In this document: one piece after another, positions 1 to 64,000 of the stretch
How the letters are laid out: every line of letters begins with the position of its first letter
Numbering within the stretch: position 1 is the first letter of the stretch
DNA from: Patescibacteria group bacterium
Lineage (GTDB): Bacteria; Patescibacteriota; Patescibacteriia; Buchananbacterales; UBA6539
Reading direction: 5' to 3'
Assembly: GCA_041649675.1 (NCBI GenBank)
Contig: JBAZMQ010000004.1
Location: 16,338-80,337, forward strand
Length of the DNA stretch: 64,000 nucleotides
Notes under the pieces: model-generated
The model's input: the letters and a program-made list of their open reading frames with translations, nothing else
Told to the model about the DNA's origin: nothing
Databases searched by the model: none
Program-made: the position numbers and the translations under genes

Positions 1-25
1 CAATGGAAAAATAAAAATTCAGATA

Positions 26-3000
26 GTGGCTAGCGGCGATTTAATCAGCGGTACAGCTTGGTTTGATGCTTTTTCCGTTACTAATAGCTGCGTTACTAAT
101 CCAATTACTTTAAATTTAATTGGGACTATAGATCAAGATGAAAGCAAATTACATTTAGATCGTAATGCTCAAAGTTGTCCGGCCCAAGCCGCTGGTTGTT
201 CTGAATTTATCCGAACCAAAAATAATTTAGGCAGCAACATTGTTCCTAATGCTAGTTTTGAAACCTGGTCTAGTGACATTGCCCAAAGAGGTTGGCAGGG
301 AGATTCAATTAGCCAACTGAGCAACGACGCTAATAATACTACCAATGCAATAGTGGGAAATTCCAGTTTGGTTATTAGTCCTCTTGGCAGTGTCCAAACT
401 GATAGTTTGGTAGCAGTTGCTCCGGCCACTAATTACTATGTATCTTTTTGGGCCAAAGCGCCTAATGCGACTGATGGTGTATCGGTCAGCAATTTTGTTA
501 AATTAAAATGGAAGCAAGGTACTGCCAATAAAGAAGCTGACCTTACTTTTTATCAAGATCCGGATGTTAATCTCAATACTAATTGGCGTCGATTTGTTTC
601 TGACGCCACCACCACTTCTGCTGCCGGCACTAGTTTTGCCCTTGCCTTTGATAACTCAACATCAGAAACCATATATTTAGACGGTGTCCAAATGGAGGCA
701 ATTGGTTACCAAGGTGATTATTCGGCTTATAAGGATTATGGCCTTGTTAATTTAACTTACCTGAAAAAACCGCCGGCTTCCTTTGGCTGCAGTGGTGATT
801 ATCAAAATGATCCAGGCTTATGTAATAACTATGCTTTGTATTGCCGAGCCGATGAAGTGGGGTGCGAAAGTTATACACCGCTTGATAAAAGTGGCCCGGC
901 CGTCCCCGGCGTGGCGGCTTTGGATGATTATTGTCCAGCCGAGTGCGTTGGTTACAATGCTTATAAACAATCAACAACATTTTTTGAAAGCCAAGAATCA
1001 ATAGAATATTTTATTCCTAAAACCGCTGCTCAATGTTCAGCCAGTGAAGAAGGTTGTGATGAATTTACCAATCTGGACAAGGTTTCTCAGGGTGGCGAGG
1101 CTAAAGAGTATTATCAGTACTTGCGTTTATGCAAAAAACCGACCGAGCCGGGGGCAATTTGTCAAAATTATTACACTTGGCAAGGTTCAGGTGAAACTGG
1201 TTATCAGTTAAAAGTTTACAATCTTTCCGCGGCCGCCGAGGGACCGCAAGAGGTTATTCCTTATAATGGTCCGGCTGATACTAATTGGCCTGATTATTGG
1301 TGTGATGACAAAACAATGGGCCAGAACAATCGACCAGTTTGTTGCGATGGCCAAGAAGATATAGCTAGCAATCCTTTCTGCAAGCAGCTGTATTCGGCGG
1401 ATGGTAAAATTTATTATCGGCTTTATCCCAACACTATTACTTGCTCTGATAGCTGTTTGGCTTACAGAAAATCTCGTTTAGGTGAATCAGAAGCAGCGGC
1501 AATGGATAATTGTTCTGGCACTCATGGTACTTGGGATCCGGCCAGCACGGCCTGTGTCTATCAGGCAATTCCCCAGGAAGGGATTGCTTGTTCGGCTCAA
1601 GCGGCTGGTTGTCGTCAGTACCGCGGTAATGCTGGCGGTAATGTTTATACGGCCTACTTTAATGATCTTGAAACTGGTACTTCCAGCGGTTGGCGTTATG
1701 GTTCAATTGACACCGAAGCGTTAGTGGTCGGTGGCCATTCTTTAAAGAGTCATTTAATTGCTAGCGATAACAGAACTATTGTAGAAACAACCAGCGGCCA
1801 TTTAAATAATGGTCCTTGTACCGACAATATTATTAAATATCAGGCGTGCGATGCGGCAAATCCAAATGACTATAATTGTTATGATTCGTCAAGCGGTAAA
1901 TGTATTGCTAAAGATTCCCAAACTACAGACACTTGCAAAGTTGAGCCGCTGGCTGAAGATTGCAGTTTGATAAGCAGCCAAATGACCGAGGGTAAAACTT
2001 ATCTGATTTCGTTTTGGGCCAAGAGTGATTCGGCAACCATAATCAGCAACGCCCAGGTTCAGATGGCAACCACCACCGGTACGACGGTTAAAACTACTGT
2101 GATTGGCACTACCAATATTAAACCGGAATGGAATTACTATAGTTTTGGCCCATTTGTTTATACTGGTGGCGACTATCCGGCTCAATTGACTGCCCAATTA
2201 ATTATCACCACTCCAAATGGAATTAGTACCCAATTTTATGTTGATAATATTAGAATTCAGGAAATAAATAGTTACAGCTACGTAATCAAAGGTTCCTGGA
2301 CGACCCCGGCGAGTTGCGATACTAATCCGTTTGTTAGTCCGGCTGTGGCCGCGCCGCAATTTATGCTTGGTTGTAAACAATACACTGATTTTTATAAACG
2401 GGTTCATAATTTGAAATCATTTAATCATTTATGCCGGGAGCAGGCCGCTGGCTGCGAAGCTTTAATTGATACTTATAATTATTCATCGCCTTTTGGCCAA
2501 AGTTTCAATGTCGCTGACCCAATCGCTCAGGTTAGAATCCCATCTGATCAGATTATTTACATGGTTAACCGGCCAACCTATCAGTGTGATGCCCAATATA
2601 AAGGTTGTCAGTCTTTAGGCCAACCGGCTATTAACAATGAAGATGAAATTTCTAGCTACCAGACGGTCTATCGAGTTAATAATCCGGATAACTATAGTTC
2701 AATCCTTTGTACTAGCGAGCAAGTCGGTTGTGACGAATTTCAAACCGGCAATGGTTTTGCCTACTTTAAAAATCCGGGGTCAAAGACTTGCGAATATAAG
2801 CCAATCCCGAATCAAAATACTTATGGTTGGTTTAAAACCAATTCAACAGCCAGCACACCTGATTGTCCGTTGGTTTCCCCGCCATTAGGAGTACCCCATC
2901 CAGGACAGACTTTTGCCGGTACTTGTTCGGATGAGTATAGTACTTGTACCCAATTTATTGATCCGACTACCGAATATGGTAAAAGTATTGTCTCAAACGG

Positions 3001-6000
3001 TGATTTGCAGCGCGATATAGATGATAATAAATTGCCCGATGATTGGAATATTTGTCAGTCGGCGGCCAATCCGAATGCTTTTTGCGCTAACTATCAAAGT
3101 GTATCGCTGAGACATGATAAACTTTATACTTTAACTGTTATTGGTACTGATGCTGCCAATGATAGTGATCGGCTTTGGTATAATACCGGCCAGCCTTTTA
3201 TTGAAATCAGTAATTGTCCGGCCATTACCTCTTTTGATCATTCAATGGTCAGAGTTTGTACCGATGCCGGTGGTTCGTTGGTTTTAAATGCTGGTAATTT
3301 GCCTACAGTCTGTACAGCCAACAGTGATTGTCCTGGTGGTCAAATTTGTAATGGCAATGTTTTAGTATTGCCTTGGGCTAAAGATAGTCGTAGTGCTGAC
3401 AATACGCCGAATTTACCTAATAGCAGGCAGTACTCCGGTCGTTTCTTTGTGCCGGAAAGGGATGAAATTTGTAGATTAGTTGTTCATACCAATTTATCAT
3501 TCCGGATTGATCAAACTGGAGCTTCTAATTACATCAATAAATATGTTAAAGAAATCAGGTTAGTCCCCACCGATGTTAGCTATGTTCTTAGTGACTCTGT
3601 TGATAAATTAAGTTGTAATGCGATTGTTAATCATGAGAATGGTTGTGTTTTGTTCAATGATCGCAGCAGTGTTAATTATAAGATTGGTGAAGATGATACA
3701 AGTTATTTAAATTTTGATGCCAATGTCAGTGGCCCAACCATTAACAACGGTATTGCCGTTAATCAATGTGCCGGCGTTTGCAATTCTAATGTTGTTTTGA
3801 AAGTTACACCTGACCGGATTTGTAATTCTTGGCTTTATTGTAGCAGCTATGCCACTTTTCCCGGCAGCGGCAGCCAGGGTGAGCGCAATGATTGTACCAG
3901 CATTGGTTTGTGCGATTCTTTGGATGACAACGGTAATTGCAGCGACTTTATTGCGCCCAAGAAAGAAGGTGCTCGCCAGGACTATTACCGTTCCCTTGAA
4001 GAGATCAGGGATTTGAGCGGCTACGTTAAGGCTGGATTAGATTTCACTCAACAATTGGCTAATGCCAAAATTCAAACTGATTTGCCAAAAATTATCCAAG
4101 GTGATTATCCTTATTCGGAAATGGTTCAAAAAGGCGGTATTGTATTCTCGCCTGGCACTAATTTTGAAAATGAGTTATCAAATTCGCTTAAGCCGTTTGG
4201 TTGGAATTTGAGATACCCGTTATTAACTGAACCGCCGGCTCAAAGTTTTTCAACTGCCGTTTGGCTCTTGACTTACTCTAAATTAATTGACAGTCCAATT
4301 GCCGCTCAAAAAGAAGGATTGGATTCTTCCGCTCCTGAAGGCTCAAAGTTTCTTAAACTTAGCGGTCCATACGTTGTTAATTCGGAAGAAATTGATGTGT
4401 TTGGTAGTTCCGAATACATTATGTCAGCCTTTATGAATACCAAAAATTTGCTTAAAGGTAGTGCCATAGTGGCCGTTGAACAATTTAATGATGAAGGAGC
4501 ATCATTAGGAATTAACCATGTATTAAACTTAGGGCGTTCAAGCGATTGGGTTTTTAGAGAAAACAGCTTTAGGACTAACTCGGCGACAACAAGAATAAAA
4601 ATTATTTTAAGTAATTGGGGACCAACTAGCCGAAGTGGTCATAATCCTTGGACTGGTGATACGGCCGACGTTATTCATGATGTTGTCGGTAGTTCTTATT
4701 TTGACGACATTAAAATAAAGCCGAATTTGCAGGTTGGCAATAACGCTTATGTTCCGCCAAGTTGCCGGGTTTATCCAGCGGCTGACTCTTTGAGTTGTGA
4801 TTATGTCACTTCGGACAATTTGCGTTTACGTGGCTGGCTTGGTTATTGCATTGAAACTGATCCGGCTAATCCGCAACAATGTTTGAATTGGTGGCCAATA
4901 GAATTAATTAATGGCGGCTTTGTTGATGAGCAGCCATTCATTACCCAAACGCCGCTTTACTATTGTTTAAAGGCTAAAGAAAATTTTTACGGTTTGCAAG
5001 CTTGTTTATTTAGAACAGATAGCACCCGTTGCGCTTCGGTCGGTGCCGGTGCTACGGGCGCCCCATCGCCAAGAATTTTTAATTGGGCAGTACCAACTGC
5101 TTGGCAGCTGGAAAGATGGCAAATTGTTAAATTAAGAATGATTACCTCGACTGCTGGTTGTCAAACCGAAGCTTGCGGCGGCGCCTTTACTCAGGTAAAC
5201 TTTTTACCTGATCCTAAAGGTAAAGACTCTACGCTTTTTATTAATGGTTCTAAGGGTTGGCAAGCCCATCTTAAATTTGGTACTAATAATAGGTTAGAAA
5301 GTATTGATTTCAATATCGGCGGATCAAATTGTATTTGTCCAGATGCTGATATTACAATTGAAGCCAGGAAGGAATGGTGTCAGATTCTGGTTCAAACCGT
5401 TACGCCTTTTGGTCAAAGCCGACCTTGGTGGAGCCGGATTTCCAATAACAGCGGTTCGACTTATACTGTCCCAGGCCTAAACTATCTTTATAATTTTGAT
5501 ATCGCGCCATACGGTGCGGTGGTACCGTCTTTGCCGGTAGAAAATCCAGCCGCCTGGAATTCAAGTTCTTATGCCGGGGTTGGACCACTGTGGGTGGCTT
5601 CGCCTGACCGGATTAATTTTAATACTCCGTTTCAAGCCAGGGCGGGAATTCCTTATTCTTGCGATCAAACTTCTGCCAAATATGGCAGCTTCAATTGTGC
5701 TTATCCGCCTCAGAGCACTGGTATTGCCAATAAAATTAACAATAAATCCGACCAGCTAGTGACCGCCGAGGTTAAAGGTATGGATAATTTAAAGCGGCTT
5801 TTTGTCCGTAATTATGGCAGTTGGCAGTATCAAGGTGACGGAGTTTGCAAAGATGTGGTAACCAATGAAATTGTAACTCAGGACGGTCGGGAAATCAGCT
5901 GTGCTTGTCCGGAAAGTTCCTGCAATGCCGAAACCAATAATTTTAAAATTTGCGGTTATGTTGACGAAGATGCTTTAGACAGAGGTTTTCCGGGTGTTTG

Positions 6001-7915
6001 CGATAATTGTGAGTCGGCCCCGGCCAACTGCGGCTGGTGTTATAGCGACAGTGACTGTCAGCCGAAAAATGGCGTAGCTGGCAAATGTGATTATACCCTT
6101 GGCCTTTGCCAAAAAGCCGACGACAGTTACAATACTCAAAAGAATTGCTCAGTTGAATATGTTTGTCCGCTCGAAGAAGGTGGCTCTTGTGCGGTTGAAA
6201 AATGTTTGATTGATGGTGCTACTTGTCCAAGCGATGGTAAATGTCTTGACGGTGCTAAATGTGACCCATTGCCTAAGTGTAGTAACGCTGGCGGAAGTGA
6301 TTATTGTTATGCCCAACCGGCAGACAATCAGTGCGGTAACAATGAAAAATGTATCTTGCCGGCTAATTCAGATGAAGTTTTATCCGCTATGGGCAGAGAA
6401 GATCCAACCGGGCAATCATGTGAAATTGGATTTTTCGGTTGTGACATTGATTTATTTGACCTTTTCTTTTCTACTGGCGCATCGGTGATGGAAATGTTTG
6501 TCGGTGCAGTCACGCTGCCAATTGCTATCTTAACTGCTGTTTTGAACTTTGCTATTCAAAAAATTACCAGTTGCCGGCCCCAGGGCTGCAGCGGTCAAGG
6601 TGCAAATTGTGGCGGTGCCGGCAATTGTATTACCTATTTGCATTACTTTCTCTATAAAACAACAATCATGTCTAATGATGAATGGAACTGGTTAGACGAT
6701 GTTCTCAGTGTAATACCTGATTCAACATTAGAGAATATGTCCGGTAGCGTTGAAGGATCCTCCGATGGGTCTAACTCAAACGTTATTTCATCTTTGCTTT
6801 CATCGTTAAATATATTTTCCGGCTCCTCCGGCGCCCAAATTGAGGATTTGCTAGAAGGTCTAACCGAACAAATTGGCATCGGTGGTGTCTTGGGTTTATT
6901 TACCCTTTTTAAGCTTAATTTGAATGATACCTATTGTTCCGGTTCGGACAATGCCTGCCAAACTGGCCCGGATGAGGGCCGGAGTTGTTGCCCGTTTTAT
7001 GCGCCAACCTGTGGTGAAAGTACTAGTATTATTGGTCGATGTTCTGATGGTCCAAACAAGGATTTATCTTGTAAACCGGCTCAAGAAGGTGGTGACCGCG
7101 GTGATGAGTGTCCGACTGGTTCTGTTTGTAAAGTGCGGTCTAATAATGAAACCTATCGGTCGGTTGATGCTTACCATTGGGCTGAACCGAGTTCAATCTG
7201 TCTTAATCCGGCAACTCCCGGTACTGACAATAAACGCTTGAATATCTTTAAGTGTGTTGGTGGCGCCAGCAATGGTGAAATTTGTGCTGGACCGGAAAAT
7301 TGTCCAGACGGCTCTTGTATTCAACAAAATGATTCTTACTGTGCAGTGGCACCAGAAGTTTCTTCAATTAAGATTAATAACCAAAATTTGGGTGATGTTA
7401 AAATCTATGGTGGCGATTACGTTAAAATGGTATTTACTACTGATATTGATTCACAGCAATTACCATTAAACGGTTACATCGTTGATTGGGGTGATGGTAA
7501 AAAAGATGCTGTTTCCGGCCAAGCTTTGCGTAGCCATCCGGACAAAACTAATCCGTTTGACGTTAGCCATTTGTATTCTTTCTGGGATTTACAGCAAGCC
7601 GCTCGGGACGGGGTTTTAAAGTGCGTGGGCCATCCGATTACGGCTGGCGGAACTGATTGTTGCAATGAGCAAGAATGTCACGTCGTGCCCAAGATTCAAA
7701 TCCGGGATAATTGGAATTGGTGTAATGGTAACTTAAGATGTGGCGGTGTTTTAGAAGGCACTCCTTGCAATGATGATAATACTTGCGGCAGTAGCCAATG
7801 TTTGCCGGTTGATAATCAATGGGGGTATAAAGGTAATACTTGTGATACTAATAGTAACGCCTGGCAGTATTATAATGGCGTAATTACTGTTTATCCTTAT
7901 TACAGTAAATTTTAA
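26..7915 (+). CDS. Giant cysteine-rich secreted/surface protein (2629 aa in window; probably 5'-truncated by the window edge). It has two CBM4_9-like carbohydrate-binding modules, a repeated C.(A/E)QAAGC motif, a Cys-rich C-terminal region and C-terminal hydrophobic segments.
   Basis: Single uninterrupted 7.9-kb ORF with no in-frame stop back to nt 2. CBM4_9-like motif 'NYYVSFWAKAP...ETIYLDGVQMEAIG' and second copy 'GKTYLISFWAKSD...QFYVDNIRIQE'. 'CPAQAAGC', 'CSAQAAGC' and 'CREQAAGC'. Hydrophobic stretch 'MFVGAVTLPIAILTAVLNFAI' near aa 2150. Confidence 0.7.
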   Translation: MASGDLISGTAWFDAFSVTNSCVTNPITLNLIGTIDQDESKLHLDRNAQSCPAQAAGCSEFIRTKNNLGSNIVPNASFETWSSDIAQRGWQGDSISQLSNDANNTTNAIVGNSSLVISPLGSVQTDSLVAVAPATNYYVSFWAKAPNATDGVSVSNFVKLKWKQGTANKEADLTFYQDPDVNLNTNWRRFVSDATTTSAAGTSFALAFDNSTSETIYLDGVQMEAIGYQGDYSAYKDYGLVNLTYLKKPPASFGCSGDYQNDPGLCNNYALYCRADEVGCESYTPLDKSGPAVPGVAALDDYCPAECVGYNAYKQSTTFFESQESIEYFIPKTAAQCSASEEGCDEFTNLDKVSQGGEAKEYYQYLRLCKKPTEPGAICQNYYTWQGSGETGYQLKVYNLSAAAEGPQEVIPYNGPADTNWPDYWCDDKTMGQNNRPVCCDGQEDIASNPFCKQLYSADGKIYYRLYPNTITCSDSCLAYRKSRLGESEAAAMDNCSGTHGTWDPASTACVYQAIPQEGIACSAQAAGCRQYRGNAGGNVYTAYFNDLETGTSSGWRYGSIDTEALVVGGHSLKSHLIASDNRTIVETTSGHLNNGPCTDNIIKYQACDAANPNDYNCYDSSSGKCIAKDSQTTDTCKVEPLAEDCSLISSQMTEGKTYLISFWAKSDSATIISNAQVQMATTTGTTVKTTVIGTTNIKPEWNYYSFGPFVYTGGDYPAQLTAQLIITTPNGISTQFYVDNIRIQEINSYSYVIKGSWTTPASCDTNPFVSPAVAAPQFMLGCKQYTDFYKRVHNLKSFNHLCREQAAGCEALIDTYNYSSPFGQSFNVADPIAQVRIPSDQIIYMVNRPTYQCDAQYKGCQSLGQPAINNEDEISSYQTVYRVNNPDNYSSILCTSEQVGCDEFQTGNGFAYFKNPGSKTCEYKPIPNQNTYGWFKTNSTASTPDCPLVSPPLGVPHPGQTFAGTCSDEYSTCTQFIDPTTEYGKSIVSNGDLQRDIDDNKLPDDWNICQSAANPNAFCANYQSVSLRHDKLYTLTVIGTDAANDSDRLWYNTGQPFIEISNCPAITSFDHSMVRVCTDAGGSLVLNAGNLPTVCTANSDCPGGQICNGNVLVLPWAKDSRSADNTPNLPNSRQYSGRFFVPERDEICRLVVHTNLSFRIDQTGASNYINKYVKEIRLVPTDVSYVLSDSVDKLSCNAIVNHENGCVLFNDRSSVNYKIGEDDTSYLNFDANVSGPTINNGIAVNQCAGVCNSNVVLKVTPDRICNSWLYCSSYATFPGSGSQGERNDCTSIGLCDSLDDNGNCSDFIAPKKEGARQDYYRSLEEIRDLSGYVKAGLDFTQQLANAKIQTDLPKIIQGDYPYSEMVQKGGIVFSPGTNFENELSNSLKPFGWNLRYPLLTEPPAQSFSTAVWLLTYSKLIDSPIAAQKEGLDSSAPEGSKFLKLSGPYVVNSEEIDVFGSSEYIMSAFMNTKNLLKGSAIVAVEQFNDEGASLGINHVLNLGRSSDWVFRENSFRTNSATTRIKIILSNWGPTSRSGHNPWTGDTADVIHDVVGSSYFDDIKIKPNLQVGNNAYVPPSCRVYPAADSLSCDYVTSDNLRLRGWLGYCIETDPANPQQCLNWWPIELINGGFVDEQPFITQTPLYYCLKAKENFYGLQACLFRTDSTRCASVGAGATGAPSPRIFNWAVPTAWQLERWQIVKLRMITSTAGCQTEACGGAFTQVNFLPDPKGKDSTLFINGSKGWQAHLKFGTNNRLESIDFNIGGSNCICPDADITIEARKEWCQILVQTVTPFGQSRPWWSRISNNSGSTYTVPGLNYLYNFDIAPYGAVVPSLPVENPAAWNSSSYAGVGPLWVASPDRINFNTPFQARAGIPYSCDQTSAKYGSFNCAYPPQSTGIANKINNKSDQLVTAEVKGMDNLKRLFVRNYGSWQYQGDGVCKDVVTNEIVTQDGREISCACPESSCNAETNNFKICGYVDEDALDRGFPGVCDNCESAPANCGWCYSDSDCQPKNGVAGKCDYTLGLCQKADDSYNTQKNCSVEYVCPLEEGGSCAVEKCLIDGATCPSDGKCLDGAKCDPLPKCSNAGGSDYCYAQPADNQCGNNEKCILPANSDEVLSAMGREDPTGQSCEIGFFGCDIDLFDLFFSTGASVMEMFVGAVTLPIAILTAVLNFAIQKITSCRPQGCSGQGANCGGAGNCITYLHYFLYKTTIMSNDEWNWLDDVLSVIPDSTLENMSGSVEGSSDGSNSNVISSLLSSLNIFSGSSGAQIEDLLEGLTEQIGIGGVLGLFTLFKLNLNDTYCSGSDNACQTGPDEGRSCCPFYAPTCGESTSIIGRCSDGPNKDLSCKPAQEGGDRGDECPTGSVCKVRSNNETYRSVDAYHWAEPSSICLNPATPGTDNKRLNIFKCVGGASNGEICAGPENCPDGSCIQQNDSYCAVAPEVSSIKINNQNLGDVKIYGGDYVKMVFTTDIDSQQLPLNGYIVDWGDGKKDAVSGQALRSHPDKTNPFDVSHLYSFWDLQQAARDGVLKCVGHPITAGGTDCCNEQECHVVPKIQIRDNWNWCNGNLRCGGVLEGTPCNDDNTCGSSQCLPVDNQWGYKGNTCDTNSNAWQYYNGVITVYPYYSKF

Positions 7916-7923
7916 AAATTGTA

Positions 7924-10900
7924 ATGAAAACGATTCCGCGACAATTTAAATTCAAAAAAACCGTGGTTTTGGTATTCGCAGCAGTTTTACTGTCTTCTGT
8001 TGCTTTTAGTGTTTTGCCGGGCTTAGCTTTGAATTTTCAAACCGCCGACCCACTTGAAAAGACCTTGGCAGTTTTACAGGTAACCCCGGTCAGCGCCGCT
8101 GGTGAGCAAACCGAGTCCAAGGATAACGATACCGATAGTTTTTTTGTCACCGCTGTTGGCTGGGTGGTTGAAAAGGCAGTTACTTTGGAAGGTTTTGTAA
8201 TCACTACTGAAACTAAAATCTTGATTTTTTTCTTAAAATATAATGGTTTTGTTAAAGCCAAGGCCGTGGTAATCGGTTGGACTTTAGTAAGGGATGTTTC
8301 TAATTTATTTTTTGTTTTGGTTTTATTGGTTATTGCCCTGGCCACAATTTTAAGGATTGAAGCTTACAATTTCAAGCGGTTATTGCCAAAAATTTTGCTG
8401 ATGGCGGTTTTAATTAATTTCAGCCGTTTAATTTGTGGCTTTATCATTGATTTTGCCCAGGTGATAATGATGAGTTTTGTTGCGGCCTTTGTTAAAATTG
8501 GAACCGGTGGTAATTTGTACGCTGTTTTGCATATCAATGACATTCTATATAGTACTTATGATGTCCAGACTAAGGCTAATACTGAGCAGGGAATTAGTCC
8601 TACGGCCATAGTGGTCAGCGGAATTTTGGCAGTTTTCTTGTTACTGGTTGCTTGTATTGTAATTTTTACCATGATGACTGTGATTATCATGAGAATGATT
8701 ATGCTTTGGATGCTGGTGGTGCTTTCACCGTTACCTTATATTCTTTCAGCCATTCCTAAAGCTGAGCGGTATGCTCAGCAATGGTGGCAGGAATTTAGCA
8801 AATATGTCATTGTTGGTCCAATTTTGGCGTTTTTCCTTTGGCTGACTTTTGCGGTTGCTTCCACTGACCGAGAGGGTTCAATTGGCGGTGAACAAATTGG
8901 CTTGGGTGCAACCGGTTTAGATTCACTAAAAACTTCTTTAGAAACAACTGATAAGGATACAAGCGGCCAAACCAATCAGCCAATAACCGAGGAAGATAAT
9001 AACGGAATTTTTACCGGGATTGGCCAAGTGGAAAATATGCTGTCCTTGATTATCGGGATTGGCATGCTAATGGCCGGTTTAATGATTACTCAGCAGCTGG
9101 GCGTGGCTGGCGGCCAAATGGGCGGAGCGGCAATGTCAAAAATGAAAAGCTTAGGCACCTCATCGCTTAGAAGTGTAGGCGGACTTATTGGCACAGGAGC
9201 CAAGACCTTAGGCAAAGCGCCTTTTCAATATATCGGTAGAAAAGTTAATGAAGCAGTTTATGACGATAGGTTACCAGCCTGGGTCAATCCGGCAGCAATG
9301 TATCGGGGTTGGGTGGCTCGACGCGAGGCTTTGTATACCAAGGCTAAAGAAGGTGCCGCTCTAGGTGGCCAAGAAATGTTTGAAAAAGCATTTACCGGCG
9401 TGGCTCAGCCTCGGCGGTTACAGATGAAAATAGCCGATTCACAAAAATACGCTTCGGAATATTTATTTTTACCAAAAGAAAAATTGGCCAACTATGCCGC
9501 TAATTTATACAAGCAATATCAAACCCATAAGACGCCGGAAATGCGAGCTAAGCTAAGAGGGGTGGCTCAAACTGCCTTTAGAAACGGGTTTGAAGATGAT
9601 GTAATGGATCAAGAGATTTTTCGTAATATGGCGCCAATTGATCCCAGAACCAATATGCCTCTCCACTTAGAAAAGGAACATTATGAGAAAGTGTGGCATA
9701 ACATTTTAGGTGATCATGAGGCCGGTGCATATACGGCCGCAACCGGTGACGAAATAGCTCATGCCACTAAACATTTTGGTGTGGCTGGATTAACTCAAGC
9801 TAACAACGTAACAGGTGATATTGCTTGGAATGATTATGATGAAAAAACTGGCAGATTTGAATGGGAAGAAATCGGGCCGGATGGCCGAAGTTATTTAAAA
9901 AAAGACGCCAATAAAGAAATCAAAAGAGCCAAAGAAGGGGGTAGGGTAGAACTAGCTGAAGCAATTAAAGAAGTTGGGCGAAATAGAAGTTCTTTTCATT
10001 ATCAGGGTATAACTGGAGTCCAAGATCGCAAGGATGCTAAGGGTGAAAAAATGAGAATTGCGGCGCCCTTTAGTGAATTAACAATGGATATGTTAAATTT
10101 ACAATTTAAAGGTCAGAGAGAAATTTTTCTTGGCGAACATTTTAATAGTAGAACTGCCATAGCTTTAGCCGGTGGAAAAATTGGTGACAGCACTTGTGAA
10201 TTTGAAGACAATGGCCTTACTCAAGTTTTGGCTGGTGGGGAGTATGCACCTCATCTATTAAGGAATATAGCCCTATTGGATGCTATTGAACCTTGGTTGG
10301 CTGTAGGTATGATTAAAAAAGTTGGCGGCAGCGAGACTGCCAAGCCAGAGAGTATAAAATATCGCACTGGTGATTGGGTTATGCCATTGCTAAGTTTACG
10401 TATAGCTAGGGACAGTGGTTTATTAGAAAAAATTCATAAGGAAACGGATCAAACTAAAAAAGAGCAGATGGAGCAGGATATGTTTAAACAATACGCTACA
10501 TATTCACCTCGGGCAGCTCAAGCCGCTGGTGCTCCTGGGCCGCAACCGTCACCTACTCCTGGCCCAACGCCTGGTGCTCTTGGGCCGCAACCGTCACCTA
10601 CGGCCGGTCCGTCTCCTGTGCCTTATTCAAGAATGGCCCAGGACTTTGATAGAGAAAAATTTGTCCGGACTAATCAAGCAGTTCATAGGTATGACAATGC
10701 CAATGACTTTTATAAATCTGATGAATACAAAAATGATCAGAATAAATATGAATCAGCGGTTGAGTATGCCAGGCACCGCGACGCTTTAAATCAAAAAGAA
10801 TTGGATCGGGTGAGGGGAACCAAAACTGCATCTACCACTAAAGCCGGTGCGCTGCAAGCCGGAGCTGGTATCAATTTCAGCGACCCTGAGTTACAAAAAG

Positions 10901-11781
10901 CTTATGGCGTTAATTCAGCCATGGATGCGGCATATTTTGAAGGAGAAAATAAAGATAAGGTTATTGAAATGCTTGCCGCTCAGTACTCTCATGATTTGGA
11001 AGCCCAAGGAATGGCGGTTGAAAAGATAAATGAACAAGTTGAGAAATTCAAGCAAGGTTTAAGAAATGCTAAAACTTTGCGGCTTCACAATAATGCCAGT
11101 TTAACTAGCCGGCTAGACCAGGCTCTTCATGAAAAAGCTCACGCTCAAACTATGGGTTTGGCTGATGAACAGTTAAATCAATTCTGGCAGTCACTCAGCA
11201 CAGACCAGCAGCAGCAGATTGAAACTGATATTAAATCAAAATATGGTAATAATATTGCTAGTAAACAAATGAAGCAGGAAGCAATCGCGGAAATGGCCGG
11301 GGTTGGCAAAGGAATTTATGCTCCAAGTGATAAGACTAAAGAAGTTCTAACCGGCTTAAACGTCAAAACTAGACCACAAGCCCAAGAAGATATTTCAAAG
11401 TTAGCACCAGTAGCTCAAAAAGATGTAGAAAAGGAAGGTGAAGAGCTCAAAAAAGCGGTTGCTGGATTTGACGACACCGCCATAGTTCAAGCTTTAGCTG
11501 GGATTGAAGGTATATTGGCTAACGTTGCTTCAACTTTGGATAAAATGCCAAAATCACCGGTTGAAAGCGGGGTCAAAGCTGATTTAAATAGATTGCTTGG
11601 TCAAGTTAGGGATCATCAGTCTGGTGCCGGTGGTGTTTTAGATCCTGGTTCAGTCAGCGGCTTACTGGCCAGTATAAATACTAATTTGAAATCTATTAAT
11701 GAACAATCAAAAAAAGAAAAACCATCGGGAACAGGTGAAGGAAAAATTCCGCCGATGCCGCCGAAGTTAAATAGAAAATAA
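7924..11781 (+). CDS. VirB6/TrbL-like polytopic membrane protein with a long hydrophilic C-terminal extension (1285 aa)
   Basis: N-terminal signal-like segment, then 5-7 TM helices (aa ~110-330) in an arrangement typical of VirB6/TrbL. A ~950-aa charged, coiled-coil-like tail carries the Pro-rich tandem repeat 'GPQPSPT(P/A)GP'. It lies immediately upstream of the VirB3/VirB4-like genes. Confidence 0.45.
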   Translation: MKTIPRQFKFKKTVVLVFAAVLLSSVAFSVLPGLALNFQTADPLEKTLAVLQVTPVSAAGEQTESKDNDTDSFFVTAVGWVVEKAVTLEGFVITTETKILIFFLKYNGFVKAKAVVIGWTLVRDVSNLFFVLVLLVIALATILRIEAYNFKRLLPKILLMAVLINFSRLICGFIIDFAQVIMMSFVAAFVKIGTGGNLYAVLHINDILYSTYDVQTKANTEQGISPTAIVVSGILAVFLLLVACIVIFTMMTVIIMRMIMLWMLVVLSPLPYILSAIPKAERYAQQWWQEFSKYVIVGPILAFFLWLTFAVASTDREGSIGGEQIGLGATGLDSLKTSLETTDKDTSGQTNQPITEEDNNGIFTGIGQVENMLSLIIGIGMLMAGLMITQQLGVAGGQMGGAAMSKMKSLGTSSLRSVGGLIGTGAKTLGKAPFQYIGRKVNEAVYDDRLPAWVNPAAMYRGWVARREALYTKAKEGAALGGQEMFEKAFTGVAQPRRLQMKIADSQKYASEYLFLPKEKLANYAANLYKQYQTHKTPEMRAKLRGVAQTAFRNGFEDDVMDQEIFRNMAPIDPRTNMPLHLEKEHYEKVWHNILGDHEAGAYTAATGDEIAHATKHFGVAGLTQANNVTGDIAWNDYDEKTGRFEWEEIGPDGRSYLKKDANKEIKRAKEGGRVELAEAIKEVGRNRSSFHYQGITGVQDRKDAKGEKMRIAAPFSELTMDMLNLQFKGQREIFLGEHFNSRTAIALAGGKIGDSTCEFEDNGLTQVLAGGEYAPHLLRNIALLDAIEPWLAVGMIKKVGGSETAKPESIKYRTGDWVMPLLSLRIARDSGLLEKIHKETDQTKKEQMEQDMFKQYATYSPRAAQAAGAPGPQPSPTPGPTPGALGPQPSPTAGPSPVPYSRMAQDFDREKFVRTNQAVHRYDNANDFYKSDEYKNDQNKYESAVEYARHRDALNQKELDRVRGTKTASTTKAGALQAGAGINFSDPELQKAYGVNSAMDAAYFEGENKDKVIEMLAAQYSHDLEAQGMAVEKINEQVEKFKQGLRNAKTLRLHNNASLTSRLDQALHEKAHAQTMGLADEQLNQFWQSLSTDQQQQIETDIKSKYGNNIASKQMKQEAIAEMAGVGKGIYAPSDKTKEVLTGLNVKTRPQAQEDISKLAPVAQKDVEKEGEELKKAVAGFDDTAIVQALAGIEGILANVASTLDKMPKSPVESGVKADLNRLLGQVRDHQSGAGGVLDPGSVSGLLASINTNLKSINEQSKKEKPSGTGEGKIPPMPPKLNRK
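10533..10599 (+). repeat. In-frame tandem direct repeat (period ~45 nt) that encodes the Pro-rich linker inside the VirB6-like gene
   Basis: 'ctgggccgcaaccgtcacctac' occurs twice (10533-10554 and 10578-10599). It translates to 'PGPQPSPTPGPTPGALGPQPSPTAGP'. Confidence 0.7.
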
Positions 11782-11796
11782 ATATTAAAACTAATC

Positions 11797-13053
11797 ATGT
11801 TTGATCCAAGACTAGAAAAAATTCATACCATTAAAGCTGAAGATTTAGCTAATCTTGATGTTTTCACCCAAATTAATTCAGCGGCCAATGAATATATTAA
11901 TGGTTTTTACGTTGGTGAATCCTTGGAGCTCTGGTTGGTTTTAAGCCAGTTATTAAAAGGCAAGATATTATCAGATATGCCTGTAGAATTGGCTGATAAG
12001 TACAAAAGTATTTTATTGAAACTAGCTTGGACCTGTATTTCCGTTTTACCCCAGGGAGAGGCGGAAGAATTGTTTAAATCCCAGCTCCTTTTGGGGTTAA
12101 GTTTAGAGATTGATTTGATTAATGGTGTGAAAGGATTTACTGAATATCCCTATGGCGAAGAAACCGGCCAAGAGAAGAAAAGAAAACTGGTTTTGGCCTC
12201 ATTAAAAGATAATGAAGAGCAGTTTGGCAATCGCAATTTAAAGATTGAAGGCGTGACGGGTGATTTTAAGCCGTTAATTAAAAATTGGTTAAAAGATTAC
12301 GATCAATCTACGGAAACGGAAAAGCGCAAAGGCAGATTGAGTTTTTTGGAATATATTAATACAAGTAAAAATGTTCGGCAGTTGGATAATTCACAAAAAG
12401 ATATTTTAAAACAGATATTGGAAGTTTATGATTTTTTACGTTTTACTGTCACTGCCCCCGAGGTTCCGTTAACCGGCCATCAGTTACCCAGCCAGCAAAT
12501 CGGAATTTCGTCAGCCACGCCATTCTTGCCAACAGAGTCTTTAGCCTTAGAAAAAGTTGAATCTAGCGCCCAACAGGATATTATAAAGGCTTATCAAGGT
12601 GATCCAAAAGCGCAAAGCGCAATTGCTAAAGCTGAAGAAAAATTAGTCAAATTGGTTAAAGAGGATAAGGGTAGGTTGAGGGCAGAATTTTTTGCCGCAG
12701 TTCAAAAAAAGGATGTCAATATGACGATTGCGGCTTTTAGGCTTTTAGCCCAGAAAGACGATATTAGTAATTTTTTGCAAGAGGACGTCAAACTAAATAA
12801 GTTTTTAACCTCAGTTTGGGTCAAGCAGTATGGCGCTGATTTTGTCAAAGAATTTAATCAAAATCCCGGCGAATTGAAGTTTGTTCGGTTATTTTTAAGG
12901 TATGTTTTGCAAGACAGGCTGGGCCTGGCCCAAAATGACGCGGCCAGAGTTGGTTTACAAATTGGTAATATCCTGGTTAATTTAGGAAAAAAAGGTTATA
13001 ATAAAATGGCATATTTTGACATTAAAAAGAAACAGTTTGAATGGTTGGAATAG
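11797..13053 (+). CDS. Hypothetical protein (418 aa)
   Basis: ORF with coding-like composition in operon context; no recognisable motifs. Confidence 0.55.
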   Translation: MFDPRLEKIHTIKAEDLANLDVFTQINSAANEYINGFYVGESLELWLVLSQLLKGKILSDMPVELADKYKSILLKLAWTCISVLPQGEAEELFKSQLLLGLSLEIDLINGVKGFTEYPYGEETGQEKKRKLVLASLKDNEEQFGNRNLKIEGVTGDFKPLIKNWLKDYDQSTETEKRKGRLSFLEYINTSKNVRQLDNSQKDILKQILEVYDFLRFTVTAPEVPLTGHQLPSQQIGISSATPFLPTESLALEKVESSAQQDIIKAYQGDPKAQSAIAKAEEKLVKLVKEDKGRLRAEFFAAVQKKDVNMTIAAFRLLAQKDDISNFLQEDVKLNKFLTSVWVKQYGADFVKEFNQNPGELKFVRLFLRYVLQDRLGLAQNDAARVGLQIGNILVNLGKKGYNKMAYFDIKKKQFEWLE

Positions 13054-13058
13054 TAAGT

Positions 13059-13170
13059 AGCTGTTAGCTTTTAGCTAGTAGCTTATAGAAGGAGTTGAGC
13101 TATATATTTGTAATCCAATTCACTATAGTAATTATTATTAGAAATAACTAACAGCTAAAAGCTAACAGCT
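13059..13170. repeat. 18-bp perfect inverted repeat (AGCTGTTAGCTTTTAGCT / AGCTAAAAGCTAACAGCT) flanking a 76-nt AT-rich spacer in the intergenic region upstream of metK
   Basis: Arms at 13059-13076 and 13153-13170 are exact reverse complements. Confidence 0.8.
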
Positions 13171-13206
13171 GGCAGCTATCTTGGGGACAAGAAAGGAAAT
13201 ATTAAA

Positions 13207-14379
13207 ATGGCAAAGAGTAATAAAAAGTACACTTTTACTTCAGAGTCGGTAACTGAAGGTCATCCCGATAAAGTCTGCGATCAAATTTCGGATGGTATTT
13301 TGGATGCAGCTTTAACTGATGATCCCAAATCTAGGGTGGCAATTGAAACCCTAGTCACTACCGGGTTAGTTGTTGTGGCCGGAGAAATGACTACCAGTAC
13401 TTATATTGATGTGCCAAAAGTGGTCAGGGGAATTATTAAGGATATTGGTTATACCGATCCGACTATTGGTTTTGATTGGGAAAATTGTGCGGTCGTAACT
13501 TCAATTGATGCACAAAGTCCGGACATCTCGCAAGGCGTTTCGGCTGGGCAAGGCCTTTTTAAAGAGCAAGGCGCTGGTGATCAGGGTATGATGTTTGGTT
13601 ATGCTACCAACGAAACTCCTGAATATCTGCCCTTACCGATAGTTTTGGCTCATAAACTCACCCAAACTTTGGCCGCAGTCAGAAAAAGTGGTCAATTAGC
13701 CTGGTTAAGACCGGATGGCAAATCCCAGGTTAGCGTTGATTATGCCGATGGCCAGCCGCAGCGGGTGGCAACAGTAGTTGTTTCCACTCAACATACCGCC
13801 GAGGTTGAACATGATGAAATTGAAAAAGAAATTATTGAAAAAGTGGTTAAACCGGTTTGCGGCCAATGGCTGGATAAGGATACAAAATATTATATCAATC
13901 CAACTGGAAAATTTATTATTGGTGGGCCTCATGGTGATACCGGCGTAACTGGCCGAAAAATTATTGTTGATACTTATGGCGGTCATGGCAGCCATGGTGG
14001 TGGTGCTTTTTCTGGCAAAGATCCGTCAAAAGTTGACCGGTCAGCTGCTTATATGGCTCGTTACATTGCTAAAAATATTGTTGCTTCCGGAGTGGCGTCA
14101 CAATGCGAAGTTCAGTTGGCATATGCTATCGGCGTGGCTGACCCGATTTCAATTTTAGTCAATACTGAAGGTACAGCTAAAGTTGATGAAGGAAAAATTG
14201 AGCAGGTTGTTAGAGAAGTCTTTCCATTAAAGCCAGCCGGAATAATTGAGCATTTAAAGCTTTTGCGGCCAATCTACCGAAAAACCACTTGTTATGGCCA
14301 TTTTGGCAGAAATGACGCTGATTTTACCTGGGAAAAAACCGATAAGGCTGATGAATTAAAGAAAGCTTTAGGTTTATAA
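13207..14379 (+). CDS. metK: S-adenosylmethionine synthetase
   Basis: Full-length match to MetK hallmarks: '[20 protein letters not shown]', '[30 protein letters not shown]' and 'DTYGG'. Confidence 0.95.
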
Positions 14380-14401
14380 TCAATAAATAATAAATTAAGT
14401 A

Positions 14402-15580
14402 ATGGCAGTTAATGATAATAAAAAAACCGATGATTTTTTTAGTGCCCTCGCTCAAGAGCAGCAAATTGAAAATCCATTTGCCACTGAAGAAATACTTTTT
14501 CGCGATGAAAATGGTGTTTTGAAGATTTTGAAGGGCGGGCAGGTTTTGGATTATACCCAAAATGGCGAGCAAAAAGATCAAACTGCTGCCCCGCTTCAGC
14601 CTGAGCCACTACCAGTTTTGCCAAAGCCAGAAGTCGTACCGTCGCCACCACTCAGTCAGCCAGTTTTGCCACCAATTCCTGTTGTGGAACCCATCCCAGC
14701 CCCAGCGCCGGTTACACCCAGTGAGCCATTAGGTCAGCCGCTGAACTTAGACGAAGAAATAGAGATGGTGATTAAAAAATCAGGCATTCATTTTACTGAT
14801 CAGCAGTTAGCTAAACGTTTCACCAGCATCATTACTTCCAGGCTTAAGCACATTCGCGATCAAGTCCAAACCAAAGAAGCACTTTTGAGTTCGCCCACGG
14901 CGGGTGGAATGGGATTTACTTCGGTCCAGGCCGATCGGATAATGCTTGCGATTAATCAAGTTCTGGATCAATTGAGTAATAAGCTAAGACAAGGAGTAAG
15001 CCAGGAACCATTTTCTGATTTACAACAGGAGGTCCAAAAGCTTTTAGCCCAACAGCCACTGGTTTCATCACCGCCAAAAATTGTTTTCTCCGCCCCAGCT
15101 AAGCCAGTTGAACCGGCAAAAGTTACACCAATTAAACCAGTAGCGGTTGAAAAACCGCAGCCAGTAGCCGCTCCCAAGCCACCTGCGTTACCTCAAATGC
15201 CAGCTGCCAATACTTTTACCAAGCCAAAAATTGAAGATGTTAGGTTTGAGCCAAAATTAACCGGGCCAATTGAAGAAATCCATTCCATGACTTTGATTGA
15301 TTTTCGTCGCTTAGGTTCCACGCCTCAGCAGGCAATTGAAAAGATTATTGAAAAAATTGATTTATTGGAAGAGGAATCATTTACTAAAAAAACCCAGGCA
15401 ATAAAGGCCTGGAAAGAAAATGAAGTTTACCGTCTTTATTTAGCCTTGGGCGATCAAAGCATGGAAGAAAGAAAGCCGATTGCTGAAATAATTGAAGAAA
15501 AACAAAAAGCAAATCAGCCCACCTTGACCTCTCAAGAAGTAGAAGCAATAATTGAATTAAATCAAAAATTAAGATATTAA
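14402..15580 (+). CDS. Proline-rich hypothetical protein (392 aa)
   Basis: ORF with long P/V/E-rich low-complexity tracts ('PLQPEPLPVLPKPEVVPSPPLSQPVLPPIPVVEPIPAPAPV'). No catalytic motifs. Confidence 0.55.
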   Translation: MAVNDNKKTDDFFSALAQEQQIENPFATEEILFRDENGVLKILKGGQVLDYTQNGEQKDQTAAPLQPEPLPVLPKPEVVPSPPLSQPVLPPIPVVEPIPAPAPVTPSEPLGQPLNLDEEIEMVIKKSGIHFTDQQLAKRFTSIITSRLKHIRDQVQTKEALLSSPTAGGMGFTSVQADRIMLAINQVLDQLSNKLRQGVSQEPFSDLQQEVQKLLAQQPLVSSPPKIVFSAPAKPVEPAKVTPIKPVAVEKPQPVAAPKPPALPQMPAANTFTKPKIEDVRFEPKLTGPIEEIHSMTLIDFRRLGSTPQQAIEKIIEKIDLLEEESFTKKTQAIKAWKENEVYRLYLALGDQSMEERKPIAEIIEEKQKANQPTLTSQEVEAIIELNQKLRY

Positions 15581-15625
15581 ATTAGCTTTTGGGAAGTAGT
15601 ATCTCTATAAGCTATAAGCTAGCAT

Positions 15626-16084
15626 ATGCAGCAATTTGTTGTTCCCCAATTTATTGACGTTGAAGACAAAGTCATCGGACCGATAACTGTTCGTCAGTTT
15701 ATTATCCTTTTGGTTGGCGGCGGTTTAATCTTTGTTTCCTATAAATTGGCTGATTTCACCTTGTTTTTACTGGAATTTGTCATCATCGGTTTAGTTACCT
15801 TTGTTGTTGCCTTTATTAAAATTAATGGGCGCCCAATTCATTATTTTTTGCTTAATATTATTCAAACTTTAAAAAGACCCAGAAAACAAGTTTGGCAAAA
15901 ATTATTTTCTAATAGCGAGTTAAAAGGTTATGCTAAAACCAAAACCCCGACTTTACCACCACAGATTAGGACTAAAAATAAGGTTAGAGCTTCAAGATTA
16001 GCCGAACTTGCCTTAGTAGTTGATACTGGCGGGATTTATCAGGGTGAAAAAGAGCCACCAACCAGTTTAAATAATTTAATATGA
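15626..16084 (+). CDS. Small two-TM membrane protein, PrgI/VirB3-like
   Basis: 152 aa with two hydrophobic helices. It sits immediately upstream of the VirB4-like genes with an ATGA overlap, the usual VirB3-VirB4 gene order. Confidence 0.4.
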   Translation: MQQFVVPQFIDVEDKVIGPITVRQFIILLVGGGLIFVSYKLADFTLFLLEFVIIGLVTFVVAFIKINGRPIHYFLLNIIQTLKRPRKQVWQKLFSNSELKGYAKTKTPTLPPQIRTKNKVRASRLAELALVVDTGGIYQGEKEPPTSLNNLI

Positions 16085-16761
16085 AATCAAAAAAATTAGC
16101 CGGAAGTAAACCTAGCGCTGCCACCCAAAAATACTTGGATATTGCTGAAATCCGAGAGGATTGTGTTATTTTAAAGGATGGCACCCTGCGCGCGGTATTA
16201 TTAGTTTCCAGCATTAATTTTTCTCTAAAATCCGAAGACGAACAGAACGCCATAATTTCTGCTTACGTTAGTTTTTTAAATTATTTGGAATTTCCCTTAC
16301 AAATTGTCATTCAGTCACGCAAATTAGATATTGATGGCTACCTTAATCGGCTTAAAAAAATTGAAAAAGAGCAGACCAATGAATTACTGCGGATGCAAAC
16401 TGCTGAATACCGGCAATACATTACCGAGCTGGTTGAATTGGGAGATATAATGACTAAGCGTTTTTATATCATTGTACCGTATAATCCTTTGTCGGATAAA
16501 CAAAAATCGTGGGCTTCAAGATTTTTTAGTCTTTTTTCCGCTGCTTCCGAAGTAAAGCTTAGTCAGGAAGCGTTTATTAAAAGGCGGCGGGATTTAATGC
16601 AGCGAGTTGACAATATTGTCAGTGGTTTGGGTAGTATGAGTTTAAAAACAGTTTTATTGGATACCCAAAGTTTAGTTGAGCTTTACTATAATACTTATAA
16701 TCCGGATGTTTATAATAAAGAAAAAATGGTTGAAGTAAATAAACTACGAGTTGAAGAATAA
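16081..16761 (+). CDS. VirB4/TrbE N-terminal domain encoded as a separate ORF (226 aa)
   Basis: 'YLDIAEIREDCVILKDGTLRAVLLVSSINF...SEDEQNAIISAYVSFLN' resembles the conserved N-terminal region of VirB4/CagE/TrbE. Its stop TAA (16759-16761) lies 1 nt before the ATG of the ATPase ORF, in a different frame. Confidence 0.45.
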   Translation: MKSKKLAGSKPSAATQKYLDIAEIREDCVILKDGTLRAVLLVSSINFSLKSEDEQNAIISAYVSFLNYLEFPLQIVIQSRKLDIDGYLNRLKKIEKEQTNELLRMQTAEYRQYITELVELGDIMTKRFYIIVPYNPLSDKQKSWASRFFSLFSAASEVKLSQEAFIKRRRDLMQRVDNIVSGLGSMSLKTVLLDTQSLVELYYNTYNPDVYNKEKMVEVNKLRVEE

Positions 16762-16762
16762 T

Positions 16763-18685
16763 ATGGCAATAAAACCCCAAGAAATAATTAAAGAGGAGAA
16801 ACTGGCGGCTTTGGCAAACCAACAGCAGGCAGATGAACAGCAGCGGCAAAAAGAAAAACAGGATTTAGAAGAGCAAAAAATTCTTTTGGAAGAAGAACGG
16901 GTTTATCGCGAAGGCTTGGTTTCGATTAAAGATTTGATCGCGCCGGCGGCTTTGGAAGTAACTCCGACCTATATTAAAATTGGTGATCAGTTTGCCAGAA
17001 CCTTGTTTGCTTTTAGCTATCCTCGTTATATCGCTGTTGGCTGGTTTGCGCCGATAATTAATTTAAGCGTGCCCTTGGACATTGCCATGTATTTTTATCC
17101 GGTTAAATCCAACATTATTTTAAAGCAATTAAGAAATAAGGTTGGTGCTTTGGAAGCCCAAATTTTATCCGATCGCGAGAAGGGAGCACCTCGTGACCCG
17201 ATTCGGGAAACCGCTTTGCGCGATATTGAAAAATTAAGAGATGATTTGACTCAGGGGATTGAACATTTTTTTCAATTTGGCCTTTACGTTACAATTTATA
17301 GCGAGACTAAAGAGAAATTGGATAATTTAACTTCTGACGTTGAGGCTTTGTTTGGCTCTCGGCTGGTTTTTTCTAAAAAAGTTTTGTATCAAGCCGAACA
17401 GGGTTTTAATTCAACCTTGCCCTTGGGTAATGACGAATTAATGATTGGTTTTAACATGAATTCTTCGCCAGCGGCTTCCTCTTTCCCTTTTATTTCGTCT
17501 GAATTGAGTTCTGATGAGGGCGTTTTGTATGGTATTAATCGCCATAACAATAGTTTGATATTATTTGATCGTTTTTCTTTACAAAATGCTAATACAGTTG
17601 TCTTTGCTACTTCGGGTGCCGGTAAAAGTTATACTATCAAATTGGAAGTTTTGCGTACCATGATGTTTGGTACGGACGTTATTGTTATTGATCCGGAAAG
17701 AGAATATAAACATCTGTGCGATGCCGTTGGCGGGACTTATGTTAATATTTCCTTGAGCTCGGAAGCAAAAATTAATCCTTTTGATTTGCCGCGGGCAGTT
17801 GGTGATCAGCGTTCGGCCGATGTTATCCGGGGTGCGGTTATTACGTTAAAAGGTTTAGTTCGTTTAATGCTTGGCAAGCTGACTCACCAAGAAGATTCAA
17901 TCATTGATCGGGCCTTATTAGAAACTTACGCTAAAAAAGATATTACCGCCAGTTCTGATCTAAGTAAAATTGAAGCGCCAATCATGCAGGATTTTCAGGA
18001 TATTTTGGAAGGGATGGAAGGTGGTTCGGATTTATCTTTACGTTTAAAAAAATATACCCAAGGGACATTTGCCGGTTTGTTTAATCATCCGACCAACGTT
18101 GATATGAAAAATCAGTTGATTGTTTTTTCCGTTCGGGACTTGGAAGATGAGCTGCGGCCAATGGCAATTTATACGATTGTTAACTATATTTGGAATGTTG
18201 TCCGTTCGCAACTTAAGAAAAGAATTTTAATTATTGATGAAGCCTGGTGGCTGATGCAAAACGAAGATTCAGCTAAATTTATTTTTGCCTTGGTCAAACG
18301 CTGCCGAAAATACTATTTAGGGGTGACTAATATTACTCAAGATGTCAATGACTTTTTGCTTTCGCCTTATGGTCAAGCAATTGTCAACAATTCCGCTTTG
18401 CAATTATTAATGCGCCAATCACCGTCGGGAATTGATTTGGTCCAAAAAACCTTTATGCTAACCGAAGGCGAAAAATATTTGCTTTTGGAATGCGGTGTTG
18501 GTGAAGGAATATTTTTTGCCGGCGATAAACATGCGGCCATTAAAGTCGTTGCCTCTTACACTGAAGATCAGCTAATCACCTCTGATCCCAGGCAAATTTT
18601 GCAAATTGAAGAAGCTAAAAAAGAATTTGATTTGGCTTCACAGAACCAGGAGGTTGAAGAAGTTGAGGAACAAATATCCCAGTAG
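16763..18685 (+). CDS. virB4: VirB4/TrbE/CagE-family type IV secretion ATPase (C-terminal ATPase portion)
   Basis: Walker A 'ATSGAGKSYT', Walker B 'ILIIDEAWWL' and overall VirB4-like architecture. The ATG at 16763 is preferred over the TTG at 16751 used by the ORF track. Confidence 0.75.
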   Translation: MAIKPQEIIKEEKLAALANQQQADEQQRQKEKQDLEEQKILLEEERVYREGLVSIKDLIAPAALEVTPTYIKIGDQFARTLFAFSYPRYIAVGWFAPIINLSVPLDIAMYFYPVKSNIILKQLRNKVGALEAQILSDREKGAPRDPIRETALRDIEKLRDDLTQGIEHFFQFGLYVTIYSETKEKLDNLTSDVEALFGSRLVFSKKVLYQAEQGFNSTLPLGNDELMIGFNMNSSPAASSFPFISSELSSDEGVLYGINRHNNSLILFDRFSLQNANTVVFATSGAGKSYTIKLEVLRTMMFGTDVIVIDPEREYKHLCDAVGGTYVNISLSSEAKINPFDLPRAVGDQRSADVIRGAVITLKGLVRLMLGKLTHQEDSIIDRALLETYAKKDITASSDLSKIEAPIMQDFQDILEGMEGGSDLSLRLKKYTQGTFAGLFNHPTNVDMKNQLIVFSVRDLEDELRPMAIYTIVNYIWNVVRSQLKKRILIIDEAWWLMQNEDSAKFIFALVKRCRKYYLGVTNITQDVNDFLLSPYGQAIVNNSALQLLMRQSPSGIDLVQKTFMLTEGEKYLLLECGVGEGIFFAGDKHAAIKVVASYTEDQLITSDPRQILQIEEAKKEFDLASQNQEVEEVEEQISQ

Positions 18686-18708
18686 GTTAAATATTAATTT
18701 GTCCGTAT

Positions 18709-19308
18709 ATGAGTAAGCGAAATAAAATAATTATTGCCATCATCGCTGTTGTTGTAGTAATATTATTGATAATAATTATTGCCTTGTTTCTAAATCAAAG
18801 AAGATCAGCCCGGTTGGTAAACATTAATACTAATCAAGCCGGACAGCTGCCAGCCAATCAACCGGCCTCAACGGCTGGGTTAAATAAATCCCAAGAGTCA
18901 CCAGTCAAGGAAAAAAAATTAGAGGCCAGCTTGAAGGCGATTGCTTCAACCTTTGCTGAACGTTTTGGTAGTTACTCCAATGAAGGCAATTACTCTAACC
19001 TTGAAGCGCTAAAAGATTTAATGACTGACAGGATGAAAGCTTGGGCTCAAAGCTATCAGGCTTCACAACAAAAACCTAGTACCAATGATTCAATCGTTTA
19101 TTATGGTATCACCACTCAAGCTTTGTCGGTTCAAATTTCAAATTTTGACCAGGCAGTTGGTACGGCTGAAGCTATAGTTGTTACTCAACGGCAAGAAACG
19201 AAAAACAATACTACTAATCCTAAAGTTTATTACCAAAATTTAAAATTACAATTATTAAAAACGGCAGCCGGTTGGAAAGTTGATGCCGCCGAATGGCAGC
19301 AGCCATAG
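18709..19308 (+). CDS. N-terminally membrane-anchored protein, possibly VirB8/TcpC-like
   Basis: Single N-terminal TM ('IIIAIIAVVVVILLIIIIALFL') followed by a ~165-aa domain rich in beta-strand-like sequence. Position directly after virB4. Confidence 0.35.
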   Translation: MSKRNKIIIAIIAVVVVILLIIIIALFLNQRRSARLVNINTNQAGQLPANQPASTAGLNKSQESPVKEKKLEASLKAIASTFAERFGSYSNEGNYSNLEALKDLMTDRMKAWAQSYQASQQKPSTNDSIVYYGITTQALSVQISNFDQAVGTAEAIVVTQRQETKNNTTNPKVYYQNLKLQLLKTAAGWKVDAAEWQQP

Positions 19309-19369
19309 TTTGGTGTAAATTATAAACATAGTCAACATAGCGCAATAATTAATAATTTAGATTAGCGCT

Positions 19370-20029
19370 ATGAATACTATTAAAAAATTAATTTTTGATT
19401 TAATTTTTCCGATTCAATGTTTGGGTTGCAAGAAAGAAGGCGAGTGGCTGTGCCAAGAATGTTTTGACCGCATAGAAATAAATCCAGCCCAGTTAAATCC
19501 AGCCCAAAAAAATCAATTATTTTCAGGAATTTGGGTAGTAACGGTCAAAGATCAGACGTTAGTTAATACAATATTGCATAATTTTAAGTACAATCTAGTC
19601 CTTGATTTGGGTGAAATTTTGGGCAGTTTAGCGATAAAATTTTTAACCAGGCTAATTTTACAGGATAAAAATTTGCATTTTGATTATATTGTGGCTGTAC
19701 CGCTATCTAAAAAAAGAAAGTTGTGGCGCGGGTTTAATCAGTCTGAAGTCATTGCGCAAAAAATCAGCCAGCAGTTTGTTTGGCCCAATAATTTTTCTTT
19801 AATTTATCGGCACTATCATAACCGGCCTCAGGTTGGATTAAATGCTTTGCAGCGGCAGGAAAATGTTAAAGGAATATTTCGGGCGGACAATAATGAATCA
19901 TTGGAAAATAAGAAAATTTTAATAATTGATGATGTTTTAACTACCGGGGCAACTTTAAATGAAAGTGCTAAAGCGCTGAAGGCAGCTGGGGTTAAAGAAA
20001 TTTGGGGTTTGGTGATAATTAGAGGTTGA
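19370..20029 (+). CDS. comF: ComF-family protein (phosphoribosyltransferase-like competence protein)
   Basis: N-terminal C..C...C..C zinc-finger-like cluster ('CLGCKKEGEWLCQEC') and PRTase motif 'ILIIDDVLTTGATL'. Confidence 0.75.
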   Translation: MNTIKKLIFDLIFPIQCLGCKKEGEWLCQECFDRIEINPAQLNPAQKNQLFSGIWVVTVKDQTLVNTILHNFKYNLVLDLGEILGSLAIKFLTRLILQDKNLHFDYIVAVPLSKKRKLWRGFNQSEVIAQKISQQFVWPNNFSLIYRHYHNRPQVGLNALQRQENVKGIFRADNNESLENKKILIIDDVLTTGATLNESAKALKAAGVKEIWGLVIIRG

Positions 20030-20075
20030 TACTCTTTACAGAAAAAAGTTTTAGTGTTACAATATCAGGGTTTTA

Positions 20076-20201
<126 letters not shown>

Positions 20202-20240
20202 CAGACCAGGTTATAGCTATAGTTTTAAAACAAAATATAT

Positions 20241-20753
20241 ATGGCTAAAGAAAATTTTGAAAAAAATGATTCCGAAGCGCCAGATTACGGCCAAATATTT
20301 TTCGCCTGGAAATTTCCGGAATTTCATCCTCACCAACGCGGTCGTGGTTGGTATATTACCGGTGGAATTGTTGCAATACTACTTCTGATTTTTTCTATTT
20401 TTACCGCCGATGTCTTGTTTGGGTTAATTATTATTTTATCAACCCTAATTATTCTCCTTTTTCAGCAAAGTAAAAATGAAGTTGAATTTAAAATTACCGA
20501 AGACGGGATATTGGTAAACAGTAAATTTTATAAGTACAAAGCCATTAAAAATTTCTATATTATTTACGAACCGCCGGAAGTAAAAACTTTATATTTTGAG
20601 CCAAATAACCTTTTTATTCCAAGAATTCCGATATATTTAGATAGCCAAAACCCAGTCAAAATTCGCGAGGTTTTAAAACAGTATTTGGATGAAGATTTAG
20701 AGCGGGAAGAAGAACCGATGTCCGATGCGATGTCGCGGACATTTAAGTTATAA
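20241..20753 (+). CDS. Hypothetical membrane protein (170 aa, two TM helices)
   Basis: ORF with two hydrophobic helices followed by a ~90-aa soluble domain. Confidence 0.55.
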   Translation: MAKENFEKNDSEAPDYGQIFFAWKFPEFHPHQRGRGWYITGGIVAILLLIFSIFTADVLFGLIIILSTLIILLFQQSKNEVEFKITEDGILVNSKFYKYKAIKNFYIIYEPPEVKTLYFEPNNLFIPRIPIYLDSQNPVKIREVLKQYLDEDLEREEEPMSDAMSRTFKL

Positions 20754-20766
20754 TGTCCCAGTAGCT

Positions 20767-20793
20767 CCCGCCTACGCCTGCGGCTTCGGCGGG
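20767..20793 (+). other. GC-rich hairpin (CCCGCC...GGCGGG) downstream of the 20241-20753 CDS; no U-tract
   Basis: Inverted repeat seen in the sequence. Confidence 0.3.
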
Positions 20794-20826
20794 CAAGTAG
20801 CTGGATACCCGACTCGCTTGACTCGT

Positions 20827-20900
20827 GTCCCTATAGCTCAGCTGGATAGAGCGCAAGCTTGCGGAGCTTGAGGCCGTAGGTTCGATTCCTACTGGGGACG
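20827..20900 (+). tRNA. tRNA-Arg with unusual anticodon GCG; CCA not encoded
   Basis: Manual cloverleaf: acceptor GTCCCTA/TGGGGAC, D-stem GCTC/GAGC, anticodon stem CAAGC/GCTTG with loop TTGCGGA, T-arm GTAGG-TTCGATT-CCTAC, discriminator G. Confidence 0.7.
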
Positions 20901-20917
20901 CGAGTCAGGTGGGCGGG

Positions 20918-20969
20918 GAGCGCAAGCTTGCGGAGCTTGAGGCCGTAGGTTCGATTCCTACTGGGGACG
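20918..20969 (+). repeat. Tandem direct duplicate of the 3' 52 nt of the tRNA-Arg gene (20849-20900), 17 bp downstream of the intact tRNA
   Basis: Exact 52-nt identity 'gagcgcaagcttgcggagcttgaggccgtaggttcgattcctactggggacg'. Confidence 0.9.
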
Positions 20970-20995
20970 CCATTGTAAAATTATTTTTAGCCAAG

Positions 20996-23059
20996 ATGAT
21001 GATTGATTTAACAACACCAGTAGCAGCGGTTAGTCGGGTTGGTAAAACTACGGCTAGCCGTTTAAAGAGATTAGGGATTGAGACCGTTTCGGATCTCATT
21101 TTTTATTACCCTTTTCGCTGGCAGGATTTTAGTCAAATTTCCGATATTTCCGAGCTGCAACCAATTGATGCGGCAACGGTTAAAGTAAAAATTCAGATAA
21201 TTAGTAATCGTCGCAGCCCGGCTAAAAGAAAAATGTTAACCGAGGCTTTGGTTGCTGACCAAACGGGGAGTATAAAAGTTATTTGGTTTAATCAGCCGTT
21301 TTTGACCAAGATTTTGCAGCCTGGAGACGAGGTTTACCTGTCGGGCAAAGTTGATTTTGATCGTTATAATTTACAATTAGTCAATCCGGTCTATGAAAAA
21401 GTTTCAGCCGATACTACCCATACGGCTAGGCTGGTACCCGTTTATTCGGTAACCAATAATTTAACCCAAAAGCAAATTCGGTTTTTAGTTAAATCGGTTT
21501 TGCCGCTTGCGACTTTAATCGCTGATTGGTTGCCGCCCGAGATTAGCCAGGAGAATAACTTAGTTAATTTGAACTTAGCTCTAAACCAAATTCATTTTCC
21601 CAAAGATAAAAAGATTTTAGATTTAGCGATAAATCGTTTAAAATTTGATGAGTTATTTTTATTTCAGTTGTCTGTTTTGGCCAGTAAATTAGATATAGCC
21701 TTAAGCCAGTCGGAAGCAATTGATTTTTTTGAGTCTCAAACTAAAAATTTCGTAGCTTCTTTGCCTTTCACTTTGACCAATGATCAAAGAAAAGTTGCTT
21801 GGCAAATAGTTTCTGATTTACAAAAAAATCAGCCAATGAATCGGCTTTTGCAAGGAGATGTTGGTTCGGGCAAAACTGTGGTGGCGGCAATTGCTATGTT
21901 TAATGTCGCTTTGAACAAAAAACAAGCGGTTTTAATGGCCCCAACCGAAATTTTAGCCAGTCAGCACTATCAAAATTTGTTAAACCTGTTTAAGGATAGC
22001 AATCTAAACATTGCTTTATTTACCAGAAGCCAAAGGCAAGTAAACGGACGAGTTGAGACCAAAAAGAAAATATTGTCTGATTTAAGCTCGGGTGATATTC
22101 AATTAGTTATTGGCACCCATGCTTTAATTCAGCAAGATGTTGAGTTTTCTAATCTAGTTTTAGCCATAGTTGATGAGCAGCATCGTTTTGGTGTTAATCA
22201 GAGAAAAATTTTAAGGCAAAATTCGGGCGATAAAAAAATAACTCCTCACTTGCTTTCAATGACCGCCACGCCAATCCCGCGCTCGTTGGCTTTAACTTTG
22301 TATGGTGATTTGGATTTATCTATAATTAGAGAGATGCCCAAATCCCGAAAAAAAATAATTACTAAAGTTGTTGATCCAAAAAATCGTAAGCAAGCCTATG
22401 AATTTGTTCGCAATCAGGTTAAAACCGGCCGGCAAGTTTTTGTTATTTGTCCGCTAATTGATTTGTCCGATAAACTAGGGGTTAAGGCCGTGACTGATGA
22501 ATTTGAAAAATTAAAGAAAGAAATCTTTCCTGACTTAAGAATAGAAATGCTGCATGGAAAATTAAAGCCAGCTGATAAGGAACGGATTATGGCTAATTTT
22601 TTGGCTAAAAAAAGCGATATTTTGGTTGCTACTTCGGTGGTTGAAGTGGGGGTTGATATACCTAACGCTTCAGTCATGGTAATTGAAGGCGCTGAAAGGT
22701 TTGGCTTAGCTCAGCTACACCAATTCCGCGGTCGGGTTGGACGATCAATTTATCAATCATACTGTTTTTTATTTACCGAAAGTCAAACGGAAAAAACCAA
22801 AGCGCGGCTAAATGCCTTGGTTACGGCCAAGGACGGATTTGAACTGGCTGAACTTGATTTGCAGTTTCGTGGACCAGGTGAGATTTATGGCACGATACAA
22901 TCGGGATTTCCCGAATTTAAAATTGCTCAGCTGATTGATTATGATATTATTATTAAAGCCAAATTAGCCGCTGAAAAAGTATTGGCCTTAGGTTTGGATA
23001 AGTATCCATTGTTAAAACAAAAAATGGAGCAGACTAATAAAGCTGTCCATTTGGAGTAG
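20996..23059 (+). CDS. recG: ATP-dependent DNA helicase RecG
   Basis: Wedge-domain region, Walker A 'GDVGSGKTVVA', 'VDEQHRFGV' and helicase C motifs. The start is taken at ATG 20996 (MMIDLTTP...). The track ORF starting at 20909 runs through the tRNA repeat and is rejected. Confidence 0.9.
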   Translation: MMIDLTTPVAAVSRVGKTTASRLKRLGIETVSDLIFYYPFRWQDFSQISDISELQPIDAATVKVKIQIISNRRSPAKRKMLTEALVADQTGSIKVIWFNQPFLTKILQPGDEVYLSGKVDFDRYNLQLVNPVYEKVSADTTHTARLVPVYSVTNNLTQKQIRFLVKSVLPLATLIADWLPPEISQENNLVNLNLALNQIHFPKDKKILDLAINRLKFDELFLFQLSVLASKLDIALSQSEAIDFFESQTKNFVASLPFTLTNDQRKVAWQIVSDLQKNQPMNRLLQGDVGSGKTVVAAIAMFNVALNKKQAVLMAPTEILASQHYQNLLNLFKDSNLNIALFTRSQRQVNGRVETKKKILSDLSSGDIQLVIGTHALIQQDVEFSNLVLAIVDEQHRFGVNQRKILRQNSGDKKITPHLLSMTATPIPRSLALTLYGDLDLSIIREMPKSRKKIITKVVDPKNRKQAYEFVRNQVKTGRQVFVICPLIDLSDKLGVKAVTDEFEKLKKEIFPDLRIEMLHGKLKPADKERIMANFLAKKSDILVATSVVEVGVDIPNASVMVIEGAERFGLAQLHQFRGRVGRSIYQSYCFLFTESQTEKTKARLNALVTAKDGFELAELDLQFRGPGEIYGTIQSGFPEFKIAQLIDYDIIIKAKLAAEKVLALGLDKYPLLKQKMEQTNKAVHLE

Positions 23060-23075
23060 TCTATAACTTATTTAG

Positions 23076-23615
23076 CTATAACGTTATACTGAATCGCCAA
23101 AGTTTATCTTTATACTCGCCGGCATAATCAACGCCAATTCGCGGTGATTTTTTTATTTGGGATGGTTTAATTTTTAGGCCGCGGTCTTCAATCCAGACTC
23201 TGACCTTATTTCCAAAAGCAGCTTGGCCGTTTAAAGTTTTATTAATTTTTAGTGCGCGGCATAATTTGCCCGGCCCGTCAGTTTTTACACCTTGGCGTTC
23301 TGGCAACAAGGTAAGTGCCCGGATCAAAACTGCAGCTGGATAATTTTTGTGTTCAGTCACAATATTAAGGCAATAGTACATGCCATAGATTAAATAAACA
23401 TACCAATAGCCTGCCTCACCAAACATAATCTCGTTTCTCGGTGTTTTGCCGCGGCTGGCATGAGAAGCTTTATCATTTAGGCCAACGTAAGCTTCGGTCT
23501 CGGTGATTATACCTATAATTTTTTTTCCGTTGATTGTGCTAACTATAAACTTACCCAGCAATTGCTGAGCCACTTGGCGGGTAGACTGGTTGTAGAAATT
23601 TTGAGGTAATCTCAT
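23076..23615 (-). CDS. mpg: DNA-3-methyladenine glycosylase (MPG/AAG family)
   Basis: Family-typical N-terminus 'LPQNFY...VAQQLLGK', 'ITETEAY' and 'GLNDKASHASRGKTPRNEIMFGEAGYWYVYLIYGMYYCLNIV'. Confidence 0.8.
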   Translation of the reverse strand: MRLPQNFYNQSTRQVAQQLLGKFIVSTINGKKIIGIITETEAYVGLNDKASHASRGKTPRNEIMFGEAGYWYVYLIYGMYYCLNIVTEHKNYPAAVLIRALTLLPERQGVKTDGPGKLCRALKINKTLNGQAAFGNKVRVWIEDRGLKIKPSQIKKSPRIGVDYAGEYKDKLWRFSITL

Positions 23616-23635
23616 TTCCGGGAATTAGGAATCAA

Positions 23636-23688
23636 GAATTAAGAATTAAGGCAAATAATCCAAATTCATGATTCTTAATTCTTAATTC
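23636..23688. terminator. 15-bp perfect inverted repeat (GAATTAAGAATTAAG...CTTAATTCTTAATTC, 23-nt loop) between the radA stop and the mpg start
   Basis: Arms at 23636-23650 and 23674-23688 are exact reverse complements. Either a terminator/attenuator or an operator; only a weak U-tract follows on the minus strand. Confidence 0.45.
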
Positions 23689-23689
23689 A

Positions 23690-25036
23690 TTATTCTAGAT
23701 ACTTTATCGCTTCGGCCAAAGTTTTAACCTGATAAATTTTTGCTTTGGTCGTTATCTTTTCTTTAGTGTAGGGGATAATCAAAGTTTTAAATCCCAGCTT
23801 TTCGGCTTCAGCAATTCTTTTGGCCATTTGATTTACCATTCTAACTTCGCCACCTAAACCCACTTCGCCAAAAGCAATGGTGTCAGGTGAGATTAATTTA
23901 TTTTTGGCCGCTGAAATTATTGCCAAACAAACGGCCAAGTCAATCGCTGGTTCGCTGACTTTTAAGCCGCCAACTAAATTTAAATAAATATCCTGATTAG
24001 CCAGTTTTAGGCCTAGTCGGCGAGATAAAGTTGCTGCTAAAAGTTGCAGCCGGTTTAAGTCAAAACCTTGGCTTTTCCTTTGGGGATAGCCAAAACTAGT
24101 AATATTAACCAAGGCTTGAACCTCCAATAAAAAGACGCGCGAACCTTCAAGAGCAGCAGTAATTATAGTACCAGCCGCCGGATTTTTATCGGTTAAAAAA
24201 ATTGCCGCGGGGTCAGTCACTTCAATCAAACCAACTCCTTGCATTTCAAAAATACCAACTTCAAAAGTTGACCCGAAACGGTTTTTAACGCTTCGTAAAA
24301 TTCTAAAAGAATGATATTGGTCACCCTCTAAATATAAAACCACATCAACTAAATGCTCCAAGGTTTTTGGTCCGGCCACTTCGCCAAATTTTGTTACGTG
24401 GCCAATTATTATAATCGTGATATTATTTTTTTTAGCAACCTCAAGGAGTTTAGTGGTGCAGATTCTGACCTGATTGATGCTGCCACCACTGCCCGGTGAT
24501 TCGTTTGAGTAGATTGTTTGGATTGAATCAATGATAGCCAGCGTTGGTTTTTGCTCTAAGATTGTGGCCACAATTGTTTCAACATTAGTTTCGCCTAAAA
24601 AGCCTAAATGGTTGGTTTTAACTTTAAGCCGGTCAATTCTAGTCTTGATTTGTTCAGCTGATTCTTCGCCGGAAACATACAAAATTTGACTGTTAATGTT
24701 TTGCAAAATTTGTAAAACCAAAGTTGATTTTCCAATTCCCGGTTCGCCGCCAAGCAAAATTAAAGAACCACTGACCATGCCACCACCCAAAACTCGGTCA
24801 AATTCGGAAATGCCGGTTTGGAGCCGTTTAAAGTTGGTAATTTTTATATTATCAAAAGAAATTATCTTTGCACCTGGCATTGTTAGCGGCGATTTTACGT
24901 TTTTGTTGGTGCTATTAGAAACCTGTGATTTTTCTAATGTTCCCCATTTGCCGCATTCAGGGCACCGACCCTGCCATTTTGGCAACTGAGCATCACAATT
25001 GGAACAAATATAGATTTCTGAAATTCCTTTAGCCAT
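23690..25036 (-). CDS. radA: DNA repair protein RadA/Sms
   Basis: N-terminal zinc finger 'CSNCDAQLPKWQGRCPECGKWG', RecA-like Walker A 'GGEPGIGKSTL' and a C-terminal Lon-protease-like domain. Confidence 0.9.
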   Translation of the reverse strand: MAKGISEIYICSNCDAQLPKWQGRCPECGKWGTLEKSQVSNSTNKNVKSPLTMPGAKIISFDNIKITNFKRLQTGISEFDRVLGGGMVSGSLILLGGEPGIGKSTLVLQILQNINSQILYVSGEESAEQIKTRIDRLKVKTNHLGFLGETNVETIVATILEQKPTLAIIDSIQTIYSNESPGSGGSINQVRICTTKLLEVAKKNNITIIIIGHVTKFGEVAGPKTLEHLVDVVLYLEGDQYHSFRILRSVKNRFGSTFEVGIFEMQGVGLIEVTDPAAIFLTDKNPAAGTIITAALEGSRVFLLEVQALVNITSFGYPQRKSQGFDLNRLQLLAATLSRRLGLKLANQDIYLNLVGGLKVSEPAIDLAVCLAIISAAKNKLISPDTIAFGEVGLGGEVRMVNQMAKRIAEAEKLGFKTLIIPYTKEKITTKAKIYQVKTLAEAIKYLE

Positions 25037-25042
25037 TACCTT

Positions 25043-26317
25043 TTATTTAAGATTAATTTTGTATAAAAGTCCATTATCTTTGTTTGTAAAGTACAGATAG
25101 CGTTCGTCTTGCGAAACAACGACACTACTGATATTTTGGCTGGTTTCCGGGATGGCAATTTTTGATTTAGACCCAGTGCGTAAATCAATTTTGTAAATAT
25201 CACAAGGTGAATTATCCAATTCAGTTCTAAAAATTCCTGCGCCTTCATTCAATTGTCGCGGGACAGCGCAATAAATTGAAGTATCATTGGCAAAACTGCA
25301 TTTATCAGCCCAAGTTTGTAGCTGTAAACTTTGTCGGTTATTGCCAATATCTTCGCCTTGAGCCGTCACAATCCAAAGACTAGGTTTGTAGTCATTCTTG
25401 CTAGAATAAACACTGTAAAGTATTTGTGAACCGCTTGGTGACCACTGGCCGATAAAACCCCGACCGTCCAAAACGGTTGATTTAAAGTTTTCATTGTTTT
25501 GGCCCAGAAAGAAAAGATTTTGCTGATCATAGCTTTTGTCTTCACGATACATTGCTACGATTTGACCATTTGGTGACCAAAGGGTGTCAACGGTTTTATC
25601 TTCATTGCCTAGATGTTCAACTTTGGTTGCTTGTGATCCGTCAATATTAGCAATGGCAATCCAGCGGTTTTCCTCATCATTACCCATGCTTTTGAAAATG
25701 AGCCGATCACTGGTAGGAGAAAAACTAAAATCTTTCCAATGCTGAGGCAGGGTAACTATTTGTTTATTGGTGGCAAAATCATAAACAATTTTGTTGCCAT
25801 CAGGATATTCTAAAATTGCTTTTTGCTTGTCCGGTGACCAAGTAATTTTTTCAACATCATAAAAAATTTGGTTGCTCAAAGGTGTGGATTTTCCATCAGC
25901 CGTTATCCGGTAGAATAAACCGGTAGTTTTATTGTAATAAATAATATCATCGCTTCTGGCTGCTAGTATTGGTTCGTAAGCTGCAGAATCGGTCAGGGCT
26001 GAAATTTTAGTCATCCCGCCATTGGCTACTTCCGAAGCCGTAGCCTTTTGAGCAATTTCTTCTGGGGGTACTGCCATCTGGTTGACGTTGGTTGTCCCGG
26101 CTTGCCCAGGCAGCGCGCCATTGGTATTGGTTTTGGTTGGAATATTAACATTGGTACCAGCCCCCGGTAGTAATCCGCCGTTAGTATTGCCGTTAGTTAC
26201 CCCGGTTTGCGAGGGGATTGTTGGCTTTAAGAAAAAATAATACAGCAGATAGCCAATTAGGAAAATGGAAGCAATAAAACCAATTAGAAGTAAGATTCTT
26301 TTCCAATTTATAGACAT
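25043..26317 (-). CDS. Membrane-anchored PD40/TolB-like beta-propeller repeat protein
   Basis: N-terminal TM, then repeated 'WSPDG/WSPNG/WSPSG' PD40-type repeats ('ITWSPDKQKAILEY', 'LWSPNGQIVAMY', 'GQWSPSGSQILYS'). Confidence 0.6.
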   Translation of the reverse strand: MSINWKRILLLIGFIASIFLIGYLLYYFFLKPTIPSQTGVTNGNTNGGLLPGAGTNVNIPTKTNTNGALPGQAGTTNVNQMAVPPEEIAQKATASEVANGGMTKISALTDSAAYEPILAARSDDIIYYNKTTGLFYRITADGKSTPLSNQIFYDVEKITWSPDKQKAILEYPDGNKIVYDFATNKQIVTLPQHWKDFSFSPTSDRLIFKSMGNDEENRWIAIANIDGSQATKVEHLGNEDKTVDTLWSPNGQIVAMYREDKSYDQQNLFFLGQNNENFKSTVLDGRGFIGQWSPSGSQILYSVYSSKNDYKPSLWIVTAQGEDIGNNRQSLQLQTWADKCSFANDTSIYCAVPRQLNEGAGIFRTELDNSPCDIYKIDLRTGSKSKIAIPETSQNISSVVVSQDERYLYFTNKDNGLLYKINLK

Positions 26318-26365
26318 AAGAGTACTATTATTTTATTTATATATAAATGCTAATTGAACGTTATT

Positions 26366-27556
26366 TTATACGCCAATGGCTTTTCCGCCAACAAATTTGA
26401 TGGCTTGCCATGAGGCGGCTGGCATATTCCAAAATATTTTTCCTAAACTGGAAACCGGATTGGCTAAAACAATTGCAATGAAACCGATTATAGCAAATAA
26501 GGCAAAAAATAATAAGAAAAGAATTATTCCGATTCCAAGACAAGCTAATATTTCAACTATTTCGGCGGCTTTTTTCGCGGTCTCTTCTGCTTTTTTCATT
26601 TGGGCATTGGCCGGCCCTTTGGCCTTAGGTAAGAATTCCTCACCAAATTTGCAAAAGAAGTTTCCCCAGGGAGTAAAATAACGGTTAATAAAATGAATGG
26701 GTAGATACCAATATGTGCCGCCAAAATAAATTATTGTTCCAATCAAATATTTCCAGGCAGCTTTTAATATTGAGCCAGTGCCTTTTTGGGAAGCACCTTC
26801 TATAATTTTATTTAGTTTCTCGGCCGGATTTCCTTTGTCGTTTGTTTTTTTGTCCTTTTCTCTTTTAGCTTTTTCTCTTTCTGGTTTTTGACTTTTTGTT
26901 AATGCTCGCTTATTTTCCTGTTCACTCTCTGATTTTTTTTCTTGATTTGGGGTTTGTTTTTCTGCCTGATTTTTTTGTTCGTTTTTTGGTGAAGTTTGTT
27001 TGTCAGAAATTTTGTCATTTTCCTGATCATTTTCTTTTTTGTCAGAGTTTTTTTCTCCTTCATTTCCGGTATTTTCGTTTGGTGCTGCTTCGGGCTTAGC
27101 TTGATTTTGATTTGATTTTTTTTCTGGCTCTTGATTTGGACTGTCGTTTTTGTTGCTACCACCAGCAATAGTTGTACCTTCTTGTCCGCCCTCTTGCTCG
27201 GCTCCGGCTTTGTGCCCTTGAGCAATATCTTCTTCTGATGGCTGGTTAATTTCTTTAGTTAAAGTAGGATTATCATCGTTTATTTTTTCATCATTTGACG
27301 GTTGTTCAGTGTTTTGTCGCTGTACCCAGGTAGGAATTCTTTGTTGCTCACTTGGTTCAGTCTCAGCTGGTTGCTGGGTGCGCTGGGCATTGATTAGTTC
27401 TCTTTTTTGCTGTTTTTCTCTTCTTAATTTTGCCTGTTCAAAATTAATAATATTGTCAGCTTGACCACGGTTAGGTCTTTGTCTGATAATTCTAATTTGA
27501 TTACCCTGAGAATTAGGGGGGAGTTTTTTGGCAGGTTCGGCCATTATTTTAATCAA
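26366..27556 (-). CDS. K/E/Q/N-rich low-complexity protein with C-terminal TM helices
   Basis: 396-aa ORF whose start overlaps the clpC-like stop (ATGA). Very long charged low-complexity region ('KKSESEQENKRALTKSQKPEREKAKREKDKK') and two C-terminal hydrophobic helices. Confidence 0.5.
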   Translation of the reverse strand: MIKIMAEPAKKLPPNSQGNQIRIIRQRPNRGQADNIINFEQAKLRREKQQKRELINAQRTQQPAETEPSEQQRIPTWVQRQNTEQPSNDEKINDDNPTLTKEINQPSEEDIAQGHKAGAEQEGGQEGTTIAGGSNKNDSPNQEPEKKSNQNQAKPEAAPNENTGNEGEKNSDKKENDQENDKISDKQTSPKNEQKNQAEKQTPNQEKKSESEQENKRALTKSQKPEREKAKREKDKKTNDKGNPAEKLNKIIEGASQKGTGSILKAAWKYLIGTIIYFGGTYWYLPIHFINRYFTPWGNFFCKFGEEFLPKAKGPANAQMKKAEETAKKAAEIVEILACLGIGIILFLLFFALFAIIGFIAIVLANPVSSLGKIFWNMPAASWQAIKFVGGKAIGV

Positions 27557-30048
27557 ATAATAATTTTGTTATCTTTAACTTTAACAACAATTTTTTGTCC
27601 TTTATAATCTTTTTTGGTTAAAATTTTATTGGCCAGTTTGCTTTCAATCAGCTCCTGAATATTTTTTCTAATTGCCCGCGCGCCATTTTCCGGACTGTAA
27701 CTGATTTTAGCAATTAATTTAGCCACCGTTGGGTCAAAATTTATTTTTAAACCTTGTTTAGCTAGTCTGTTTTTGAGTTCGGCCAATTGGATTTTGGCAA
27801 TTTTAATAACGCTGCTTGGCTCAAGTGGTTGAAAAACAATAGTTTTGTCCACCCGAGACAAAAATTCTGGCGGAAATTTATCCTTTAATTTTTTAATCAC
27901 TTCTCTTTGAATTTCTTCAAAACCTTTTTCTAATTCTGCCTTGCTTTTACCTTTTTTGGTTTGAAAGCCTAAGGCTGCCTGCTTATTAAAATTATTGGAA
28001 CCAAGATTAGAGGTCATAATGATAATAGTGTTTCTAAAATTGATTGTCTTGCCAGTACCATCAGTTAAACAGCCATCCTCTAGAACTTGCAGCAAGAGAC
28101 TAAAAATTTGGTGATGGGCCTTTTCGATTTCGTCAAACAAAACTACCGAGTAGGGCCGATGTTTGACCGCATCGGTTAGTTTAGTTCCATCTTTGTAGCC
28201 AATATAACCAGCCGGCGCCCCAATTAGTTTTGAAATATTAAAACTTTCGGCAAATTCAGACATGTCAATCTTGATTAACGCTTGATTGCTGCCAAAAATT
28301 GTTTGGGCTAAAACTTTAGCTAGTTCAGTTTTTCCAACTCCGGAAGGGCCTAAGAAAATGAATGAACCAATTGGCCGGTTAGTATCGGAAATCCCGGTTC
28401 TTGATCGACGAATAAATTCCGCAATTGATTTTAAGGCTTGGTTTTGGCCAACTATATTTTTTACCAAAGTTTTTTCTAACTGTAAAAGTTGTTTTTTTTC
28501 GGCCATTAATAAATCGGCCAAAGGAATCCCAGTTATTTTGGAAACAATTTGGGCGATTTCTTTTTGGGTAATTTCGGCCAGTTTGGTTTCATTCTTTGGC
28601 AATTGCTGATTTTTTAAATTTTGCAGCCGGACTAAAATTTCACGCTCTTTCTGCCGATATTTTAAAGCTAGACTAAATTTTTCTTCAGTCACTAAACCTT
28701 TCTTTTTTTCGGTAAGATTCTGCAGCTCGTTTTCTAATTGATTAATTTCTTTTACAGCCGAGCTGACTAAGTATTTTATTTTTACTCCCGAAGCAGCTTC
28801 ATCAATCAAATCAATTGCTTTGTCTGGCAAAAATCGATCAGCAATATAACGTTCAGAAAGTTGAGCCGCGGCAATTATGGCTTGTTCGTTTATTTTAACT
28901 TGATGAAAATTTTCGTAATTTTCTTTAATACCCTGTAAAATTTCAATTGTTTTTTGGACACTTGGTTGACTGACAATAATTGGCTGAAACCGGCGATCCA
29001 AAGCCACGTCGCTTTCAATAAATTTTTTATAATCTTGCATGGTAGTGGCGCCAATGCAGCGAATTTCCCCCCGGGCCAATGCCGGTTTTAGAATATTTGC
29101 TGCATCCATTGAGCCGCTGGCCGAACCAACGCCGATGAGATTATGAATCTCGTCAATAAATAAAATAATGTTAGGATTTTTTTTAACTTCAACCAAAATT
29201 TGTTTCAATCGGTTTTCAAATTCACCGCGGAAGCTGGTACCGGCAACGACTAAGCTTAAATCAAGGGCGTAGATTTTTTTGCCGCGCAGAACTTCTGGTA
29301 CGTTACTTTGGACAATTTTTTTTGCCAAACCTTCAACAATCGCGGTTTTACCAACGCCCGGATCGCCTAAAAGTAGGGGATTATTTTTATTTCGGCGGCA
29401 AAGAATTTGGATTAAGCGGTCAATTTCTTCTTGCCGACCAATAACGGGGTCAATTTTTTTCTGAATTGACAGGTCGGTTAAATTGGTGGCAAACACTTCA
29501 AGAATTGATTGTTGCTTAGTGTCAGTTTGGCTTGAGCCGTAGCCGTATTCATTATTTTTGTCTTCAGATTTGAAATAATCAATGCCACTGGTTAAATCAG
29601 GAAATTTTGAGGTGCTATTCAAAATAGTGTCAATTTGATTTTTAATTCCTGTCAGATTGATTTTTTCTTTTTGGAAAAAATCAATAATTTCTTGATCCCC
29701 AAGGCTCAAAATTGAAGCCAATAAATGTTCGGTGCCAATGTATTTGTGCTGGTTTTGGCTGGAGATTAGAAATGATTTTTCCAGAATTTTTTTACTGGTT
29801 GAAGTTAGTTCTAAATGAGTGATGGTTTTTTGGCCGGACTTTTTTTCAGTTAAAATATTTTTTAATTCAAAGCTATTGACTTTAGCCTTGATTAAAATTT
29901 GGGCCGCGATGCTGCCTTTCTCTAAGCTCAAACCGTAAAGAATGTGCTGGGGAGTAATCAAATGTTGGCCTGAGCTTAAAGCCAAACTGAATGCATTTTT
30001 TAGAGCATTTCTGGAATGAGTTGTAAATTTTTGAAATATTGAAATCAT
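27553..30048 (-). CDS. clpC: Clp/Hsp100 AAA+ chaperone ATPase (ClpC-like; two AAA modules, N-terminal Clp repeat domain)
   Basis: AAA-1 '[17 protein letters not shown]...DEIH', AAA-2 '[14 protein letters not shown]...ARGAR' and a short middle domain, hence ClpC-like rather than ClpB. Confidence 0.8.
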
Positions 30049-30051
30049 TGT

Positions 30052-30495
30052 TTATAGCTTTGATTGAGTATTATTTTGTCTTATTTCTTTAATGATATTT
30101 TTAATGTTAGGCCCATAAGTGGCTTTGGCGTAATCAGGGATACCATCAGCTGTGTTGCCAGTCGGGTCTAAGCTGGGAGTAGTACTGGCAGTTTGTTCTA
30201 ATTGATTTCTTAATTGGGCACTATCTTTAATGCCGTTGTTGTCAGTATCGGGATCATTTTGATCGGTACCATAAAGTCTTTCTGCATAATCAGATAAACC
30301 ATCATTGTCACTGTCTTTGTTAATTTCAGCGAACTGATTAGTCGTTTTTGCCGAATATTTAAAAGAAAAAAGTAAGATGCTCATTAAGCTAATGGTGACT
30401 AAACAAATAATTGAAATTACAATTGATACCATTAGAAATTTTGGTTGGGCCAAGTTTTGTTTTTTAGCTTGGTTTAAATTTATTTTTTGTACCAT
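30052..30495 (-). CDS. Membrane-anchored protein with Asp-rich calcium-binding-like (thrombospondin type 3-like) repeats
   Basis: N-terminal TM, then 'DSDNDGLSDYAE', 'DQNDPDTDNNGIKD' and 'TADGIPDY' D.D.DG-type motifs. Confidence 0.45.
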   Translation of the reverse strand: MVQKINLNQAKKQNLAQPKFLMVSIVISIICLVTISLMSILLFSFKYSAKTTNQFAEINKDSDNDGLSDYAERLYGTDQNDPDTDNNGIKDSAQLRNQLEQTASTTPSLDPTGNTADGIPDYAKATYGPNIKNIIKEIRQNNTQSKL

Positions 30496-30522
30496 ACCAA
30501 TTTTAATTTAAAAAGATTTAAA

Positions 30523-31419
30523 TTATATCATTTTTTTTAAGGCAACGATGCGTTCAGCAATTGGCGGATGAGTGGCAAAAAGACTAGCCATGAAATGTTT
30601 GCCTCGGCCAAAGGGATTGGCAATATAAAGATGAGCTGTAGCATTATTTGCCTGTTTCATTGGCATGTTTTCGGCCGCAATTTTTTCTAAGGCATTGGCT
30701 AGGCCTTGCGGATAACGTGTCAGTAAGGCGCCGGAGGCATCGGCTAAAAATTCCCGTTTGCGCGAAATTGCCAGTTGGATTAATTGGCCGATAATCGGAG
30801 AGAGAATCAATAAAATTATGCCAGCAATCATGAAAATTGCTTTCAATTTATTATCGCCATCATTGTTGTCATTTCGGCTGCCACCCCAAAACCGAATTCG
30901 GATAAACCAATCAGACAATAAAGCCATTAAGCCAACTAAAACAATGACAACGGTCATTAATAAAATGTCATAATTTTTAACGTGGGATAGTTCATGAGCA
31001 ATCACGCCTTCAAGTTCATTGTTGGCTAATTTATCAATTGCGCCAGTGGTTATTGCAATTGAGGCGTTTTGGGGATTACGACCGGTAGCAAAGGCATTGA
31101 TTGCCTGGTCTTTAATCAAATAAACTTTCGGCATTGGTAAACCGGCGGTAATGGCTAGATTTTCAACCAACCGATAAACGTAAGGACTAGTATTTTTATC
31201 AATCGGACCTTTAGCGCCGGCTTGCCATAAAGCGACTTTATCGCCGTGGAAATAACTGCCCCCAGTCATTACCAGGGAAATAATTAGGGCAATAATTAGT
31301 CCATTGTAGCCAAAATTGCTTAATTGGGAGAATGCCCAGCCAACCAAAAGTACAATAATAACAAAAATTATCATTATTAAAATTGTTTTTCTTTTATTGC
31401 TGTCAATTTGTTTATACAT
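30523..31419 (-). CDS. htpX: Zinc metalloprotease HtpX (M48 family)
   Basis: 'HELSHVKNYD' HExxH motif, multiple TM helices and family-typical length. Confidence 0.85.
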   Translation of the reverse strand: MYKQIDSNKRKTILIMIIFVIIVLLVGWAFSQLSNFGYNGLIIALIISLVMTGGSYFHGDKVALWQAGAKGPIDKNTSPYVYRLVENLAITAGLPMPKVYLIKDQAINAFATGRNPQNASIAITTGAIDKLANNELEGVIAHELSHVKNYDILLMTVVIVLVGLMALLSDWFIRIRFWGGSRNDNNDGDNKLKAIFMIAGIILLILSPIIGQLIQLAISRKREFLADASGALLTRYPQGLANALEKIAAENMPMKQANNATAHLYIANPFGRGKHFMASLFATHPPIAERIVALKKMI

Positions 31420-31530
31420 TTTTTAGCGAGATAAGTTGCTAGTAGCACTTGCCTATCGGCGGGTAGGTAAGTGAGATAAGTTTAAAGTAAAACTTATCTT
31501 TAAAGGCCTGGCAACCTAAAATTCTACAAT

Positions 31531-32085
31531 TTAGAATTTGACCGAAACGTTTTCTCGTTCAGTTTCGTCAGCCTGGAAGAAGTCAAATTTTTTGAAACCT
31601 AACATGCCAACCAATAAGTTGTTTGGAAAAACTTCAATTTGGATATTAAAGTCTCTGACATTACCATTGTAGAACCGGCGAGCAGCTTGAATTTTATTTT
31701 CCGTATCGGATAATTCTTGTTGGAGCTGCAAGAAATTTTGGGAGGCTTTTAAATCAGGATAATTTTCCGCTACAGCAAAAACTGATTTTAAAGCTTGGGA
31801 CAACATGTTTTCGGTTTGGCCCTTTTCTTCAATTCCTTGAGCATTGATGGCGGCAGTTCTGGCAGCAGTGACTTTTTCAAAAACTTCTTTTTCGTGTTGG
31901 GCATAACCTTTGACAGTTTCAATTAAATTTGGGATTAAATCATGCCGGCGCTTGAGTTGGACATCAATGTCGGCAAAAGCTTCTTGCGTCCGATTTTTTA
32001 GCCTAATTAGGCTATTAAAGACATAAATTAGCCATACCACAATAATGGCTATTACGGCTACAATTGTTAACCAAAGATTCTTCAT
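31531..32085 (-). CDS. lemA: LemA family protein
   Basis: N-terminal TM plus a conserved LemA region ('FNSLIRLKNRTQEAFADIDVQLKRRHDLIPNLIETVKGYAQHEKEVF'). Confidence 0.8.
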   Translation of the reverse strand: MKNLWLTIVAVIAIIVVWLIYVFNSLIRLKNRTQEAFADIDVQLKRRHDLIPNLIETVKGYAQHEKEVFEKVTAARTAAINAQGIEEKGQTENMLSQALKSVFAVAENYPDLKASQNFLQLQQELSDTENKIQAARRFYNGNVRDFNIQIEVFPNNLLVGMLGFKKFDFFQADETERENVSVKF

Positions 32086-32257
32086 AATGGTTTTTCTCCT
32101 TGTAATTTACAACCAGGCAAGAAATTATTGCCTAGAATTAATTTTTATGTTAAAATATAGTTAGGAAATTGTTTTGGATAATATAAATTATATAATAAAG
32201 GTGAGGTTTAGTCAAAAAACAAAAGCTTAGTTTAAATATTTTCAAATTAACCCCCGA

Positions 32258-34573
32258 ATGCATCTTGGGGAAAAAGTTAAAAATATGAAAAACTTGGGAA
32301 AATTAGCAAAAATTATTAGTTTTACCCTTTGTCTGGTGACGGTTATTTCTGTCACTTTTTTTGTTAATGGGTTGGTAGTTTTAGTCCAGGCCGCTGATAG
32401 TAATTGGCAGGAGCCTAATCAACCGCCACCGTTAGGCAATAAACCAGGTTTTATTTATAACAGTAAAGATAGTGTCCAAACGGCTGATATTAATATTAGT
32501 GGTCAGGCAACAGTAAATAAATTAATTTCAACCTGGCTTTGTTTTCCGCCGGGCAATACCACTGACTGTAAAAAAAGTTGGAATGATATTGGCGGAGCAT
32601 TTTGGGGCTCAAGTGGTGCTAATATTTATAATACTAACGGTGGTAATGTTGGAATTAATTCTAATCTACCCCAAGCCAAATTCCAAGTAACTAGCGCTGA
32701 CCCGACAATTGCTATTTTTGCCGGGAGTACAACTGGTAATCAAGCAGTTCAGATTGGTAATAGCACTGGATTCATGAATATTGGTGTTGGCGTGACTACC
32801 AAAAATCCGTATCTTTGGTCTAATAACGGTAATTTATTTATTGGTGATGATGCTAATCCGACTTTATTTATTCAAGGAATGAACAATGGTAAAGTTGCCA
32901 TTGGCACCACTCAATTAACCGGTCTTTATAAATTTATAGTAATGTCTGGTACTACTCAGGGAGCCTATGTCCAAAACAGCCAGGGCACGCAAGGCTATTT
33001 AGCCGAAGGCAAGAGAGGAATAAGAGGTCAGTCTTTGGGCGCGGACGGTATTGGTGTTGAAGGTTTTACTGACAATGGTAAGGCAGTTATTGGTACTGTT
33101 TCTGGTACTGGTTGGTCCGGCTATTTTGACGGTGGCCAGGGAGTTTATGTTAATAAAAGAATTACTTTTCCCAGATATGCTGCCACTGGTTATGACGGCC
33201 AAAATTTAATTGAAACACTCAATGATCCTTCGGGTTATAATGTTAATAATTTGGATTTAGCGATTGCGGCCCAAAGGAATTTATATCTTTTGATGAATGA
33301 ACAGCCTTATAATTTGATGGCCGGAGTGGGTGATTTAGTTATCTCTAGAGACTCGGCTGGTTGGGCCGAATCCAATCCTTATTTAGTGGTAAAAAATGGT
33401 GGTAATGTTGGTATTGGCGTAAGAAATCCAAGCGTTAATCTTGAAGTCAAAGGAAAAGTTCAAATTGATGGATCTGGCGGTGTGACTTCCTTAACTTCAA
33501 CCGGTGGCCATAGTTGGTTTGGTGGCACAATGGATGTAGGCAATGTTCCTATTTGGTTAAGGGGTAGTGATCAAAATGGCGGCACTATTGCTTTGATTAT
33601 TCGGAATAATAACTCGGATAAAGTTGCTGGTACTACTGCTAATGCTTCTAAAAATGGTGATTTGATGTTTTCACCAAAAAATAACAGCAATGATATGTGG
33701 GGTTTTAGAACAGTAGAAGATGGTAATAATAAGGTTACCTTTCAGCTTGGATCAAATTTTTCTGGTCTCTCATTTCTTCCTGTGTTGACTGTTGGTAATG
33801 ATATAATTAATAGTATAGCTTACGGATCGTTAGGCTTAAATACTACTAGCTTTGATTATAGAAATGCTATGAATGTTGTTGGGCGTAATAGTGCAATTGA
33901 AGCCTCGGTCAGTGCCGGTAGCTATAGCAGCACTTTTGTTTTGGACCCTAATAATTGGAATCGGGCGGGTCATTTTAAAATCACCAACACTTCTTATCCA
34001 GCCGAGGTCTATCTGGCTACTTCGCCCTATAGTTCAAGTTATAATTATGGTGTTTGGGCTTCCGGCACAGCGGCTGGTTTATATGGTCAGGGACCGATTT
34101 ATGGTGTAGTTGGCCAATCTTATTATGGCGGTGTTGGTGTCAAAGGATTAAGCAATTGTGACACTGCTGGCTCAGAAGATAGTTGTAATAATGCTACAGC
34201 AATTTCCGCCGAGGGTACGGGTTATGCCGATGCTTTAAATGCTACGGTTAAAGCCTATTATAATTATGACGGAGAAGGCGGGCCAGTTAACTATGCCTTC
34301 CAACCAAATTCATATACGGCCGAAACTGCTGCAGTTAGGGTAACCAATGAATGGTCAAATGGCTGGGGAGTTTATTCTAATGGTAATAAAAATTTATTTG
34401 GTGGAATTACTTTAAATAAGGCCAACGCTACAATCAGCGCCAATACTAATTGTGCTGACTATGGCGCCGGAACGATGTTATATTCACTTAATACTGCCGG
34501 GACTATTGGCCATTTTTACGGCTGTGTCCAAACCGCTGCTAATACTTTTCGCTGGAAGCAGTTAGATAATTAG
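32258..34573 (+). CDS. Large secreted Gly/Asn/Ser/Thr-rich surface protein (771 aa)
   Basis: N-terminal hydrophobic signal/anchor ('IISFTLCLVTVISVTFFVNGLVVLVQA'), then long low-complexity G/N/T-rich sequence predicted to be beta-rich. The alternative start at 32285 (MKNLGKL) is equally plausible. Confidence 0.55.
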   Translation: MHLGEKVKNMKNLGKLAKIISFTLCLVTVISVTFFVNGLVVLVQAADSNWQEPNQPPPLGNKPGFIYNSKDSVQTADINISGQATVNKLISTWLCFPPGNTTDCKKSWNDIGGAFWGSSGANIYNTNGGNVGINSNLPQAKFQVTSADPTIAIFAGSTTGNQAVQIGNSTGFMNIGVGVTTKNPYLWSNNGNLFIGDDANPTLFIQGMNNGKVAIGTTQLTGLYKFIVMSGTTQGAYVQNSQGTQGYLAEGKRGIRGQSLGADGIGVEGFTDNGKAVIGTVSGTGWSGYFDGGQGVYVNKRITFPRYAATGYDGQNLIETLNDPSGYNVNNLDLAIAAQRNLYLLMNEQPYNLMAGVGDLVISRDSAGWAESNPYLVVKNGGNVGIGVRNPSVNLEVKGKVQIDGSGGVTSLTSTGGHSWFGGTMDVGNVPIWLRGSDQNGGTIALIIRNNNSDKVAGTTANASKNGDLMFSPKNNSNDMWGFRTVEDGNNKVTFQLGSNFSGLSFLPVLTVGNDIINSIAYGSLGLNTTSFDYRNAMNVVGRNSAIEASVSAGSYSSTFVLDPNNWNRAGHFKITNTSYPAEVYLATSPYSSSYNYGVWASGTAAGLYGQGPIYGVVGQSYYGGVGVKGLSNCDTAGSEDSCNNATAISAEGTGYADALNATVKAYYNYDGEGGPVNYAFQPNSYTAETAAVRVTNEWSNGWGVYSNGNKNLFGGITLNKANATISANTNCADYGAGTMLYSLNTAGTIGHFYGCVQTAANTFRWKQLDN

Positions 34574-34585
34574 GTTATTTCCAAT

Positions 34586-36259
34586 ATGACCAAAAGGGTT
34601 AGTTTAATTACTTTTTTTCTGTTGGTTCTTGGTTTAAGTACCCTGGTTTGGTATCAGGCTCAAGCGGCTAATCCGCCTAAAACATTTTGCGGCGATGGTA
34701 AAATTCAATCACCAAACAGCGATGGTTTGTATGAAAAATGTGATGACCAGGGTGATAGTTCTAAATGTACAGCCAGTTGCGGCCAAAAAATGTTGGGTTG
34801 GGCTTGGTCATATAATTTTGGCTGGTTGTCATTAAACAATAAGTCCTGTGATTTCTTAGATCCGATTGTCCCAGCTGGCATTTGTGGTCAGTCTGATATT
34901 ACTTACTATGTTCAAATTGATGCTTCTAACCAGGTAAAAGGTTTTGCTTGGTCTAATAATTTAGGTTGGATTTGTTTTGGTGCAACTTGTAATTCTGACA
35001 CCAATCAGACAGATAATATTTGCCAATTTGCTTCTAGCCAGGGTTTGCCTTGTAATGCCAATGATTACGGTATTCAAACGCCACCGGGCGGGGCTTGGCA
35101 GGCCTATATTCAAAATGCTTTGACTGATAATCCGCCAGTCTTGGGCTGGGCCAAAATTATTAGCTTGGGTGATGATGGTATAATTTCTTTAAGTTGCTCA
35201 ACTTGTACTTATAATTATCAAACGAATTTAATCTTAAAAGATTTTAAAAGCGGGTCAAGCGTTGAGCAGCGTTTAACTCTCAAGGGCTGGGCTTGGAATG
35301 ATAATTCGCAAGGAAACGGTTTGGGTTGGATTGAGTTTAATCCAGAAATTTTAGCCGCTTCGCCCTGGCTTCAGACTAAATACGGCGATGTTTATTCTCG
35401 AGGTGGTTTACAAGCCATTCAAGAGGCGCCTGATTATAATGCGACTTATCAAATTTTAGCCGGTGGCGACATTGTTAATTTCCGATCAGCTCGTTTATTG
35501 GTTGATCCTTACTCCGGTTTTATCAATTTTCCTACTGCTGCTACCCGTTATTCAAATGTCTTGGGTAAATTGGACGTTGGCAGTTTGCTTTGCAGTATTC
35601 CCAGCGGTAATACTTCTTGCATTAATCAGTACGGCAATACAGTCGTCAAATTAAATCCGTTGTCACAGTTGCCACCAGAGATTTTGGCCGGAAAAATTTA
35701 TTACTATGACGGTTCAGTTGATATTTCACAACTTTTAGCATTCAAGAATGGCACTAATTTTGTTAACGGTTCGGGAACAATTATTGTCAATGGCAATTTA
35801 ACAATTAATAATAACATTGTTTATTTCTGTGATGAAGCGGGCAATACCAATGATCCAGTTTGTACTTCTAATAAGTTTAGGAACTTAGCTTCAATCGCTT
35901 GGATTGTTAAAGGAGATTTATTGGTTGGTCCAAACGTTGATAAATTGGCCGGTAACTTCGTTATTATTGGTGATGGTAAAGATTGCAATGCTGACCAGAA
36001 TGTTAAAGTTAATTATTGCGGCCAAATTTACAGCTGCTATAACGGAGCGGATTGCAGCAAGCGCTTAACAGTTTCTGGGCTAATGATGGCCAAGAAATTT
36101 TATTTCAGCCGTACCTATGTTTCGCCGCCCCAGGAAATTCCGGCCCAAGGTTCAGAAGTTATTAATTATGATGGTCGTTTATTGGCCAATACTCCGCCCG
36201 GTTTAGGTAATTTCGTTCAAGCTTTGCCAATTTGGCGGACTGGTACGCTTAGTCAGTAA
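34586..36259 (+). CDS. Secreted cysteine-rich repeat protein (557 aa) with three 'G(W/F)AW(S/N).N.GWI.F' repeats
   Basis: Signal peptide 'LITFFLLVLGLSTLVWYQAQA'. Repeats 'GWAWSYNFGWLSLNN', 'GFAWSNNLGWICFG' and 'GWAWNDNSQGNGLGWIEFN'. Many Cys residues. Confidence 0.55.
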   Translation: MTKRVSLITFFLLVLGLSTLVWYQAQAANPPKTFCGDGKIQSPNSDGLYEKCDDQGDSSKCTASCGQKMLGWAWSYNFGWLSLNNKSCDFLDPIVPAGICGQSDITYYVQIDASNQVKGFAWSNNLGWICFGATCNSDTNQTDNICQFASSQGLPCNANDYGIQTPPGGAWQAYIQNALTDNPPVLGWAKIISLGDDGIISLSCSTCTYNYQTNLILKDFKSGSSVEQRLTLKGWAWNDNSQGNGLGWIEFNPEILAASPWLQTKYGDVYSRGGLQAIQEAPDYNATYQILAGGDIVNFRSARLLVDPYSGFINFPTAATRYSNVLGKLDVGSLLCSIPSGNTSCINQYGNTVVKLNPLSQLPPEILAGKIYYYDGSVDISQLLAFKNGTNFVNGSGTIIVNGNLTINNNIVYFCDEAGNTNDPVCTSNKFRNLASIAWIVKGDLLVGPNVDKLAGNFVIIGDGKDCNADQNVKVNYCGQIYSCYNGADCSKRLTVSGLMMAKKFYFSRTYVSPPQEIPAQGSEVINYDGRLLANTPPGLGNFVQALPIWRTGTLSQ

Positions 36260-36360
36260 TTGAAAAAATCAAGGTGAGTCATTTGTATGTTATACTTAAG
36301 AAAGAAGGACAAGACTTTTAAGGTCAGTCTTTGGACTAAAAGTCCAATTAATTAAAGATT

Positions 36361-37503
36361 ATGCCTTTATTCTCTTCGCCCCAAAGCTATTTAGGTGTTG
36401 ATTTTGACTCTAATAGCATTAAAATAGTTGAATTAAAAAATGAAGGCGGGCGCCCACGATTGGTGACCTATGGTTATCTTGATAAAGAGATAGATAAAAC
36501 CATTAGCGAAAACGGTAAAGATGTTTCGGCCGAAACCGCTAAATTAATTAAAGAAATCTGTCACCAAGCCAAAACCACGACTACTAAAGTAATTACTGCC
36601 TTGCCTGCTTTTTCAGTTTTTAGTTCAATTTTGAATTTGCCGATAATGTCAAAGAAAGATTTGGCCACCGCGGTTAAATGGGAAGCAAAAAAAGTTATCC
36701 CTTTGCCATTGGAAGAAATGATTTTAGATTGGAAATTATTGGAAGATTTGCCAGTTAACCAAATCGCTGACACCAGTAAAGGCCAAGAAAATGGTCAAGA
36801 AAATGGCGATGCAGAATTAAAAAAAGGCGGATTTTTAAAAATATCTGGCCAAACTAAAAGTAAATATTTGAAGGTTTTGCTGACTGCCGCCCCTAAAGAT
36901 TTAGTTAAACGTTATATTGATATTTTTAAAGCGGCTGGGTTAAATTTGTTAAGCCTAGACACGGAATCATTTGCTTTAATCCGTTCGTTGGTTGGTAACG
37001 ATAAATCAGCTTTAATGATTGTTGATGTTGGTTCGGTGGTAACTAATATTTCGGTTGTGGTCAACAGTATTCCGATTTTGAATCGCAGCATTGACGTTGG
37101 TGGTCTAACTATCACTAAGGCGATTGCCAACAGCCTGAATGTTAATTTAGCCAGAGCGGAACAGTTTAAGTATGATATTGGCATGAGCCCGGATCGGGTG
37201 GGCCAGGGCAGCGTACCTAAAACTATTGAAAATACCTTAACACCGATTGTGGATGAAATACGTTATAGTTTAAATCTTTATCGGAATCAGGGCCAAAAGA
37301 GTATTGAAAAAATAATTTTAACCGGCGGATCTTCCTTATTGCTTAATTTACCGGTTTATTTATCTAATTTATTAGGCTTAAGAGTATTTTTAGGTGATCC
37401 TTGGGCTAGAGTAATGTACCCCGAGGAGTTAAAGCCAGTCTTGGATGAAATTGGTCCGCGTTATTCAGTCACAATCGGACTGGCGATGAGAGATATTGAA
37501 TAA
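36361..37503 (+). CDS. pilM: Type IV pilus assembly protein PilM (actin-like ATPase fold)
   Basis: N-terminal 'LGVDFDSNSIKIVEL' motif, length, and position at the head of the pilMNO-pilB operon. Confidence 0.8.
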   Translation: MPLFSSPQSYLGVDFDSNSIKIVELKNEGGRPRLVTYGYLDKEIDKTISENGKDVSAETAKLIKEICHQAKTTTTKVITALPAFSVFSSILNLPIMSKKDLATAVKWEAKKVIPLPLEEMILDWKLLEDLPVNQIADTSKGQENGQENGDAELKKGGFLKISGQTKSKYLKVLLTAAPKDLVKRYIDIFKAAGLNLLSLDTESFALIRSLVGNDKSALMIVDVGSVVTNISVVVNSIPILNRSIDVGGLTITKAIANSLNVNLARAEQFKYDIGMSPDRVGQGSVPKTIENTLTPIVDEIRYSLNLYRNQGQKSIEKIILTGGSSLLLNLPVYLSNLLGLRVFLGDPWARVMYPEELKPVLDEIGPRYSVTIGLAMRDIE

Positions 37504-37511
37504 TAATTATT

Positions 37512-38708
37512 ATGGCAGAGATAAATCTTTTACCAAGTGATTTGAGAGAAAAGGAACAAAAAGAATTGGAAACGGCTAGAAAAAAGTCGAGGCCGGTTAA
37601 TATTGAATTAACTAATCCAAAAATTGAAAAGCTGAAAGAACCGGCTTATGCCGCACCCAGGCAGTCTATTCTAAGCCGTCTTTTTGCTAAAAAAATTGAG
37701 ACACCAAAATCATTATCATCTTTCCCTAATCAAGAACGCCAAAAACCGATTGAAAAAATGCCTAAAGTGGCGGAGAAAAATTTTCATATCCCAAGTTTAC
37801 CAATTGAGAAATCAAAAGTGAGAATTGATTTATCGGGTAATGAAGATGCCACTGCTCAGAAAGAAACGTTTGAGACTGATTACAAATTATTTAATGATGA
37901 ATCCGGCAAAGATAAAGTCAACGAGAAAAAAGAAGATCAGGTAAAGATTGAGTTGAATAAATTGCCACCAAAGAAGAAATCATTCAGTTTTAGTGGTTTA
38001 TTTTTTGGTAAAAAGATTAAGTCTGAAGATGACAGATCAAAACCAGTCGGTAATTTTGTCGCCAGAGAGAAGAAGGCTGGGAAAGTAAAAAATAAAAGTA
38101 GGGGTTTTAAAAGGGAAAAGACGGATATTTTGGACGTAAATTTAATTCCAGCCGAATTAGGCAAACGGCCCGAGTTGGAATTAGGCAAAAGACTATTTGC
38201 TTCCGGTGCTGTTATTCTTGGGTTTATTTTGTTAATTGCTGCAGGGTATTTGGGAATCACTTGGTACCAGGTTAAAGTTACTCAAGACATTAGCGGCGTT
38301 GAATCTAGAATTGAGACATTAGATCAAGAAATTGTTCAATATGAAAAAGATAAACAGGTTGCTTTAGACATGCAGCAAAGTCTAGAATCAGTCCGGCAAC
38401 TTTTGAATCAGCATGTCTATTGGACTAATTTTTTCAATTTGTTGGAAAAAAATACTATTGGTGAAGTGAAATATGTCAATTTTTCTATGGCCGGCCAGAA
38501 TAAATTAGTTATTTCGGCCTTTGGCAAAGATTATCATTCAGTCGCTAAACAATTGATTGCTTTTCAAAAAGCCACTGATTTTGTTAAAAACGTAAAAATT
38601 GACGCGGCTTCAGCCGAAATTGATCCTGAAACTGGCAATTATACCGGTGTTAATTTTAATATTGATTTAGAGTTTCAGCCTAATGTATTTTTAAAGCCGA
38701 TTGAATAG
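37512..38708 (+). CDS. pilN: PilN-like pilus assembly protein with a ~200-aa charged insertion
   Basis: Starts with the conserved 'EINLLPSDL' motif. A K/E-rich region and a single TM ('AVILGFILLIAAGYLGITWY') precede a PilN-like periplasmic domain. Confidence 0.55.
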   Translation: MAEINLLPSDLREKEQKELETARKKSRPVNIELTNPKIEKLKEPAYAAPRQSILSRLFAKKIETPKSLSSFPNQERQKPIEKMPKVAEKNFHIPSLPIEKSKVRIDLSGNEDATAQKETFETDYKLFNDESGKDKVNEKKEDQVKIELNKLPPKKKSFSFSGLFFGKKIKSEDDRSKPVGNFVAREKKAGKVKNKSRGFKREKTDILDVNLIPAELGKRPELELGKRLFASGAVILGFILLIAAGYLGITWYQVKVTQDISGVESRIETLDQEIVQYEKDKQVALDMQQSLESVRQLLNQHVYWTNFFNLLEKNTIGEVKYVNFSMAGQNKLVISAFGKDYHSVAKQLIAFQKATDFVKNVKIDAASAEIDPETGNYTGVNFNIDLEFQPNVFLKPIE

Positions 38709-38725
38709 CATTAATAATAAATATC

Positions 38726-39334
38726 ATGGCCGAAGTTAAAGATGAAAAAAATAAAAAAGATCTGCAGCTGAAATTAGCGGTTTTGCGGTACTATAAATTG
38801 GTTACAGTTCTTTTGCTTATTGTCATTGGTACTTTAAGCTACTATTTTATTTTAGAACCAAAATATCAGGCCGTTGGTATTGGTGGCAAATATAATTTGG
38901 ACACTCTGAATCAAGATTTGAACAAAAGGCAGAATTATTTAAGCAATTTACAGAAATTGATAGCTAATTATCAAAAAATTAGTCAGGAACAGGTAGCCAA
39001 GCTTAGTGAAATTTTGCCACCGAAAGAGGATATTCCGGATCTTTTTATCCAATTGCAGAATTTAGCCCAAGAACAAAATCTTTTATTATCAAGTATTAGC
39101 ATCAATGAAGTGCCAGACACGGCCCAAGCCAAAAATGCCAACAGCCAAATTAAAAAATTAAGTATTAGTTTGAACCTAATTGGTGGTAAGGGTGATAGCT
39201 ATAGTGAGATCAAACAATTTCTAGCGGCTTTGGAATATAATTTGCGCTTGTTTGATGTTAACTCTGTTTATTTTAGCCCTGATTCCCCAAGCTATACTAT
39301 CAACATCTTTACTTATTATTACAAGAAAGGCTAG
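38726..39334 (+). CDS. pilO: PilO-like pilus assembly protein
   Basis: N-terminal TM plus a coiled-coil and periplasmic domain, in operon position after pilN. Confidence 0.45.
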   Translation: MAEVKDEKNKKDLQLKLAVLRYYKLVTVLLLIVIGTLSYYFILEPKYQAVGIGGKYNLDTLNQDLNKRQNYLSNLQKLIANYQKISQEQVAKLSEILPPKEDIPDLFIQLQNLAQEQNLLLSSISINEVPDTAQAKNANSQIKKLSISLNLIGGKGDSYSEIKQFLAALEYNLRLFDVNSVYFSPDSPSYTINIFTYYYKKG

Positions 39335-39342
39335 ATTAGCAT

Positions 39343-39627
39343 ATGCTTGTCCCTAAAAAAATGACGAGAATAAAAAAAGCAATACTAGTTTTGGTTAGTA
39401 TTGGGCTTTTGGCAGTCATTGGTTATTTAGTCTATGACAATTTTATTGCTAATCCAAAAATAATCAGTACCAATATTAGCGGCAAGCGAATTCAGGTAAT
39501 CAATATTACCACTATTCAGCCTAATTTTTCCGATGATTTTTTACTTAAGTCGCCCTATACCAATCTCCAATCCCATTCACAGCCAATAATGATTGATAAT
39601 CTTGGTCGGGCAAATCCATTCCAATAA
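39343..39627 (+). CDS. Small membrane-anchored protein (94 aa), possibly PilP-like
   Basis: Single N-terminal TM; position inside the pilus operon. Confidence 0.35.
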   Translation: MLVPKKMTRIKKAILVLVSIGLLAVIGYLVYDNFIANPKIISTNISGKRIQVINITTIQPNFSDDFLLKSPYTNLQSHSQPIMIDNLGRANPFQ

Positions 39628-39666
39628 TATTGGTGCCTAAAAATCTTTTAACCCAATCAATAATTA

Positions 39667-41400
39667 ATGTATCAAGATCAAAACCAATTAGTCCAAGCTT
39701 TAGTTGCCGCCAACTTATTAACGAAAGAGACGGCAACTGATTTGCAAAATAAAGCGATTGCAGCTCAAAAAGCCGTTGAAGATTTGATTGTGGCCGAAAA
39801 TTTAGTCTCGGAAGATAAATTAATTGAAACCAAATCAAAATTATTAAATATTCCAATTACTGATTTGCAAGGCAGACAAATTCCTAAAAAGGTTTTGAAT
39901 TTAATACCGCAAGAAGTAGCTGAAAATTACAAGATGATTCCTTTTGAGCAGGTTGAAAATGAGCTCCATGTCGGCCTGATTAACCCGCAGAATTTTAAAG
40001 CGATTGAAGCAGTTGAGTTTTTAGCCCAGAAGGCTAATTTAAAAGTTCGTTATTTTATAATTTCTAATATTAGTTTTAGAGCGGCTTTTCGTCAGTACCA
40101 AATTCTAGGCGAAGAAGTTAAGGAAGCATTGGCTGATATTACTAATCAACCATCAGTCGGTCAAGAAGTTATGCCTCAAGATGCAAAGGAGATGGAAGAA
40201 GTAATAAAGAGCGCGCCGATTTCAAAAATGGTTTTGGTAATAATCCGTCATGCAATTGATGGCCGAGCCTCAGATATTCATATTGAACCAACAATGAAAG
40301 ATGTTAAAGTTCGTTATCGGATTGATGGTATTTTAAGGACTTCTTTAGTTTTGCCAAGGTATGTTCATTCGGCCATTGTTGCCCGGATAAAAGTTTTAGC
40401 CAATTTAAAGTTAGATGAAACCCGCAAACCACAGGATGGTCGGATTAGATTGACGATTGAAGGCCGCGATATTGATTTCCGTGTTTCTACTTTACCGTTA
40501 TTTGAAGGAGAAAAAGTAGTTTTAAGAATTTTAGACACCCAAGCCCAGGTGCCGGCCTTAGACCAGCTAGGTTTTAATAAAATTCATATTGATTTAATCA
40601 ATGAAGCAATTAAAAAACCTCACGGCTTGACTTTGTTGACTGGTCCGGTCGGTTCGGGTAAAACCACGACTTTGTATACTATTCTGACAATGTTAAATCG
40701 TGACGGTATGAATATTGTTACCCTTGAAGATCCGATTGAATATTATATTTTAGGCGTTAATCAATCTCAAATTAATCCGGACGTCGGTTTTACTTTTGCT
40801 TCTGGGTTAAGGGCAATTTTGCGTCAGGATCCAAATATTGTCATGCTTGGTGAAATTCGTGACAAAGAAACCACTGAATTAGTCGTTCATGCTAGTTTGA
40901 CTGGTCACATGATTCTTTCCACTTTGCATACCAGTAGTGCCATTGGCGCTATTCCTCGGTTAGTTGATTTGGGAGCTGAACCATTTTTACTTTCTTCAAT
41001 TATTAATTTAATTATTGGCCAACGTTTAGCCAGAAAGGTCTGTCCGGATTGTCGGATTGAAGCTGAAGTTCCTGAACCAATAATGAAAAGAATTAAGGAA
41101 CAAATTGCTGGTATTCCGGCTAAATATTTAGTTGGAGTTGACGCTAGTAAGCTAGTATTTTATAGAGGTCAAGGTTGTTCTCACTGCGGAAATTTAGGCT
41201 ATCAGGGCCGGGTGGCGGTGGCGGAAGTAATTAATATTAATAATGAAATTCGCGAGCTTATTAGCGAAGGTGGTAATGTAACGGCAATTAAAAAAGTTTT
41301 AGAAAAACAGGACTTTATTACTCTAACCCAAGATTGTTTGATTAAAGCCTTGCAGGGCATCACTACAGTTGAAGAAGTAATGAGGGTATCTCAGCTCTAA
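39667..41400 (+). CDS. pilB: Type IV pilus assembly ATPase PilB (GspE family)
   Basis: Walker A 'LLTGPVGSGKTTTLY', Asp box, His box and a C-terminal tetracysteine ('CPDC...CSHC'). Confidence 0.9.
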   Translation: MYQDQNQLVQALVAANLLTKETATDLQNKAIAAQKAVEDLIVAENLVSEDKLIETKSKLLNIPITDLQGRQIPKKVLNLIPQEVAENYKMIPFEQVENELHVGLINPQNFKAIEAVEFLAQKANLKVRYFIISNISFRAAFRQYQILGEEVKEALADITNQPSVGQEVMPQDAKEMEEVIKSAPISKMVLVIIRHAIDGRASDIHIEPTMKDVKVRYRIDGILRTSLVLPRYVHSAIVARIKVLANLKLDETRKPQDGRIRLTIEGRDIDFRVSTLPLFEGEKVVLRILDTQAQVPALDQLGFNKIHIDLINEAIKKPHGLTLLTGPVGSGKTTTLYTILTMLNRDGMNIVTLEDPIEYYILGVNQSQINPDVGFTFASGLRAILRQDPNIVMLGEIRDKETTELVVHASLTGHMILSTLHTSSAIGAIPRLVDLGAEPFLLSSIINLIIGQRLARKVCPDCRIEAEVPEPIMKRIKEQIAGIPAKYLVGVDASKLVFYRGQGCSHCGNLGYQGRVAVAEVININNEIRELISEGGNVTAIKKVLEKQDFITLTQDCLIKALQGITTVEEVMRVSQL

Positions 41401-41435
41401 TTATTATTTATAGATTAAATTAAAATTTTAAATTT

Positions 41436-41813
41436 ATGTCTAAGAAAAAATCCATTCTTTTAGTTGAAGATGATGAGTTTTTGGCCGAACTTTATGCGAC
41501 CAAGCTCAATTTGGAGGGGTATGAAGTTTCTTTAGCGGTCAGCGGTGATAAAGGCTTAAAATTAATCAGAGAGAAAAAACCGGATTTGGTTTTGCTGGAT
41601 ATAATTTTACCGAAAATGGACGGGTTTGAGATTCTCAAGGCAGTTAAAGAAGATAAAGCCCTAAAAGACATTCCGATTATTCTTTTAACCAATTTAAGCC
41701 AAAAAGATGAAGTTAAGAAAGGTTTAGAACTGGGAGCGGTTGACTATTTGATTAAGGCCCATTTTATGCCTTCTGAAGTAGTCAAAAAGATAAAACAAGT
41801 GATGGGTGATTAA
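41436..41813 (+). CDS. Stand-alone response-regulator receiver domain protein (CheY/PilH-like)
   Basis: 'ILLVEDDEF...PDLVLLDIILPKMDGFEIL...KDIPIILLTNL' with receiver Asp residues. Confidence 0.8.
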   Translation: MSKKKSILLVEDDEFLAELYATKLNLEGYEVSLAVSGDKGLKLIREKKPDLVLLDIILPKMDGFEILKAVKEDKALKDIPIILLTNLSQKDEVKKGLELGAVDYLIKAHFMPSEVVKKIKQVMGD

Positions 41814-41830
41814 ATTTAAATTATAATTTT

Positions 41831-42904
41831 ATGGAAGCTTCCTCTAACATTATTATCAATAAAATTTTAACGGCGGCGGCTAAACAGCGTGCTTCTAATG
41901 TTCATCTGACCGTTGGCGCCTATCCAACCTTAAGAATTGACGAGGAGTTGTTTGAGCTTAAAGATGAACAAATTATTACCAATGATTTTGTTATTAAGCT
42001 GGCTGATGGTTGGTTGGAAACTGATCAAAAGAAAATATTAGATGAAAAAAGGGAAGTTGTTTTTGTTAAAGAAATTGCTAAACAATTTAGGGTAAAAGTC
42101 GCTTTTTTCTTTCAGAAGAATTTTTTATCCGCTTCTTTAAGGTTAATCCCGGCCCAAATTCCACCATTGATTAATTTAGGTTTGCCTAAGTCAGTTTATA
42201 GTCTGAGTGATAAAAAAGCCGGTTTGATTATTGTTACTGGTCCTTATGGTTCTGGTCGAACAACTACAGTCGCTTCCATCGTTGAGGAAATCAACAAGAG
42301 CCGGAAAGAAAATATTATTACCATTGAACAACCAATTGAATATTTGTTTACTAATAAAGAGAGTTTAATTGAACAAAGGGAGGTTGGCCGAGATGTTAAT
42401 TCCTTTACCGATGCTTTGCAATCTTGTCAGCAGGCCGATGTTGACGTGGTGGCTTTAGCGGTAACCGCTGAGGCTGGAGCAATACCTTTAGCTTTGGAAT
42501 TTGCTAATTCAGGAAGGTTGGCCATTATGACGATGGAAACAGTTTCGGCAATTCAAACCATTGAAGAAATTTTTGCTGCTTTTCCCAAAGAAGAGCAACA
42601 ACGGGCACCACTTTTATTATCTGAAGGTCTGCTGGCAATTATTGCTCAGCGGGTGGTGCCAAAAGTCGGTGGTGGGTTAGTTCTAGCGGCCGAAGTTCTG
42701 ATTGCGACTGAAGCGGTTAAATCATTAATTCGTGAAGGCAGAATTAAACAAATTAATACCATATTGCAAAGCTCACGCGCCGAAGGAATGCTAAGTTTGG
42801 ATCAATCATTGGCTGAGTTGGTCAAATCAGGCGAAGTTTTAATTGATCAAGCAATTGAATATGCCAATGACCCGGGGAGTTTTCGAGCGATGGCCAAAGG
42901 TTAA
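41831..42904 (+). CDS. pilT: Twitching-motility / pilus retraction ATPase PilT
   Basis: Walker A 'IIVTGPYGSGRTTT' and PilT-like length and motifs. Confidence 0.8.
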   Translation: MEASSNIIINKILTAAAKQRASNVHLTVGAYPTLRIDEELFELKDEQIITNDFVIKLADGWLETDQKKILDEKREVVFVKEIAKQFRVKVAFFFQKNFLSASLRLIPAQIPPLINLGLPKSVYSLSDKKAGLIIVTGPYGSGRTTTVASIVEEINKSRKENIITIEQPIEYLFTNKESLIEQREVGRDVNSFTDALQSCQQADVDVVALAVTAEAGAIPLALEFANSGRLAIMTMETVSAIQTIEEIFAAFPKEEQQRAPLLLSEGLLAIIAQRVVPKVGGGLVLAAEVLIATEAVKSLIREGRIKQINTILQSSRAEGMLSLDQSLAELVKSGEVLIDQAIEYANDPGSFRAMAKG

Positions 42905-42939
42905 AATTCTTATTTCCTAGAAAATGAAAATTTTATTTT

Positions 42940-44145
42940 ATGCCTTATTTTCGTTACAAAGCCCAAGATGAAGAAGGGGAAACAATTGAAGGAATGATTC
43001 AAGCTGCTTCTCAGGACGTAGCGGCAGACACTTTGGCTGACCAAAATTTAACTATTTTATTTTTAAGTGAAGAAAAAGTTAGCTTTTTTGAACGGTCATT
43101 AAAATCTTTAAATCGGGTCAAGATTAAAGATCTAGTTATTTTTTCTCGGCAATTATCAGTCATTGTCTCGGCAACAATTCCTTTAGTTCAAGGTTTAAAG
43201 ATTTTAATTAATCAAACCGAAAGTCCGGTTTTAAAAACCGTAATTTCTGAGGTGGCTGATGATGTTGAAGGCGGGGCAAAACTTTCGGCGGCCCTGAGTC
43301 GCCACCGCGAGATATTTAATGATTTTTTTATTAATATTATTAGGTCCGGAGAAACCTCTGGTAAACTGGATGAAGTTTTAAATTATTTGGCTGATCAGCA
43401 GGAAAAAGATTATGATTTGGTTTCTAAAATTCGCGGGGCAATGATTTATCCGGCTTTTATCGTCTCTGGTCTTTTAATCGTTGGTACGGTAATGATGATT
43501 TTTGTCATTCCGCAGTTAACGTCAGTTTTAACCGAGACTGGTGCCGAGCTGCCACTTTCAACTAAGCTTTTAATTGGGGCTAGTAATTTTTTAACCCATT
43601 ATTGGTGGATTTTACTGATTGGTATTTCAGCAGTTATTCTTGGCTTAAGATTTTTTATCAAAACTAAATCGGGCCGGTATTATTGGGATAGTTTGAAATT
43701 GAAGCTTCCGATTTTTGGCAAGTTGTTTCAAAAGATAATTTTAGTTCGGTTTACTCGTAGTCTTTTTACCTTGACCACTGGTGGCGTATCTCTGACCAAA
43801 AGTTTGGATATTGTTTCTGATGTAGTTGGCAATCAGGTATATAAACAGTTGATTCAGGAAACCAAACGGGAGGTTGAAGACGGTAATTCAATTGCCACAG
43901 TTTTTATGCGCAGCAAGCAGGTGCCGGTTATGGTCTCACAAATGCTGAGTTTGGGCGAAAAGACTGGTCGAATTGATGATATTTTAAATCGTCTAGCTAA
44001 TTTTTATGGCCGGGAAGTTGATAATATTGTTACTAATTTAGTTAGTTTGTTAGAGCCATTAATTATGGTTTTGATGGCGGTAGCAGTTGGTGTCCTGGTT
44101 TCAGCAATAATTTTACCGATGTATAGCTTGGCTTCTAGTTTATAG
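42940..44145 (+). CDS. pilC: Type IV pilus inner-membrane platform protein PilC (GspF family)
   Basis: Two T2SS-F repeats and three TM helices, length 401 aa. Confidence 0.85.
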   Translation: MPYFRYKAQDEEGETIEGMIQAASQDVAADTLADQNLTILFLSEEKVSFFERSLKSLNRVKIKDLVIFSRQLSVIVSATIPLVQGLKILINQTESPVLKTVISEVADDVEGGAKLSAALSRHREIFNDFFINIIRSGETSGKLDEVLNYLADQQEKDYDLVSKIRGAMIYPAFIVSGLLIVGTVMMIFVIPQLTSVLTETGAELPLSTKLLIGASNFLTHYWWILLIGISAVILGLRFFIKTKSGRYYWDSLKLKLPIFGKLFQKIILVRFTRSLFTLTTGGVSLTKSLDIVSDVVGNQVYKQLIQETKREVEDGNSIATVFMRSKQVPVMVSQMLSLGEKTGRIDDILNRLANFYGREVDNIVTNLVSLLEPLIMVLMAVAVGVLVSAIILPMYSLASSL

Positions 44146-44249
44146 TTTTTAGCGTTTGTTGATTTGCTAATTTTTTGTTATAATATAAATAATTGTTAAT
44201 AACTAAAAAATAAAAGTTCGCAACAAATGCGACCCAAAACAAGGAAAGG

Positions 44250-44437
44250 GGGTGAAAAAATGAGAAAGAAACAAGGTTTTACTCTTATTGAGTTGCTGGT
44301 AGTTATCGCTATTATTGGACTTTTGTCCACTTTGGCAGTTGTGGCTTTAAATTCCGCTCGTCAGAAGGCCAGGGATGCCAAGCGGGTGGCTGATATTAAA
44401 CAAATTCAGACCGCTTTAGAGCTTTATTTCAACGATA
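44250..44437 (+). repeat. Dispersed direct repeat copy A (~190 bp, ~93% identity overall, including an 89-nt 100%-identical core at 44347-44435) shared with the second pilin gene
   Basis: Direct comparison of the RBS and first ~180 nt of pilin 1 with pilin 2. Confidence 0.85.
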
Positions 44438-44721
44438 ACACAACTTATCCGGCAGCCACTGGTGATCTAGGTTCAACTAATTTTGCCTGTTTAGGTGGTG
44501 GTGGTTTCGGGACAGCCGGCGCTACGGCTTGTACCGGCACTACTTATATGGGGTTGATCCCATCCAATCCAGCCCCGACTGCTGCTTCAACTGGTGTTTA
44601 TTATTATGTTAGCGCTGGCGGAGATAGTTATAATATAATCTTTGCCCTTGAAGGAACTACTGGTGGATTGAACAAGGGAGCCAATGGGCTTTATACTGCC
44701 TCCCAAGACGGAATTAAGTAA
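44260..44721 (+). CDS. pilA: Type IV major pilin, paralog 1 (prepilin with class III signal peptide)
   Basis: 'MRKKQG|FTLIELLVVIAIIGLLSTLAV' prepilin cleavage/methylation motif. The start at ATG 44260 (RBS AGGAAAGGGGG) is preferred over the track start at 44227. Confidence 0.85.
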   Translation: MRKKQGFTLIELLVVIAIIGLLSTLAVVALNSARQKARDAKRVADIKQIQTALELYFNDNTTYPAATGDLGSTNFACLGGGGFGTAGATACTGTTYMGLIPSNPAPTAASTGVYYYVSAGGDSYNIIFALEGTTGGLNKGANGLYTASQDGIK

Positions 44722-44747
44722 TTTTCATATAATCTGGAGCTCCAAAA

Positions 44748-44782
44748 CAAACCCTCCATTACCTGGAGGGTTTGTTATTAAT
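44748..44782 (+). terminator. Intrinsic terminator after pilin 1 (12-bp stem AACAAACCCTCC/GGAGGGTTTGTT, loop ATTACCT, then T-rich)
   Basis: Perfect stem-loop followed by 'ttattaattt'. Confidence 0.75.
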
Positions 44783-44811
44783 TTCAGACCAAAAAATGGT
44801 ATAATAGAATC

Positions 44812-47076
44812 ATGAAATCATTAAAGAAAAATTTTTTGGTAATTGGCGGCTTTTTAGCTTTGGTGGTTTTATTTTTTTCACCTTATCTATTATCAGGAAA
44901 AATTCCTTATGTCGGAGATTTCACCGGCAGTGATTTAACCGAACTCAATCTACCTTTACGATTTTTAGCCAGCCAATCATGGCAATCTGGCCAGGTGCCG
45001 CTTTGGACTAATCTTCTAGCCAATGGTTTTGCCATCGTGGCTGAAGGCCAGGCGGGAGTTTTTTATCCTTTTAATTTAATCCTTTTCCCTTTTCTGCCCT
45101 TTGGTTTAGCCGTTAATCTGAGCCTGGTGATTAATTTCTTCCTGGCCGGTTTATTTATATACATTTACTGCCGATTTTTAAAAATTAGTCGCTTTGGTTC
45201 AATTTTTGCCGCAGTTGCTTTTAGTTTCAGTGGCTTTTTTGTTTTTCGGTTAAAGCATTTAAATTTGGTTAATGCCGCAATTTGGTTGCCATTAATATTC
45301 TATTTGATTGAAAAATATTTTGTTAGCAAAAGAAAATCATTAATTTTAATTGCTTTAAGTTTTGTTTTTACCATTCAATTTTTTGCCGGTCATCCGCAAA
45401 TTTTGTATATTTCTTTAATTTCAGCGGTTTTCTATTTTTACTTGAAAGCAATTTTTGTTTTCAATTTCAAAATTAATTATTTAATTACTAAATTAATCTG
45501 GCCTTGGATAATTATTGGCTTGATCTTGTTTGGTTTGGCCGCGATTCAGCTCTTACCAACCCTTTTTTATTCAGCTTCTTCCGGCCGAAGCTTAGCCATG
45601 TCTTATACTGATATCACCGGTTTTCCTTTTTTACCAGCCAATATTTTGTATTTTGTTGCGCCCTATTTTTTGGGCAATCCGGCTTTTGGGACTTATCCAT
45701 TTGATACTCATATTTTTGGTATCTTTTGGGAAAATAATATTTATTTTGGTTTAAGTGCCTTGCTTTTGGCTTTGGTGGCCATTTTTTCTTTAGTGGCCAA
45801 AAAGAAGGAAGTTAGATTTTTAGTAATTTTATTTTTGTTTTCCGGTTTATTTATCCTTGGCGATTCCAATCCAATATTTATTATTCTTTGGCAATTATTA
45901 CCGGGCTTGCAAATGTTTCGTTTTCCTCAACGCTTTTTTCTTTTGGCTTTATTTTGTCTAACGGTTTTGGCCGGATTTGGTTTTGATTTTATTTTTGAAA
46001 AAATAAATCAATGGTTTTTAAAAACCGGACGGATAATAAAATCAAAAATTTTGTTTAATACTTTATTACCGCTGACACTAATTTTAATTTTAGCTGTTGA
46101 TTTATTTGTAGTAAGCTTCAATTATTTGGGAGCGTTGGATTATGGGAAATATTTTTCTCCCTCGCAAAGTGCGCAATTTTTGCAACAAGACCCAGATAAA
46201 TTCAGAATTTATAGTTTTGACTGGCCAAACACTTGGAGTTCTATTTATCAAGTGTCTGGCGGTTGGCAAAATAATCTTTCACTTTTTAATTCCGGCCGCG
46301 AACTAATTCCGCCAAATTTGAATGTATTTTGGAATTTAGCTTCGGCTCAGGACAGAGCTTCTTTGGAAGGCGGCATGTTACCGAAAGCTGCCCAGCAGTT
46401 AGGCAACCGTTTAATGTTAGAGACTTGGTTGGGCAAAAATAATAATGGTAATAAAATTATTGTTTCCGATCAAGCCTTAAAAATTTTTGGCTTAGAAAAT
46501 GTTAAATATTTTTTATCATTCAAGGAGCTTGATAATCAGAATTTAATTTTAGCTAAGGAGATAAAAAATGATTTTTTGCCACCGCTAAAAATTTATCAAA
46601 ACAAATATTTTTTACCTTTCGCCTTTGGTGTGTTTAAAACGAAGTCAATATTGGCCGATGATCAGGCGATGAATTATCTTTTTGATCCGAATTTTGATCC
46701 GGCTCAAGAAATAGTTTTGGCTGCCGCTAAGGCTGATTTACCATCAACGGTTGAAAAACCGCAAGGGCAAGTCAAAATAATAAAGCAGCTTGGCAACCAA
46801 ATAGTTTTTCAAGTTAATTTTTCTCAGCCTGGCTATTTATTTGTTAGTCAAAATTTTGTGCCTGGTTGGCAAGCCAAAATTGATAATCAACCAACTAAAA
46901 TTATCAGAGCTAACCAAGTTTTCTCGGCAGTTTTAGTCCCAGCCGGTAATTACCAAATTACTTTTGCTTTTGAACCAATTGCTTATCTAATTGGTAAGTG
47001 GCTAACATTAATTACTTTGGCCAGTATATTTGTTTTTGGACTTTATGCTTTCTTTCGTAAAAAGTCAGTAATTTAA
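44812..47076 (+). CDS. Large polytopic membrane protein, YfhO-like putative GT-C glycosyltransferase (754 aa)
   Basis: About 12 N-terminal TM helices, a ~330-aa extracytoplasmic domain and a terminal TM ('WLTLITLASIFVFGLYAFF'). Own extended -10 'TGGTATAAT' at 44786-44794. Confidence 0.4.
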   Translation: MKSLKKNFLVIGGFLALVVLFFSPYLLSGKIPYVGDFTGSDLTELNLPLRFLASQSWQSGQVPLWTNLLANGFAIVAEGQAGVFYPFNLILFPFLPFGLAVNLSLVINFFLAGLFIYIYCRFLKISRFGSIFAAVAFSFSGFFVFRLKHLNLVNAAIWLPLIFYLIEKYFVSKRKSLILIALSFVFTIQFFAGHPQILYISLISAVFYFYLKAIFVFNFKINYLITKLIWPWIIIGLILFGLAAIQLLPTLFYSASSGRSLAMSYTDITGFPFLPANILYFVAPYFLGNPAFGTYPFDTHIFGIFWENNIYFGLSALLLALVAIFSLVAKKKEVRFLVILFLFSGLFILGDSNPIFIILWQLLPGLQMFRFPQRFFLLALFCLTVLAGFGFDFIFEKINQWFLKTGRIIKSKILFNTLLPLTLILILAVDLFVVSFNYLGALDYGKYFSPSQSAQFLQQDPDKFRIYSFDWPNTWSSIYQVSGGWQNNLSLFNSGRELIPPNLNVFWNLASAQDRASLEGGMLPKAAQQLGNRLMLETWLGKNNNGNKIIVSDQALKIFGLENVKYFLSFKELDNQNLILAKEIKNDFLPPLKIYQNKYFLPFAFGVFKTKSILADDQAMNYLFDPNFDPAQEIVLAAAKADLPSTVEKPQGQVKIIKQLGNQIVFQVNFSQPGYLFVSQNFVPGWQAKIDNQPTKIIRANQVFSAVLVPAGNYQITFAFEPIAYLIGKWLTLITLASIFVFGLYAFFRKKSVI

Positions 47077-47093
47077 TATTATATAATAATTTT

Positions 47094-48491
47094 ATGGCCA
47101 TTACTTTGGGCAATAAACAGTTAAGCAATTTATTTTATTTTGTTGTTGCTTATATTTTAATTTTGATTGGTTACGCTGCCAACCGCGGCTTATTTTTTAG
47201 CCAAACACAAGTCTGGTTTTTAATTTTAGCCTGGTTATTTTTAGTTTTGCCGTTTTTCAAAAAACAATTGTTGACTTTCAGGCTCAATCTTGATTTGCTA
47301 AACCTTCTTTTGTTAGTAGTTGGTTTTACCTTTTGTTTATCTTTGTTTTTTGACGAAGCAATGTATTTTTCCTCAAGGCAAGCTTTCTCAAATGTTTTTT
47401 TGTTAAAATCCCTGGCTTTGATTTTATTTCTTTTTTATTTTATTGATTTTAAATTTTTGTCTAAGAATTTTTTTAGTCTTGTCCTTTTGCATCTTTGGAA
47501 GAATAAGTTTATCTATTTATTAATTATTGCTTTTTTGCTTCGTTTATTAATAATTTTTTACTCACCCGCACCGCAAATTGATGTTTTTTGGTTTTTAGAC
47601 GGTGGCGCTAAGGCTTTAGTGGCCGGTCATAATCCTTATTCGGAAGTATTTTTTAATCCTTATACTGCTGATCAAGGAAAACAACTTTATGGTGATGCTA
47701 ATTTTCAAAATGATAATTACTCCTATTTACCAACAACTATTTTTTTGACTACTATCTCTAAATTATTTTTTGGCGACGTTCGCTTTATTTATTTGTTTGC
47801 GGTTTTTGGTACCGCAGCAATCATTTATTTTTTAGTTAGAAGAAAATTCGGCCAGCCAGCGGAAATTGCCGAGTTATTATCTTTGCTAATTCTTTATGCG
47901 CCGCTATCGCTTTTTGTTTTAGAGCAGGCCTGGAGCGAGCCGCTATCAATCTTTTTGTTGGCTTTATTTGTTTTGGCTGTAAGTCTTAATTGGCGTTATC
48001 TGCCGTATTTAATTTTTGGTTCTTTTCTGGGAGTCAAGCAGGTCTCTTTGGTATTTTTGGCTTTTTTATGTCGTTTTGAGTTTATTAATCCAAAGAAGTA
48101 TTTGTTGTCCATCGTGACAATGTTAGCAATTATTCTTCCTTTTTTAGCTTGGGACTGCCGTAATTTTATTAATGACACTATTGTTCATCACGTTTTATTT
48201 CAGCCGCCGCTTCATTCATTGACTTTGAATACTCTAAGCAGAATCTTATTTTATCAAGATATCCCAGCAGTAATTTATTTGCCTTTATTATTAGGCTTAT
48301 TCTTATTTTTATTTTTTAAAACTAAAAGAGATTTATCGGGCATTATTCACTCCTCGTTAGTTTTTCTTTTTGCCTTATTTTTAATAAAACAAGGTTTTGC
48401 TAATTACTATTATAGTATTATTGGTGGCCTAATAATTCTAATGGCTTTGGAATTAGGCCAACCCGACTTAAATTATGAAAATCAAAAATAA
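47094..48491 (+). CDS. Polytopic membrane protein (465 aa), putative GT-C-type glycosyl/mannosyltransferase
   Basis: More than 10 predicted TM helices with short loops. No soluble domain. Confidence 0.4.
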   Translation: MAITLGNKQLSNLFYFVVAYILILIGYAANRGLFFSQTQVWFLILAWLFLVLPFFKKQLLTFRLNLDLLNLLLLVVGFTFCLSLFFDEAMYFSSRQAFSNVFLLKSLALILFLFYFIDFKFLSKNFFSLVLLHLWKNKFIYLLIIAFLLRLLIIFYSPAPQIDVFWFLDGGAKALVAGHNPYSEVFFNPYTADQGKQLYGDANFQNDNYSYLPTTIFLTTISKLFFGDVRFIYLFAVFGTAAIIYFLVRRKFGQPAEIAELLSLLILYAPLSLFVLEQAWSEPLSIFLLALFVLAVSLNWRYLPYLIFGSFLGVKQVSLVFLAFLCRFEFINPKKYLLSIVTMLAIILPFLAWDCRNFINDTIVHHVLFQPPLHSLTLNTLSRILFYQDIPAVIYLPLLLGLFLFLFFKTKRDLSGIIHSSLVFLFALFLIKQGFANYYYSIIGGLIILMALELGQPDLNYENQK

Positions 48492-50346
48492 ATTGGATAA
48501 ATTATACAAAGCATTGATTAGCCAGTACCAAAAATTAATAATAGATAGAAATTTTATTCTAGCGGCTGTAATTTTTACCGTCGCCATTGCCGTCTATCTT
48601 TTTACTTTGGCCCCGTCAGTTACCATGGAAGATAGTGCTGAATTGATTACCACCGCTTACACTTTAGGCATTGCCCACCCTTCCGGTTATCCGTTATATG
48701 TTTTATTGGGTCACCTTTTTACCTGTATTCCTTGGGCAACGATTGCTTGGCGGGTTAATTTGTTGTCAGCCGTTTTTGGCGCTTTAACAATTGCTTTGTT
48801 CTATTTGATTTTAGTTAAAATAAATATTAAAAAGCCAATTGCCTTTTGTTGTGGCTTGGTTGCCGCTTTTGGCCCGATATTTTGGTCACAAAGCGTAGTA
48901 GCCAAATTTTATACCCTCAATACCTTCTTTGTTTGTTTATTAATTTTAATTCTTTTAATTTGGTCACAAAAAAAAGAAAACAAATACTTGCTTTGGTTTT
49001 CTTTGCTGTATGGAGTTAGCTTGACTAACCACACGATGATTATTCTCTTAGCGCCGGCTTTTGCCGTCTATATAGTTTTTACCGAGCGTAAAATTATTTT
49101 GAATTGGCCTTTGATTTTAAAAATGTTTATCCTTTTTTTGTTAGGCCTGCTTGTTTATTTATATATCCCGATTCGGGCCTGGCAAAAGCCGGTTTTTAAC
49201 TGGGGAATTATTAGTACCTGGCATGATGTTTGGGTTCATATTGGTAGGCGACAGTATAATGATTTTTCACCTTTGCTCAATTCTTACGGCAAAGTTGGCA
49301 TTTTTGTTTCTTTTATTTTTGAAATTTATCGTCAATTTTTTTGGCCGGCTTTACTGCTAGCATTTTTAGGCGTGGTCTATCTTTGGCAAAAGAGTAAGGC
49401 CTTAACGCTTTTAACGGTCGGTGTTTTTTTAGGCAATAGCCTGGGAATAATTTTTTTGCGTAAATTTGGTTGGGGATTAGGAATTGATTATACTTACCGA
49501 GTTTATTATTTGCCAGCTTTTTTAATGGTTATCGTTTGGGTTGCATTTATTATTAATTATCTTTATAATTTTTTGATTCAAGCGCTTGCTGGCAAACCAA
49601 AATTATTTTTGCGGTTGAGCCAAACAATATTTTTTGTACTTTTGTTTTCTTTACCGCCAAGCTTCTTGATTAATAATTATAAACTCTGCGATTTCAGTCA
49701 TTTCTGGTTTAATTATGATTACACTAAAAATCTTTTGGCCAGCCTTGAACCAAATAGCATTTATTATTTTGCCTACGATGGCAGTTTGCAAGGTGATACT
49801 GAGCTTTTTACTCTAGCTTATTTTAAAATGGTCCAAAATTTTCGGCCTGATGTCAGCGTAATTTCTGAGCAAAATCTTTTTTACAAGGATGTTTTGATCA
49901 CCTTACCTAAGGAGTATTACAAATTAGACTTTGAAAATCGCCGAAAAGAGATTTTTAAATTGTTACAAGAAATAAAGGGTCGGCCGATTTACTCTAATTT
50001 TGCTCCAACCAATGATGATCTAACCGCTGGAGTTTTTGCTTTGTCAAATGGTTATGCCTATCGGTTTTATTCAAACATTAAATTAGCAGCTCAGGTAAAA
50101 CCGACATTATATTTAGCGGCAATTAGGGGCCTGAGCGAAGTAGATGAACTTGATGATTATCCAACTGCCGGGCTAGCGGCCCATTATTATTATAATTTAG
50201 CTTCCTTTTATTTGACGGCCGGGCAAAAGAATAAATCGCAATATTATTTAATCAAGGCTTTTAATTTAGACACCGCACCGCAGAATCATGAATATCGTCG
50301 ATTTATGGTTTACCGTTCCCAGTGGTTAAAACAAGGTAAAAATTAA
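48475..50346 (+). CDS. DUF2723/TMEM260-like polytopic membrane protein with C-terminal soluble repeat domain (putative O-glycosyltransferase)
   Basis: N-terminal 'MEDSAELITTAYTLGIAHPSGYPLY' matches the conserved DUF2723 acidic/HPPGYP-type motif. About 11 TM helices plus a ~270-aa C-terminal domain. Confidence 0.45.
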   Translation: MKIKNKLDKLYKALISQYQKLIIDRNFILAAVIFTVAIAVYLFTLAPSVTMEDSAELITTAYTLGIAHPSGYPLYVLLGHLFTCIPWATIAWRVNLLSAVFGALTIALFYLILVKINIKKPIAFCCGLVAAFGPIFWSQSVVAKFYTLNTFFVCLLILILLIWSQKKENKYLLWFSLLYGVSLTNHTMIILLAPAFAVYIVFTERKIILNWPLILKMFILFLLGLLVYLYIPIRAWQKPVFNWGIISTWHDVWVHIGRRQYNDFSPLLNSYGKVGIFVSFIFEIYRQFFWPALLLAFLGVVYLWQKSKALTLLTVGVFLGNSLGIIFLRKFGWGLGIDYTYRVYYLPAFLMVIVWVAFIINYLYNFLIQALAGKPKLFLRLSQTIFFVLLFSLPPSFLINNYKLCDFSHFWFNYDYTKNLLASLEPNSIYYFAYDGSLQGDTELFTLAYFKMVQNFRPDVSVISEQNLFYKDVLITLPKEYYKLDFENRRKEIFKLLQEIKGRPIYSNFAPTNDDLTAGVFALSNGYAYRFYSNIKLAAQVKPTLYLAAIRGLSEVDELDDYPTAGLAAHYYYNLASFYLTAGQKNKSQYYLIKAFNLDTAPQNHEYRRFMVYRSQWLKQGKN

Positions 50347-50456
50347 TAAATTGGTTGTCAGTTGTATTTACTAAAAACATAAATTCTGGTATAATCTAGA
50401 GTAGAGGATTTAATCTCAATTTAAATACTAAAAAAACAAAGAAAAAACAAAGAAAG

Positions 50457-50644
50457 GGGGTGGAAAATGAGAAAGAAACAAGGTTTTACTCTTATTGAGT
50501 TGTTGGTAGTTATTGCCATTATTGGGCTTTTGTCCACTTTGGCAGTAGTTTCATTAAATTCCGCTCGTCAGAAGGCCAGGGATGCCAAGCGGGTGGCTGA
50601 TATTAAACAAATTCAGACCGCTTTAGAGCTTTATTTCAACGACA
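50457..50644 (+). repeat. Dispersed direct repeat copy B (partner of 44250-44437)
   Basis: See copy A. The 89-nt identical core is at 50554-50642. Confidence 0.85.
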
Positions 50645-50949
50645 ATAATAGTTATCCTAACGACGTTGGTGCTGATGTGACTTTGGGTGGATCGGCTAGT
50701 AATAATTGTTTGGGTAATGACGGTTTCAATACCGCTGGTAGCACTTGTTCAGCGCCAGTTTATATGGGCTTAATTCCTTCTAATCCAACACCCGGTGGAA
50801 CAGCCTATATTTATCAAGGGGTAGGCGAAACCGGTGGTTATTGCCAAACTGGCATTTGTCCTAAATATCAAATTACATTTAGTTTAGAAGGCAAGACCGG
50901 TGGTTTAGAATCAGGTCTCCATACTGCTTATCAAGACGGAATGAAATAA
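50467..50949 (+). CDS. pilA: Type IV major pilin, paralog 2
   Basis: 'MRKKQG|FTLIELLVVIAIIGLLSTLAV'. The first 60 aa are near-identical to paralog 1 and the C-terminal half diverges (more Cys residues). Confidence 0.85.
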   Translation: MRKKQGFTLIELLVVIAIIGLLSTLAVVSLNSARQKARDAKRVADIKQIQTALELYFNDNNSYPNDVGADVTLGGSASNNCLGNDGFNTAGSTCSAPVYMGLIPSNPTPGGTAYIYQGVGETGGYCQTGICPKYQITFSLEGKTGGLESGLHTAYQDGMK

Positions 50950-50965
50950 TTTCTAAATATAGATC

Positions 50966-51006
50966 AAAACAAGGCTTTGCTCTTCGGTGAGGCCTTGTTT
51001 TTTGCC
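50966..51006 (+). terminator. Intrinsic terminator after pilin 2 (10-bp stem CAAAACAAGGC/GCCTTGTTTT, 16-nt loop, T-run)
   Basis: Inverted repeat followed by 'ttttttgcc'. Confidence 0.7.
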
Positions 51007-51102
51007 AGTTTTATGGTTTGTCTTATTTGTTTTTGTAAGGTAAAATTAAGATATAACCGCTTAATTAATTAAGGTAAGTTTTGGTTACTTTATTAATGTT
51101 TT

Positions 51103-51849
51103 ATGTATAGTTTTTTCATCTTTATCCTAGGACTGATAGTTGGTAGTTTTTTAAATGTGGTTATTCTGCGGCTAGGGACTAAAAAGTCGTTTTTCACCGG
51201 CCGGTCCCAATGCCCTTGTTGCGGCAAAAAAATTGCGGCTTACGACAATATTCCTCTAGTCAGTTTTATTCTTCTGCGCGGTCATTGTCGTAATTGTAAG
51301 AAAAATATTTCTTGGCAGTATCCTTTAATTGAATTACTCACTGCTTTTATTTTTGTTTGGTTCTCTCTGCGTTTTGGTTTAACGGCGCAGTTTTTAATTT
51401 ACTCAATTTTTAGTAGTTTTTTAATAGTCATTTTTGTCTATGATCTTAAAAACTATTTGATCCTGGATCAAATTACAATCCCAGCAATGGTCATTGCTTT
51501 TTTTTCCAGTCTATACTTGGGCCTCGGTCTAGGGAATATAATTTTAGCCGCTATTATTGGCAGCGGCTTTTTTGCCCTTCAGTACTTTATTTCAAAAGGT
51601 AAATGGGTTGGTGATGGTGATATTCGCCTAGGGGCTTTAATGGGTTTAATGCTGGGTTGGAAATTTTTGTTAGTCGCTTTATTTTTGGCCTATATTATTG
51701 GTAGCATCTTTGGTCTCACTTTAATTTTGGTGGGCAAAAAAAAGATGTCTTCGGCCGTACCTTTTGGTCCGTTTTTAACTCTTGGTACCTTCATTGCTTT
51801 GATTTACGGGCAATCAATTTTAAATTGGTATTTTAATTTACTTTATTGA
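51103..51849 (+). CDS. pilD: Prepilin peptidase PilD (A24 family)
   Basis: N-terminal tetracysteine 'CPCCGKK...CRNC', multiple TM helices and conserved Asp residues. Confidence 0.85.
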   Translation: MYSFFIFILGLIVGSFLNVVILRLGTKKSFFTGRSQCPCCGKKIAAYDNIPLVSFILLRGHCRNCKKNISWQYPLIELLTAFIFVWFSLRFGLTAQFLIYSIFSSFLIVIFVYDLKNYLILDQITIPAMVIAFFSSLYLGLGLGNIILAAIIGSGFFALQYFISKGKWVGDGDIRLGALMGLMLGWKFLLVALFLAYIIGSIFGLTLILVGKKKMSSAVPFGPFLTLGTFIALIYGQSILNWYFNLLY

Positions 51850-52502
51850 TGAACAGATTTTTAGTTAAAAAATCATCACGACGTTTCCCCTCAGCCGGTT
51901 TTACCGTAATTGATCTTTTGGTTTCAGTAGCGATACTGGGAATAATGCTTACTTTTGTTTTAGCTAACTTTCGGGCCGCTAAAACTAGCGGTGATTTAGA
52001 TGTTGTTATTAAAAGAATTGTTGACGGGATTACTACGGTTAGAAATATGAGTTTAGGCGGTCAACTGACCAACAGTTCTTTCCCCGAAGGTGGTTATGGC
52101 ATCCATTTTGATTTTGATAATCCCAACCGTTATATTTTGTTTTTAGCGGCTGTAGCTGGTAATAGCTATATTCCTAATGTTAACGGATTAAGTAATGGTA
52201 TTGTTGAATTTGACGGCATTAAATTAACAGAAGTTTGTGGCCATAAAGAGTTACAATTAAATGAAACTTTGGGTTTACCTTGTACCGACAGTTGGCAAAG
52301 AATTAATTGGCAAACAGCTGGCGATTTTATGGAAATTAAATTCTTAGCTTACAATGAAATGGCCATTAATTATTCTAACTATCAATTAAGTGATGACTTT
52401 AAATATATTGGCGGGGTTGTTAGCCAGGAAAAAACTGGTCAAACCGGCTATTTCTATGTTTCCTTAGTTTCCGGCTTAATTTCTGGTGATTTAAAAAGAT
52501 GA
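51846..52502 (+). CDS. Minor pilin / pseudopilin
   Basis: Prepilin motif 'SAGFTVIDLLVSVAILGIM'. Confidence 0.6.
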   Translation: MMNRFLVKKSSRRFPSAGFTVIDLLVSVAILGIMLTFVLANFRAAKTSGDLDVVIKRIVDGITTVRNMSLGGQLTNSSFPEGGYGIHFDFDNPNRYILFLAAVAGNSYIPNVNGLSNGIVEFDGIKLTEVCGHKELQLNETLGLPCTDSWQRINWQTAGDFMEIKFLAYNEMAINYSNYQLSDDFKYIGGVVSQEKTGQTGYFYVSLVSGLISGDLKR

Positions 52503-53104
52503 AAAATAAGAAAAAATTACAATTTGGCCAAAGCTTATTAGAAACAATTTTTGCAATCGGCATTCTATTGATTGTGTTAGCAGCAATTCTGGCTTTGGTT
52601 ACCTCCTCGGTGATTGGTCAAAAAGAAAGTGAATCGCAAATTATTGCTAATAATTTGGGCCGGGAAGCAATTGAAGCGGTTAGAAATATCCGTGATTCAA
52701 ATTGGCTAGGCAATCAGCAATGGGATTTGGGTTTGGTTGACCCGGTAACTGCCTCTGGCTATACTGCTGCCCGAGCCGATATTTCTGATACTGGCAGTTG
52801 GCAACTGAGTTTTTTTTCCGATCAGGAAATCAATAATAAAGATTTACTTTACGTTTCGCCTCTGGGCATTTATAGCCATAATCCGATTGGCAGCGAGCAA
52901 TCACTTTTTTCTCGTCATTTAACCTTGGAAAGTATTTGTCAGGGAAAAGATTTGGCTGGCAATTATCTAGCTGAGGTAATTAAAAGGACTTGCGATCAAA
53001 CTGAATTGAAAGTCGGTATTAAAGTTAAAGCAATAGTTCAATGGCAAGAACGCGGCCGACTTCGGCAAGTAGTTTTAGATGATTTAATTTATGAATGGAA
53101 ATAA
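52499..53104 (+). CDS. Minor pilin / pseudopilin
   Basis: Prepilin-like N-terminus 'GQSLLETIFAIGILLIVL'. Confidence 0.55.
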   Translation: MKNKKKLQFGQSLLETIFAIGILLIVLAAILALVTSSVIGQKESESQIIANNLGREAIEAVRNIRDSNWLGNQQWDLGLVDPVTASGYTAARADISDTGSWQLSFFSDQEINNKDLLYVSPLGIYSHNPIGSEQSLFSRHLTLESICQGKDLAGNYLAEVIKRTCDQTELKVGIKVKAIVQWQERGRLRQVVLDDLIYEWK

Positions 53105-53885
53105 TTACAAAAAAATAAAATCCGGATTTACCTTAATTGAAATTTTAGTGGTTTTAGGGATATTTTCGCTTTTAGTGGTTGTTATTATTAATGTTTTTTT
53201 ATTAGCTTTGCAGTCTCAGCGGCAGACTTCCAGTCGTCAAAAATCCTTATCAAATCTTCGCTATGTGACCGAAACCATTGCCCAACGTATCCGAACTTCA
53301 GAGATTAATTATTCAGGTTATGACAACAATATTATTACCAATCCAAACGACAAATTGGCTTTAATTGATCAAGCCGGTAACAAGTTAAATTATTTTAAAG
53401 AGGGGGACAGTATTAAATTTGAAAACGAATCAAGCGGCGAGCAGGCCTTAATTACCGATCTGAGCCAAGTTAAGGTAGTTAATTTATCTTTTTATATTAA
53501 TCCAGTAACCGATCCTTTTACCGAAGATCGCTGCAATGAAGACGCCGATTGCAAAAATTCGTTAATCTCCCTTGGCGGCGGCTGCAGTTTGTTAGGTAAA
53601 ATCTGCAAGGCCGGATCGAATAAAGGCAAACCTTGTTCTTCAGTTAATGATTGTGCTGGTAATGAATGTTATTCCCCGGAATTTAAAGTTGGATTTTGCC
53701 AATGCAGCCAAAATGCCGATTGTAAAACAAATTATTGTCAGCCAAGCGAACATCTGTGCGTGCCGCTTGACCGTCAGCCGCTGGTAACAATGGTTTTGGG
53801 TTTTCAGTCAGTGGGGACAAAAGTTGAGCAGCAAAAAACAATTTATTTACAAACTACTATTTCCAGCCGGATTTATAAGCGTTAA
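53091..53885 (+). CDS. Minor pilin / pseudopilin, Cys-rich C-terminal domain
   Basis: 'KSGFTLIEILVVLGIFSLLVV' class III signal. Confidence 0.6.
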   Translation: MNGNNYKKIKSGFTLIEILVVLGIFSLLVVVIINVFLLALQSQRQTSSRQKSLSNLRYVTETIAQRIRTSEINYSGYDNNIITNPNDKLALIDQAGNKLNYFKEGDSIKFENESSGEQALITDLSQVKVVNLSFYINPVTDPFTEDRCNEDADCKNSLISLGGGCSLLGKICKAGSNKGKPCSSVNDCAGNECYSPEFKVGFCQCSQNADCKTNYCQPSEHLCVPLDRQPLVTMVLGFQSVGTKVEQQKTIYLQTTISSRIYKR

Positions 53886-53887
53886 TT

Positions 53888-54760
53888 ATGACAAGGATTT
53901 TTAAAAAACAATCAGGCATGGTCTTAATTCTGGTAATTTTAATTATTACTGCAGTTTTGGGTACGGCCGCAATTTTTAGTACTTTAATTGTCCGTGATAT
54001 CCAGCAGTCCCGTTTAATTGACCAATCAATCCAAGCCTATTATTTAGCTGAAAGCGGAGCGGAACGGTCTTTGTACCAGGTCCGACGGCGAGAGGCAATA
54101 ACTGATTGTGAAAAAGTGACACTGTCTGGTGTTTGTGATGATAACGGTTATTGTGTTGCTAATTCAACGATCCCTTGCGTTAACCAGGCCGGTGGCTTTG
54201 ATTGGAGTATTCGCGGCGGTTGGCAGATAAAAGCCAGTAACGAAACCGAAACATCATTTTCCTTCAGTCCCGGACAGTCTTTTCAAATTGATCTATTTAA
54301 TCCTTATCAATCAGGTGGTTCCAATATTCGGTCAGTTGGTGTTGATTGCAATATACCCAACCTTACTTTAAACGCAGAGTTTACTAATTTGTCTAATATT
54401 TTAAAAATCAGTAATTCTAATTGTTTAAACCAGCCGCCAGTATTTAAACAGGCAATTGATTCTTACCCTAATTCCATTGCGACTTTGGATGGCCGAGATA
54501 TCTTTACTGATTGTGCTTATAGTTTTCGTTTAACTTATCCGGTTGTTAGCGCCAACGATTCCAATGTCGCTACGGTGGTTACTTTAAAAGTTTATGATTC
54601 AGTTGGCAGTCAAATTGATATTCCCAGTCGTTTAATTATTGATTCCCAAGCGACCTTTGGTAATTCTTTTCAAAAGATTCGGGTTAGAACGCCAATGCGT
54701 CCGCCGTTATCCGGTCTTTATGATTTTGTTTTATTTTCCGAACAACCAATAATTAAGTAA
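53888..54760 (+). CDS. PilX-like minor pilin
   Basis: N-terminal 'KQSGMVLILVILIITAVLGTAAIFS' hydrophobic prepilin-like segment. Confidence 0.5.
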   Translation: MTRIFKKQSGMVLILVILIITAVLGTAAIFSTLIVRDIQQSRLIDQSIQAYYLAESGAERSLYQVRRREAITDCEKVTLSGVCDDNGYCVANSTIPCVNQAGGFDWSIRGGWQIKASNETETSFSFSPGQSFQIDLFNPYQSGGSNIRSVGVDCNIPNLTLNAEFTNLSNILKISNSNCLNQPPVFKQAIDSYPNSIATLDGRDIFTDCAYSFRLTYPVVSANDSNVATVVTLKVYDSVGSQIDIPSRLIIDSQATFGNSFQKIRVRTPMRPPLSGLYDFVLFSEQPIIK

Positions 54761-54769
54761 GTAAGATAA

Positions 54770-56833
<2,064 letters not shown>

Positions 56834-56850
56834 AAAATTTTAGTCTAACG

Positions 56851-57386
56851 AAAAGCACCCCCTTATGATAGTACTTTTTTCTGTCATTGTCTGTCTGTGT
56901 TTGAGGCAGGGCCAAGCATGCTAAAAGGGGGTGCAAAAATTGGTGTTTGGGTTGCCGAGGAAGGGTTTGAACCTTCAGGGCTTCAAAATTAATTGTGCAG
57001 CTACCCGGCAACACTGACGGAAAGAGTTTGTCGTTGCCCGGCGGCAACGATGCTTTTCGGTTCAGTCTTTTTAGGGTGAAGTAAAGAAAGATTGAAATGT
57101 TGGAAATCATTCGAACCGTACAGATAGTTCGCCCGAAAAGCATGGTTTTAGCAACCCGGGGAGAGTTGCTGGGAAAAGTTTACCATATCAGTTTGCAAAC
57201 CTCTTGGACAAGTGGTCACAAAACTAAGAAACAATGGTAAGCTTTACCAGCTGAAATTTCTGCTGCCTGATATTTCAGGCAAGGTAGGGGCCTGTCGGTT
57301 GCGACGGGGTAATCGCTTTGGGGCAGGGGGGATCCTCCTAACAGACAATTTCAGTGTTTTCTCTCGCAGGAGAAAATTTTTTTAGC
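56851..57386 (+). ncRNA. Candidate structured non-coding RNA locus (identity unresolved: tmRNA-like, RNase P-like or tRNA-like elements) ending in an intrinsic terminator
   Basis: - 690-bp ORF-free region.
- 8-bp long-range complement GCACCCCC (56855-56862) / GGGGGTGC (56927-56934).
- 'GGGGCCTGTCGGTTGCGACGGGG' (57287-57309) resembles the tmRNA 5' consensus GGGG-N6-GGAUUCGAC(A/G)GGG.
- On the minus strand, a canonical T-arm GAAGG-TTCAAAC-CCTTC (plus 56960-56976) with a 7-bp acceptor-like pairing TGCCGGG/CTCGGCA.
- Several further hairpins. Confidence 0.3.
57357..57383 (+). terminator. Intrinsic terminator (stem TTTTCTCT/GGAGAAAA, loop CGCA, T7) closing the candidate ncRNA and preceding gatC
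   Basis: Hairpin followed directly by 'ttttttt'. Confidence 0.65.
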
Positions 57387-57547
57387 TACTGATAACTTAC
57401 AGTATAATCTTTTTCTTTGACTTGTCAAACCAAAATAATCCTTATATACTGTAATAGTAAATTCTAAGCCCAAAATATCAAATTTAGAATTTGAGATTTG
57501 TTTGGAAATTGGAATTTTGAATTTTGTATTTATCTTTAACTACAACT

Positions 57548-57838
57548 ATGGCTTTATCAAAAAAAGACGTTGAACATATTGCTTTGTTAGCCCGGCTTGG
57601 GTTAACTGAGGCTGAAAAGGAGAAATTTGCCAGTCAACTTTCTTCAATTTTAGATTACTTTGAGCAGCTTAAGGAAGTTAATACAAACGGGGTTGAGCCA
57701 ACCGCCCAAGTGACTGGTTTGGAAAACGTATTAAGAGATGATGTTGTTGAAAGTTATGATGCTGAAACAATGAAAAAATTGGTTGATTTAGCACCGGAGC
57801 ATGAAGATAATTTGGTCAAGACTAAATCGGTTTTTTAA
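57548..57838 (+). CDS. gatC: Glu/Asp-tRNA(Gln/Asn) amidotransferase subunit C
   Basis: 'LSKKDVEHIALLARLGLTEAEKEKFASQL...FEQL' is a typical GatC. ATG 57548 is preferred over the TTG at 57524. Confidence 0.85.
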   Translation: MALSKKDVEHIALLARLGLTEAEKEKFASQLSSILDYFEQLKEVNTNGVEPTAQVTGLENVLRDDVVESYDAETMKKLVDLAPEHEDNLVKTKSVF

Positions 57839-57908
57839 TAAGCAATTTAACAATGTAACAATTTAGCAATTGAGCCTTTAGGTTGAATTGTTAAATTGTT
57901 AAATTGTT

Positions 57909-59378
57909 ATGAACTTAAACGAACTGACAATTAAAGAAGCCAATGAAGGCTTGAAGAAAAAAGATTTTTCCAGCTTGGAACTGACCAAGGCTTGCTTGGC
58001 TCAAATCAAAAAAACCGATGATAAGATAAAATCTTTTATTACCGTGACTTCAGATTTGGCTTTGCAGCAGGCCAAGGCTTCAGACAAGGTTGGTGATTTT
58101 TCTGACCCCTTAACCGGTATTCCTTTGGCGGTTAAAGATTGTTTTTGTACCAAAGATGTTAAAACTACCGGTGGCTCAAAAATTTTGCAAAATTATATTC
58201 CGCCATACTCAGCTACGACCATTGAAAAACTGGAAGCTAAGAAATCAGTTATGCTAGGCAAGGTCAATTTGGACGAATTTACTATGGGTTCGTCAACTGA
58301 AAACTCTGGTTTTTTCCCAACCCATAATCCCTGGGATTTAAGCAGGGTACCGGGCGGGAGTTCTGGCGGTTCAGCTTCGGCGGTTTGCGCCAATCAAACC
58401 TTATTCGCTTTAGGCACTGATACTGGCGGTTCAATTCGTGAACCAGCTTCCTTTTGTGGTATTACCGGTTTGAAAGTTACTTATGGCCGAGTGTCGCGTT
58501 ACGGTGTAATGTCTTACGCTTCATCTTTTGATACCATTGGTCCGTTAACTAAAACCGTAGAGGATGCCGCCATGGTTTTAAATGCTTTAGCCGGGGCTGA
58601 TGCCAAAGACTCAACCACACCGCCAGTTGCCGTACCGGATTATACTGCCAATTTATCCAAAGACATTAAAGGTATGAAAATTGGCGTGCCGAAAGAATAT
58701 TTTGTCGCTGGTATGGATCCGCAAGTTGAAAAAACCATCAAGCAAGCGATTGCCAAGTTTGAAGATTTGGGCGCTAAAGTTTCTGAAGTCAGCCTGCCTT
58801 TAACCAAATATGCCATTGCCACTTATTATATTCTAGTTAAATCCGAAGCCAGTGCTAACTTAGCCCGTTATGATGGTGTCCGTTATGGTTATTCAGCCAA
58901 GGCTGAAACTTTGTTGGATAATTATTTGCAAAGCCGCGCTCAAGGTTTTGGCCCGGAAGTCAAGCGCAGCATTATGATGGGTACTTATACTTTGTCAGCT
59001 GGTTACTATGACGCTTACTACTTAAAAGCGGCTAAGGTTCGGACTTTAATTAAGCAGGATTTTGAAAAAGTATTATCTCAAGTTGATTGCTTAATGACGC
59101 CGGTAGCGCCAACTGTGGCTTTTAAATTGGGTGAAAAAGTTGACGATCCTTTGACCATGTATTTAGCCGACATTTTTACTATTTCAATGAATATTGCTGG
59201 TGTACCCGCCTTGTCTATCCCTTGTGGCTTTGTGAAACCCAAAGACGGTAAAACTGAAATGCCGGTTGGTTTGCAAATAATTGGTAAGCAGTTTGCCGAA
59301 GGAACAATTTTGCAAATTGGCCACAATTTTCAAAAAGCTTCTGATTGGCACAAAAGACAGCCGATTATAGAAGAATAG
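57909..59378 (+). CDS. gatA: Glu/Asp-tRNA amidotransferase subunit A (amidase signature family)
   Basis: Amidase signature 'GGSSGGSASAV', 'GTDTGGSIREPA' and Ser-cisSer-Lys triad context. Confidence 0.9.
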   Translation: MNLNELTIKEANEGLKKKDFSSLELTKACLAQIKKTDDKIKSFITVTSDLALQQAKASDKVGDFSDPLTGIPLAVKDCFCTKDVKTTGGSKILQNYIPPYSATTIEKLEAKKSVMLGKVNLDEFTMGSSTENSGFFPTHNPWDLSRVPGGSSGGSASAVCANQTLFALGTDTGGSIREPASFCGITGLKVTYGRVSRYGVMSYASSFDTIGPLTKTVEDAAMVLNALAGADAKDSTTPPVAVPDYTANLSKDIKGMKIGVPKEYFVAGMDPQVEKTIKQAIAKFEDLGAKVSEVSLPLTKYAIATYYILVKSEASANLARYDGVRYGYSAKAETLLDNYLQSRAQGFGPEVKRSIMMGTYTLSAGYYDAYYLKAAKVRTLIKQDFEKVLSQVDCLMTPVAPTVAFKLGEKVDDPLTMYLADIFTISMNIAGVPALSIPCGFVKPKDGKTEMPVGLQIIGKQFAEGTILQIGHNFQKASDWHKRQPIIEE

Positions 59379-59573
59379 CCAGGTCGTTAAATTTCAAATA
59401 AATCACAAATATCAAATCCAAAATTTTTATAACTCGTTTTGGGTTTTAAATATTGTAATTTATAATTTGTTTGGAATTTAGAATTTATTATTTGGTGCTT
59501 TTGTGCTCTTGCTTAAAGAGTCCATTAATGATAAAATATTAAATATTATTAATTATTATTAACAAGTTAAATT

Positions 59574-60326
59574 ATGGCAGAAAAAAAATTCTTTGACATG
59601 TCGCCAACCCAAAGCTTGGTTTTTGGCTTAATTTCTGGCGTTGCTGTCATTAGTTTGATTGGTTTTTTGTTTCTTTTGGTCGGTGGCCAAGTTAGTTTTG
59701 GAGCAAAAAGCGATAAATCAGACAAGGTAGTGAATGTTAACGCTAATGTTAACACTAATGTTAATCCGACTCCAACCCAGGCCGAGCCGGAAGCGGCTAG
59801 TGATGTTACTAAACTTTCACCAGTTACCAGCGCTGACCATATTCGTGGCAATGCCAATGCCAAAGTTACTTTAATTGTGATTTCTGATTTCCAGTGCCCT
59901 TACTGCCAGCGACATGAGCCAACTATGCAGCAAGTCTTAAAAAATTATGGTGATAAAGTAAGAATTGTTTGGCGCAATTTTCCATTAACCAGTATTCATC
60001 CTTACGCTGAAAAAGCAGCGGAAGCGGCTGAATGTGCCGGTGAGCAGGACAAATTTTGGGAGATGCATGATAAGCTATTTGAAAACCAAAGTGCTTTGAC
60101 TAATGATGACTTAAAGTCTTATGCTAAAGCTTTGGGTTTAAATACATCTAAATTTAATGATTGTTTGGATTCAAGCAAAATGGCTGCCAAAATTGCCAAA
60201 CAGTCCGAAGAATCTCAAGCCGCTGGCGTCTCTGGTACTCCAGGTACATTTGTTAATGATCAGTTAGTCAAAGGTGCTTATCCGTACGATACCTTCAAGA
60301 CCATGATTGATGCTTTGCTAAAGTAA
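59574..60326 (+). CDS. DsbA-like thioredoxin-fold thiol:disulfide oxidoreductase, membrane-anchored
   Basis: N-terminal TM, 'CPYC' active site at 'DFQCPYCQRHEP', and a DsbA-like C-terminal region. Confidence 0.75.
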   Translation: MAEKKFFDMSPTQSLVFGLISGVAVISLIGFLFLLVGGQVSFGAKSDKSDKVVNVNANVNTNVNPTPTQAEPEAASDVTKLSPVTSADHIRGNANAKVTLIVISDFQCPYCQRHEPTMQQVLKNYGDKVRIVWRNFPLTSIHPYAEKAAEAAECAGEQDKFWEMHDKLFENQSALTNDDLKSYAKALGLNTSKFNDCLDSSKMAAKIAKQSEESQAAGVSGTPGTFVNDQLVKGAYPYDTFKTMIDALLK

Positions 60327-60351
60327 AAAATCTAGCTACTCAAATAAAAAT

Positions 60352-60380
60352 GGCCGAGGCTTAATGCCTCGGTCGTTTTG
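60352..60380 (+). terminator. Intrinsic terminator after the dsbA-like gene (GGCCGAGGC-TTAAT-GCCTCGGTC + GTTTT)
   Basis: 9-bp GC-rich stem with one G-U pair, followed by a U-tract. Confidence 0.8.
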
Positions 60381-60402
60381 GATTGGTAAAATCATTGAAT
60401 AT

Positions 60403-60431
60403 TTGACAAAAATCAATAAATATGTTAATAT
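60403..60431 (+). promoter_or_regulatory. Near-consensus sigma70 promoter: TTGACA - 17 bp - TAATAT with extended -10 TG
   Basis: TTGACA at 60403-60408, a 17-nt spacer ending 'TGT', TAATAT at 60426-60431. Lies ~130 nt upstream of the cassette start codon. Confidence 0.7.
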
Positions 60432-60560
60432 CTAGGGTTCAAATTGCGCCGCTGACCTGTTGTTAGCTAAGCAATTTTGAGCTCTTTGAAAATGGCTGAA
60501 ATTTAGTGTGGATTTCAGTTTTGAAAAATGAAACACAACAAGGAAAGGAGACGTCAAGTT

Positions 60561-60857
60561 ATGAGTACCATTAGAACCTCAGGACACGATGTCAACCAAG
60601 TACCAGGTTATGCCGAATGGGCAAACTGGTGGCGAGCCCAAATGGTTCAAAACCGAACATTGGATGCGTTTACGGTTGTTAATGCCGCAGCCGGTGCTAG
60701 CTCTCGCACTGATGCTTACAGGCGGGGCTGTCGTTTCGGTTTAGGTGATCACAGTGCGAGAAGGGCAGGCAATTTATGGAAGTTCCTTCATGATTCAGGG
60801 ATTAAGGAGGAGATGTTGAAGGTATTTGTCGTGAATAACAAGGGAGGTGAGTCATGA
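60561..60857 (+). CDS. Small soluble hypothetical protein (98 aa), first gene of a compositionally distinct cassette
   Basis: RBS AAGGAAAGGAG 10 nt upstream of ATG 60561 (the track start 60528 is less likely). Trp/Arg-rich ('WANWWRAQMVQNR'). The stop overlaps the next start (ATGA). GC and codon usage (CTG, GCG, CGC) are atypical for the window. Confidence 0.55.
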   Translation: MSTIRTSGHDVNQVPGYAEWANWWRAQMVQNRTLDAFTVVNAAAGASSRTDAYRRGCRFGLGDHSARRAGNLWKFLHDSGIKEEMLKVFVVNNKGGES

Positions 60858-61957
60858 AAACGCTGCAAACGTACTGGGCGAAAGTCTCAAGCAACAAGGC
60901 TTGGCAAGGGCGCTTGTTGATCCTTGCGCTTTTTTTTGCATTAGTAGTGCTTGATGCTTTAGCAACGGGCATTATCACTCTTGCGAAGCTGAGTGCCATC
61001 TTCCTGAAACTGACCAATAGCTGGCAGGAAATTCTGACTGTGACAGCAAGTCTTTGGATCCTCTGGTTGCAGATTCTGGGCAGTTGTTTTATCGTTTGGC
61101 GCCAGAAGCAGAGCCAACGTGATAAGACCGGAGTGTCAGTTTTTGCCTTGAGGACTTGGCGCAGTTGGTGGCAAGACGCGTGGGGAGCGAATGCAATTCA
61201 AGGCCAGATTATCACTGCCTGCCTTGGGATGTCTCTAGTAATTGTTGATGCGGAAATCGGTAACACGATTAATTTTGACCAGTACAAAACTTTCTCCCAA
61301 GTTCTGGTCATATTGCCCCTGTTGCTACCGGCAGCGGGACTCTGTACCAACAGTGAGGGTTTTGGTAAGTTCGTGCTGACATTTGGCACAAGCTTAATCT
61401 TTGGGGGATATCCCGGGTTTATGATTAAGGGGCTTATTGGCTTGGGCCATGATGCCAATAACATTTCGTCTTTTTCGGTTGCTGCGGCGGCCGTGACGAT
61501 GATCGCGATGTACTGGTGCTTCTTTCAGATAGGGCACCTATCGAGATTCTTTCTCTATATGTGTACCAACATATTTCGTCCGTCTGACTTCCCGAAGTCC
61601 GCGTCCAAGGTTATCTGGATGCTAATCTTCGTCTTTCAAGGGAGCCTGGCGAGATCGGTCCTGAGCACTTACCCCGTTAGTAATTGGGAGTTGCTATTTG
61701 GGCCGCAATGGTACACCGGCGATGTTGACAAGGAGTCTCTATGGCGAAAAGTCGAAGTTGCCCTGCTTGATTTCACCGCCGACTGGAGCGAGGAACGCCG
61801 GATTTTATGGCGAACTGATCTGGATACGGCGCATCGGGACATATTGGAGTATGCGAAAGTAAACCTTCAGCAAGCTGTAAGGATTGGTGAAAGCTCTCGC
61901 CTCTATGAACAGCTCGGTGCCCTGCAGGCATTCCTTGCACCTCCCGCATCTGCGTAA
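60854..61957 (+). CDS. Polytopic membrane protein (367 aa, ~7 TM) with a ~100-aa C-terminal cytoplasmic domain, second gene of the cassette
   Basis: Strong SD AGGGAGGTG before ATG 60854. Multiple hydrophobic helices. No recognisable family motif. GC ~50%, above the window's ~40%. Confidence 0.6.
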   Translation: MKTLQTYWAKVSSNKAWQGRLLILALFFALVVLDALATGIITLAKLSAIFLKLTNSWQEILTVTASLWILWLQILGSCFIVWRQKQSQRDKTGVSVFALRTWRSWWQDAWGANAIQGQIITACLGMSLVIVDAEIGNTINFDQYKTFSQVLVILPLLLPAAGLCTNSEGFGKFVLTFGTSLIFGGYPGFMIKGLIGLGHDANNISSFSVAAAAVTMIAMYWCFFQIGHLSRFFLYMCTNIFRPSDFPKSASKVIWMLIFVFQGSLARSVLSTYPVSNWELLFGPQWYTGDVDKESLWRKVEVALLDFTADWSEERRILWRTDLDTAHRDILEYAKVNLQQAVRIGESSRLYEQLGALQAFLAPPASA

Positions 61958-61969
61958 GTAAATTTTCGT

Positions 61970-62042
61970 GCCGCACAAACTTAAGTGTCCAAATCCAAGT
62001 GATTGGAAGAGGACCAAATAAGTTTGTGCGGCTTTTCTTTTT
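61970..62042 (+). terminator. Long terminator-like hairpin: 13-bp perfect stem GCCGCACAAACTT / AAGTTTGTGCGGC, 37-nt loop with a nested hairpin, then TTTTCTTTTT
   Basis: Arms at 61970-61982 and 62020-62032 are exact reverse complements, followed by a U-tract. Confidence 0.7.
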
Positions 62043-62079
62043 GCTTGCAAAAATACCTTATTTATGCTATAAAACCATT

Positions 62080-63216
62080 ATGGAAAAAGCAAAAATCACT
62101 AAAGAAAAGATTTATAATTTTTTTGAACAACCGGAAAGCTTTTTAGCTAAGCTGGTGCAGCTTTTTATTTTTGCCCTGATTATATTGTCGATAGTTTTGA
62201 TTGTTGTTGAATTTTTTTACGTCCAGACTTTTGAAAAGTATAAAACTTTGATTTATATTGCGGATTATTTTATTTTAGCGGTTTTTACCGTTGAGTATGT
62301 TTTAAGAATTATCACGTCACCAAAAAAGGTAAAGTTTTTCTTTAAGCCGTTTAACCTGATTGATTTTTTGGCAGTTTTTCCAAATTATTTAGAATTGTTT
62401 TTACACCAATTCATTCCGACCAATGCCATTAGAATTTTGCGGTTAGTCAGAATATTTCGGGGCGTTAAGATGCTCAAATATGGTAGTCTTTTTAAAAAAG
62501 TTTTTCGTTATAAAAATACCATTTTGCAGTCCATCACCGGCGTTATTGTTTTCTTTATAGCCTTCAAGGGTGTAATTTGGATTTTAGAATCATACGGCTT
62601 TTGGATTTCCAATGCGGATTTGGGCGAGTTGTTCGCGATTATCGGTTTTGCCTTAGGCATTATTCTTTCCCAAAAAATCGGAGTTAGTTATGATAAGTTT
62701 ATTCAAGTGGAAGAGTCAGCCGTCAGGCTTTATGGCACTTTACAATCATTAACTTTAATTTTAAATAAAATTGAACCTGGTTTAGGTACCAGGTCATGCC
62801 AGAAATGGGCCAAGGAATTTTTAGAAATTTTGGAAGATCCGCGAGCTGATAATTATAAAATTTTTAAAGTTAATGACGAATTGCATCAAGTTATTGCTAA
62901 AATTGAAAATGTGCCCGCTGACTTAGCCGCCTTTCATGGCGATATTTGTCGCGATGCCGCTTTCTGCTTAAGTAAAAAGGTTCGTCTGACACCCAAAGCT
63001 TATGACACTTTGCTGCATCAGTCGGTTATGCTTTATCTGGCTTTAACCGCCGTATTTATTCCCGGTATTACCGGTATGATTTCGGTCATTGTCGCCACCT
63101 ATGTTTTGTACGGAATGTATAACTTAACTCAGGATTTTGATTCAATCATTGGCGGGGAATTTAATTTAATTAGTATTAACATTTCCGAACTTAAGTACTT
63201 GGCTAATAATAAATAA
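62080..63216 (+). CDS. Voltage-sensor-domain ion-channel-like membrane protein (6 TM; S4 with periodic Arg) plus C-terminal cytoplasmic domain
   Basis: S4 'AIRILRLVRIFRGVKMLK', S2/S3 acidic residues, and a very short S5-S6 connector ('ESYGFWISNADLGE') lacking a canonical K+ filter. ATG 62080 is preferred (candidate promoter TTGCAA-17-TATAAA at 62045-62073). Confidence 0.55.
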   Translation: MEKAKITKEKIYNFFEQPESFLAKLVQLFIFALIILSIVLIVVEFFYVQTFEKYKTLIYIADYFILAVFTVEYVLRIITSPKKVKFFFKPFNLIDFLAVFPNYLELFLHQFIPTNAIRILRLVRIFRGVKMLKYGSLFKKVFRYKNTILQSITGVIVFFIAFKGVIWILESYGFWISNADLGELFAIIGFALGIILSQKIGVSYDKFIQVEESAVRLYGTLQSLTLILNKIEPGLGTRSCQKWAKEFLEILEDPRADNYKIFKVNDELHQVIAKIENVPADLAAFHGDICRDAAFCLSKKVRLTPKAYDTLLHQSVMLYLALTAVFIPGITGMISVIVATYVLYGMYNLTQDFDSIIGGEFNLISINISELKYLANNK

Positions 63217-63221
63217 AAATT

Positions 63222-64000
63222 ATGAAAAAAAAGGTCTTAATTATATTTTGTGGCGGTACGATTATCATGCAGGAAGCCAAGGACGGAGCGCTGGTGGTTG
63301 ATGAAAAAGAGAAAGCGATCAAGTCCTTGATAAACTTGGAGCCAAAATTAAAAGAAATTGTCCAACTTGAAGTTCATTATCTTGACAACATTGATAGCAC
63401 TAATATGAAGCCCGAGCACTGGGATAAAATGACGGCTGTAATCGCGGAAAATTATGATAAATATGATGGCTTTGTTATTACTCATGGCACCGATACAATG
63501 GCGTATACGGCTAGTGCCCTTTCTTTTTCTCTGCAAGAAATCGGTAAGCCAGTGGTTCTAACCGGTTCACAAATTCCCGGTAGCAAAATTGAAACTGACG
63601 GTCGACGGAATTTTGTTAACGCTGTTAGCGTTGCTACTATGGATATTGCCGGGGTAATGCTTGTCTTTGATGAAGAGATTATTTTGGGTGCGCGTGCTTC
63701 TAAAGTTTCCGAATCAAAACTTGATGCATTTGAAACAATCAACTGGGATTTACTTGGTGAAATTAGAATTGATATTCGCCTAAGTGATGAGCATAAGCCC
63801 CGTCATAACCGGCCTTTAAACATAAGGAATGGTTTTGAACCGAATGTAATTGTTATTAGCATGACGCCAGGTGTCTCGGTAAAAACTCTAATGACTATTT
63901 TAGATAGTGGCATGAAAGGAATTATTCTTTCCGGTTACGGCTCGGGCAACATTGCCTATGAATATTTGGAAGTTATTGAAAAAGCGGGAGAGAAAAAAAT
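63222..64000 (+). CDS. ansA: L-asparaginase (type I-like), 3'-truncated by the window end
   Basis: 'VLIIFCGGTI', 'ITHGTDTMAYTASALSF' and 'VVLTGSQIP' asparaginase motifs. The ORF is open to the window end. Confidence 0.85.
   Translation, partial: MKKKVLIIFCGGTIIMQEAKDGALVVDEKEKAIKSLINLEPKLKEIVQLEVHYLDNIDSTNMKPEHWDKMTAVIAENYDKYDGFVITHGTDTMAYTASALSFSLQEIGKPVVLTGSQIPGSKIETDGRRNFVNAVSVATMDIAGVMLVFDEEIILGARASKVSESKLDAFETINWDLLGEIRIDIRLSDEHKPRHNRPLNIRNGFEPNVIVISMTPGVSVKTLMTILDSGMKGIILSGYGSGNIAYEYLEVIEKAGEKK

Follow-up and report, generated by a model that had tools for sequence, protein, structure and literature searches.

The window (the whole 64 kb stretch of DNA analysed) belongs to a Buchananbacteria-like Patescibacterium and carries its complete type IV pilus operon, of which the major-pilin region is described here. 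The best explanation for this region, to which we give a probability of about 0.8, is that two paralogous pilin genes have been homogenised at their 5′ ends by ectopic gene conversion, with a cassette of GT-C glycosyltransferase genes lying between them. The two major pilins, A1 and A2, arose by an old duplication, and the locus illustrates known processes cleanly; it is not a device for switching between pilin variants. Gene conversion had been suggested for the shared block in an earlier note on this DNA, and the suggestion is supported by low synonymous divergence at the 5′ end together with paralogues that are closer to each other than orthologues are between genomes.

Organisation of the pilus locus

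The genes pilM, pilO, pilB, a response regulator and pilT are found at 36361-42904 (Pfam matches PilM_2, PilO and T2SSE, the last also identifying the PilT-like gene), upstream of pilC (42940..44145, forward strand), which encodes the platform protein (Pfam T2SSF 2e-59) and lies directly upstream of pilA1. On the other side of the region are the prepilin peptidase gene pilD (51103..51849, forward strand; Pfam A24_N_bact 8e-33 and Peptidase_A24) and, after it, four minor-pilin-like genes (51846-54760) with N_methyl matches in their ORFs. The machinery encoded in the locus is type IVa-like, possessing a prepilin peptidase, an assembly ATPase, a platform protein, PilM/PilO and a retraction ATPase.

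The first major type IV pilin gene, pilA1 (44260..44721, forward strand), has a product of 153 aa with a GspG-like N-terminus (Pfam N_methyl 5.6e-10; TIGR02532). Its start is the ATG at 44260, the ORF from 44227 being an in-frame upstream extension. The second, pilA2 (50467..50949, forward strand), has a product of 160 aa (Pfam N_methyl 6.6e-10) with orthologues of 65-80% identity in relatives. Both possess the class III signal MRKKQG/FTLIELLVVIAIIGLL of type IV pilins (PF07963; TIGR02532), reading MRKKQG/FTLIE in pilA1. There are two Cys residues in the globular domain of PilA1 and four in that of PilA2, some of the latter belonging to an additional Cys loop characteristic of A2-type orthologues. 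The variable domains contain 18-22% Ser+Thr and 19-20% Gly, which is compatible with glycosylation but not diagnostic of it.

As read from the sequence, a promoter-like site, an RBS and a terminator-like hairpin accompany each of pilA1 and pilA2. The promoter-like site of pilA1 (44164-44193) includes an extended -10, TGtTATAAT (44176..44184, forward strand), and that of pilA2 (50367..50395, forward strand) has the form TTTACT-N17-TATAAT with a TG-extended -10 (10/12 matches), these assignments being by consensus match only. Just 3′ of pilA1 is a terminator-like hairpin with a 13-bp stem (44746..44776, forward strand), where leader-type Rfam matches are sub-threshold and driven by the hairpin only, while 3′ of pilA2 an intrinsic-terminator-like site (50966..51005, forward strand) consists of the hairpin AAAACAAGGC...GCCTTGTTTT and then a T run.

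The gene order pilC-(A0)-A1-YfhO-(GT87-like and/or methyltransferase)-TMEM260-like-A2-pilD is conserved in 15 related loci, pilins included as far as the contigs reach, and all 15 carry the YfhO/TMEM260 cassette. Between the pilins, gene content differs among relatives, with a GT87-like gene and/or a methyltransferase present, or neither. Both pilins are visible in 12 genomes (the window and 11 complete related loci) and in all 12 the YfhO and TMEM260-like genes lie between them, in a sample biased toward cassette-retaining loci as the relatives were mostly retrieved with the TMEM260-like protein as query. In the locus L026, all that stands between an A1-like pilin tail and an A2-like pilin is a response-regulator-like gene on the reverse strand.

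The intervening GT-C glycosyltransferases

The earlier description of direct repeats 6.2 kb apart flanking genes for three polytopic membrane proteins holds, and all three products are GT-C-like by family signature or fold, each having 9-17 overlapping hydrophobic windows. The first (44812..47076, forward strand) is a YfhO-like membrane glycosyltransferase of 754 aa (Pfam YfhO 7e-20) with weak C-terminal similarity to S. mutans PgfM1/PgfM2, and its gene is found in 15/15 related loci. The second (47094..48491, forward strand), of 465 aa, has no Pfam match and is assigned as a GT87/PimE/PIG-M-like membrane glycosyltransferase from distant homologues carrying PF09594 (GT87), a profile match to GPI mannosyltransferase I (GPI-MT-I, E 3e-4) and its predicted fold. 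Its AF2 model (pLDDT 92.6) is almost wholly alpha-helical with 22 helices, the top folds being PimE, GPI-MT-I and ArnT (prob 1.0, TM 0.44-0.55), and it has an invariant PxID motif (P160, D163) of which D163 is invariant in 26 GT87-like homologues. The third (48475..50346, forward strand), of 623 aa, is a TMEM260-like/PMT_2 protein resembling protein O-mannosyltransferases (Pfam TMEM260-like 2.5e-32, PMT_2 3.4e-6), with a TPR-like C-terminus (weak TPR match). Its residues E52, D53 and E56 are invariant in four orthologues, and the E52-D53 pair, in the predicted first loop, parallels D52 of TMEM260, a protein O-mannosyltransferase with its catalytic Asp in loop 1 (PMC10214176).

Glycosyltransferase genes adjoin the pilin genes in the window and in the 11 complete loci, where the cassette lies between both pilins. 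GT-C-fold glycosyltransferases use lipid-linked sugar donors; no gene for donor (polyprenyl-phosphate-sugar) synthesis was found in the window. The GT-C enzymes probably work on the membrane's outer face, O-glycosylating the Ser/Thr/Gly-rich globular domains of the pilins. This glycosylation, co-assembly of the pilins and expression of both genes are what we infer from gene neighbourhood and homology.

The shared 5′ repeat

A repeat search identifies two direct copies of 205 nt with 91% identity (44246..44450 and 50453..50657, both forward strand) at an ungapped offset of 6207 nt, the first copy comprising the RBS and the coding sequence for the signal peptide and alpha1 helix. Their exact 89-nt core, as previously noted, is at 44347-44435 and 50554-50642; such a match arises in 0/100 dinucleotide shuffles, and the 64 kb window contains the block only twice. 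Near-identity of the pilin 5′ ends is also confirmed, with 10 mismatches in the first 180 nt from the ATG (94.4% identity; positions +36, 47, 50, 59, 80, 83, 84, 86, 176 and 179) and 59/60 N-terminal residues identical, the single change being A29S. Other parts of that description require correction. The RBS regions, said to be identical, share the core GAAAGGGGGTG but differ in the spacer to the ATG by a 1-nt indel and a substitution. The C-terminal halves, said to diverge completely, are still alignable with ~55% aa identity and have the motifs YMGLIPSNP, LEGxTGGL and QDG in common, while being saturated at synonymous sites (pS 0.68).

The possibility that the repeat is an assembly artefact was considered and rejected, since the exact block of 89 nt is shorter than the k of 141 implied by the contig names (k141_...). 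A second near-identical contig has the same structure, with 5 SNPs in 20.5 kb and none in the repeat, and the same pattern is present in three relatives on JGI and NCBI contigs.

Concerted evolution of the pilin 5′ ends

Concerted evolution was assessed in the 12 genomes with both pilins, using the first 53 codons from G(-1) (159 nt). Between genomes, nucleotide identity over this stretch has a median of 78%, a 95th percentile of 82% and a maximum of 90.6%, the maximum being an orthologue pair, and pS is about 0.5-0.7. Paralogues are closer than orthologues in 4/12 genomes, namely the window (95.0% identity between A1 and A2), L002 (98.7%), L003 (99.4%) and L009 (96.2%), with pS of 0.03-0.18. 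This is not so in the other eight, where identity is 77-86% in seven (L004, L005, L016, L017, L019, L024 and L025) and 67% in L007, the A2 gene of which is a divergent outlier. Protein constraint alone gives ~80% DNA identity, and the 5′ identity beyond this level comes from recent, lineage-independent ectopic gene conversion.

Comparison of synonymous divergence in the shared block with that in the rest of the gene, as the earlier note had proposed, shows that they are not comparable, with dS in the window being 0.20 over the 5′ 53 codons versus 1.76 in the remainder (Fisher p = 8e-7). The corresponding values are 0.03 versus 0.73 in L002, 0.03 versus 2.87 in L003 and 0.17 versus 1.28 in L009, and no such contrast is seen in the six non-homogenised genomes tested (L004, L005, L016, L019, L024 and L025). 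The window pair is itself a mosaic: codons 25-53, inside the exact 89-nt block, are identical, with 0/19 synonymous sites differing where background pS is never below 0.38 and has a median of 0.82, while the first 87 nt contain eight differences, seven synonymous and one nonsynonymous.

Trees of the converted and unconverted parts are incongruent, although the C-terminal tree is imperfect. In the 5′ nucleotide tree paralogues pair by genome, whereas the globular domains show no such pairing, with seven A2 and six A1 sequences falling in type-specific groups and the Cys-loop insertion confined to A2-type genes. In the C-terminal protein tree the two types are not fully separated, the A1 sequences of the window, L004 and L007 lying near the A2 group. 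The close relatives L017 and L019 group by orthologue (A1-A1 90%, A2-A2 91%, paralogue 82%). The last ~27 codons are 72-81% alike within genomes versus 52-70% between them, and so some exchange or co-evolution may extend beyond the 5′ tract. All tracts share one common 3′ end point, the end of alpha1; upstream, some reach 20-37 nt beyond the G(-1) codon.

The near-identity of ~190 nt comes from recent non-reciprocal homologous recombination between the pilA1 and pilA2 copies, with a converted tract comprising the RBS, signal peptide and alpha1 helix and ending where the sequences of the globular domains are no longer similar enough to pair. Purifying selection on alpha1 would hold the copies ~80% similar, enough for recombination to start, and conversion would then turn them identical. 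Homogenisation has occurred independently in several related lineages and decays between events, giving an episodic form of concerted evolution. As recent homogenisation is seen in only 4/12 genomes, conversion is sporadic and need not be selected for. Recombination genes within the window are those for RecG and RadA, and no RecA gene is present there.

Alternative explanations

One wider reading, which we regard as unlikely, is that the space between the pilins is a "surface-decoration slot" exchangeable by recombination. The pilin 5′ ends, identical or nearly so both within close strains and from one to another, would act with pilC and pilD as homology arms for DNA taken up via the same pilus, with ComFC, RadA and RecG encoded nearby, and the incoming DNA would substitute jointly for the set of glycosyltransferases and for the globular domain of the adjacent pilin. 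The varying cassettes and the cassette-less L026 would then be footprints of such exchanges. If true, this would let these episymbiont-like bacteria alter the glycan and surface of their pili, with host range or escape from phages as the benefit.

It is less likely still that the repeats form a programmed or semi-programmed variation system, in which deletion of the cassette creates a chimeric pilin, or domains are swapped, so that pilus type and glycosylation state switch. Such a system would be served by the direct orientation of the repeats, their 6207-nt offset and an exact 89-nt core of sufficient length for homologous recombination, and also by the variable inter-pilin gene content and the arrangement in L026. 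Deletion by crossover between the repeats is mechanistically possible, and its products would presumably be selected against. However, the YfhO and TMEM260-like genes are retained in 12/12 genomes, both near-identical contigs of the strain are intact, and no deletion junction or chimeric pilin allele was found in any locus retrieved. Both pilin genes are intact, and each is preceded by a promoter-like site and an RBS; silent cassettes are absent, the 64 kb lacks a third copy of the block, and neither a G4 motif nor, among the surveyed ORFs, an invertase-like gene was identified. The globular domains retain type-specific features and never pair by genome. The earlier proposal of a simple pilin variation system is thus not upheld: conversion affects the conserved part of the gene, the variable domains remain distinct and mostly A1/A2-typed across genomes, and there is no evidence that conversion swaps them.

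Purifying selection on the class III signal peptide and alpha1 helix only, the alternative that the earlier note itself had offered, is highly improbable as an explanation of the DNA identity. Across the 12 genomes the residues of alpha1 are indeed almost invariant in the majority of A1 and A2 genes, but the same protein is encoded with only ~78% nucleotide identity between genomes and 77-86% within seven of them. L004 serves as a natural control, its paralogues having 100% aa but only 83% nucleotide identity in the 5′ stretch, and the absence of synonymous differences in codons 25-53 of the window stands against the same explanation.

A duplication of recent date, after which the globular domains diversified very rapidly without any conversion, is hardly credible either. 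Pilin globular domains are fast-evolving and pN in the C-terminal part of the window pilins is 0.32; the same gene pair, however, has a saturated C-terminal dS beside its low 5′ value. The A1/A2-type globular domains, including the A2 Cys loop, are common to several genomes, and the duplication must therefore predate their divergence; A1/A2 position is conserved across genomes as well. A nucleotide-level element in the first 180 nt (structured RNA, regulatory site or translation-control signal) could account for identity reaching the RBS and 5′ UTR in the window, L002, L003 and L016, but is very unlikely given that the block has no Rfam match, that the region is free to diverge synonymously between genomes and within eight of them, and that the present data from 12 genomes show no nucleotide conservation beyond codon constraint.

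Comparison with known systems

Ectopic (interlocus) gene conversion, with concerted evolution of bacterial paralogues, is known for example from the duplicated tuf genes, and the kinetics of such conversion are treated in PMC5485169. As in such cases, the pilin genes have a tract homogenised non-reciprocally between two copies, paralogues that are closer than orthologues, and an end at the limit of homology. The difference is that only the 5′ third of the pilin is homogenised and the rest is divergent, resulting in a mosaic pair instead of identical genes, and homogenisation is episodic (4/12 lineages).

The variable region of Neisseria pilE is converted from promoterless pilS copies, which are silent and do not contain the conserved 5′ end, and a G4 element is required; this antigenic variation is mentioned in PMC4569582. 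The likeness here lies in RecA-type conversion between pilin-related sequences of one genome; in the window it is the conserved 5′ end that is converted, between two complete genes. Cassettes of the Neisseria type are absent, the two copies in 64 kb both being complete genes, and no G4 motif, (G3+N1-7)x4, occurs on either strand of 43900-51300. Nor is there an invertible switch of the Moraxella Piv type, the repeats being direct and no recombinase domain being present among the scanned window ORFs.

With respect to the cassette, TfpW, encoded beside pilA, is a GT-C arabinosyltransferase that glycosylates the group IV pilin of P. aeruginosa (bioRxiv 10.1101/2020.04.19.049825; cited in PMC5836110). 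Here too a GT-C membrane glycosyltransferase gene is directly downstream of a major pilin, and modification would be expected on pilin Ser/Thr outside the cytoplasm. The likeness to TfpW is one of gene position and fold, and the window differs in having three different GT-C enzymes (YfhO-like, GT87-like and TMEM260/PMT-like) and a second flanking pilin.

Among archaea, the Haloferax volcanii adhesion pilins PilA1-6 reportedly have an identical N-terminal hydrophobic domain and divergent C-termini, a protein-level likeness in the shared hydrophobic segment. In S. sanguinis the PilE1 and PilE2 genes are adjacent, whereas in the window 6.2 kb and a set of glycosyltransferase genes separate the two pilin genes. 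The resemblance is that a bacterium with a single membrane encodes two paralogous major pilins in one and the same pilus locus, with a matching alpha1 (identical in S. sanguinis, 59/60 residues here) and a differing globular part and tail. The identity of PilE1 and PilE2 is extensive throughout, and their pili are stochastic heteropolymers of the two (PMC10628169), while the globular domains of the window pilins are ~55% identical. Both window pilins would offer PilD and the assembly machinery one and the same signal peptide and core helix of the filament, and A1 and A2 could consequently co-polymerise or substitute for each other, with different outer surfaces.

The pilus locus and its two major pilins

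Genes of the type IV pilus locus were assigned by Pfam as pilM (36361), pilO (38726), pilB (39667), a response regulator (41436), a pilT-like ATPase (41831), pilC (42940), two pilins (44260-44721 and 50467-50949), pilD (51103) and minor-pilin-like genes (51846-54760), and the nearest homologues are proteins from MAGs annotated as Patescibacteria or Candidatus Buchananbacteria. The pilus operon is headed by ORFs of 771, 557 and 398 aa without a Pfam match (32258-36259, 37512-38708), with the 398-aa ORF sitting at the PilN position. Elsewhere in the window, positions 26-11781 contain a giant ORF of 2629 aa, in which a single CBM_4_9 carbohydrate-binding domain is the only Pfam match, and another of 1285 aa without any. 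Just downstream of these is a type IV secretion/conjugation-like pair (15626-18685), namely a PrgI-family protein and a VirB4/TraG-type P-loop ATPase.

The two pilin genes, pilA1 (A1; ORF 44227/44260-44721) and pilA2 (A2; 50467-50949), encode paralogues of 150-160 aa, both possessing the class III signal MRKKQG/FTLIE. No database record matched pilA1 as a product of 153 aa; gene calling had set its start at the upstream ATG (44227), which yields 164 aa. Their 5' parts form a direct repeat of 205 nt with 91% identity (44246-44450 and 50453-50657). Aligned without gaps at an offset of 6207, the copies mismatch at +36, 47, 50, 59, 80, 83, 84, 86, 176 and 179 (the A of the ATG being +1) and share an exact run of 89 nt (44347-44435 and 50554-50642). 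With three mismatches allowed, the block occurs only twice in the 64-kb window and never in 100 shuffles, and the window has no further block copies or FTLIE-type major pilins beyond the two genes, with one minor pilin at 53124. The upstream regions have in common just the RBS core GAAAGGGGGTG and a -10 element of the TGnTATAAT type; before each gene is an extended -10 promoter-like site of its own, and after it a strong hairpin (44746-76 and about 50966-51005). The shared 5' block and direct repeats described in the earlier note are thus confirmed, but its statement that the C-terminal halves diverge completely is overstated, as these are alignable with about 55% amino acid identity. A public contig near-identical to the window (L001) is organised in the same way; over 20.5 kb it shows 5 differences, all outside the repeat. 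An assembly artefact was considered and rejected.

The GT-C cassette and related loci

All three proteins encoded between the pilins are of the GT-C type, as the earlier note had proposed. The first is a YfhO-like protein (44812-47076; Pfam YfhO, 7e-20) whose C-terminus is weakly similar to the Streptococcus mutans protein-glycosylation proteins PgfM1 and PgfM2. The third is TMEM260-like (48475-50346; Pfam TMEM260-like, 2.5e-32, and PMT_2), and an invariant E52-D53 in its first loop parallels human TMEM260, a protein O-mannosyltransferase with Asp52 in its catalytic loop (PMC10214176). The middle protein of 465 aa (47094-48491) has no match in Pfam at E <= 10 and none in NCBIfam. It is GT87/PimE/GPI-MT-I-like by its distant homologues, which carry PF09594 (GT87), by a 26-sequence profile matching GPI mannosyltransferase I (E 3e-4), and by an AlphaFold model (pLDDT 92.6) with best matches to PimE, GPI-MT-I, ArnT, PIG-U and ALG enzymes. 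The globular domains of both pilins are Ser/Thr/Gly-rich (18-22% S+T) and would be glycosylated by these enzymes. The adjacency of GT-C genes and pilins resembles that in Pseudomonas aeruginosa, where the GT-C enzyme TfpW is encoded next to pilA (bioRxiv 10.1101/2020.04.19.049825; PMC5836110), while full-text searches found no literature linking YfhO-like or TMEM260-like enzymes to pilins.

Related loci (numbered L001 to L026) were gathered from the gene contexts of pilin homologues and by scans with the TMEM260-like alignment. The latter yielded only 3 loci among genome contigs and 11 among metagenomes, and the comparison therefore rests on twelve genomes. In 15 related loci the common order is pilC, an optional pilin of about 139 aa (A0), A1, YfhO, a variable middle, TMEM260-like, A2 and pilD. 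The YfhO-like and TMEM260-like genes are always present, with the middle holding the GT87-like gene, a SAM methyltransferase, both, or neither. The SAM-dependent methyltransferase stands in place of or beside the GT87-like gene in L003 (7458-8102), L004 (7485-8126), L024 (4824-5471), L025 (7501-8079), L005 (9413-9988) and L018 (3672-4313); L007, L017 and L019 have neither gene. The YfhO-like gene of L009 (4492-6716) is broken into ORFs of 266 aa and 454 aa around 5247-5352 and may be a pseudogene or reflect a sequencing error. A0 is present between pilC and A1 in seven of the 11 loci scanned there (for example L002 3474-3893, L003 4162-4578 and L004 4138-4560), with a fragment at the start of L016; towards A1 and A2 it shows about 60% identity in its 5' end. 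In the window (44145-44260), L009 and L025, which have no A0, pilC directly precedes A1; no match to A0 was found in the approximately 700-nt pilC-A1 gap of L017.

Two further arrangements lack the cassette. L012, from a more distant lineage, has two tandem pilins 73% identical at the 5' end. In L026 (1-1832) the tail of an A1-like pilin comes first; a 233-aa response-regulator-like gene on the reverse strand separates it from an A2-like pilin, which pilD follows. Neither arrangement can be read as the result of a simple crossover, and no deletion products (pilC, chimeric pilin, pilD) were found among the contexts reached via pilin homologues. Variation in a looser sense, by deletion or cassette exchange, has a low probability, its sole hints being the variable cassette middle and the arrangement of L026.

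Divergence within and between genomes

The segment compared was the first 159 nt from the G(-1) codon, the last codon of the leader, in the twelve genomes with both bracketing pilins and intact 5' ends. The N-terminal filament-core helix (alpha1) encoded there, GFTLIELLVVIAIIGLLSTLAVVALNSARxKARDAKRVADIKQ[IV]QTALELYF, is nearly invariant in all except the divergent A2 of L007. Between genomes, nucleotide identity has a median of 78% and a 95th percentile of 82% (pS about 0.5-0.7), the maximum of 90.6% being between the L017 and L019 orthologues. Within genomes, A1 and A2 are 95.0% identical in the window (pS 0.18), 98.7% in L002 (pS 0.03), 99.4% in L003 (pS 0.03) and 96.2% in L009 (pS 0.15), and 67-86% identical in the other eight (pS about 0.5-0.7). 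A functional element at the nucleotide level is not supported, given the free synonymous divergence of the segment in other lineages and the absence of an Rfam match in the repeat; the sole matches between 43900 and 51300 at E <= 1 were below threshold, driven by a hairpin and located at the pilA1 terminator.

The near-invariant helix would be expected if, as the earlier note offered as its alternative, the block reflected constraint on the signal and helix only. This is rejected by the synonymous divergence between genomes and by L004, a clean control, in which the A1 and A2 residues are 100% identical in the segment but the nucleotides only 83%. Protein constraint therefore explains about 80% identity and the excess needs another cause. 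With constraint on one protein segment equal in twelve genomes, and its DNA homogenised in four and not in eight, the set provides a natural experiment of teaching quality that separates protein constraint (about 80% nucleotide identity) from gene conversion (95-99%).

Nei-Gojobori dS was calculated for the 5' 53 codons and for the rest of each gene, giving 0.20 and 1.76 in the window (Fisher p 8e-7), 0.03 and 0.73 in L002 (p 5e-7), 0.03 and 2.87 in L003 (p 2.4e-14), and 0.17 and 1.28 in L009 (p 2.9e-6); this contrast was absent in the six non-homogenised genomes tested. In the 5' nucleotide tree A1 joins A2 of the same genome, except in L017 and L019, whose genes pair with their orthologues. 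In the protein tree of the globular domains no pairs form by genome, six A1 and seven A2 fall in type-specific groups, and an extra Cys-containing loop is found only in A2-type genes. A recent duplication followed by fast C-terminal divergence is rejected, as the C-terminal dS is saturated and type-specific features of A1 and A2 recur across genomes. The signal/alpha1-coding segment is thus shown to be under concerted evolution with the signature of ectopic gene conversion, and the earlier note's suggestion of gene conversion holds for the conserved block. The four homogenised genomes differ mutually by about 20% in this same segment, so the homogenisations are recent and independent, and not a single inherited ancestral event.

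Tract boundaries

The homogenised tracts start 18-37 nt before the G(-1) codon, within the RBS/5' UTR, and all end at the same point, the end of alpha1 (...LELYFND), where alignability of the paralogues' DNA stops. In the window, codons 1-24 have seven synonymous differences and one nonsynonymous, and codons 25-53 have none (p = 0.008), a mosaic consistent with a younger, shorter conversion over an older one. The position of the tracts differs between lineages: in L016 about 70 nt before the pilins (5' UTR and RBS; 332-400 and 7523-7591) are almost identical, with coding 5' ends only 85% so.

The 3' ends were also compared, including those of L002-L005 and L016. Over the last 27 or so codons (window 44641-44718 and 50869-50946) A1 and A2 have 72-81% nucleotide identity within genomes versus 52-70% between them, with lineage-specific residues common to both, such as GQTGGL(S/T)GTAHTA in L004 and GGLDAGTHVAS in L005. 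Conversion of an older date, or co-evolution of the C-terminal strand and tail, could account for this.

Mechanism and implications

Gene conversion here would be a RecA-type event in which the direct repeats, lying on one chromosome or on sister chromosomes, recombine with a non-crossover outcome. RecG and RadA are encoded in the window; a RecA gene is not. A DNA-uptake/recombination cluster lies at 19370-25036 and comprises a ComFC-like protein (phosphoribosyltransferase and double zinc ribbon; 19370-20029), RecG (20909-23059), a methylpurine-DNA glycosylase (23076-23615, minus strand) and a RadA/Sms-like protein (23690-25036, minus strand). A crossover would instead excise the 6.2-kb cassette and create a pilA1-promoter::pilA2 chimera; that every two-pilin genome retains the arrangement speaks for such products being rare or selected against. 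The simple pilin variation system envisaged in the earlier note is not borne out. Both genes are complete, silent cassettes are absent and a G4 motif search found none, so that the defining features of Neisseria-type variation are lacking, and Piv-type inversion is rejected because the repeats are direct.

Paralogue gene conversion, two major pilins with identical alpha1 and GT-C enzymes encoded next to pilins are known, each on its own; full-text searches found no literature describing the three together in Patescibacteria. Annotation and tree-building call for caution, as Patescibacteria pilin trees made with the N-terminal half will join paralogues by genome and obscure orthology.

As the signal peptide and alpha1 are identical, PilD and the platform could treat both pilins alike and one filament core could hold both. 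Alpha1 is likewise identical in Streptococcus sanguinis PilE1 and PilE2, which co-polymerise stochastically (PMC10628169); for the pilins described here co-polymerisation is inferred from this likeness. The lineage appears to produce two major pilins that are interchangeable in their filament core. Within the pilus operon it also has a dedicated trio of GT-C enzymes, so the pili of this uncultivated group, which are considered to serve in attachment to hosts and in DNA uptake (PMC11623550), are predicted to be glycosylated and possibly heteropolymeric.

Follow-up and report, generated by a model that had tools for sequence, protein, structure and literature searches.

A stretch of 64,000 nucleotides from a Patescibacteria genome (the window) carried three consecutive genes, P1, P2 and P3, whose products were assigned by sequence profiles and predicted structures to three different GT-C glycosyltransferase families; none of them was a transporter. 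The genes lay within a type IV pilus locus and were interpreted as a glycosylation cassette that acts on pilins, a reading to which we give a probability of about 60%. Its most likely function would be to O-glycosylate pilins step by step on the extracytoplasmic side, with polyprenyl-phosphate sugars as donors. Given its place between pilin genes, the cassette is so far the strongest candidate for a system that glycosylates pili in the ultrasmall Patescibacteria.

The earlier note had described three consecutive membrane-protein genes between pilin genes, ahead of pilD and the minor pilins. ORF analysis returned this arrangement, and the overall span and the lengths of P1 (754 aa), P2 (465 aa), and P3 (623 aa) agreed exactly (Table 1). 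P3 overlapped P2 by 17 nt. The block was flanked by two near-identical pilin genes, with pilD and the minor pilins downstream and pilM, pilO, pilB, a response regulator, pilT and pilC upstream. The position of pilC was conserved in seven relatives (L001, L003, L005, L006, L007, L010, and L115), and the same set of four minor-pilin-like genes was present in relatives.

Table 1. Features in and around the P1-P3 block (44812-50346) of the window.
Feature	Position	Strand	Details
pilC, platform protein	42940..44145	+	Left border of pilin/GT block; Pfam T2SSF 2e-59
Upstream major-pilin-like gene	44260..44721	+	Candidate acceptor; Pfam N_methyl 6e-10
13-bp GC-rich hairpin	44746..44776	+	Terminator- or attenuator-like; directly 3' of upstream pilin
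Extended -10 element TGGTATAAT	44797..44805	+	6 nt ahead of P1 start codon
P1, YfhO-family GT-C glycosyltransferase	44812..47076	+	Pfam YfhO 7e-20
P2, GT-C glycosyltransferase	47094..48491	+	Unnamed family related to GT87 (PimE) and GT50 (PIG-M/Gpi14)
P3, DUF2723/TMEM260-like GT-C	48475..50346	+	Pfam TMEM260-like 2.5e-32, PMT_2 3e-6
Extended -10 element TGGTATAAT	50387..50395	+	Upstream of downstream pilin
Downstream major-pilin-like gene	50467..50949	+	Candidate acceptor; 160 aa, 4 Cys; Pfam N_methyl 7e-10
Strong terminator-like hairpin into U-run	50966..51001	+	3' of downstream pilin
pilD, prepilin peptidase	51103..51849	+	Right border; Pfam A24_N_bact 8e-33, Peptidase_A24 5e-12
Four minor-pilin-like ORFs	51846..54760	+	N_methyl in 2 of 4

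In HMM searches, YfhO was matched by P1, and DUF2723 and PMT_2 were matched by P3. The P1 match, at 71 bits, exceeded the cut-off of 28.5. The N-terminus of P1 was cytoplasmic and its first outside loop held D36 and D41; the protein further had 11 TM helices, an extracytoplasmic alpha/beta domain of about 300 aa and a terminal TM helix. D41, the conserved acidic residue of the first large outside loop, was nearly invariant. The AF2 model of P1 (pLDDT 91.9) matched AftD (2.7e-7), AglB, AftA, STT3, Pmt4, DPY19, and ArnT in Foldseek, and its high-probability matches were GT-C enzymes only, in agreement with the YfhO-like GT-C class first suggested for it.

P2 itself had no Pfam or NCBIfam match and fell below the Pfam GT87 threshold. 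In two samples of its relatives, however, GT87 was matched by 5 of 23 and 14 of 50 sequences, and the profile of the P2 family (5365 representatives) matched GPI mannosyltransferase 1 (7.5e-7), its only significant sequence-profile match in the PDB. The AF2 model (pLDDT 91.4) had PimE, GPI-MT-I, ArnT, and ALG3/9/12 as its top Foldseek matches. About four extra N-terminal TM helices were followed by a 78-aa outside loop with the invariant D163. By this chain of homology and by predicted fold, P2 was classed as a GT87/GT50-like GT-C protein, so that the GT-C assignment extended to the one protein that had been left without a family name.

P3 matched the structure of human TMEM260 (9rql) over residues 32-488 with an E value of 5e-38, which bore out its proposed resemblance to DUF2723/TMEM260 O-mannosyltransferases. 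The protein had been said to begin with MEDSAELITT; it begins with MKIKNKLDK, and the motif (EDSAEL...AHPSGYP, outside loop 1) occupies residues 51-75, just after TM1. The active-site loops of all three proteins face outside. In P3, D53, E56, H68, R258, Y261, D441, R457, and D459 were invariant across 38 homologs. In TMEM260, D52, H67, R264, Y267, and the catalytic base D441 are essential (preprint 10.64898/2026.03.17.711096); these correspond to D53, H68, R258, Y261, and D441 of P3, and thus five of the six published functional residues were conserved. The C-terminal domain of P3 was extracytoplasmic, about 220 aa long, with a TPR-like region at its end.

The idea that P1-P3 are polytopic transporters or permeases rather than glycosyltransferases had its sole support in P2, an all-helical membrane protein with no Pfam match, and was judged close to impossible. 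The top structural matches were all GT-C (probability 0.96-1.0), and transporters, the outcome that the earlier note had set against its proposal, appeared only at Foldseek probabilities below 0.1. The matches in Pfam and the PDB were to YfhO, GT87, GPI-MT-I, and TMEM260. The structural matches, together with the profile match of P2 to GPI mannosyltransferase 1, effectively refuted a transporter identity.

A very improbable alternative is that P1-P3 lack catalytic activity and serve as structural or assembly parts of a monoderm-type pilus machine, for example in place of missing alignment or secretin parts. Patescibacteria pilus loci do contain several unassigned membrane proteins (e.g., 37512-38708 and 39343-39627 here), and PIG-U, a non-catalytic subunit with a GT-C fold, was among the structural matches of P2. 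Against this, the donor-binding and catalytic residues known from TMEM260 were kept in all 38 P3 homologs, the loop-1 Asp of P1 and P2 was invariant or nearly so, and two of the three cassette genes were dispensable in relatives.

P3 was the constant core of the cassette, being the only one of its genes present in every relative. Among the relatives with enough flanking sequence, the DUF2723 gene lay inside a type IV pilus locus in 12 of 12 (L001, L003, L005, L006, L007, L008, L009, L010, L011, L089, L115, and L169), down to 32% identity, and adjoined pilin genes and/or pilD; on the 5.6-kb contig of L169, nothing but pilD and two small ORFs lacking annotation lay downstream of it. Its partners were YfhO and GT87-like proteins, YfhO and a SAM methyltransferase, all these together, YfhO only, another GT-C protein, none, or a GtrA fusion with an MptA/B-like GT-C protein. 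The GtrA-DUF2723 fusion adjoined pilD, and therefore polyprenyl-phosphate sugar donors are indicated.

These data were weighed against a general extracytoplasmic glycosylation system serving envelope polymers (teichoic-acid-like or wall polysaccharide) or many surface proteins, in which pilins would be no target or one among many and the location beside pilus genes would reflect history. Such a system was considered possible but rather unlikely. The whole region was syntenic in the clade, including the unrelated ligA, gatCA, and dsbA, and ligA and gatCA were just as syntenic as the cassette; conserved order alone is therefore weak evidence of a functional link. Distant DUF2723 genes of other phyla were mostly without pilus linkage and many occurred as tandem paralogs. 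On the other side, the DUF2723 gene stayed beside pilin genes and/or pilD at 32-37% identity despite the turnover of its partners, and a DUF2723-pilA linkage was found independently in Proteobacteria. Of 77 distant loci, 12 had a pilin-like ORF no more than 5 kb away; in one distant locus (L070), a canonical PilA was encoded directly downstream of DUF2723.

For glycosylation of pilins, the following scheme may be drawn, in which the acceptor, the order of action and the sugar are inferred. Enzymes whose genes lie elsewhere would attach monosaccharides to polyprenyl phosphate in the cytoplasm, and the loaded lipid would be flipped across the membrane to its outer face. P3 would initiate Ser/Thr O-glycosylation on membrane-anchored pilins, the sugar probably being mannose or a different hexose. 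Further sugars would be added or modified by the YfhO and GT87/PIG-M-like enzymes, and in relatives also by the methyltransferase, resulting in lineage-specific pilus glycans. Neither a polyprenyl-phosphate sugar synthase (GT2) nor a GtrA flippase turned up among the window ORFs that were compared with Pfam (most of those of at least 100 aa and few smaller ones), or in the 10 kb that follow the window on its right. Both pilins and large secreted proteins had been named as possible targets of O-glycosylation. For pilins, the placement in all 12 relatives and the conserved TMEM260 catalytic residues strengthen this proposal; the genes of the large secreted proteins were 33-45 kb away, with no specific link seen, and that part of the proposal gained no support.

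The globular parts of the flanking pilins contained 17-30% Ser+Thr (21% in the upstream pilin, with 21% Gly), a point in favour of pilins as acceptors. These pilins lacked long disordered Ser/Thr tracts such as streptococcal substrates have, and they did not match the sequon spacing of human TMEM260; both points count against pilins as acceptors. For the upstream pilin, ATG 44260 is a more likely start than the mechanical ORF start 44227: the Shine-Dalgarno sequence AAAGGGGGTG, 6 nt ahead of this ATG, is identical to that of the downstream pilin. The resulting prepilin N-terminus was MRKKQG|FTLIEL. DNA alignment showed that the first ~180 nt of the downstream pilin were ~95% identical to 44260-44440.

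The -10 element ahead of P1 is probably the promoter of a leaderless cassette transcript; there was no Shine-Dalgarno sequence between it and the P1 start codon, and TGnTATAAT followed after 5-9 nt by a start codon was found in L001, L003, L005, and L115. Between the second copy of the element and the downstream pilin lay a ~70-nt leader with a strong Shine-Dalgarno sequence. The intergenic region with the hairpin between the upstream pilin and P1 folded at -27.6 kcal/mol, and an equivalent hairpin lay at the same position in L001, L003, L005, L006, L007, and L115. The region with the hairpin behind the downstream pilin reached -36.3 kcal/mol; this hairpin was detected by RNA folding only and was missing from the consensus terminator scan. 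Given the apparent promoter of its own and the separating hairpin, co-transcription of the cassette with the pilins cannot be assumed, and this promoter is a further point for a general system.

Among known systems, human TMEM260, a protein O-mannosyltransferase for IPT domains (PDB 9rql) that O-mannosylates extended peptide segments, is a true sequence homolog of P3, with the same loop-1 motif, TPR-like C-terminal end, donor-binding residues (D, H, R, Y) and, in the Rossmann-like domain, catalytic-base Asp. It is the closest characterised homolog of P3, and its protein specificity and peptide-binding luminal domain argue against a general system. The two proteins shared ~30% identity, the C-terminal region of P3 was shorter (623 vs. 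707-729 aa in total), and R355 of TMEM260 had no mappable counterpart. The acceptors of P3 cannot be IPT domains, its donor lipid would be bacterial polyprenyl phosphate, and the extra GT-C enzymes suggest elongation, whereas TMEM260 adds a single non-elongated mannose.

YfhO-family enzymes work in three-component systems (CsbB/GtcA/YfhO of B. subtilis; streptococcal GtrB/PgtC2 and PgfS/PgfM1/PgfM2), and PgtC2 and PgfM1 O-glycosylate Ser/Thr-rich surface-protein segments outside the cell (PMC12041528). P1 shared the family architecture of 11 TM helices, large outside domain and terminal TM helix; its matches to the PgfM1/PgfM2 NCBIfam models were weak and C-terminal (20 bits vs. cut-offs of 1400-1500). 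The partner GT2 synthase and GtcA flippase were not found near P1, which was instead embedded in a pilus locus and paired with DUF2723. Characterised YfhO enzymes mostly decorate teichoic acids (LTA/WTA), and PgtC2 and PgfM1 modify many membrane proteins, which favours a broader target range. The best structural matches of P2, PimE (GT87) and GPI mannosyltransferase I (GT50, PIG-M/Gpi14), use polyprenyl or dolichyl phosphate mannose and share with P2 the loop-1 Asp and a Y-x-Y-x-P-type motif. The TM-scores were just 0.44-0.54, and the extra N-terminal helices were particular to P2. These enzymes extend glycolipids rather than the protein-linked glycans proposed for P2, another point for a general system.

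For pilin glycosylation, the cassette may by analogy resemble TfpW of Pseudomonas aeruginosa, the D-arabinofuranosyl transferase required for O-glycosylation of group IV pilin. TfpW is a GT-C protein with ~11 TM helices between a cytoplasmic N-terminus and a C-terminal TPR domain on the extracytoplasmic side, and it uses a polyprenyl-phosphate sugar. Compared by description, its gene directly follows pilA, as DUF2723 lies beside pilins. Neither P3 nor the proteobacterial DUF2723 proteins encoded beside pilins had the TfpW motif YX6PFX7P, and TfpW is a single enzyme of a diderm, whereas up to three GT-C families occurred here. Its sugar is arabinofuranose, and the mannose-type relatives of the cassette enzymes point elsewhere. 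PilO/TfpO and PglL (Wzy_C) are likewise encoded beside, or act on, pilins and work at the outer face of the membrane, but they differ in fold and family and hand over en bloc a lipid-linked oligosaccharide assembled beforehand; the cassette, which has no Wzy_C protein, would build its glycan sugar by sugar.

The coordinates of the three consecutive large membrane proteins that the earlier note had placed between two pilin genes were reproduced exactly in the ORF list. The three genes, here P1, P2 and P3, formed a compact cassette, with a gap of 17 nt between P1 and P2 and an overlap of 17 nt between P2 and P3. The neighbourhood was a complete type IV pilus locus, with the cassette on the same strand, and the nearest relatives were labelled Candidatus Buchananbacteria. 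Positions in the window and in the loci of relatives carrying a DUF2723 gene (designated by L numbers) are collected in the table. The three cassette genes had lower GC and a T-rich skew. Recent insertion of the cassette, as this composition might indicate, was rejected, because the cassette was syntenic clade-wide and the skew is in keeping with the composition of membrane proteins. The pilB-pilT interval contained a stand-alone gene for a response-regulator receiver; it was found at the same place in L001, L003, L005, L006, and L115 and was missing in L007.

Table. Features of the pilus locus in the window and of DUF2723 loci in relatives
Locus	Feature	Position	Strand	Remark
Window	giant ORF 1	26-7915		2629 aa
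Window	giant ORF 2	7924-11781		1285 aa
Window	type IV secretion-like genes	15626-18685		
Window	pilM	36361	+	followed by an unassigned ORF, pilO and a small ORF
Window	pilB	39667	+	
Window	response regulator	41436-41813	+	
Window	pilT	41831	+	
Window	pilC	42940	+	
Window	upstream pilin	44227/44260-44721		between pilC and P1
Window	first hairpin	44746-44776		3' of upstream pilin
Window	extended -10 element	44797-44805		44797-44811 with spacer
Window	P1	44812-47076	+	754 aa, YfhO family
Window	P2	47094-48491	+	465 aa
Window	P3	48475-50346	+	623 aa, DUF2723/TMEM260-like
Window	downstream pilin	50467-50949		3' of P3
Window	second hairpin	50966-51001		3' of downstream pilin
Window	pilD	51103		after downstream pilin
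Window	four minor-pilin-like ORFs	51846-54760		after pilD
Window	ligA, gatC, gatA, dsbA			beyond the minor-pilin-like ORFs
Window, L001, L009	cassette			YfhO, GT87-like, DUF2723
L003	cassette			YfhO, methyltransferase, DUF2723
L003	class-I SAM methyltransferase	9360-10001		
L005	cassette			YfhO, GT87-like, methyltransferase, DUF2723
L005	methyltransferase	9324-10004		
L006	cassette			YfhO, DUF2723
L010	cassette			YfhO, DUF2723; YfhO is probably the methyltransferase fusion P0174, as the 45,535-bp contig agrees with that of P0174
L007	cassette			511-aa PMT_2/GT87-like protein, DUF2723
L115	cassette			DUF2723 alone
L169	cassette	81-3674		MptA/B- or PMT_2-like GT-C, GtrA-DUF2723 fusion (774 aa), then pilD directly
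L001	extended -10 with spacer	~6400-6419		
L003	extended -10 with spacer	~7100-7116		
L005	extended -10 with spacer	~5672-5690		
L115	extended -10 with spacer	~8770-8785		
L011	restriction-modification island	2695-5787	-	between DUF2723 and pilD
L014	tandem DUF2723 array	9950-21665		
L070	DUF2723-pilA island	7370-14782		gammaproteobacterial MAG

Pfam analysis of P3 gave a match to the TMEM260-like/DUF2723 family (PF11028) at 112.5 bits (cut-off 24.2, E 2.5e-32), and residues 32-488 aligned to the human TMEM260 structure 9rql (E 5e-38). In TMEM260, D52, H67, R264, and Y267 are essential for donor binding, and D441 is the catalytic base (structure preprint 10.64898/2026.03.17.711096). Their counterparts in P3 were D53, H68, R258, Y261, and D441, all invariant in a 38-sequence alignment extending to other phyla. 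The residues were mapped by HMMER alignment plus ungapped scoring; D441 was placed by ungapped BLOSUM scoring (43, next-best offset 22) anchored on the common RPD motif at 457-459. This mapping replaced a MAFFT --add placement of the human TMEM260 fragment, in which R264/Y267 were off by one column and D441 by nine. The region of TMEM260 R355, a sugar contact in TMH10, gave no alignment to P3, and the C-terminal end of P3 had a single sub-threshold TPR_8 match (569-599, E 0.012).

Comparison of P1 with the Pfam YfhO family (PF09586) gave 71.4 bits and E 7e-20, passing the curated threshold (cut-off 28.5), and the NCBI name of the protein identical to P1 was 'YfhO family protein'. The AlphaFold2 model of P1 was confident (pLDDT 91.9, pTM 0.92), and its best PDB fold matches in Foldseek were all members of GT-C, the membrane glycosyltransferase superfamily with an extracytoplasmic active site: AftD (E 2.7e-7), AglB, AftA, STT3, Pmt4, DPY19, and ArnT. 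A hydropathy and charge sketch predicted a positive cytoplasmic N-terminus, eleven TM segments, an outside domain of about 300 residues and a last TM helix; the first outside loop consisted of 55 residues and held D36 and D41, of which D41 was nearly invariant.

P2 had no Pfam match even at E<=1, so that the GT87 threshold (PF09594) was not reached, and no NCBIfam match; P2 and its first profile also gave no matches to PDB sequences, although a broader profile and a fold search later succeeded. Among its relatives, 5 of the 23 close and 14 of the 50 wider sequences reached Pfam GT87 (best 2.9e-10), and a PDB search with the profile of the 50-sequence family gave GPI mannosyltransferase 1 (E 7.5e-7). 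The first 16 fold matches of the P2 model (pLDDT 91.4) comprised PimE, C. glabrata GPI mannosyltransferase I, ArnT, PIG-U, ALG9, ALG3, ALG12, STT3, and EmbB; the top Foldseek matches, PimE 9dm5 and GPI-MT-I 9wno, had probability 1.0 and TM 0.44-0.54. These three lines (GT87 matches of relatives, PDB profile match and fold) showed that P2 is a member of the GT-C superfamily, beside PimE (GT87) and PIG-M/Gpi14 (GT50). D163, invariant in the 50 sequences, followed five TM segments and lay in a loop of 78 residues with a predicted outward orientation.

An exhaustive profile search for the P2 family returned at least 5365 cluster representatives (50% clustering), 2093 of them at E<=1e-30. Members were mostly 410-520 aa in length, with P160, D163, Y211, P213, R230, and P270 invariant. 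By this count, P2 is part of a large family missed by current Pfam models. Pfam GT87 detects little of it, and a separate family model would be warranted; the analysis flags GT-C enzymes in at least 5365 sequence clusters outside the reach of Pfam.

The three family guesses of the earlier note were therefore right, and P2, which the note had left unnamed, pointed to GT-C as well. The alternative that the proteins are transporters, an assignment that the earlier note had named as decisive against its reading, was checked and rejected: the fold matches of P1 and P2 were GT-C enzymes, and for the P2 model transporters appeared only at fold-match probability <0.1. Transporter and non-enzymatic roles, even taken together, are very improbable.

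Loci of relatives were found by exact-protein look-ups and two collection scans, and were annotated by phmmer with the pilus proteins of the window plus a class-III signal-peptide pattern. All DUF2723 orthologs scoring at least 300 bits against P3 and having usable flank (L001, L003, L005, L006, L007, L008, L009, L010, L011, L089, and L115) lay within the pilus locus. The GtrA-DUF2723 fusion of L169 was likewise counted; on this 5.6-kb contig the pilus evidence was pilD only, plus two unannotated small ORFs, downstream. Thus, the DUF2723 gene adjoined pilin genes and/or pilD in 12/12 orthologous loci with usable flank, and at most of them it was positioned with the major-pilin genes on one side and pilD on the other. 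The cassette thus has DUF2723 as its constant core, and the partners are accessory. P0174, a 963-aa protein of a relative, is a fusion in which a class-I SAM methyltransferase follows the C-terminus of YfhO. The presence of these methyltransferases in cassettes suggests methylated sugars, and a cytoplasmic site for SAM use fits a methyltransferase fused after the terminal TM helix of YfhO. Three genes between DUF2723 and pilD in L011 were considered as sugar genes and rejected; they encode two C5 DNA methylases and an MTaX1/HNH endonuclease and form a restriction-modification island. An AbiEii toxin fragment lay upstream in L011.

The two pilin genes flanking the cassette had about 180 nt of 5' DNA in common (44260-44440 and 50467-50647), which was about 95% identical and included about 87 nt without a mismatch. 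In related genomes, the pilin copies flanking the cassette carried common genome-specific substitutions within each genome. This pattern in the sequences indicates concerted evolution of the paired pilins by gene conversion. The pilin direct repeat brackets a cassette of 5.7 kb and could allow cassette deletion and chimeric pilin formation. In the globular parts of the pilins, Ser+Thr accounted for 17-30% and Gly for 15-23%, with two or four Cys, and the segments IPSNPTP(G/N)G and TGGL..G.HTA[ST].DG were conserved; long disordered Ser/Thr tracts were absent from the pilins. The human TMEM260 sequon Px6Px3Px2GGx3T had only a loose Pro-rich/GG likeness in the pilins, with different spacing, and was not used as evidence.

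Both pilins had the strong Shine-Dalgarno sequence AAAGGGGGTG; therefore, 44260 was considered as the start of the upstream pilin. A strong hairpin followed each pilin gene, and an extended -10 element, TGGTATAAT, was located between the first hairpin and P1, with the ATG 6 nt downstream and no Shine-Dalgarno sequence. The first-pilin hairpin was also found in L001, L003, L005, L006, L007, and L115, and the extended -10 element (TGnTATAAT) in L001, L003, L005, and L115, where the first cassette gene started 5-9 nt further on without a Shine-Dalgarno sequence. The pilins, unlike the cassette, had long leaders and a strong GGGGGT Shine-Dalgarno sequence. On this reading, the pilins would be monocistronic and strongly translated, and the cassette would be a separate transcript, probably leaderless and weakly translated; such a contrast is what enzyme-to-substrate stoichiometry would call for when the substrate is abundant. 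With a separate cassette transcript predicted, the arrangement does not speak for co-transcription with the pilins.

GT-C enzymes use polyprenyl-phosphate-linked sugars at the non-cytoplasmic face of the membrane, and the conserved acidic residues of P1, P2, and P3 all lay in outward-facing loops of the hydropathy/charge sketch. Among the closest characterised relatives, TMEM260 O-mannosylates proteins and grips the acceptor peptide in extended form (preprint 10.64898/2026.03.17.711096), and YfhO and the streptococcal enzymes PgtC2 and PgfM1 glycosylate proteins and teichoic acids from Und-P-hexose or Und-P-HexNAc (PMC12041528 for PgtC2/PgfM1). PimE and PIG-M, the closest characterised relatives of P2, are polyprenyl-phosphate-mannose-dependent and extend an existing glycan. 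The GtrA-DUF2723 fusion beside pilD in L169 links the core enzyme to flipped polyprenyl-phosphate sugars. A GT2 polyprenyl-phosphate sugar synthase or free GtrA/GtcA flippase gene, as in YfhO three-component systems, was found neither among the Pfam-scanned ORFs of the window (most of those of at least 100 aa, smaller ones being mostly unscanned) nor in the next 10 kb to the right.

From the chemistry of the relatives, the outward loops and the GtrA fusion, P3 is proposed to initiate O-glycosylation on pilins that are still membrane-anchored. Extension or branching of the glycan would fall to P1 and P2, and in some lineages methyltransferases would modify the sugar. As SAM is cytoplasmic, they presumably act on the lipid-linked precursor in the cytoplasm. 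In this scheme the acceptor, the sugar and the order in which the enzymes act are all inferred. The reading of the cassette as a putative pilin-glycosylation module was given a probability of 0.6.

A broader or different set of acceptors is the main alternative. An alignment-based metagenome scan returned mostly distant DUF2723 homologs, which were taken as background. These homologs came from many other phyla; 77 of their loci had 3 kb or more of flank on either side, and 12 of the 77 had a pilin-like ORF within 5 kb. Tandem paralog arrays without pilus genes made up 20 of all 158 distant loci; the DUF2723 family has clearly diversified onto other acceptors. Clade synteny was also strong overall, including the unrelated ligA, gatCA, and dsbA, and therefore conserved order alone is weak evidence of a link with pili. 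There are three stronger arguments for the link: DUF2723 was kept at the same junction while its partners turned over, it was still there at 32-37% identity, and linkage to pilA was seen again in Proteobacteria. A broader or different acceptor set is rather unlikely, and pilin glycosylation is preferred.

The closest functional analog is TfpW of P. aeruginosa, a GT-C enzyme that arabinosylates the pilin; it ends in a TPR domain, and its gene directly follows pilA. A glycosyltransferase gene beside the major pilin gene, kept in relatives, is expected of a TfpW-type system, and such an arrangement was found here at all 12 loci with usable flank (pilin and/or pilD; pilD only in L169). Of the TfpW motifs (DDX in periplasmic loop 1, YX6PFX7P in loop 4), P3 had an acidic loop-1 motif, EDS, but YX6PFX7P was found neither in P3 nor in any of the DUF2723 loci tested. 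By this published motif, missing from all pilin-adjacent DUF2723 proteins, a place of TfpW in the DUF2723 family was not supported. PilO/TfpO and PglL differ in kind, as they move a preassembled oligosaccharide en bloc.

In the literature searched, bacterial TMEM260 homologs were described only as 'distant homologs in bacteria', pilin glycosylation in Patescibacteria appeared only as a software prediction in Saccharibacteria, and no paper tied YfhO or DUF2723 to Patescibacteria pili; subscription journals were outside coverage, so this absence is no proof of novelty. What appears new is a predicted pilin-gene-linked GT-C glycosylation in Patescibacteria that is multi-enzyme, modular and centred on DUF2723. 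TMEM260 is a human disease gene, and its bacterial homologs would gain here their first functional hypothesis. A further reading, put forward tentatively, is that bacterial TMEM260/DUF2723 proteins might be dedicated pilin O-glycosyl (probably O-mannosyl) transferases nucleating a modular, wholly extracytoplasmic GT-C assembly line in Patescibacteria. In such a line, several GT-Cs would use polyprenyl-phosphate monosaccharides to assemble, directly on the pilus subunit, an oligosaccharide that varies between lineages, with neither a cytoplasmic lipid-linked oligosaccharide nor an oligosaccharyltransferase. It would give the bacterial TMEM260 branch its first function, and would represent a variable surface-glycan determinant on an organelle used by episymbionts for host contact and by phages as a receptor. 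Among organelles for host contact and motility in Patescibacteria, type IV pili are the best supported. A conserved cassette of variable content inside the pilus locus is a concrete system to test, and it may account for pilus surfaces that differ between lineages, which would bear on host range and phage evasion.

Among the distant loci, L014, L012, L056, and L074 (Armatimonadota, Elusimicrobia and others) had tandem arrays of three to six DUF2723 paralogs with no pilus genes near. In L070, one of the distant loci with a pilin nearby, the DUF2723 gene came after that of an 876-aa sulfatase-GDPD fusion and immediately before that of a canonical PilA, with a 629-aa protein also encoded there; the sulfatase-family enzyme recalls Neisseria PptA, a pilin phospho-form transferase, and the island may be an independent pilin-modification island. 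At the left end of the window, giant ORF 1 had a CBM_4_9 carbohydrate-binding domain and giant ORF 2 had no Pfam match. The secretion-like genes that followed included a PrgI family gene and a VirB4/TraG-like ATPase gene, and resembled the monoderm-type T4SS described for Patescibacteria.

Follow-up and report, generated by a model that had tools for sequence, protein, structure and literature searches.

In the DNA analysed here, a stretch of 64,000 nt from a Patescibacteria group bacterium (the window), ligA ends at position 56833 and gatC starts with the ATG at 57548, leaving a gap of 714 nt between them (56834-57547). The preliminary description had given this ORF-free gap as 690 bp; the size had to be corrected, but the gap is real and holds no credible ORF. 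Its rarity was also confirmed, because no other stretch of 250 nt or more in the window is left uncovered by ORFs of at least 90 aa. One ORF touches the gap (115 aa, minus strand, 56796-57143) and has neither a Pfam match nor conservation. A Pfam search with the three longest ORFs of the gap returned no match, and six-frame tblastn of the gap against the spacers of relatives added nothing except conserved nucleotide blocks. With no conserved ORF, a protein-coding reading of the gap was rejected.

The G+C content was 0.45-0.475 over 56900-57400, compared to 0.386 in the whole window and 0.275 in the neighbouring promoter DNA. The predicted folds had energies of -193.4 kcal/mol on the plus strand and -159.3 kcal/mol on the minus strand (z = -4.23 and -4.33, respectively, against dinucleotide shuffles), and the consensus fold of the window with one of its homologs (L161b, see below) lay 10.6 sd below column shuffles on the plus strand and 12.0 sd on the minus strand. 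The earlier view of the gap as a structured non-coding RNA locus and not an empty spacer is supported.

Homologous copies in related genomes

When the spacer was compared with about 175 related loci by nhmmer and blastn, homology was found only in L161, in addition to a promoter block shared with the other loci. L161 is the nearest relative, a Candidatus Buchananbacteria genome with a ligA 80% identical to that of the window, and it holds two copies, L161a and L161b. A search of all ligA-derived loci with R1, a covariance model of the tRNA-like element described below, added only L081, a second relative with one copy. There are thus four copies in three genomes, the window included. A second model, which combined helix H2 with the tRNA-like element, was dropped because MAFFT misaligned the helix strands. 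The spacers of L169, L171-L175, L205 and L206 contained tRNAs, a small ORF and REP-like hairpins, and no further members of the family. In a collection of phage genomes, blastn with the whole unit found no similar sequence, and a scan of viral contigs for the exact T-arm/acceptor string retrieved 29 loci, all of which were ordinary phage tRNA genes (Ile, Gln, Met).

At the four-fold degenerate sites of ligA, the window and L161 were 45% identical (91/201), and the neutral sites are therefore close to saturation. The blocks of the spacer, in comparison, were 80-91% identical between the two, with an alignment score of 14 against 3.2 +/- 1.8 for shuffles. Conserved blocks and helices that were kept despite nearly saturated neutral sites suggest that the spacer is under selection.

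Layout of the candidate RNA

We inferred the layout of a minus-strand RNA from sequence signals and from the comparison of the copies. On this strand all copies have the same order of modules, namely a promoter, a 5' hairpin, the helices Pb and H2, a tRNA-like cloverleaf and a stem with a U-run. The promoter-like site (57401-57428) reads TTGACA-16-TATACT and agrees with the consensus at 11 of 12 positions, and the RNA would be expected to start near 57394. Its -35 box overlaps, back to back, that of the gatC promoter on the plus strand (57422-57450, TTGTCA-17-TATACT). Equivalents of the minus-strand promoter lie at 4713->4686 in L161b (11/12), 2838->2810 in L161a (10/12) and 5706->5677 in L081 (10/12), and this promoter block is the only stretch with sequence conservation across all relatives. 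An A-run and a hairpin (57357-57383, UUUUCUC-CUGCGA-GAGAAAA) would form the 5' part of the RNA; L161b and L161a have a hairpin at the equivalent position.

The Pb domain (57251-57354) is closed by a long-range helix in which 57354-57347 pairs with 57258-57251 (CUGAAAUU/AAUUUCAG) and which continues past a one-base bulge with 57345-57341 and 57263-57259 (UCUGU/GCAGA). The preliminary description had placed a hairpin CTGAAAT-N14-ATTTCAG at 57251-57278; its sequence is there, but CUGAAAUU pairs instead with 57347-57354. In the comparison of the window with L161b, no blocks were better conserved than the two strands of Pb (91% over 23 nt), and the helix occurs in all four copies with differing sequences, such as GGUUUCUC/GAGAAACU in L161a and GAUUUCUU/AAGAAAUC in L081, where the homology of both Pb and H2 is one of position and not of alignment. 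Within the domain, the window has a G-rich insertion of its own. The middle domain that follows (57142-57250), which was delimited by the alignment with L161b and the minimum free energy fold of the minus strand, is variable; it measures only 17 nt in L081 and 86-110 nt in the other copies. It contains a hairpin at 57150-57170 (AGCAAC-loop-GUUGCU, with the minus-strand loop UCUCCCCGG) and, directly before H2, a conserved single-stranded CUAAAACC.

In the H2 domain (57052-57141), GCUUUUCGG (57141-57133) pairs with CCGAAAAGC (57060-57052), and the helix can be extended to 11 bp. H2 is wholly Watson-Crick in each of the four copies, with a C-G to U-A exchange in L161b and the strands GCUUUUGGC/GCCAAAAGC in L161a and GCACCGCUU/AAGCGGUGC in L081, and was recovered by RNAalifold as well. 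A short G+C-rich hairpin (57030-57051, CGUUGCC-GCCG-GGCAACG) between H2 and the tRNA-like element is shared by the window and L161a and is missing in L161b. The minus-strand unit closes with a terminal stem-loop (56847-56934) that resembles the terminated end of an RNA, at 22 nt from the stop codon of ligA; 60 nt lie within its stem of 10 bp (56934-56925 with 56864-56855), and UUUUCGUU comes after it. The complement GCACCCCC/GGGGGTGC noticed earlier is part of this stem, which is really 10 bp (56855-56864 with 56925-56934) and not 8 bp. At the equivalent 3' ends, U7 comes after the stem in L161b and GUUUUUCUUUUUG after that in L081. The minus-strand terminator of L161a (2147->2115) is canonical, whereas those of the window and L161b, with loops of 45-60 nt, are non-canonical.

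The tRNA-like element

The minus-strand tRNA-like element (56951-57012) had already been recognized in the preliminary description, and it proved to be real and the best-supported module of the locus, kept in all four copies with compensatory changes. It consists of an acceptor-like helix, a T arm and a middle part of 27 nt. The T arm GAAGG-UUCAAAC-CCUUC (56976-56960) and the flanking helix UGCCGGG/CUCGGCA were both found where they had been described, and the full acceptor-like helix has 9 bp (57012-57004 with 56959-56951, GUUGCCGGG/CUCGGCAAC). As in a tRNA, this helix is stacked on a T arm with a T-loop. On the minus strand its parts come in the standard order, with the 5' strand first, then the T arm and the 3' strand. 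In a permuted tmRNA gene the T arm would come first, followed by the 3' acceptor strand with CCA and then by the 5' acceptor strand. The window element scored 79.4 bits with R1. Across the four copies standard pairs occupy 55/55 cells, and five of the nine acceptor pairs were changed on both sides. The covariation score of 0.464 was reached by none of 500 shuffles (0.21 +/- 0.06), statistics that are thin because there are only four copies in three genomes. The T-loop reads UUCAAAC, UUCUAAU or UCCAAAU among the copies, and the U1-A72 pair of the minihelix is invariant in all of them.

In other respects the element differs from a tRNA. Its 27-nt middle forms a weak D-like hairpin and no anticodon arm; an arm with a 7-nt loop, U33 and a purine at 37 is present neither in the window nor in L161b, while L161a has a tetraloop and L081 the loop ACAGUCA. 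The GG for docking of the D-loop to the T-loop is absent from every D-like loop of the four copies. Two copies form a four-way junction without linkers. The acceptor-like helix does not join the ends of the RNA and closes locally, over 44 nt in the window and 44-52 nt overall, and it has no G3.U70 pair. The window element was not called by ARAGORN and had no match to the tRNA model RF00005 at E<=10; the L161b copy matched RF00005 on the minus strand at 30.7 bits (gathering score 29), under permissive filters only.

Comparison with known RNA families

The preliminary description had considered several known families. Rfam models of tmRNA (RF00023), permuted tmRNA, RNase P RNA, SRP RNA, 6S RNA and T-box were unmatched on both strands, and ARAGORN found no tmRNA in the window, where it called two tRNAs outside the gap. 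Matches were listed at E<=10 over all families. By this and by the gathering score, the window, L001, L081, L161, L163 and nine further loci yielded tRNAs only, and ARAGORN reported no tmRNA over all relevant loci. The alpha, beta and cyano tmRNA models likewise had no match at E<=10. The string GGGGCCTGTCGGTTGCGACGGGG (57287-57309), which had been taken for the 5' end pattern of a tmRNA, is present, but it has two mismatches and is absent from the ortholog L161b. With two mismatches the pattern is expected 0.11 times per window and occurred at least once in 10 of 100 shuffles, and this GGGG...CGAC motif is thus near chance. The plus strand downstream of 57287 lacks a T arm and a CCA end, as already stated earlier, and also a complementary 3' strand. 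Neither a one-piece nor a two-piece tmRNA could thus be maintained, given the missing ARAGORN and Rfam matches and the lack of the motif in the ortholog.

The frame ALPAEISAA-stop at 57241-57270 was found as reported before. In L161b it reads ...PPAEISAAF-stop and ends in AAF, not in AA; the two nucleotide differences from the window are synonymous. This AEISAA-containing frame lacks a start codon in L161b. PAEISAA is read on the plus strand (block B) in both the window and L161b, a coincidence that counts against the minus-strand reading.

A weak resemblance to RNase P RNA did not stand, because the look-alike strings have no conserved counterparts in L161b and Rfam gave no match at E<=10 on either strand. 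In RNase P RNA, CR-I (GGAAAGUCC) and CR-V (ACAGAA..GGCUUA) form the helix P4, which surrounds the entire catalytic and specificity core; the look-alikes GGAAAGAGU (from 57019) and ACAGACAAUUUCAG were unconserved in L161b. AAUUUCAG pairs with CUGAAAUU at a distance of about 90 nt. Degenerate CR-I and CR-V patterns occurred at chance frequency and were uninformative. The region is most probably not a tmRNA, an RNase P RNA or a riboswitch.

The corresponding position in other Buchananbacteria

In related Buchananbacteria, minus-strand tRNAs that are positive by Rfam or ARAGORN lie between the same promoter and ligA. The tRNAs at this equivalent spot are Gly (UCC, GCC), Thr, Asn, Pro and a Gln-like tRNA with CUG; the tRNA(CUG) of L163 starts with UGCCGGGUGGC, compared to UGCCGGGUAGC in the window. 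Since the same promoter would drive ordinary minus-strand tRNA genes in the relatives, a divergent unit of tRNA transcription is the most likely origin of the proposed RNA, as far as the sequence comparison can tell. A remnant of tRNA-Gly in the promoter-proximal 100 nt was also considered and remained a weak candidate, because this part shares just a 10-nt identity with the tRNA-Gly of L001 and none with other tRNAs.

Discussion

Judging from the sequence signals, we give about an even chance to the gap being an independent, lineage-restricted ncRNA gene on the minus strand, which would run from about 57394 down to about 56850 and have a length of about 540 nt. The choice of strand is supported by the promoter-like sites with 10-11/12 consensus positions upstream of all four copies, by the stem with a U-run at the minus-strand 3' end of each copy and by the T-loop motif UUCNAAY, which is found on the minus strand only. 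The conserved helices have six non-Watson-Crick pairs, each of which is G.U when read on the minus strand and would be A.C on the plus strand; this count is biased because the limits of the helices were picked while viewing the minus strand. A functional RNA on the plus strand, either as a long structured 3' UTR of ligA or as an RNA ending at the hairpin and T7 of 57357-57383, is unlikely in our opinion, although the folding energy of the plus strand was lower in all four copies and its core is G-rich (123 G against 85 C), as the sense strand of structured RNAs usually is. A hairpin with a U-run lies at the right-hand end of the plus strand in the window, L161a and L161b and would terminate plus-strand transcription, and no separate terminator is obvious for the ligA of the window. 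The hairpin, described earlier as a canonical terminator, is there as TTTTCTC-TCGCAG-GAGAAAA with T7 (U7 in the RNA, after a 7-bp stem with 6 nt in the loop). Just two of its pairs are G-C, and the scan for terminators did not report it. However, there was no comparable plus-strand promoter upstream in L161a and L161b, and the ligA of L161 has its own terminator directly 3' of the stop codon. RNAalifold proposed a helix specific to the plus strand, GGUUUUAGC/GCUGAAAU, in which both the window and L161b have G.U pairs; it is in competition with Pb, which is longer, and L081 lacks its 5' block. Read on the plus strand, moreover, the G.U pairs inside the acceptor and Pb helices become A.C mismatches, and both the T-loop motif and the RF00005 match are confined to the minus strand. 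Also on the plus strand, the gap might be a cis-regulatory leader of gatCAB (a riboswitch, T-box or attenuator), as had been considered before for gatCA. The gap is positioned upstream of gatC, alternative pairings (blocks A, B and C) lie next to the terminator-like hairpin, and T-box control of gatCAB is known in Clostridium. Nevertheless, the gatC promoter (57422-57450), which is universally conserved, lies downstream of the hairpin, and the element is therefore outside the gatC transcript. The T-box and riboswitch models had no match, the terminator stem is not overlapped by an alternative pairing, and in the L161a copy the only downstream neighbour on the plus strand is a convergent gene. 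We regard such a leader as extremely improbable.

A minus-strand gene must also be weighed against two readings in which the locus is either an old RNA in disguise or one in decay. A highly diverged RNase P RNA or tmRNA that was missed by the standard models has a precedent in the case of RNase P RNA, which in 10 of 35 circular genomes of the candidate phyla radiation (CPR) came to light only with the RF00010 bit-score threshold lowered to 5, a threshold that belongs to a search with a single model (Lui et al. 2021, PMC8172020). The plus strand of the window also offers look-alikes (GGAAAG, AGGGUGAAG and ACAGAC), besides the tmRNA-like 5' string and the AEISAA-stop frame. It is nonetheless highly improbable, since RF00010, RF00011 and the tmRNA models, including the permuted ones, gave nothing at E<=10 on both strands of the window, L001, L081, L161 and L163, and ARAGORN was equally negative. 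None of the look-alike strings is conserved in L161b, and the tmRNA-like string sits in the window-specific insertion of the Pb domain. The local acceptor-like helix (44 nt), the lack of G3.U70 and the AAF-stop of L161b do not fit a tmRNA, the strands of a candidate P4 are merely about 90 nt apart, and two copies in L161 would be unexpected for an essential single-copy RNA. The decay of a tRNA cluster into pseudogenes and structured spacers, which would have no present function, is unlikely. The arms of tRNAs are inverted repeats and relics of them would hence still fold, and the locus is highly fluid: the relatives hold different tRNAs, one of them has an IS200-like transposase, L084 has no spacer whatever and L171 has its tRNA-Gly in a tandem duplicate. 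The window element fails the tRNA model, close to the promoter there is the 10-nt identity with the 3' end of tRNA-Gly from L001, a match whose score was attained by 8 of 300 shuffles, and sequence similarity is gone at 70-76% ligA identity. However, blocks of 80-91% identity and compensated helices persist between the window and L161 against 45% at neutral sites, and an anticodon region that decays next to acceptor and T helices without a flaw in any of the four copies is what selection on a minihelix leaves behind. L161 keeps two diverged paralogs in one small genome, each with a promoter and a terminator, and the rest of the gap beyond the tRNA-like element has no resemblance to tRNA by R1 or RF00005.

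If the gap encodes a minus-strand RNA, it has partial counterparts among known RNAs. Like a tRNA (RF00005), the element has an acceptor-like helix that runs on into a T stem of 5 bp with a loop of 7 nt (UUCNAAY), the two ends of its helix look like those of real tRNAs, and it sits at the position of the tRNA genes of the relatives; it differs in having no anticodon loop, a helix of 9 bp instead of 7 and a D loop without GG. The tRNA-like domain of tmRNA is also an acceptor/T-arm mimic without an anticodon inside a larger structured RNA, but there the acceptor helix joins the RNA ends or two pieces, whereas here it closes locally over 44-52 nt, with no G3.U70, no clearly conserved tag frame and no match to a model or by ARAGORN. 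Modules of the MALAT1/mascRNA type and tRNA-like structures cleaved by RNase P in bacterial transcripts offer another comparison. What they share with the locus is the position of a tRNA-like minihelix close to the 3' end of a long structured RNA and ahead of its terminator, and by analogy cleavage by tRNA processing could define the ends here too; the known modules of this kind are eukaryotic, or single sites in bacterial mRNAs. ROOL and GOLLD are large ornate bacterial RNAs that neighbour tRNA genes. They are likewise about 0.5 kb long and multi-domain, evolve fast in sequence and lie beside or among tRNA genes, but the locus had no Rfam match to them at E<=10, its architecture is another one and it has no phage context. 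A further comparison is with irregular tRNA-like RNAs of bacteria, namely tRNA-Other of B. cereus and allo-tRNAs whose acceptor branches are 8/4 or 9/3 (Mukai et al., PMC5389517). They too are bacterial, tRNA-derived and non-canonical in their acceptor/T geometry, sometimes in polycistrons with odd tRNAs, but they keep the anticodon and a branch of 12 bp, while the stack here is 13-14 bp without an anticodon.

In the mechanism that we propose, transcription would start at the promoter back to back with that of gatC and would end at the large stem and U-run beside the stop codon of ligA. Folding would give a hairpin at the 5' end of the RNA, then the two domains that Pb and H2 close, and towards the 3' end a cloverleaf derived from a tRNA that would have lost its anticodon and kept a perfect acceptor-like helix and T arm. 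An acceptor/T-arm minihelix is the minimal substrate of RNase P, and of RNase Z or the CCA-adding enzyme. Because it is such a minimal substrate for tRNA processing, the tRNA-like module may serve as a processing and stabilising handle, which would release a small tRNA-like RNA or set the 3' end of the upstream structured part of about 430 nt.

A broader view is that the locus represents a new, CPR-specific class of large ncRNA exapted from a tRNA operon, which we consider very unlikely. Bacterial GatCAB reads U1-A72 as an identity feature on tRNA-Gln and tRNA-Asn. As the minihelix has this pair and the proposed RNA is encoded divergently from gatCAB, the RNA, with its tRNA-Gln-like minihelix, could be a decoy or sensor, either of the amidotransferase or of enzymes that process tRNAs. 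Another possibility is that cleavage by RNase P at the minihelix would release a C-rich regulatory RNA of about 430 nt.

The present results remove a false lead for annotation, in that this organism very probably has its tmRNA and its RNase P RNA elsewhere than in this region. CPR genomes are about 1 Mb in size and densely packed with genes. A promoter and a terminator of its own, the compensatory upkeep of its helices and two diverged copies in one relative would fit the retention of this RNA for a function. The RNA biology of CPR bacteria, with its diverged RNase P and odd tRNAs, is poorly charted. If our reading is true, the locus would be a clear case of a tRNA unit that was turned into another RNA and kept only the acceptor/T-arm half.

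Coding content, composition and folding of the ligA-gatC gap

When ORFs of at least 90 aa are counted, the gap of 714 nt between ligA (54803-56833, plus strand) and gatC (plus strand, ATG at 57548) is the only place in the 64-kb window where 250 nt or more lie uncovered. One ORF reaches into it, a 115-aa frame on the minus strand that overlaps the end of ligA. A Pfam search of the gap ORFs gave no match for this frame or for the 47-aa and 57-aa ORFs on the plus strand, and protein-level conservation was not found in a six-frame comparison with the spacers of relatives. The GC content was 0.45-0.475 over 56900-57400, compared to 0.386 in the window and 0.275 in the neighbouring promoter DNA. 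The folding energy was -193.4 kcal/mol for the plus strand and -159.3 kcal/mol for the minus strand (z -4.23 and -4.33, respectively, against dinucleotide shuffles). Because the gap is ORF-poor, without protein conservation and raised in GC, because the folds of both strands lie some 4 sd below those of shuffles and because all listed features are at their given coordinates, the preliminary description of a structured, ORF-free gap is borne out.

At the gathering score, Rfam 15 identified only two tRNAs in the whole window, both outside the gap. With permissive filters (E<=10, both strands of 56700-57650) nothing credible was obtained; tmRNA, permuted tmRNA, RNase P, T-box, SRP, 6S, ROOL and GOLLD were absent from the matches. 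ARAGORN called neither a tmRNA nor a tRNA in the gap.

The spacer in related genomes

A Patescibacteria MAG encodes a ligA protein identical to that of the window, and the nearest named relatives are Candidatus Buchananbacteria. The order ligA then gatC is widespread among Patescibacteria, and often a few bases to about 150 nt separate the two genes. Genomes of the clade closest to the window (ligA 70-80% identical) have spacers of 0.7-1.8 kb, which differ in content from one genome to another. Minus-strand tRNA genes adjoin the gatC promoter in the related loci L001 (Gly-UCC), L163 (Gly-GCC and a Gln-like CUG tRNA), L165 (Thr), L174 (Asn), L175 (Gly-GCC) and L171 (2747-3104), the last with three of them upstream of gatC. 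The spacer of L082 contains a minus-strand ORF of 149 aa (5121-5570) that to the eye resembles an IS200/IS605-type Y1 transposase, an insertion consistent with the spacer being a hot spot for insertion. In L084 the spacer is absent altogether. The gatC promoter is the only block conserved in sequence across all these relatives' spacers.

Several other features stand out in the related loci. Two of the three tRNAs of L171 are tRNA-Gly (anticodons GCC and ACC) within a 152-nt tandem duplication, 86% identical. A minus-strand tRNA gene adjoining the gatC promoter in L167 (5872-5970; RF00005, the Rfam tRNA, 46.5 bits, span 99 nt) encodes its CCA end and was not called by ARAGORN; its anticodon-loop region is enlarged by an insert of about 25 nt, far below group I intron size. 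On the minus strand of L168, at about 5535-5650 (spacer positions 507-622), there is a sequence with the look of a tRNA, GGGCCGUAGCUCAGUUGAUUA...GAGC...T arm, in whose D loop an insertion of about 40 nt forms a hairpin; it was called neither by ARAGORN nor by Rfam at the gathering score. Between gatC and gatA, L001 (7159-7515) and L206 (3330-3692) have a gene for a protein of 118-120 aa, which the window is without; the L206 copy matches the Pfam families 23S_rRNA_IVP and bAvd. Downstream of ligA in L205 (5029-5300) are several short G+C-rich palindromes, e.g. CCCCGGATTAAAATCCGGGG and CCAGGGTTTTAACCCTGG, REP-like in look.

Homologous copies and their shared architecture

The closest relative, L161 (ligA 80%, gatC 84%), has two copies homologous to the window gap: L161b directly upstream of gatC, and L161a with ligA on one side and an inserted nucleotidyl-transferase gene (minus strand) on the other. 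With a covariance model built on the tRNA-like part, a fourth copy was found in L081 (ligA 76%; 22 bits, E about 0.002), and nothing comparable turned up in about 175 other loci. At ligA four-fold degenerate sites the window and L161 are 45% identical (91/201), so that neutral sites are near saturation. Their spacers keep blocks of 80-91% identity, and the global alignment score of the spacers was 14, compared to 3.2 +/- 1.8 for shuffles. For the window and L161b together, the consensus fold undercut that of column-shuffled alignments by 10.6 sd on the plus strand and by 12.0 sd on the minus strand.

In minus-strand reading, the order of parts is identical in all four copies: promoter, A-run and hairpin, a domain that helix Pb closes, variable middle, a domain that helix H2 closes, optional hairpin, tRNA-like element, and large stem followed by a U-run. 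The long-range helices Pb and H2 are preserved despite altered sequences. In the window, Pb pairs 57354-57347 with 57258-57251 (minus strand; CUGAAAUU/AAUUUCAG, extension UCUGU/GCAGA); L161b is the same apart from one A-to-G change, and the strands are GGUUUCUC/GAGAAACU in L161a and GAUUUCUU/AAGAAAUC in L081. H2 pairs 57141-57133 with 57060-57052 (minus strand; GCUUUUCGG/CCGAAAAGC), with a C-G to U-A exchange in L161b, GCUUUUGGC/GCCAAAAGC in L161a and GCACCGCUU/AAGCGGUGC in L081. The local hairpin reported earlier at 57251-57278 is present in the window but was found in no other copy, and the comparison favours Pb.

In the tRNA-like element (56951-57012, minus strand), a helix of 9 bp, GUUGCCGGG/CUCGGCAAC, runs without a break into a T arm, GAAGG-UUCAAAC-CCUUC, and the middle of 27 nt has at best a 3-bp D-like hairpin. 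In a model-guided alignment of the four copies, standard pairs occurred in 55 of 55 cells and both sides had changed in five of the nine acceptor pairs. The covariation score of 0.464 (0.21 +/- 0.06 in shuffles) was equalled by none of 500 shuffles, and in slid registers pairing fell to 40-58%. In L161a and L081 the element is a four-armed cloverleaf with no linker nucleotides, and its 'anticodon' arm closes with a tetraloop or ACAGUCA; in the window and L161b this arm is lost. Neither an anticodon loop nor a GG in a D-like loop occurs in any copy. The window element was unrecognised by RF00005 and ARAGORN, and that of L161b scored 30.7 bits with RF00005 (minus strand), just over the gathering score of 29. 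An exact scan of viral contigs with the T-arm/acceptor string returned ordinary phage tRNAs, indicating that the string is tRNA-grade. The start of the L163 CUG-anticodon tRNA, UGCCGGGUGGC, set against that of the window element, UGCCGGGUAGC, makes descent from a tRNA of this cluster plausible.

Discussion

The gap is a conserved, structured, non-coding unit with a plausible tRNA ancestry and with minus-strand transcription signals. On this strand each of the four copies is preceded by a promoter-like site that scores 10-11 of 12. In the window the site has its -35 region in common with the gatC promoter, back to back, and in relatives the same position drives tRNA genes. The near-palindrome CTTTGACTTGTCAAAC (57415-57432) supplies both strands with a -35 box (TTGTCA on plus, TTGACA on minus). 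It forms the core of the one block that is conserved by sequence in every ligA-gatC spacer, suggestive of a bidirectional promoter common to them. All copies end in a stem and U-run at the minus-strand 3' end, the T-loop is correct only in this reading, and the six pairs of the conserved helices that are not Watson-Crick are without exception G.U here, where the plus strand would have A.C. A functional RNA on the plus strand could be argued from its G-richness (123 G vs 85 C in the core), a more stable fold in every copy, a hairpin and U-run at the right-hand end of each copy, and a helix proposed by RNAalifold that is possible on this strand only. Pb, a competing pairing, is longer than this helix, whose 5' block L081 lacks. 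The ligA gene of L161 has its own terminator directly after the stop codon, and no good plus-strand promoter was found upstream of L161a or L161b. We therefore consider that the candidate RNA is probably on the minus strand.

Known RNAs had been proposed for the locus. The GGGG...CGAC string, read as a tmRNA 5' end, has two mismatches to the consensus, a level at which about 0.11 matches are expected per window and at which 10 of 100 shuffles had at least one; it sits in an insertion absent from L161b, and neither a T arm nor a CCA end was found on the plus strand of the gap. In the same insertion, four G-runs (GGGG, GGGG, GGGG, GGGGGG) lie within 48 nt (57287-57334, plus strand), possibly a long-loop G-quadruplex or simply a G-rich insertion. 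The plus-strand frame ALPAEISAA-stop (57241-57270) reads PPAEISAAF-stop in L161b (L161 4480-4581), with two nucleotide differences, both synonymous. We treated it as probably coincidental, a by-product of helix-strand conservation, because neither sequence has a start codon, L161b ends in AAF and the frame overlaps one Pb strand. RNase P RNAs of CPR bacteria are sometimes very diverged (PMC8172020). RNase P gave no match at E<=10 in five loci, and the CR-like strings are not kept in the orthologue L161b; the pairing partner of AAUUUCAG just about 90 nt off and the two copies in one genome (L161) also count against it. A gatCAB leader is contradicted by the conserved gatC promoter downstream of the element. 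On these scans (E<=10) and comparisons, tmRNA, RNase P RNA and a riboswitch were rejected as the identity of the locus.

The main rival explanation, less probable but still plausible with four copies known, sees in the unit what is left of a tRNA cluster decaying in a recombination-prone spacer. Against it, the unit is conserved over a saturated neutral background, a perfect minihelix stands beside the decayed anticodon region, and L161 has two independently equipped paralogues. We regard the gap as a genuine structured RNA locus, unannotated and restricted to its lineage. The predicted transcript would be about 540 nt long, and its minihelix of acceptor and T arm, the smallest substrate for tRNA-processing enzymes, may serve as a processing or stabilising handle. 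The locus is a variation on the known theme of tRNA-derived, tRNA-like RNAs.
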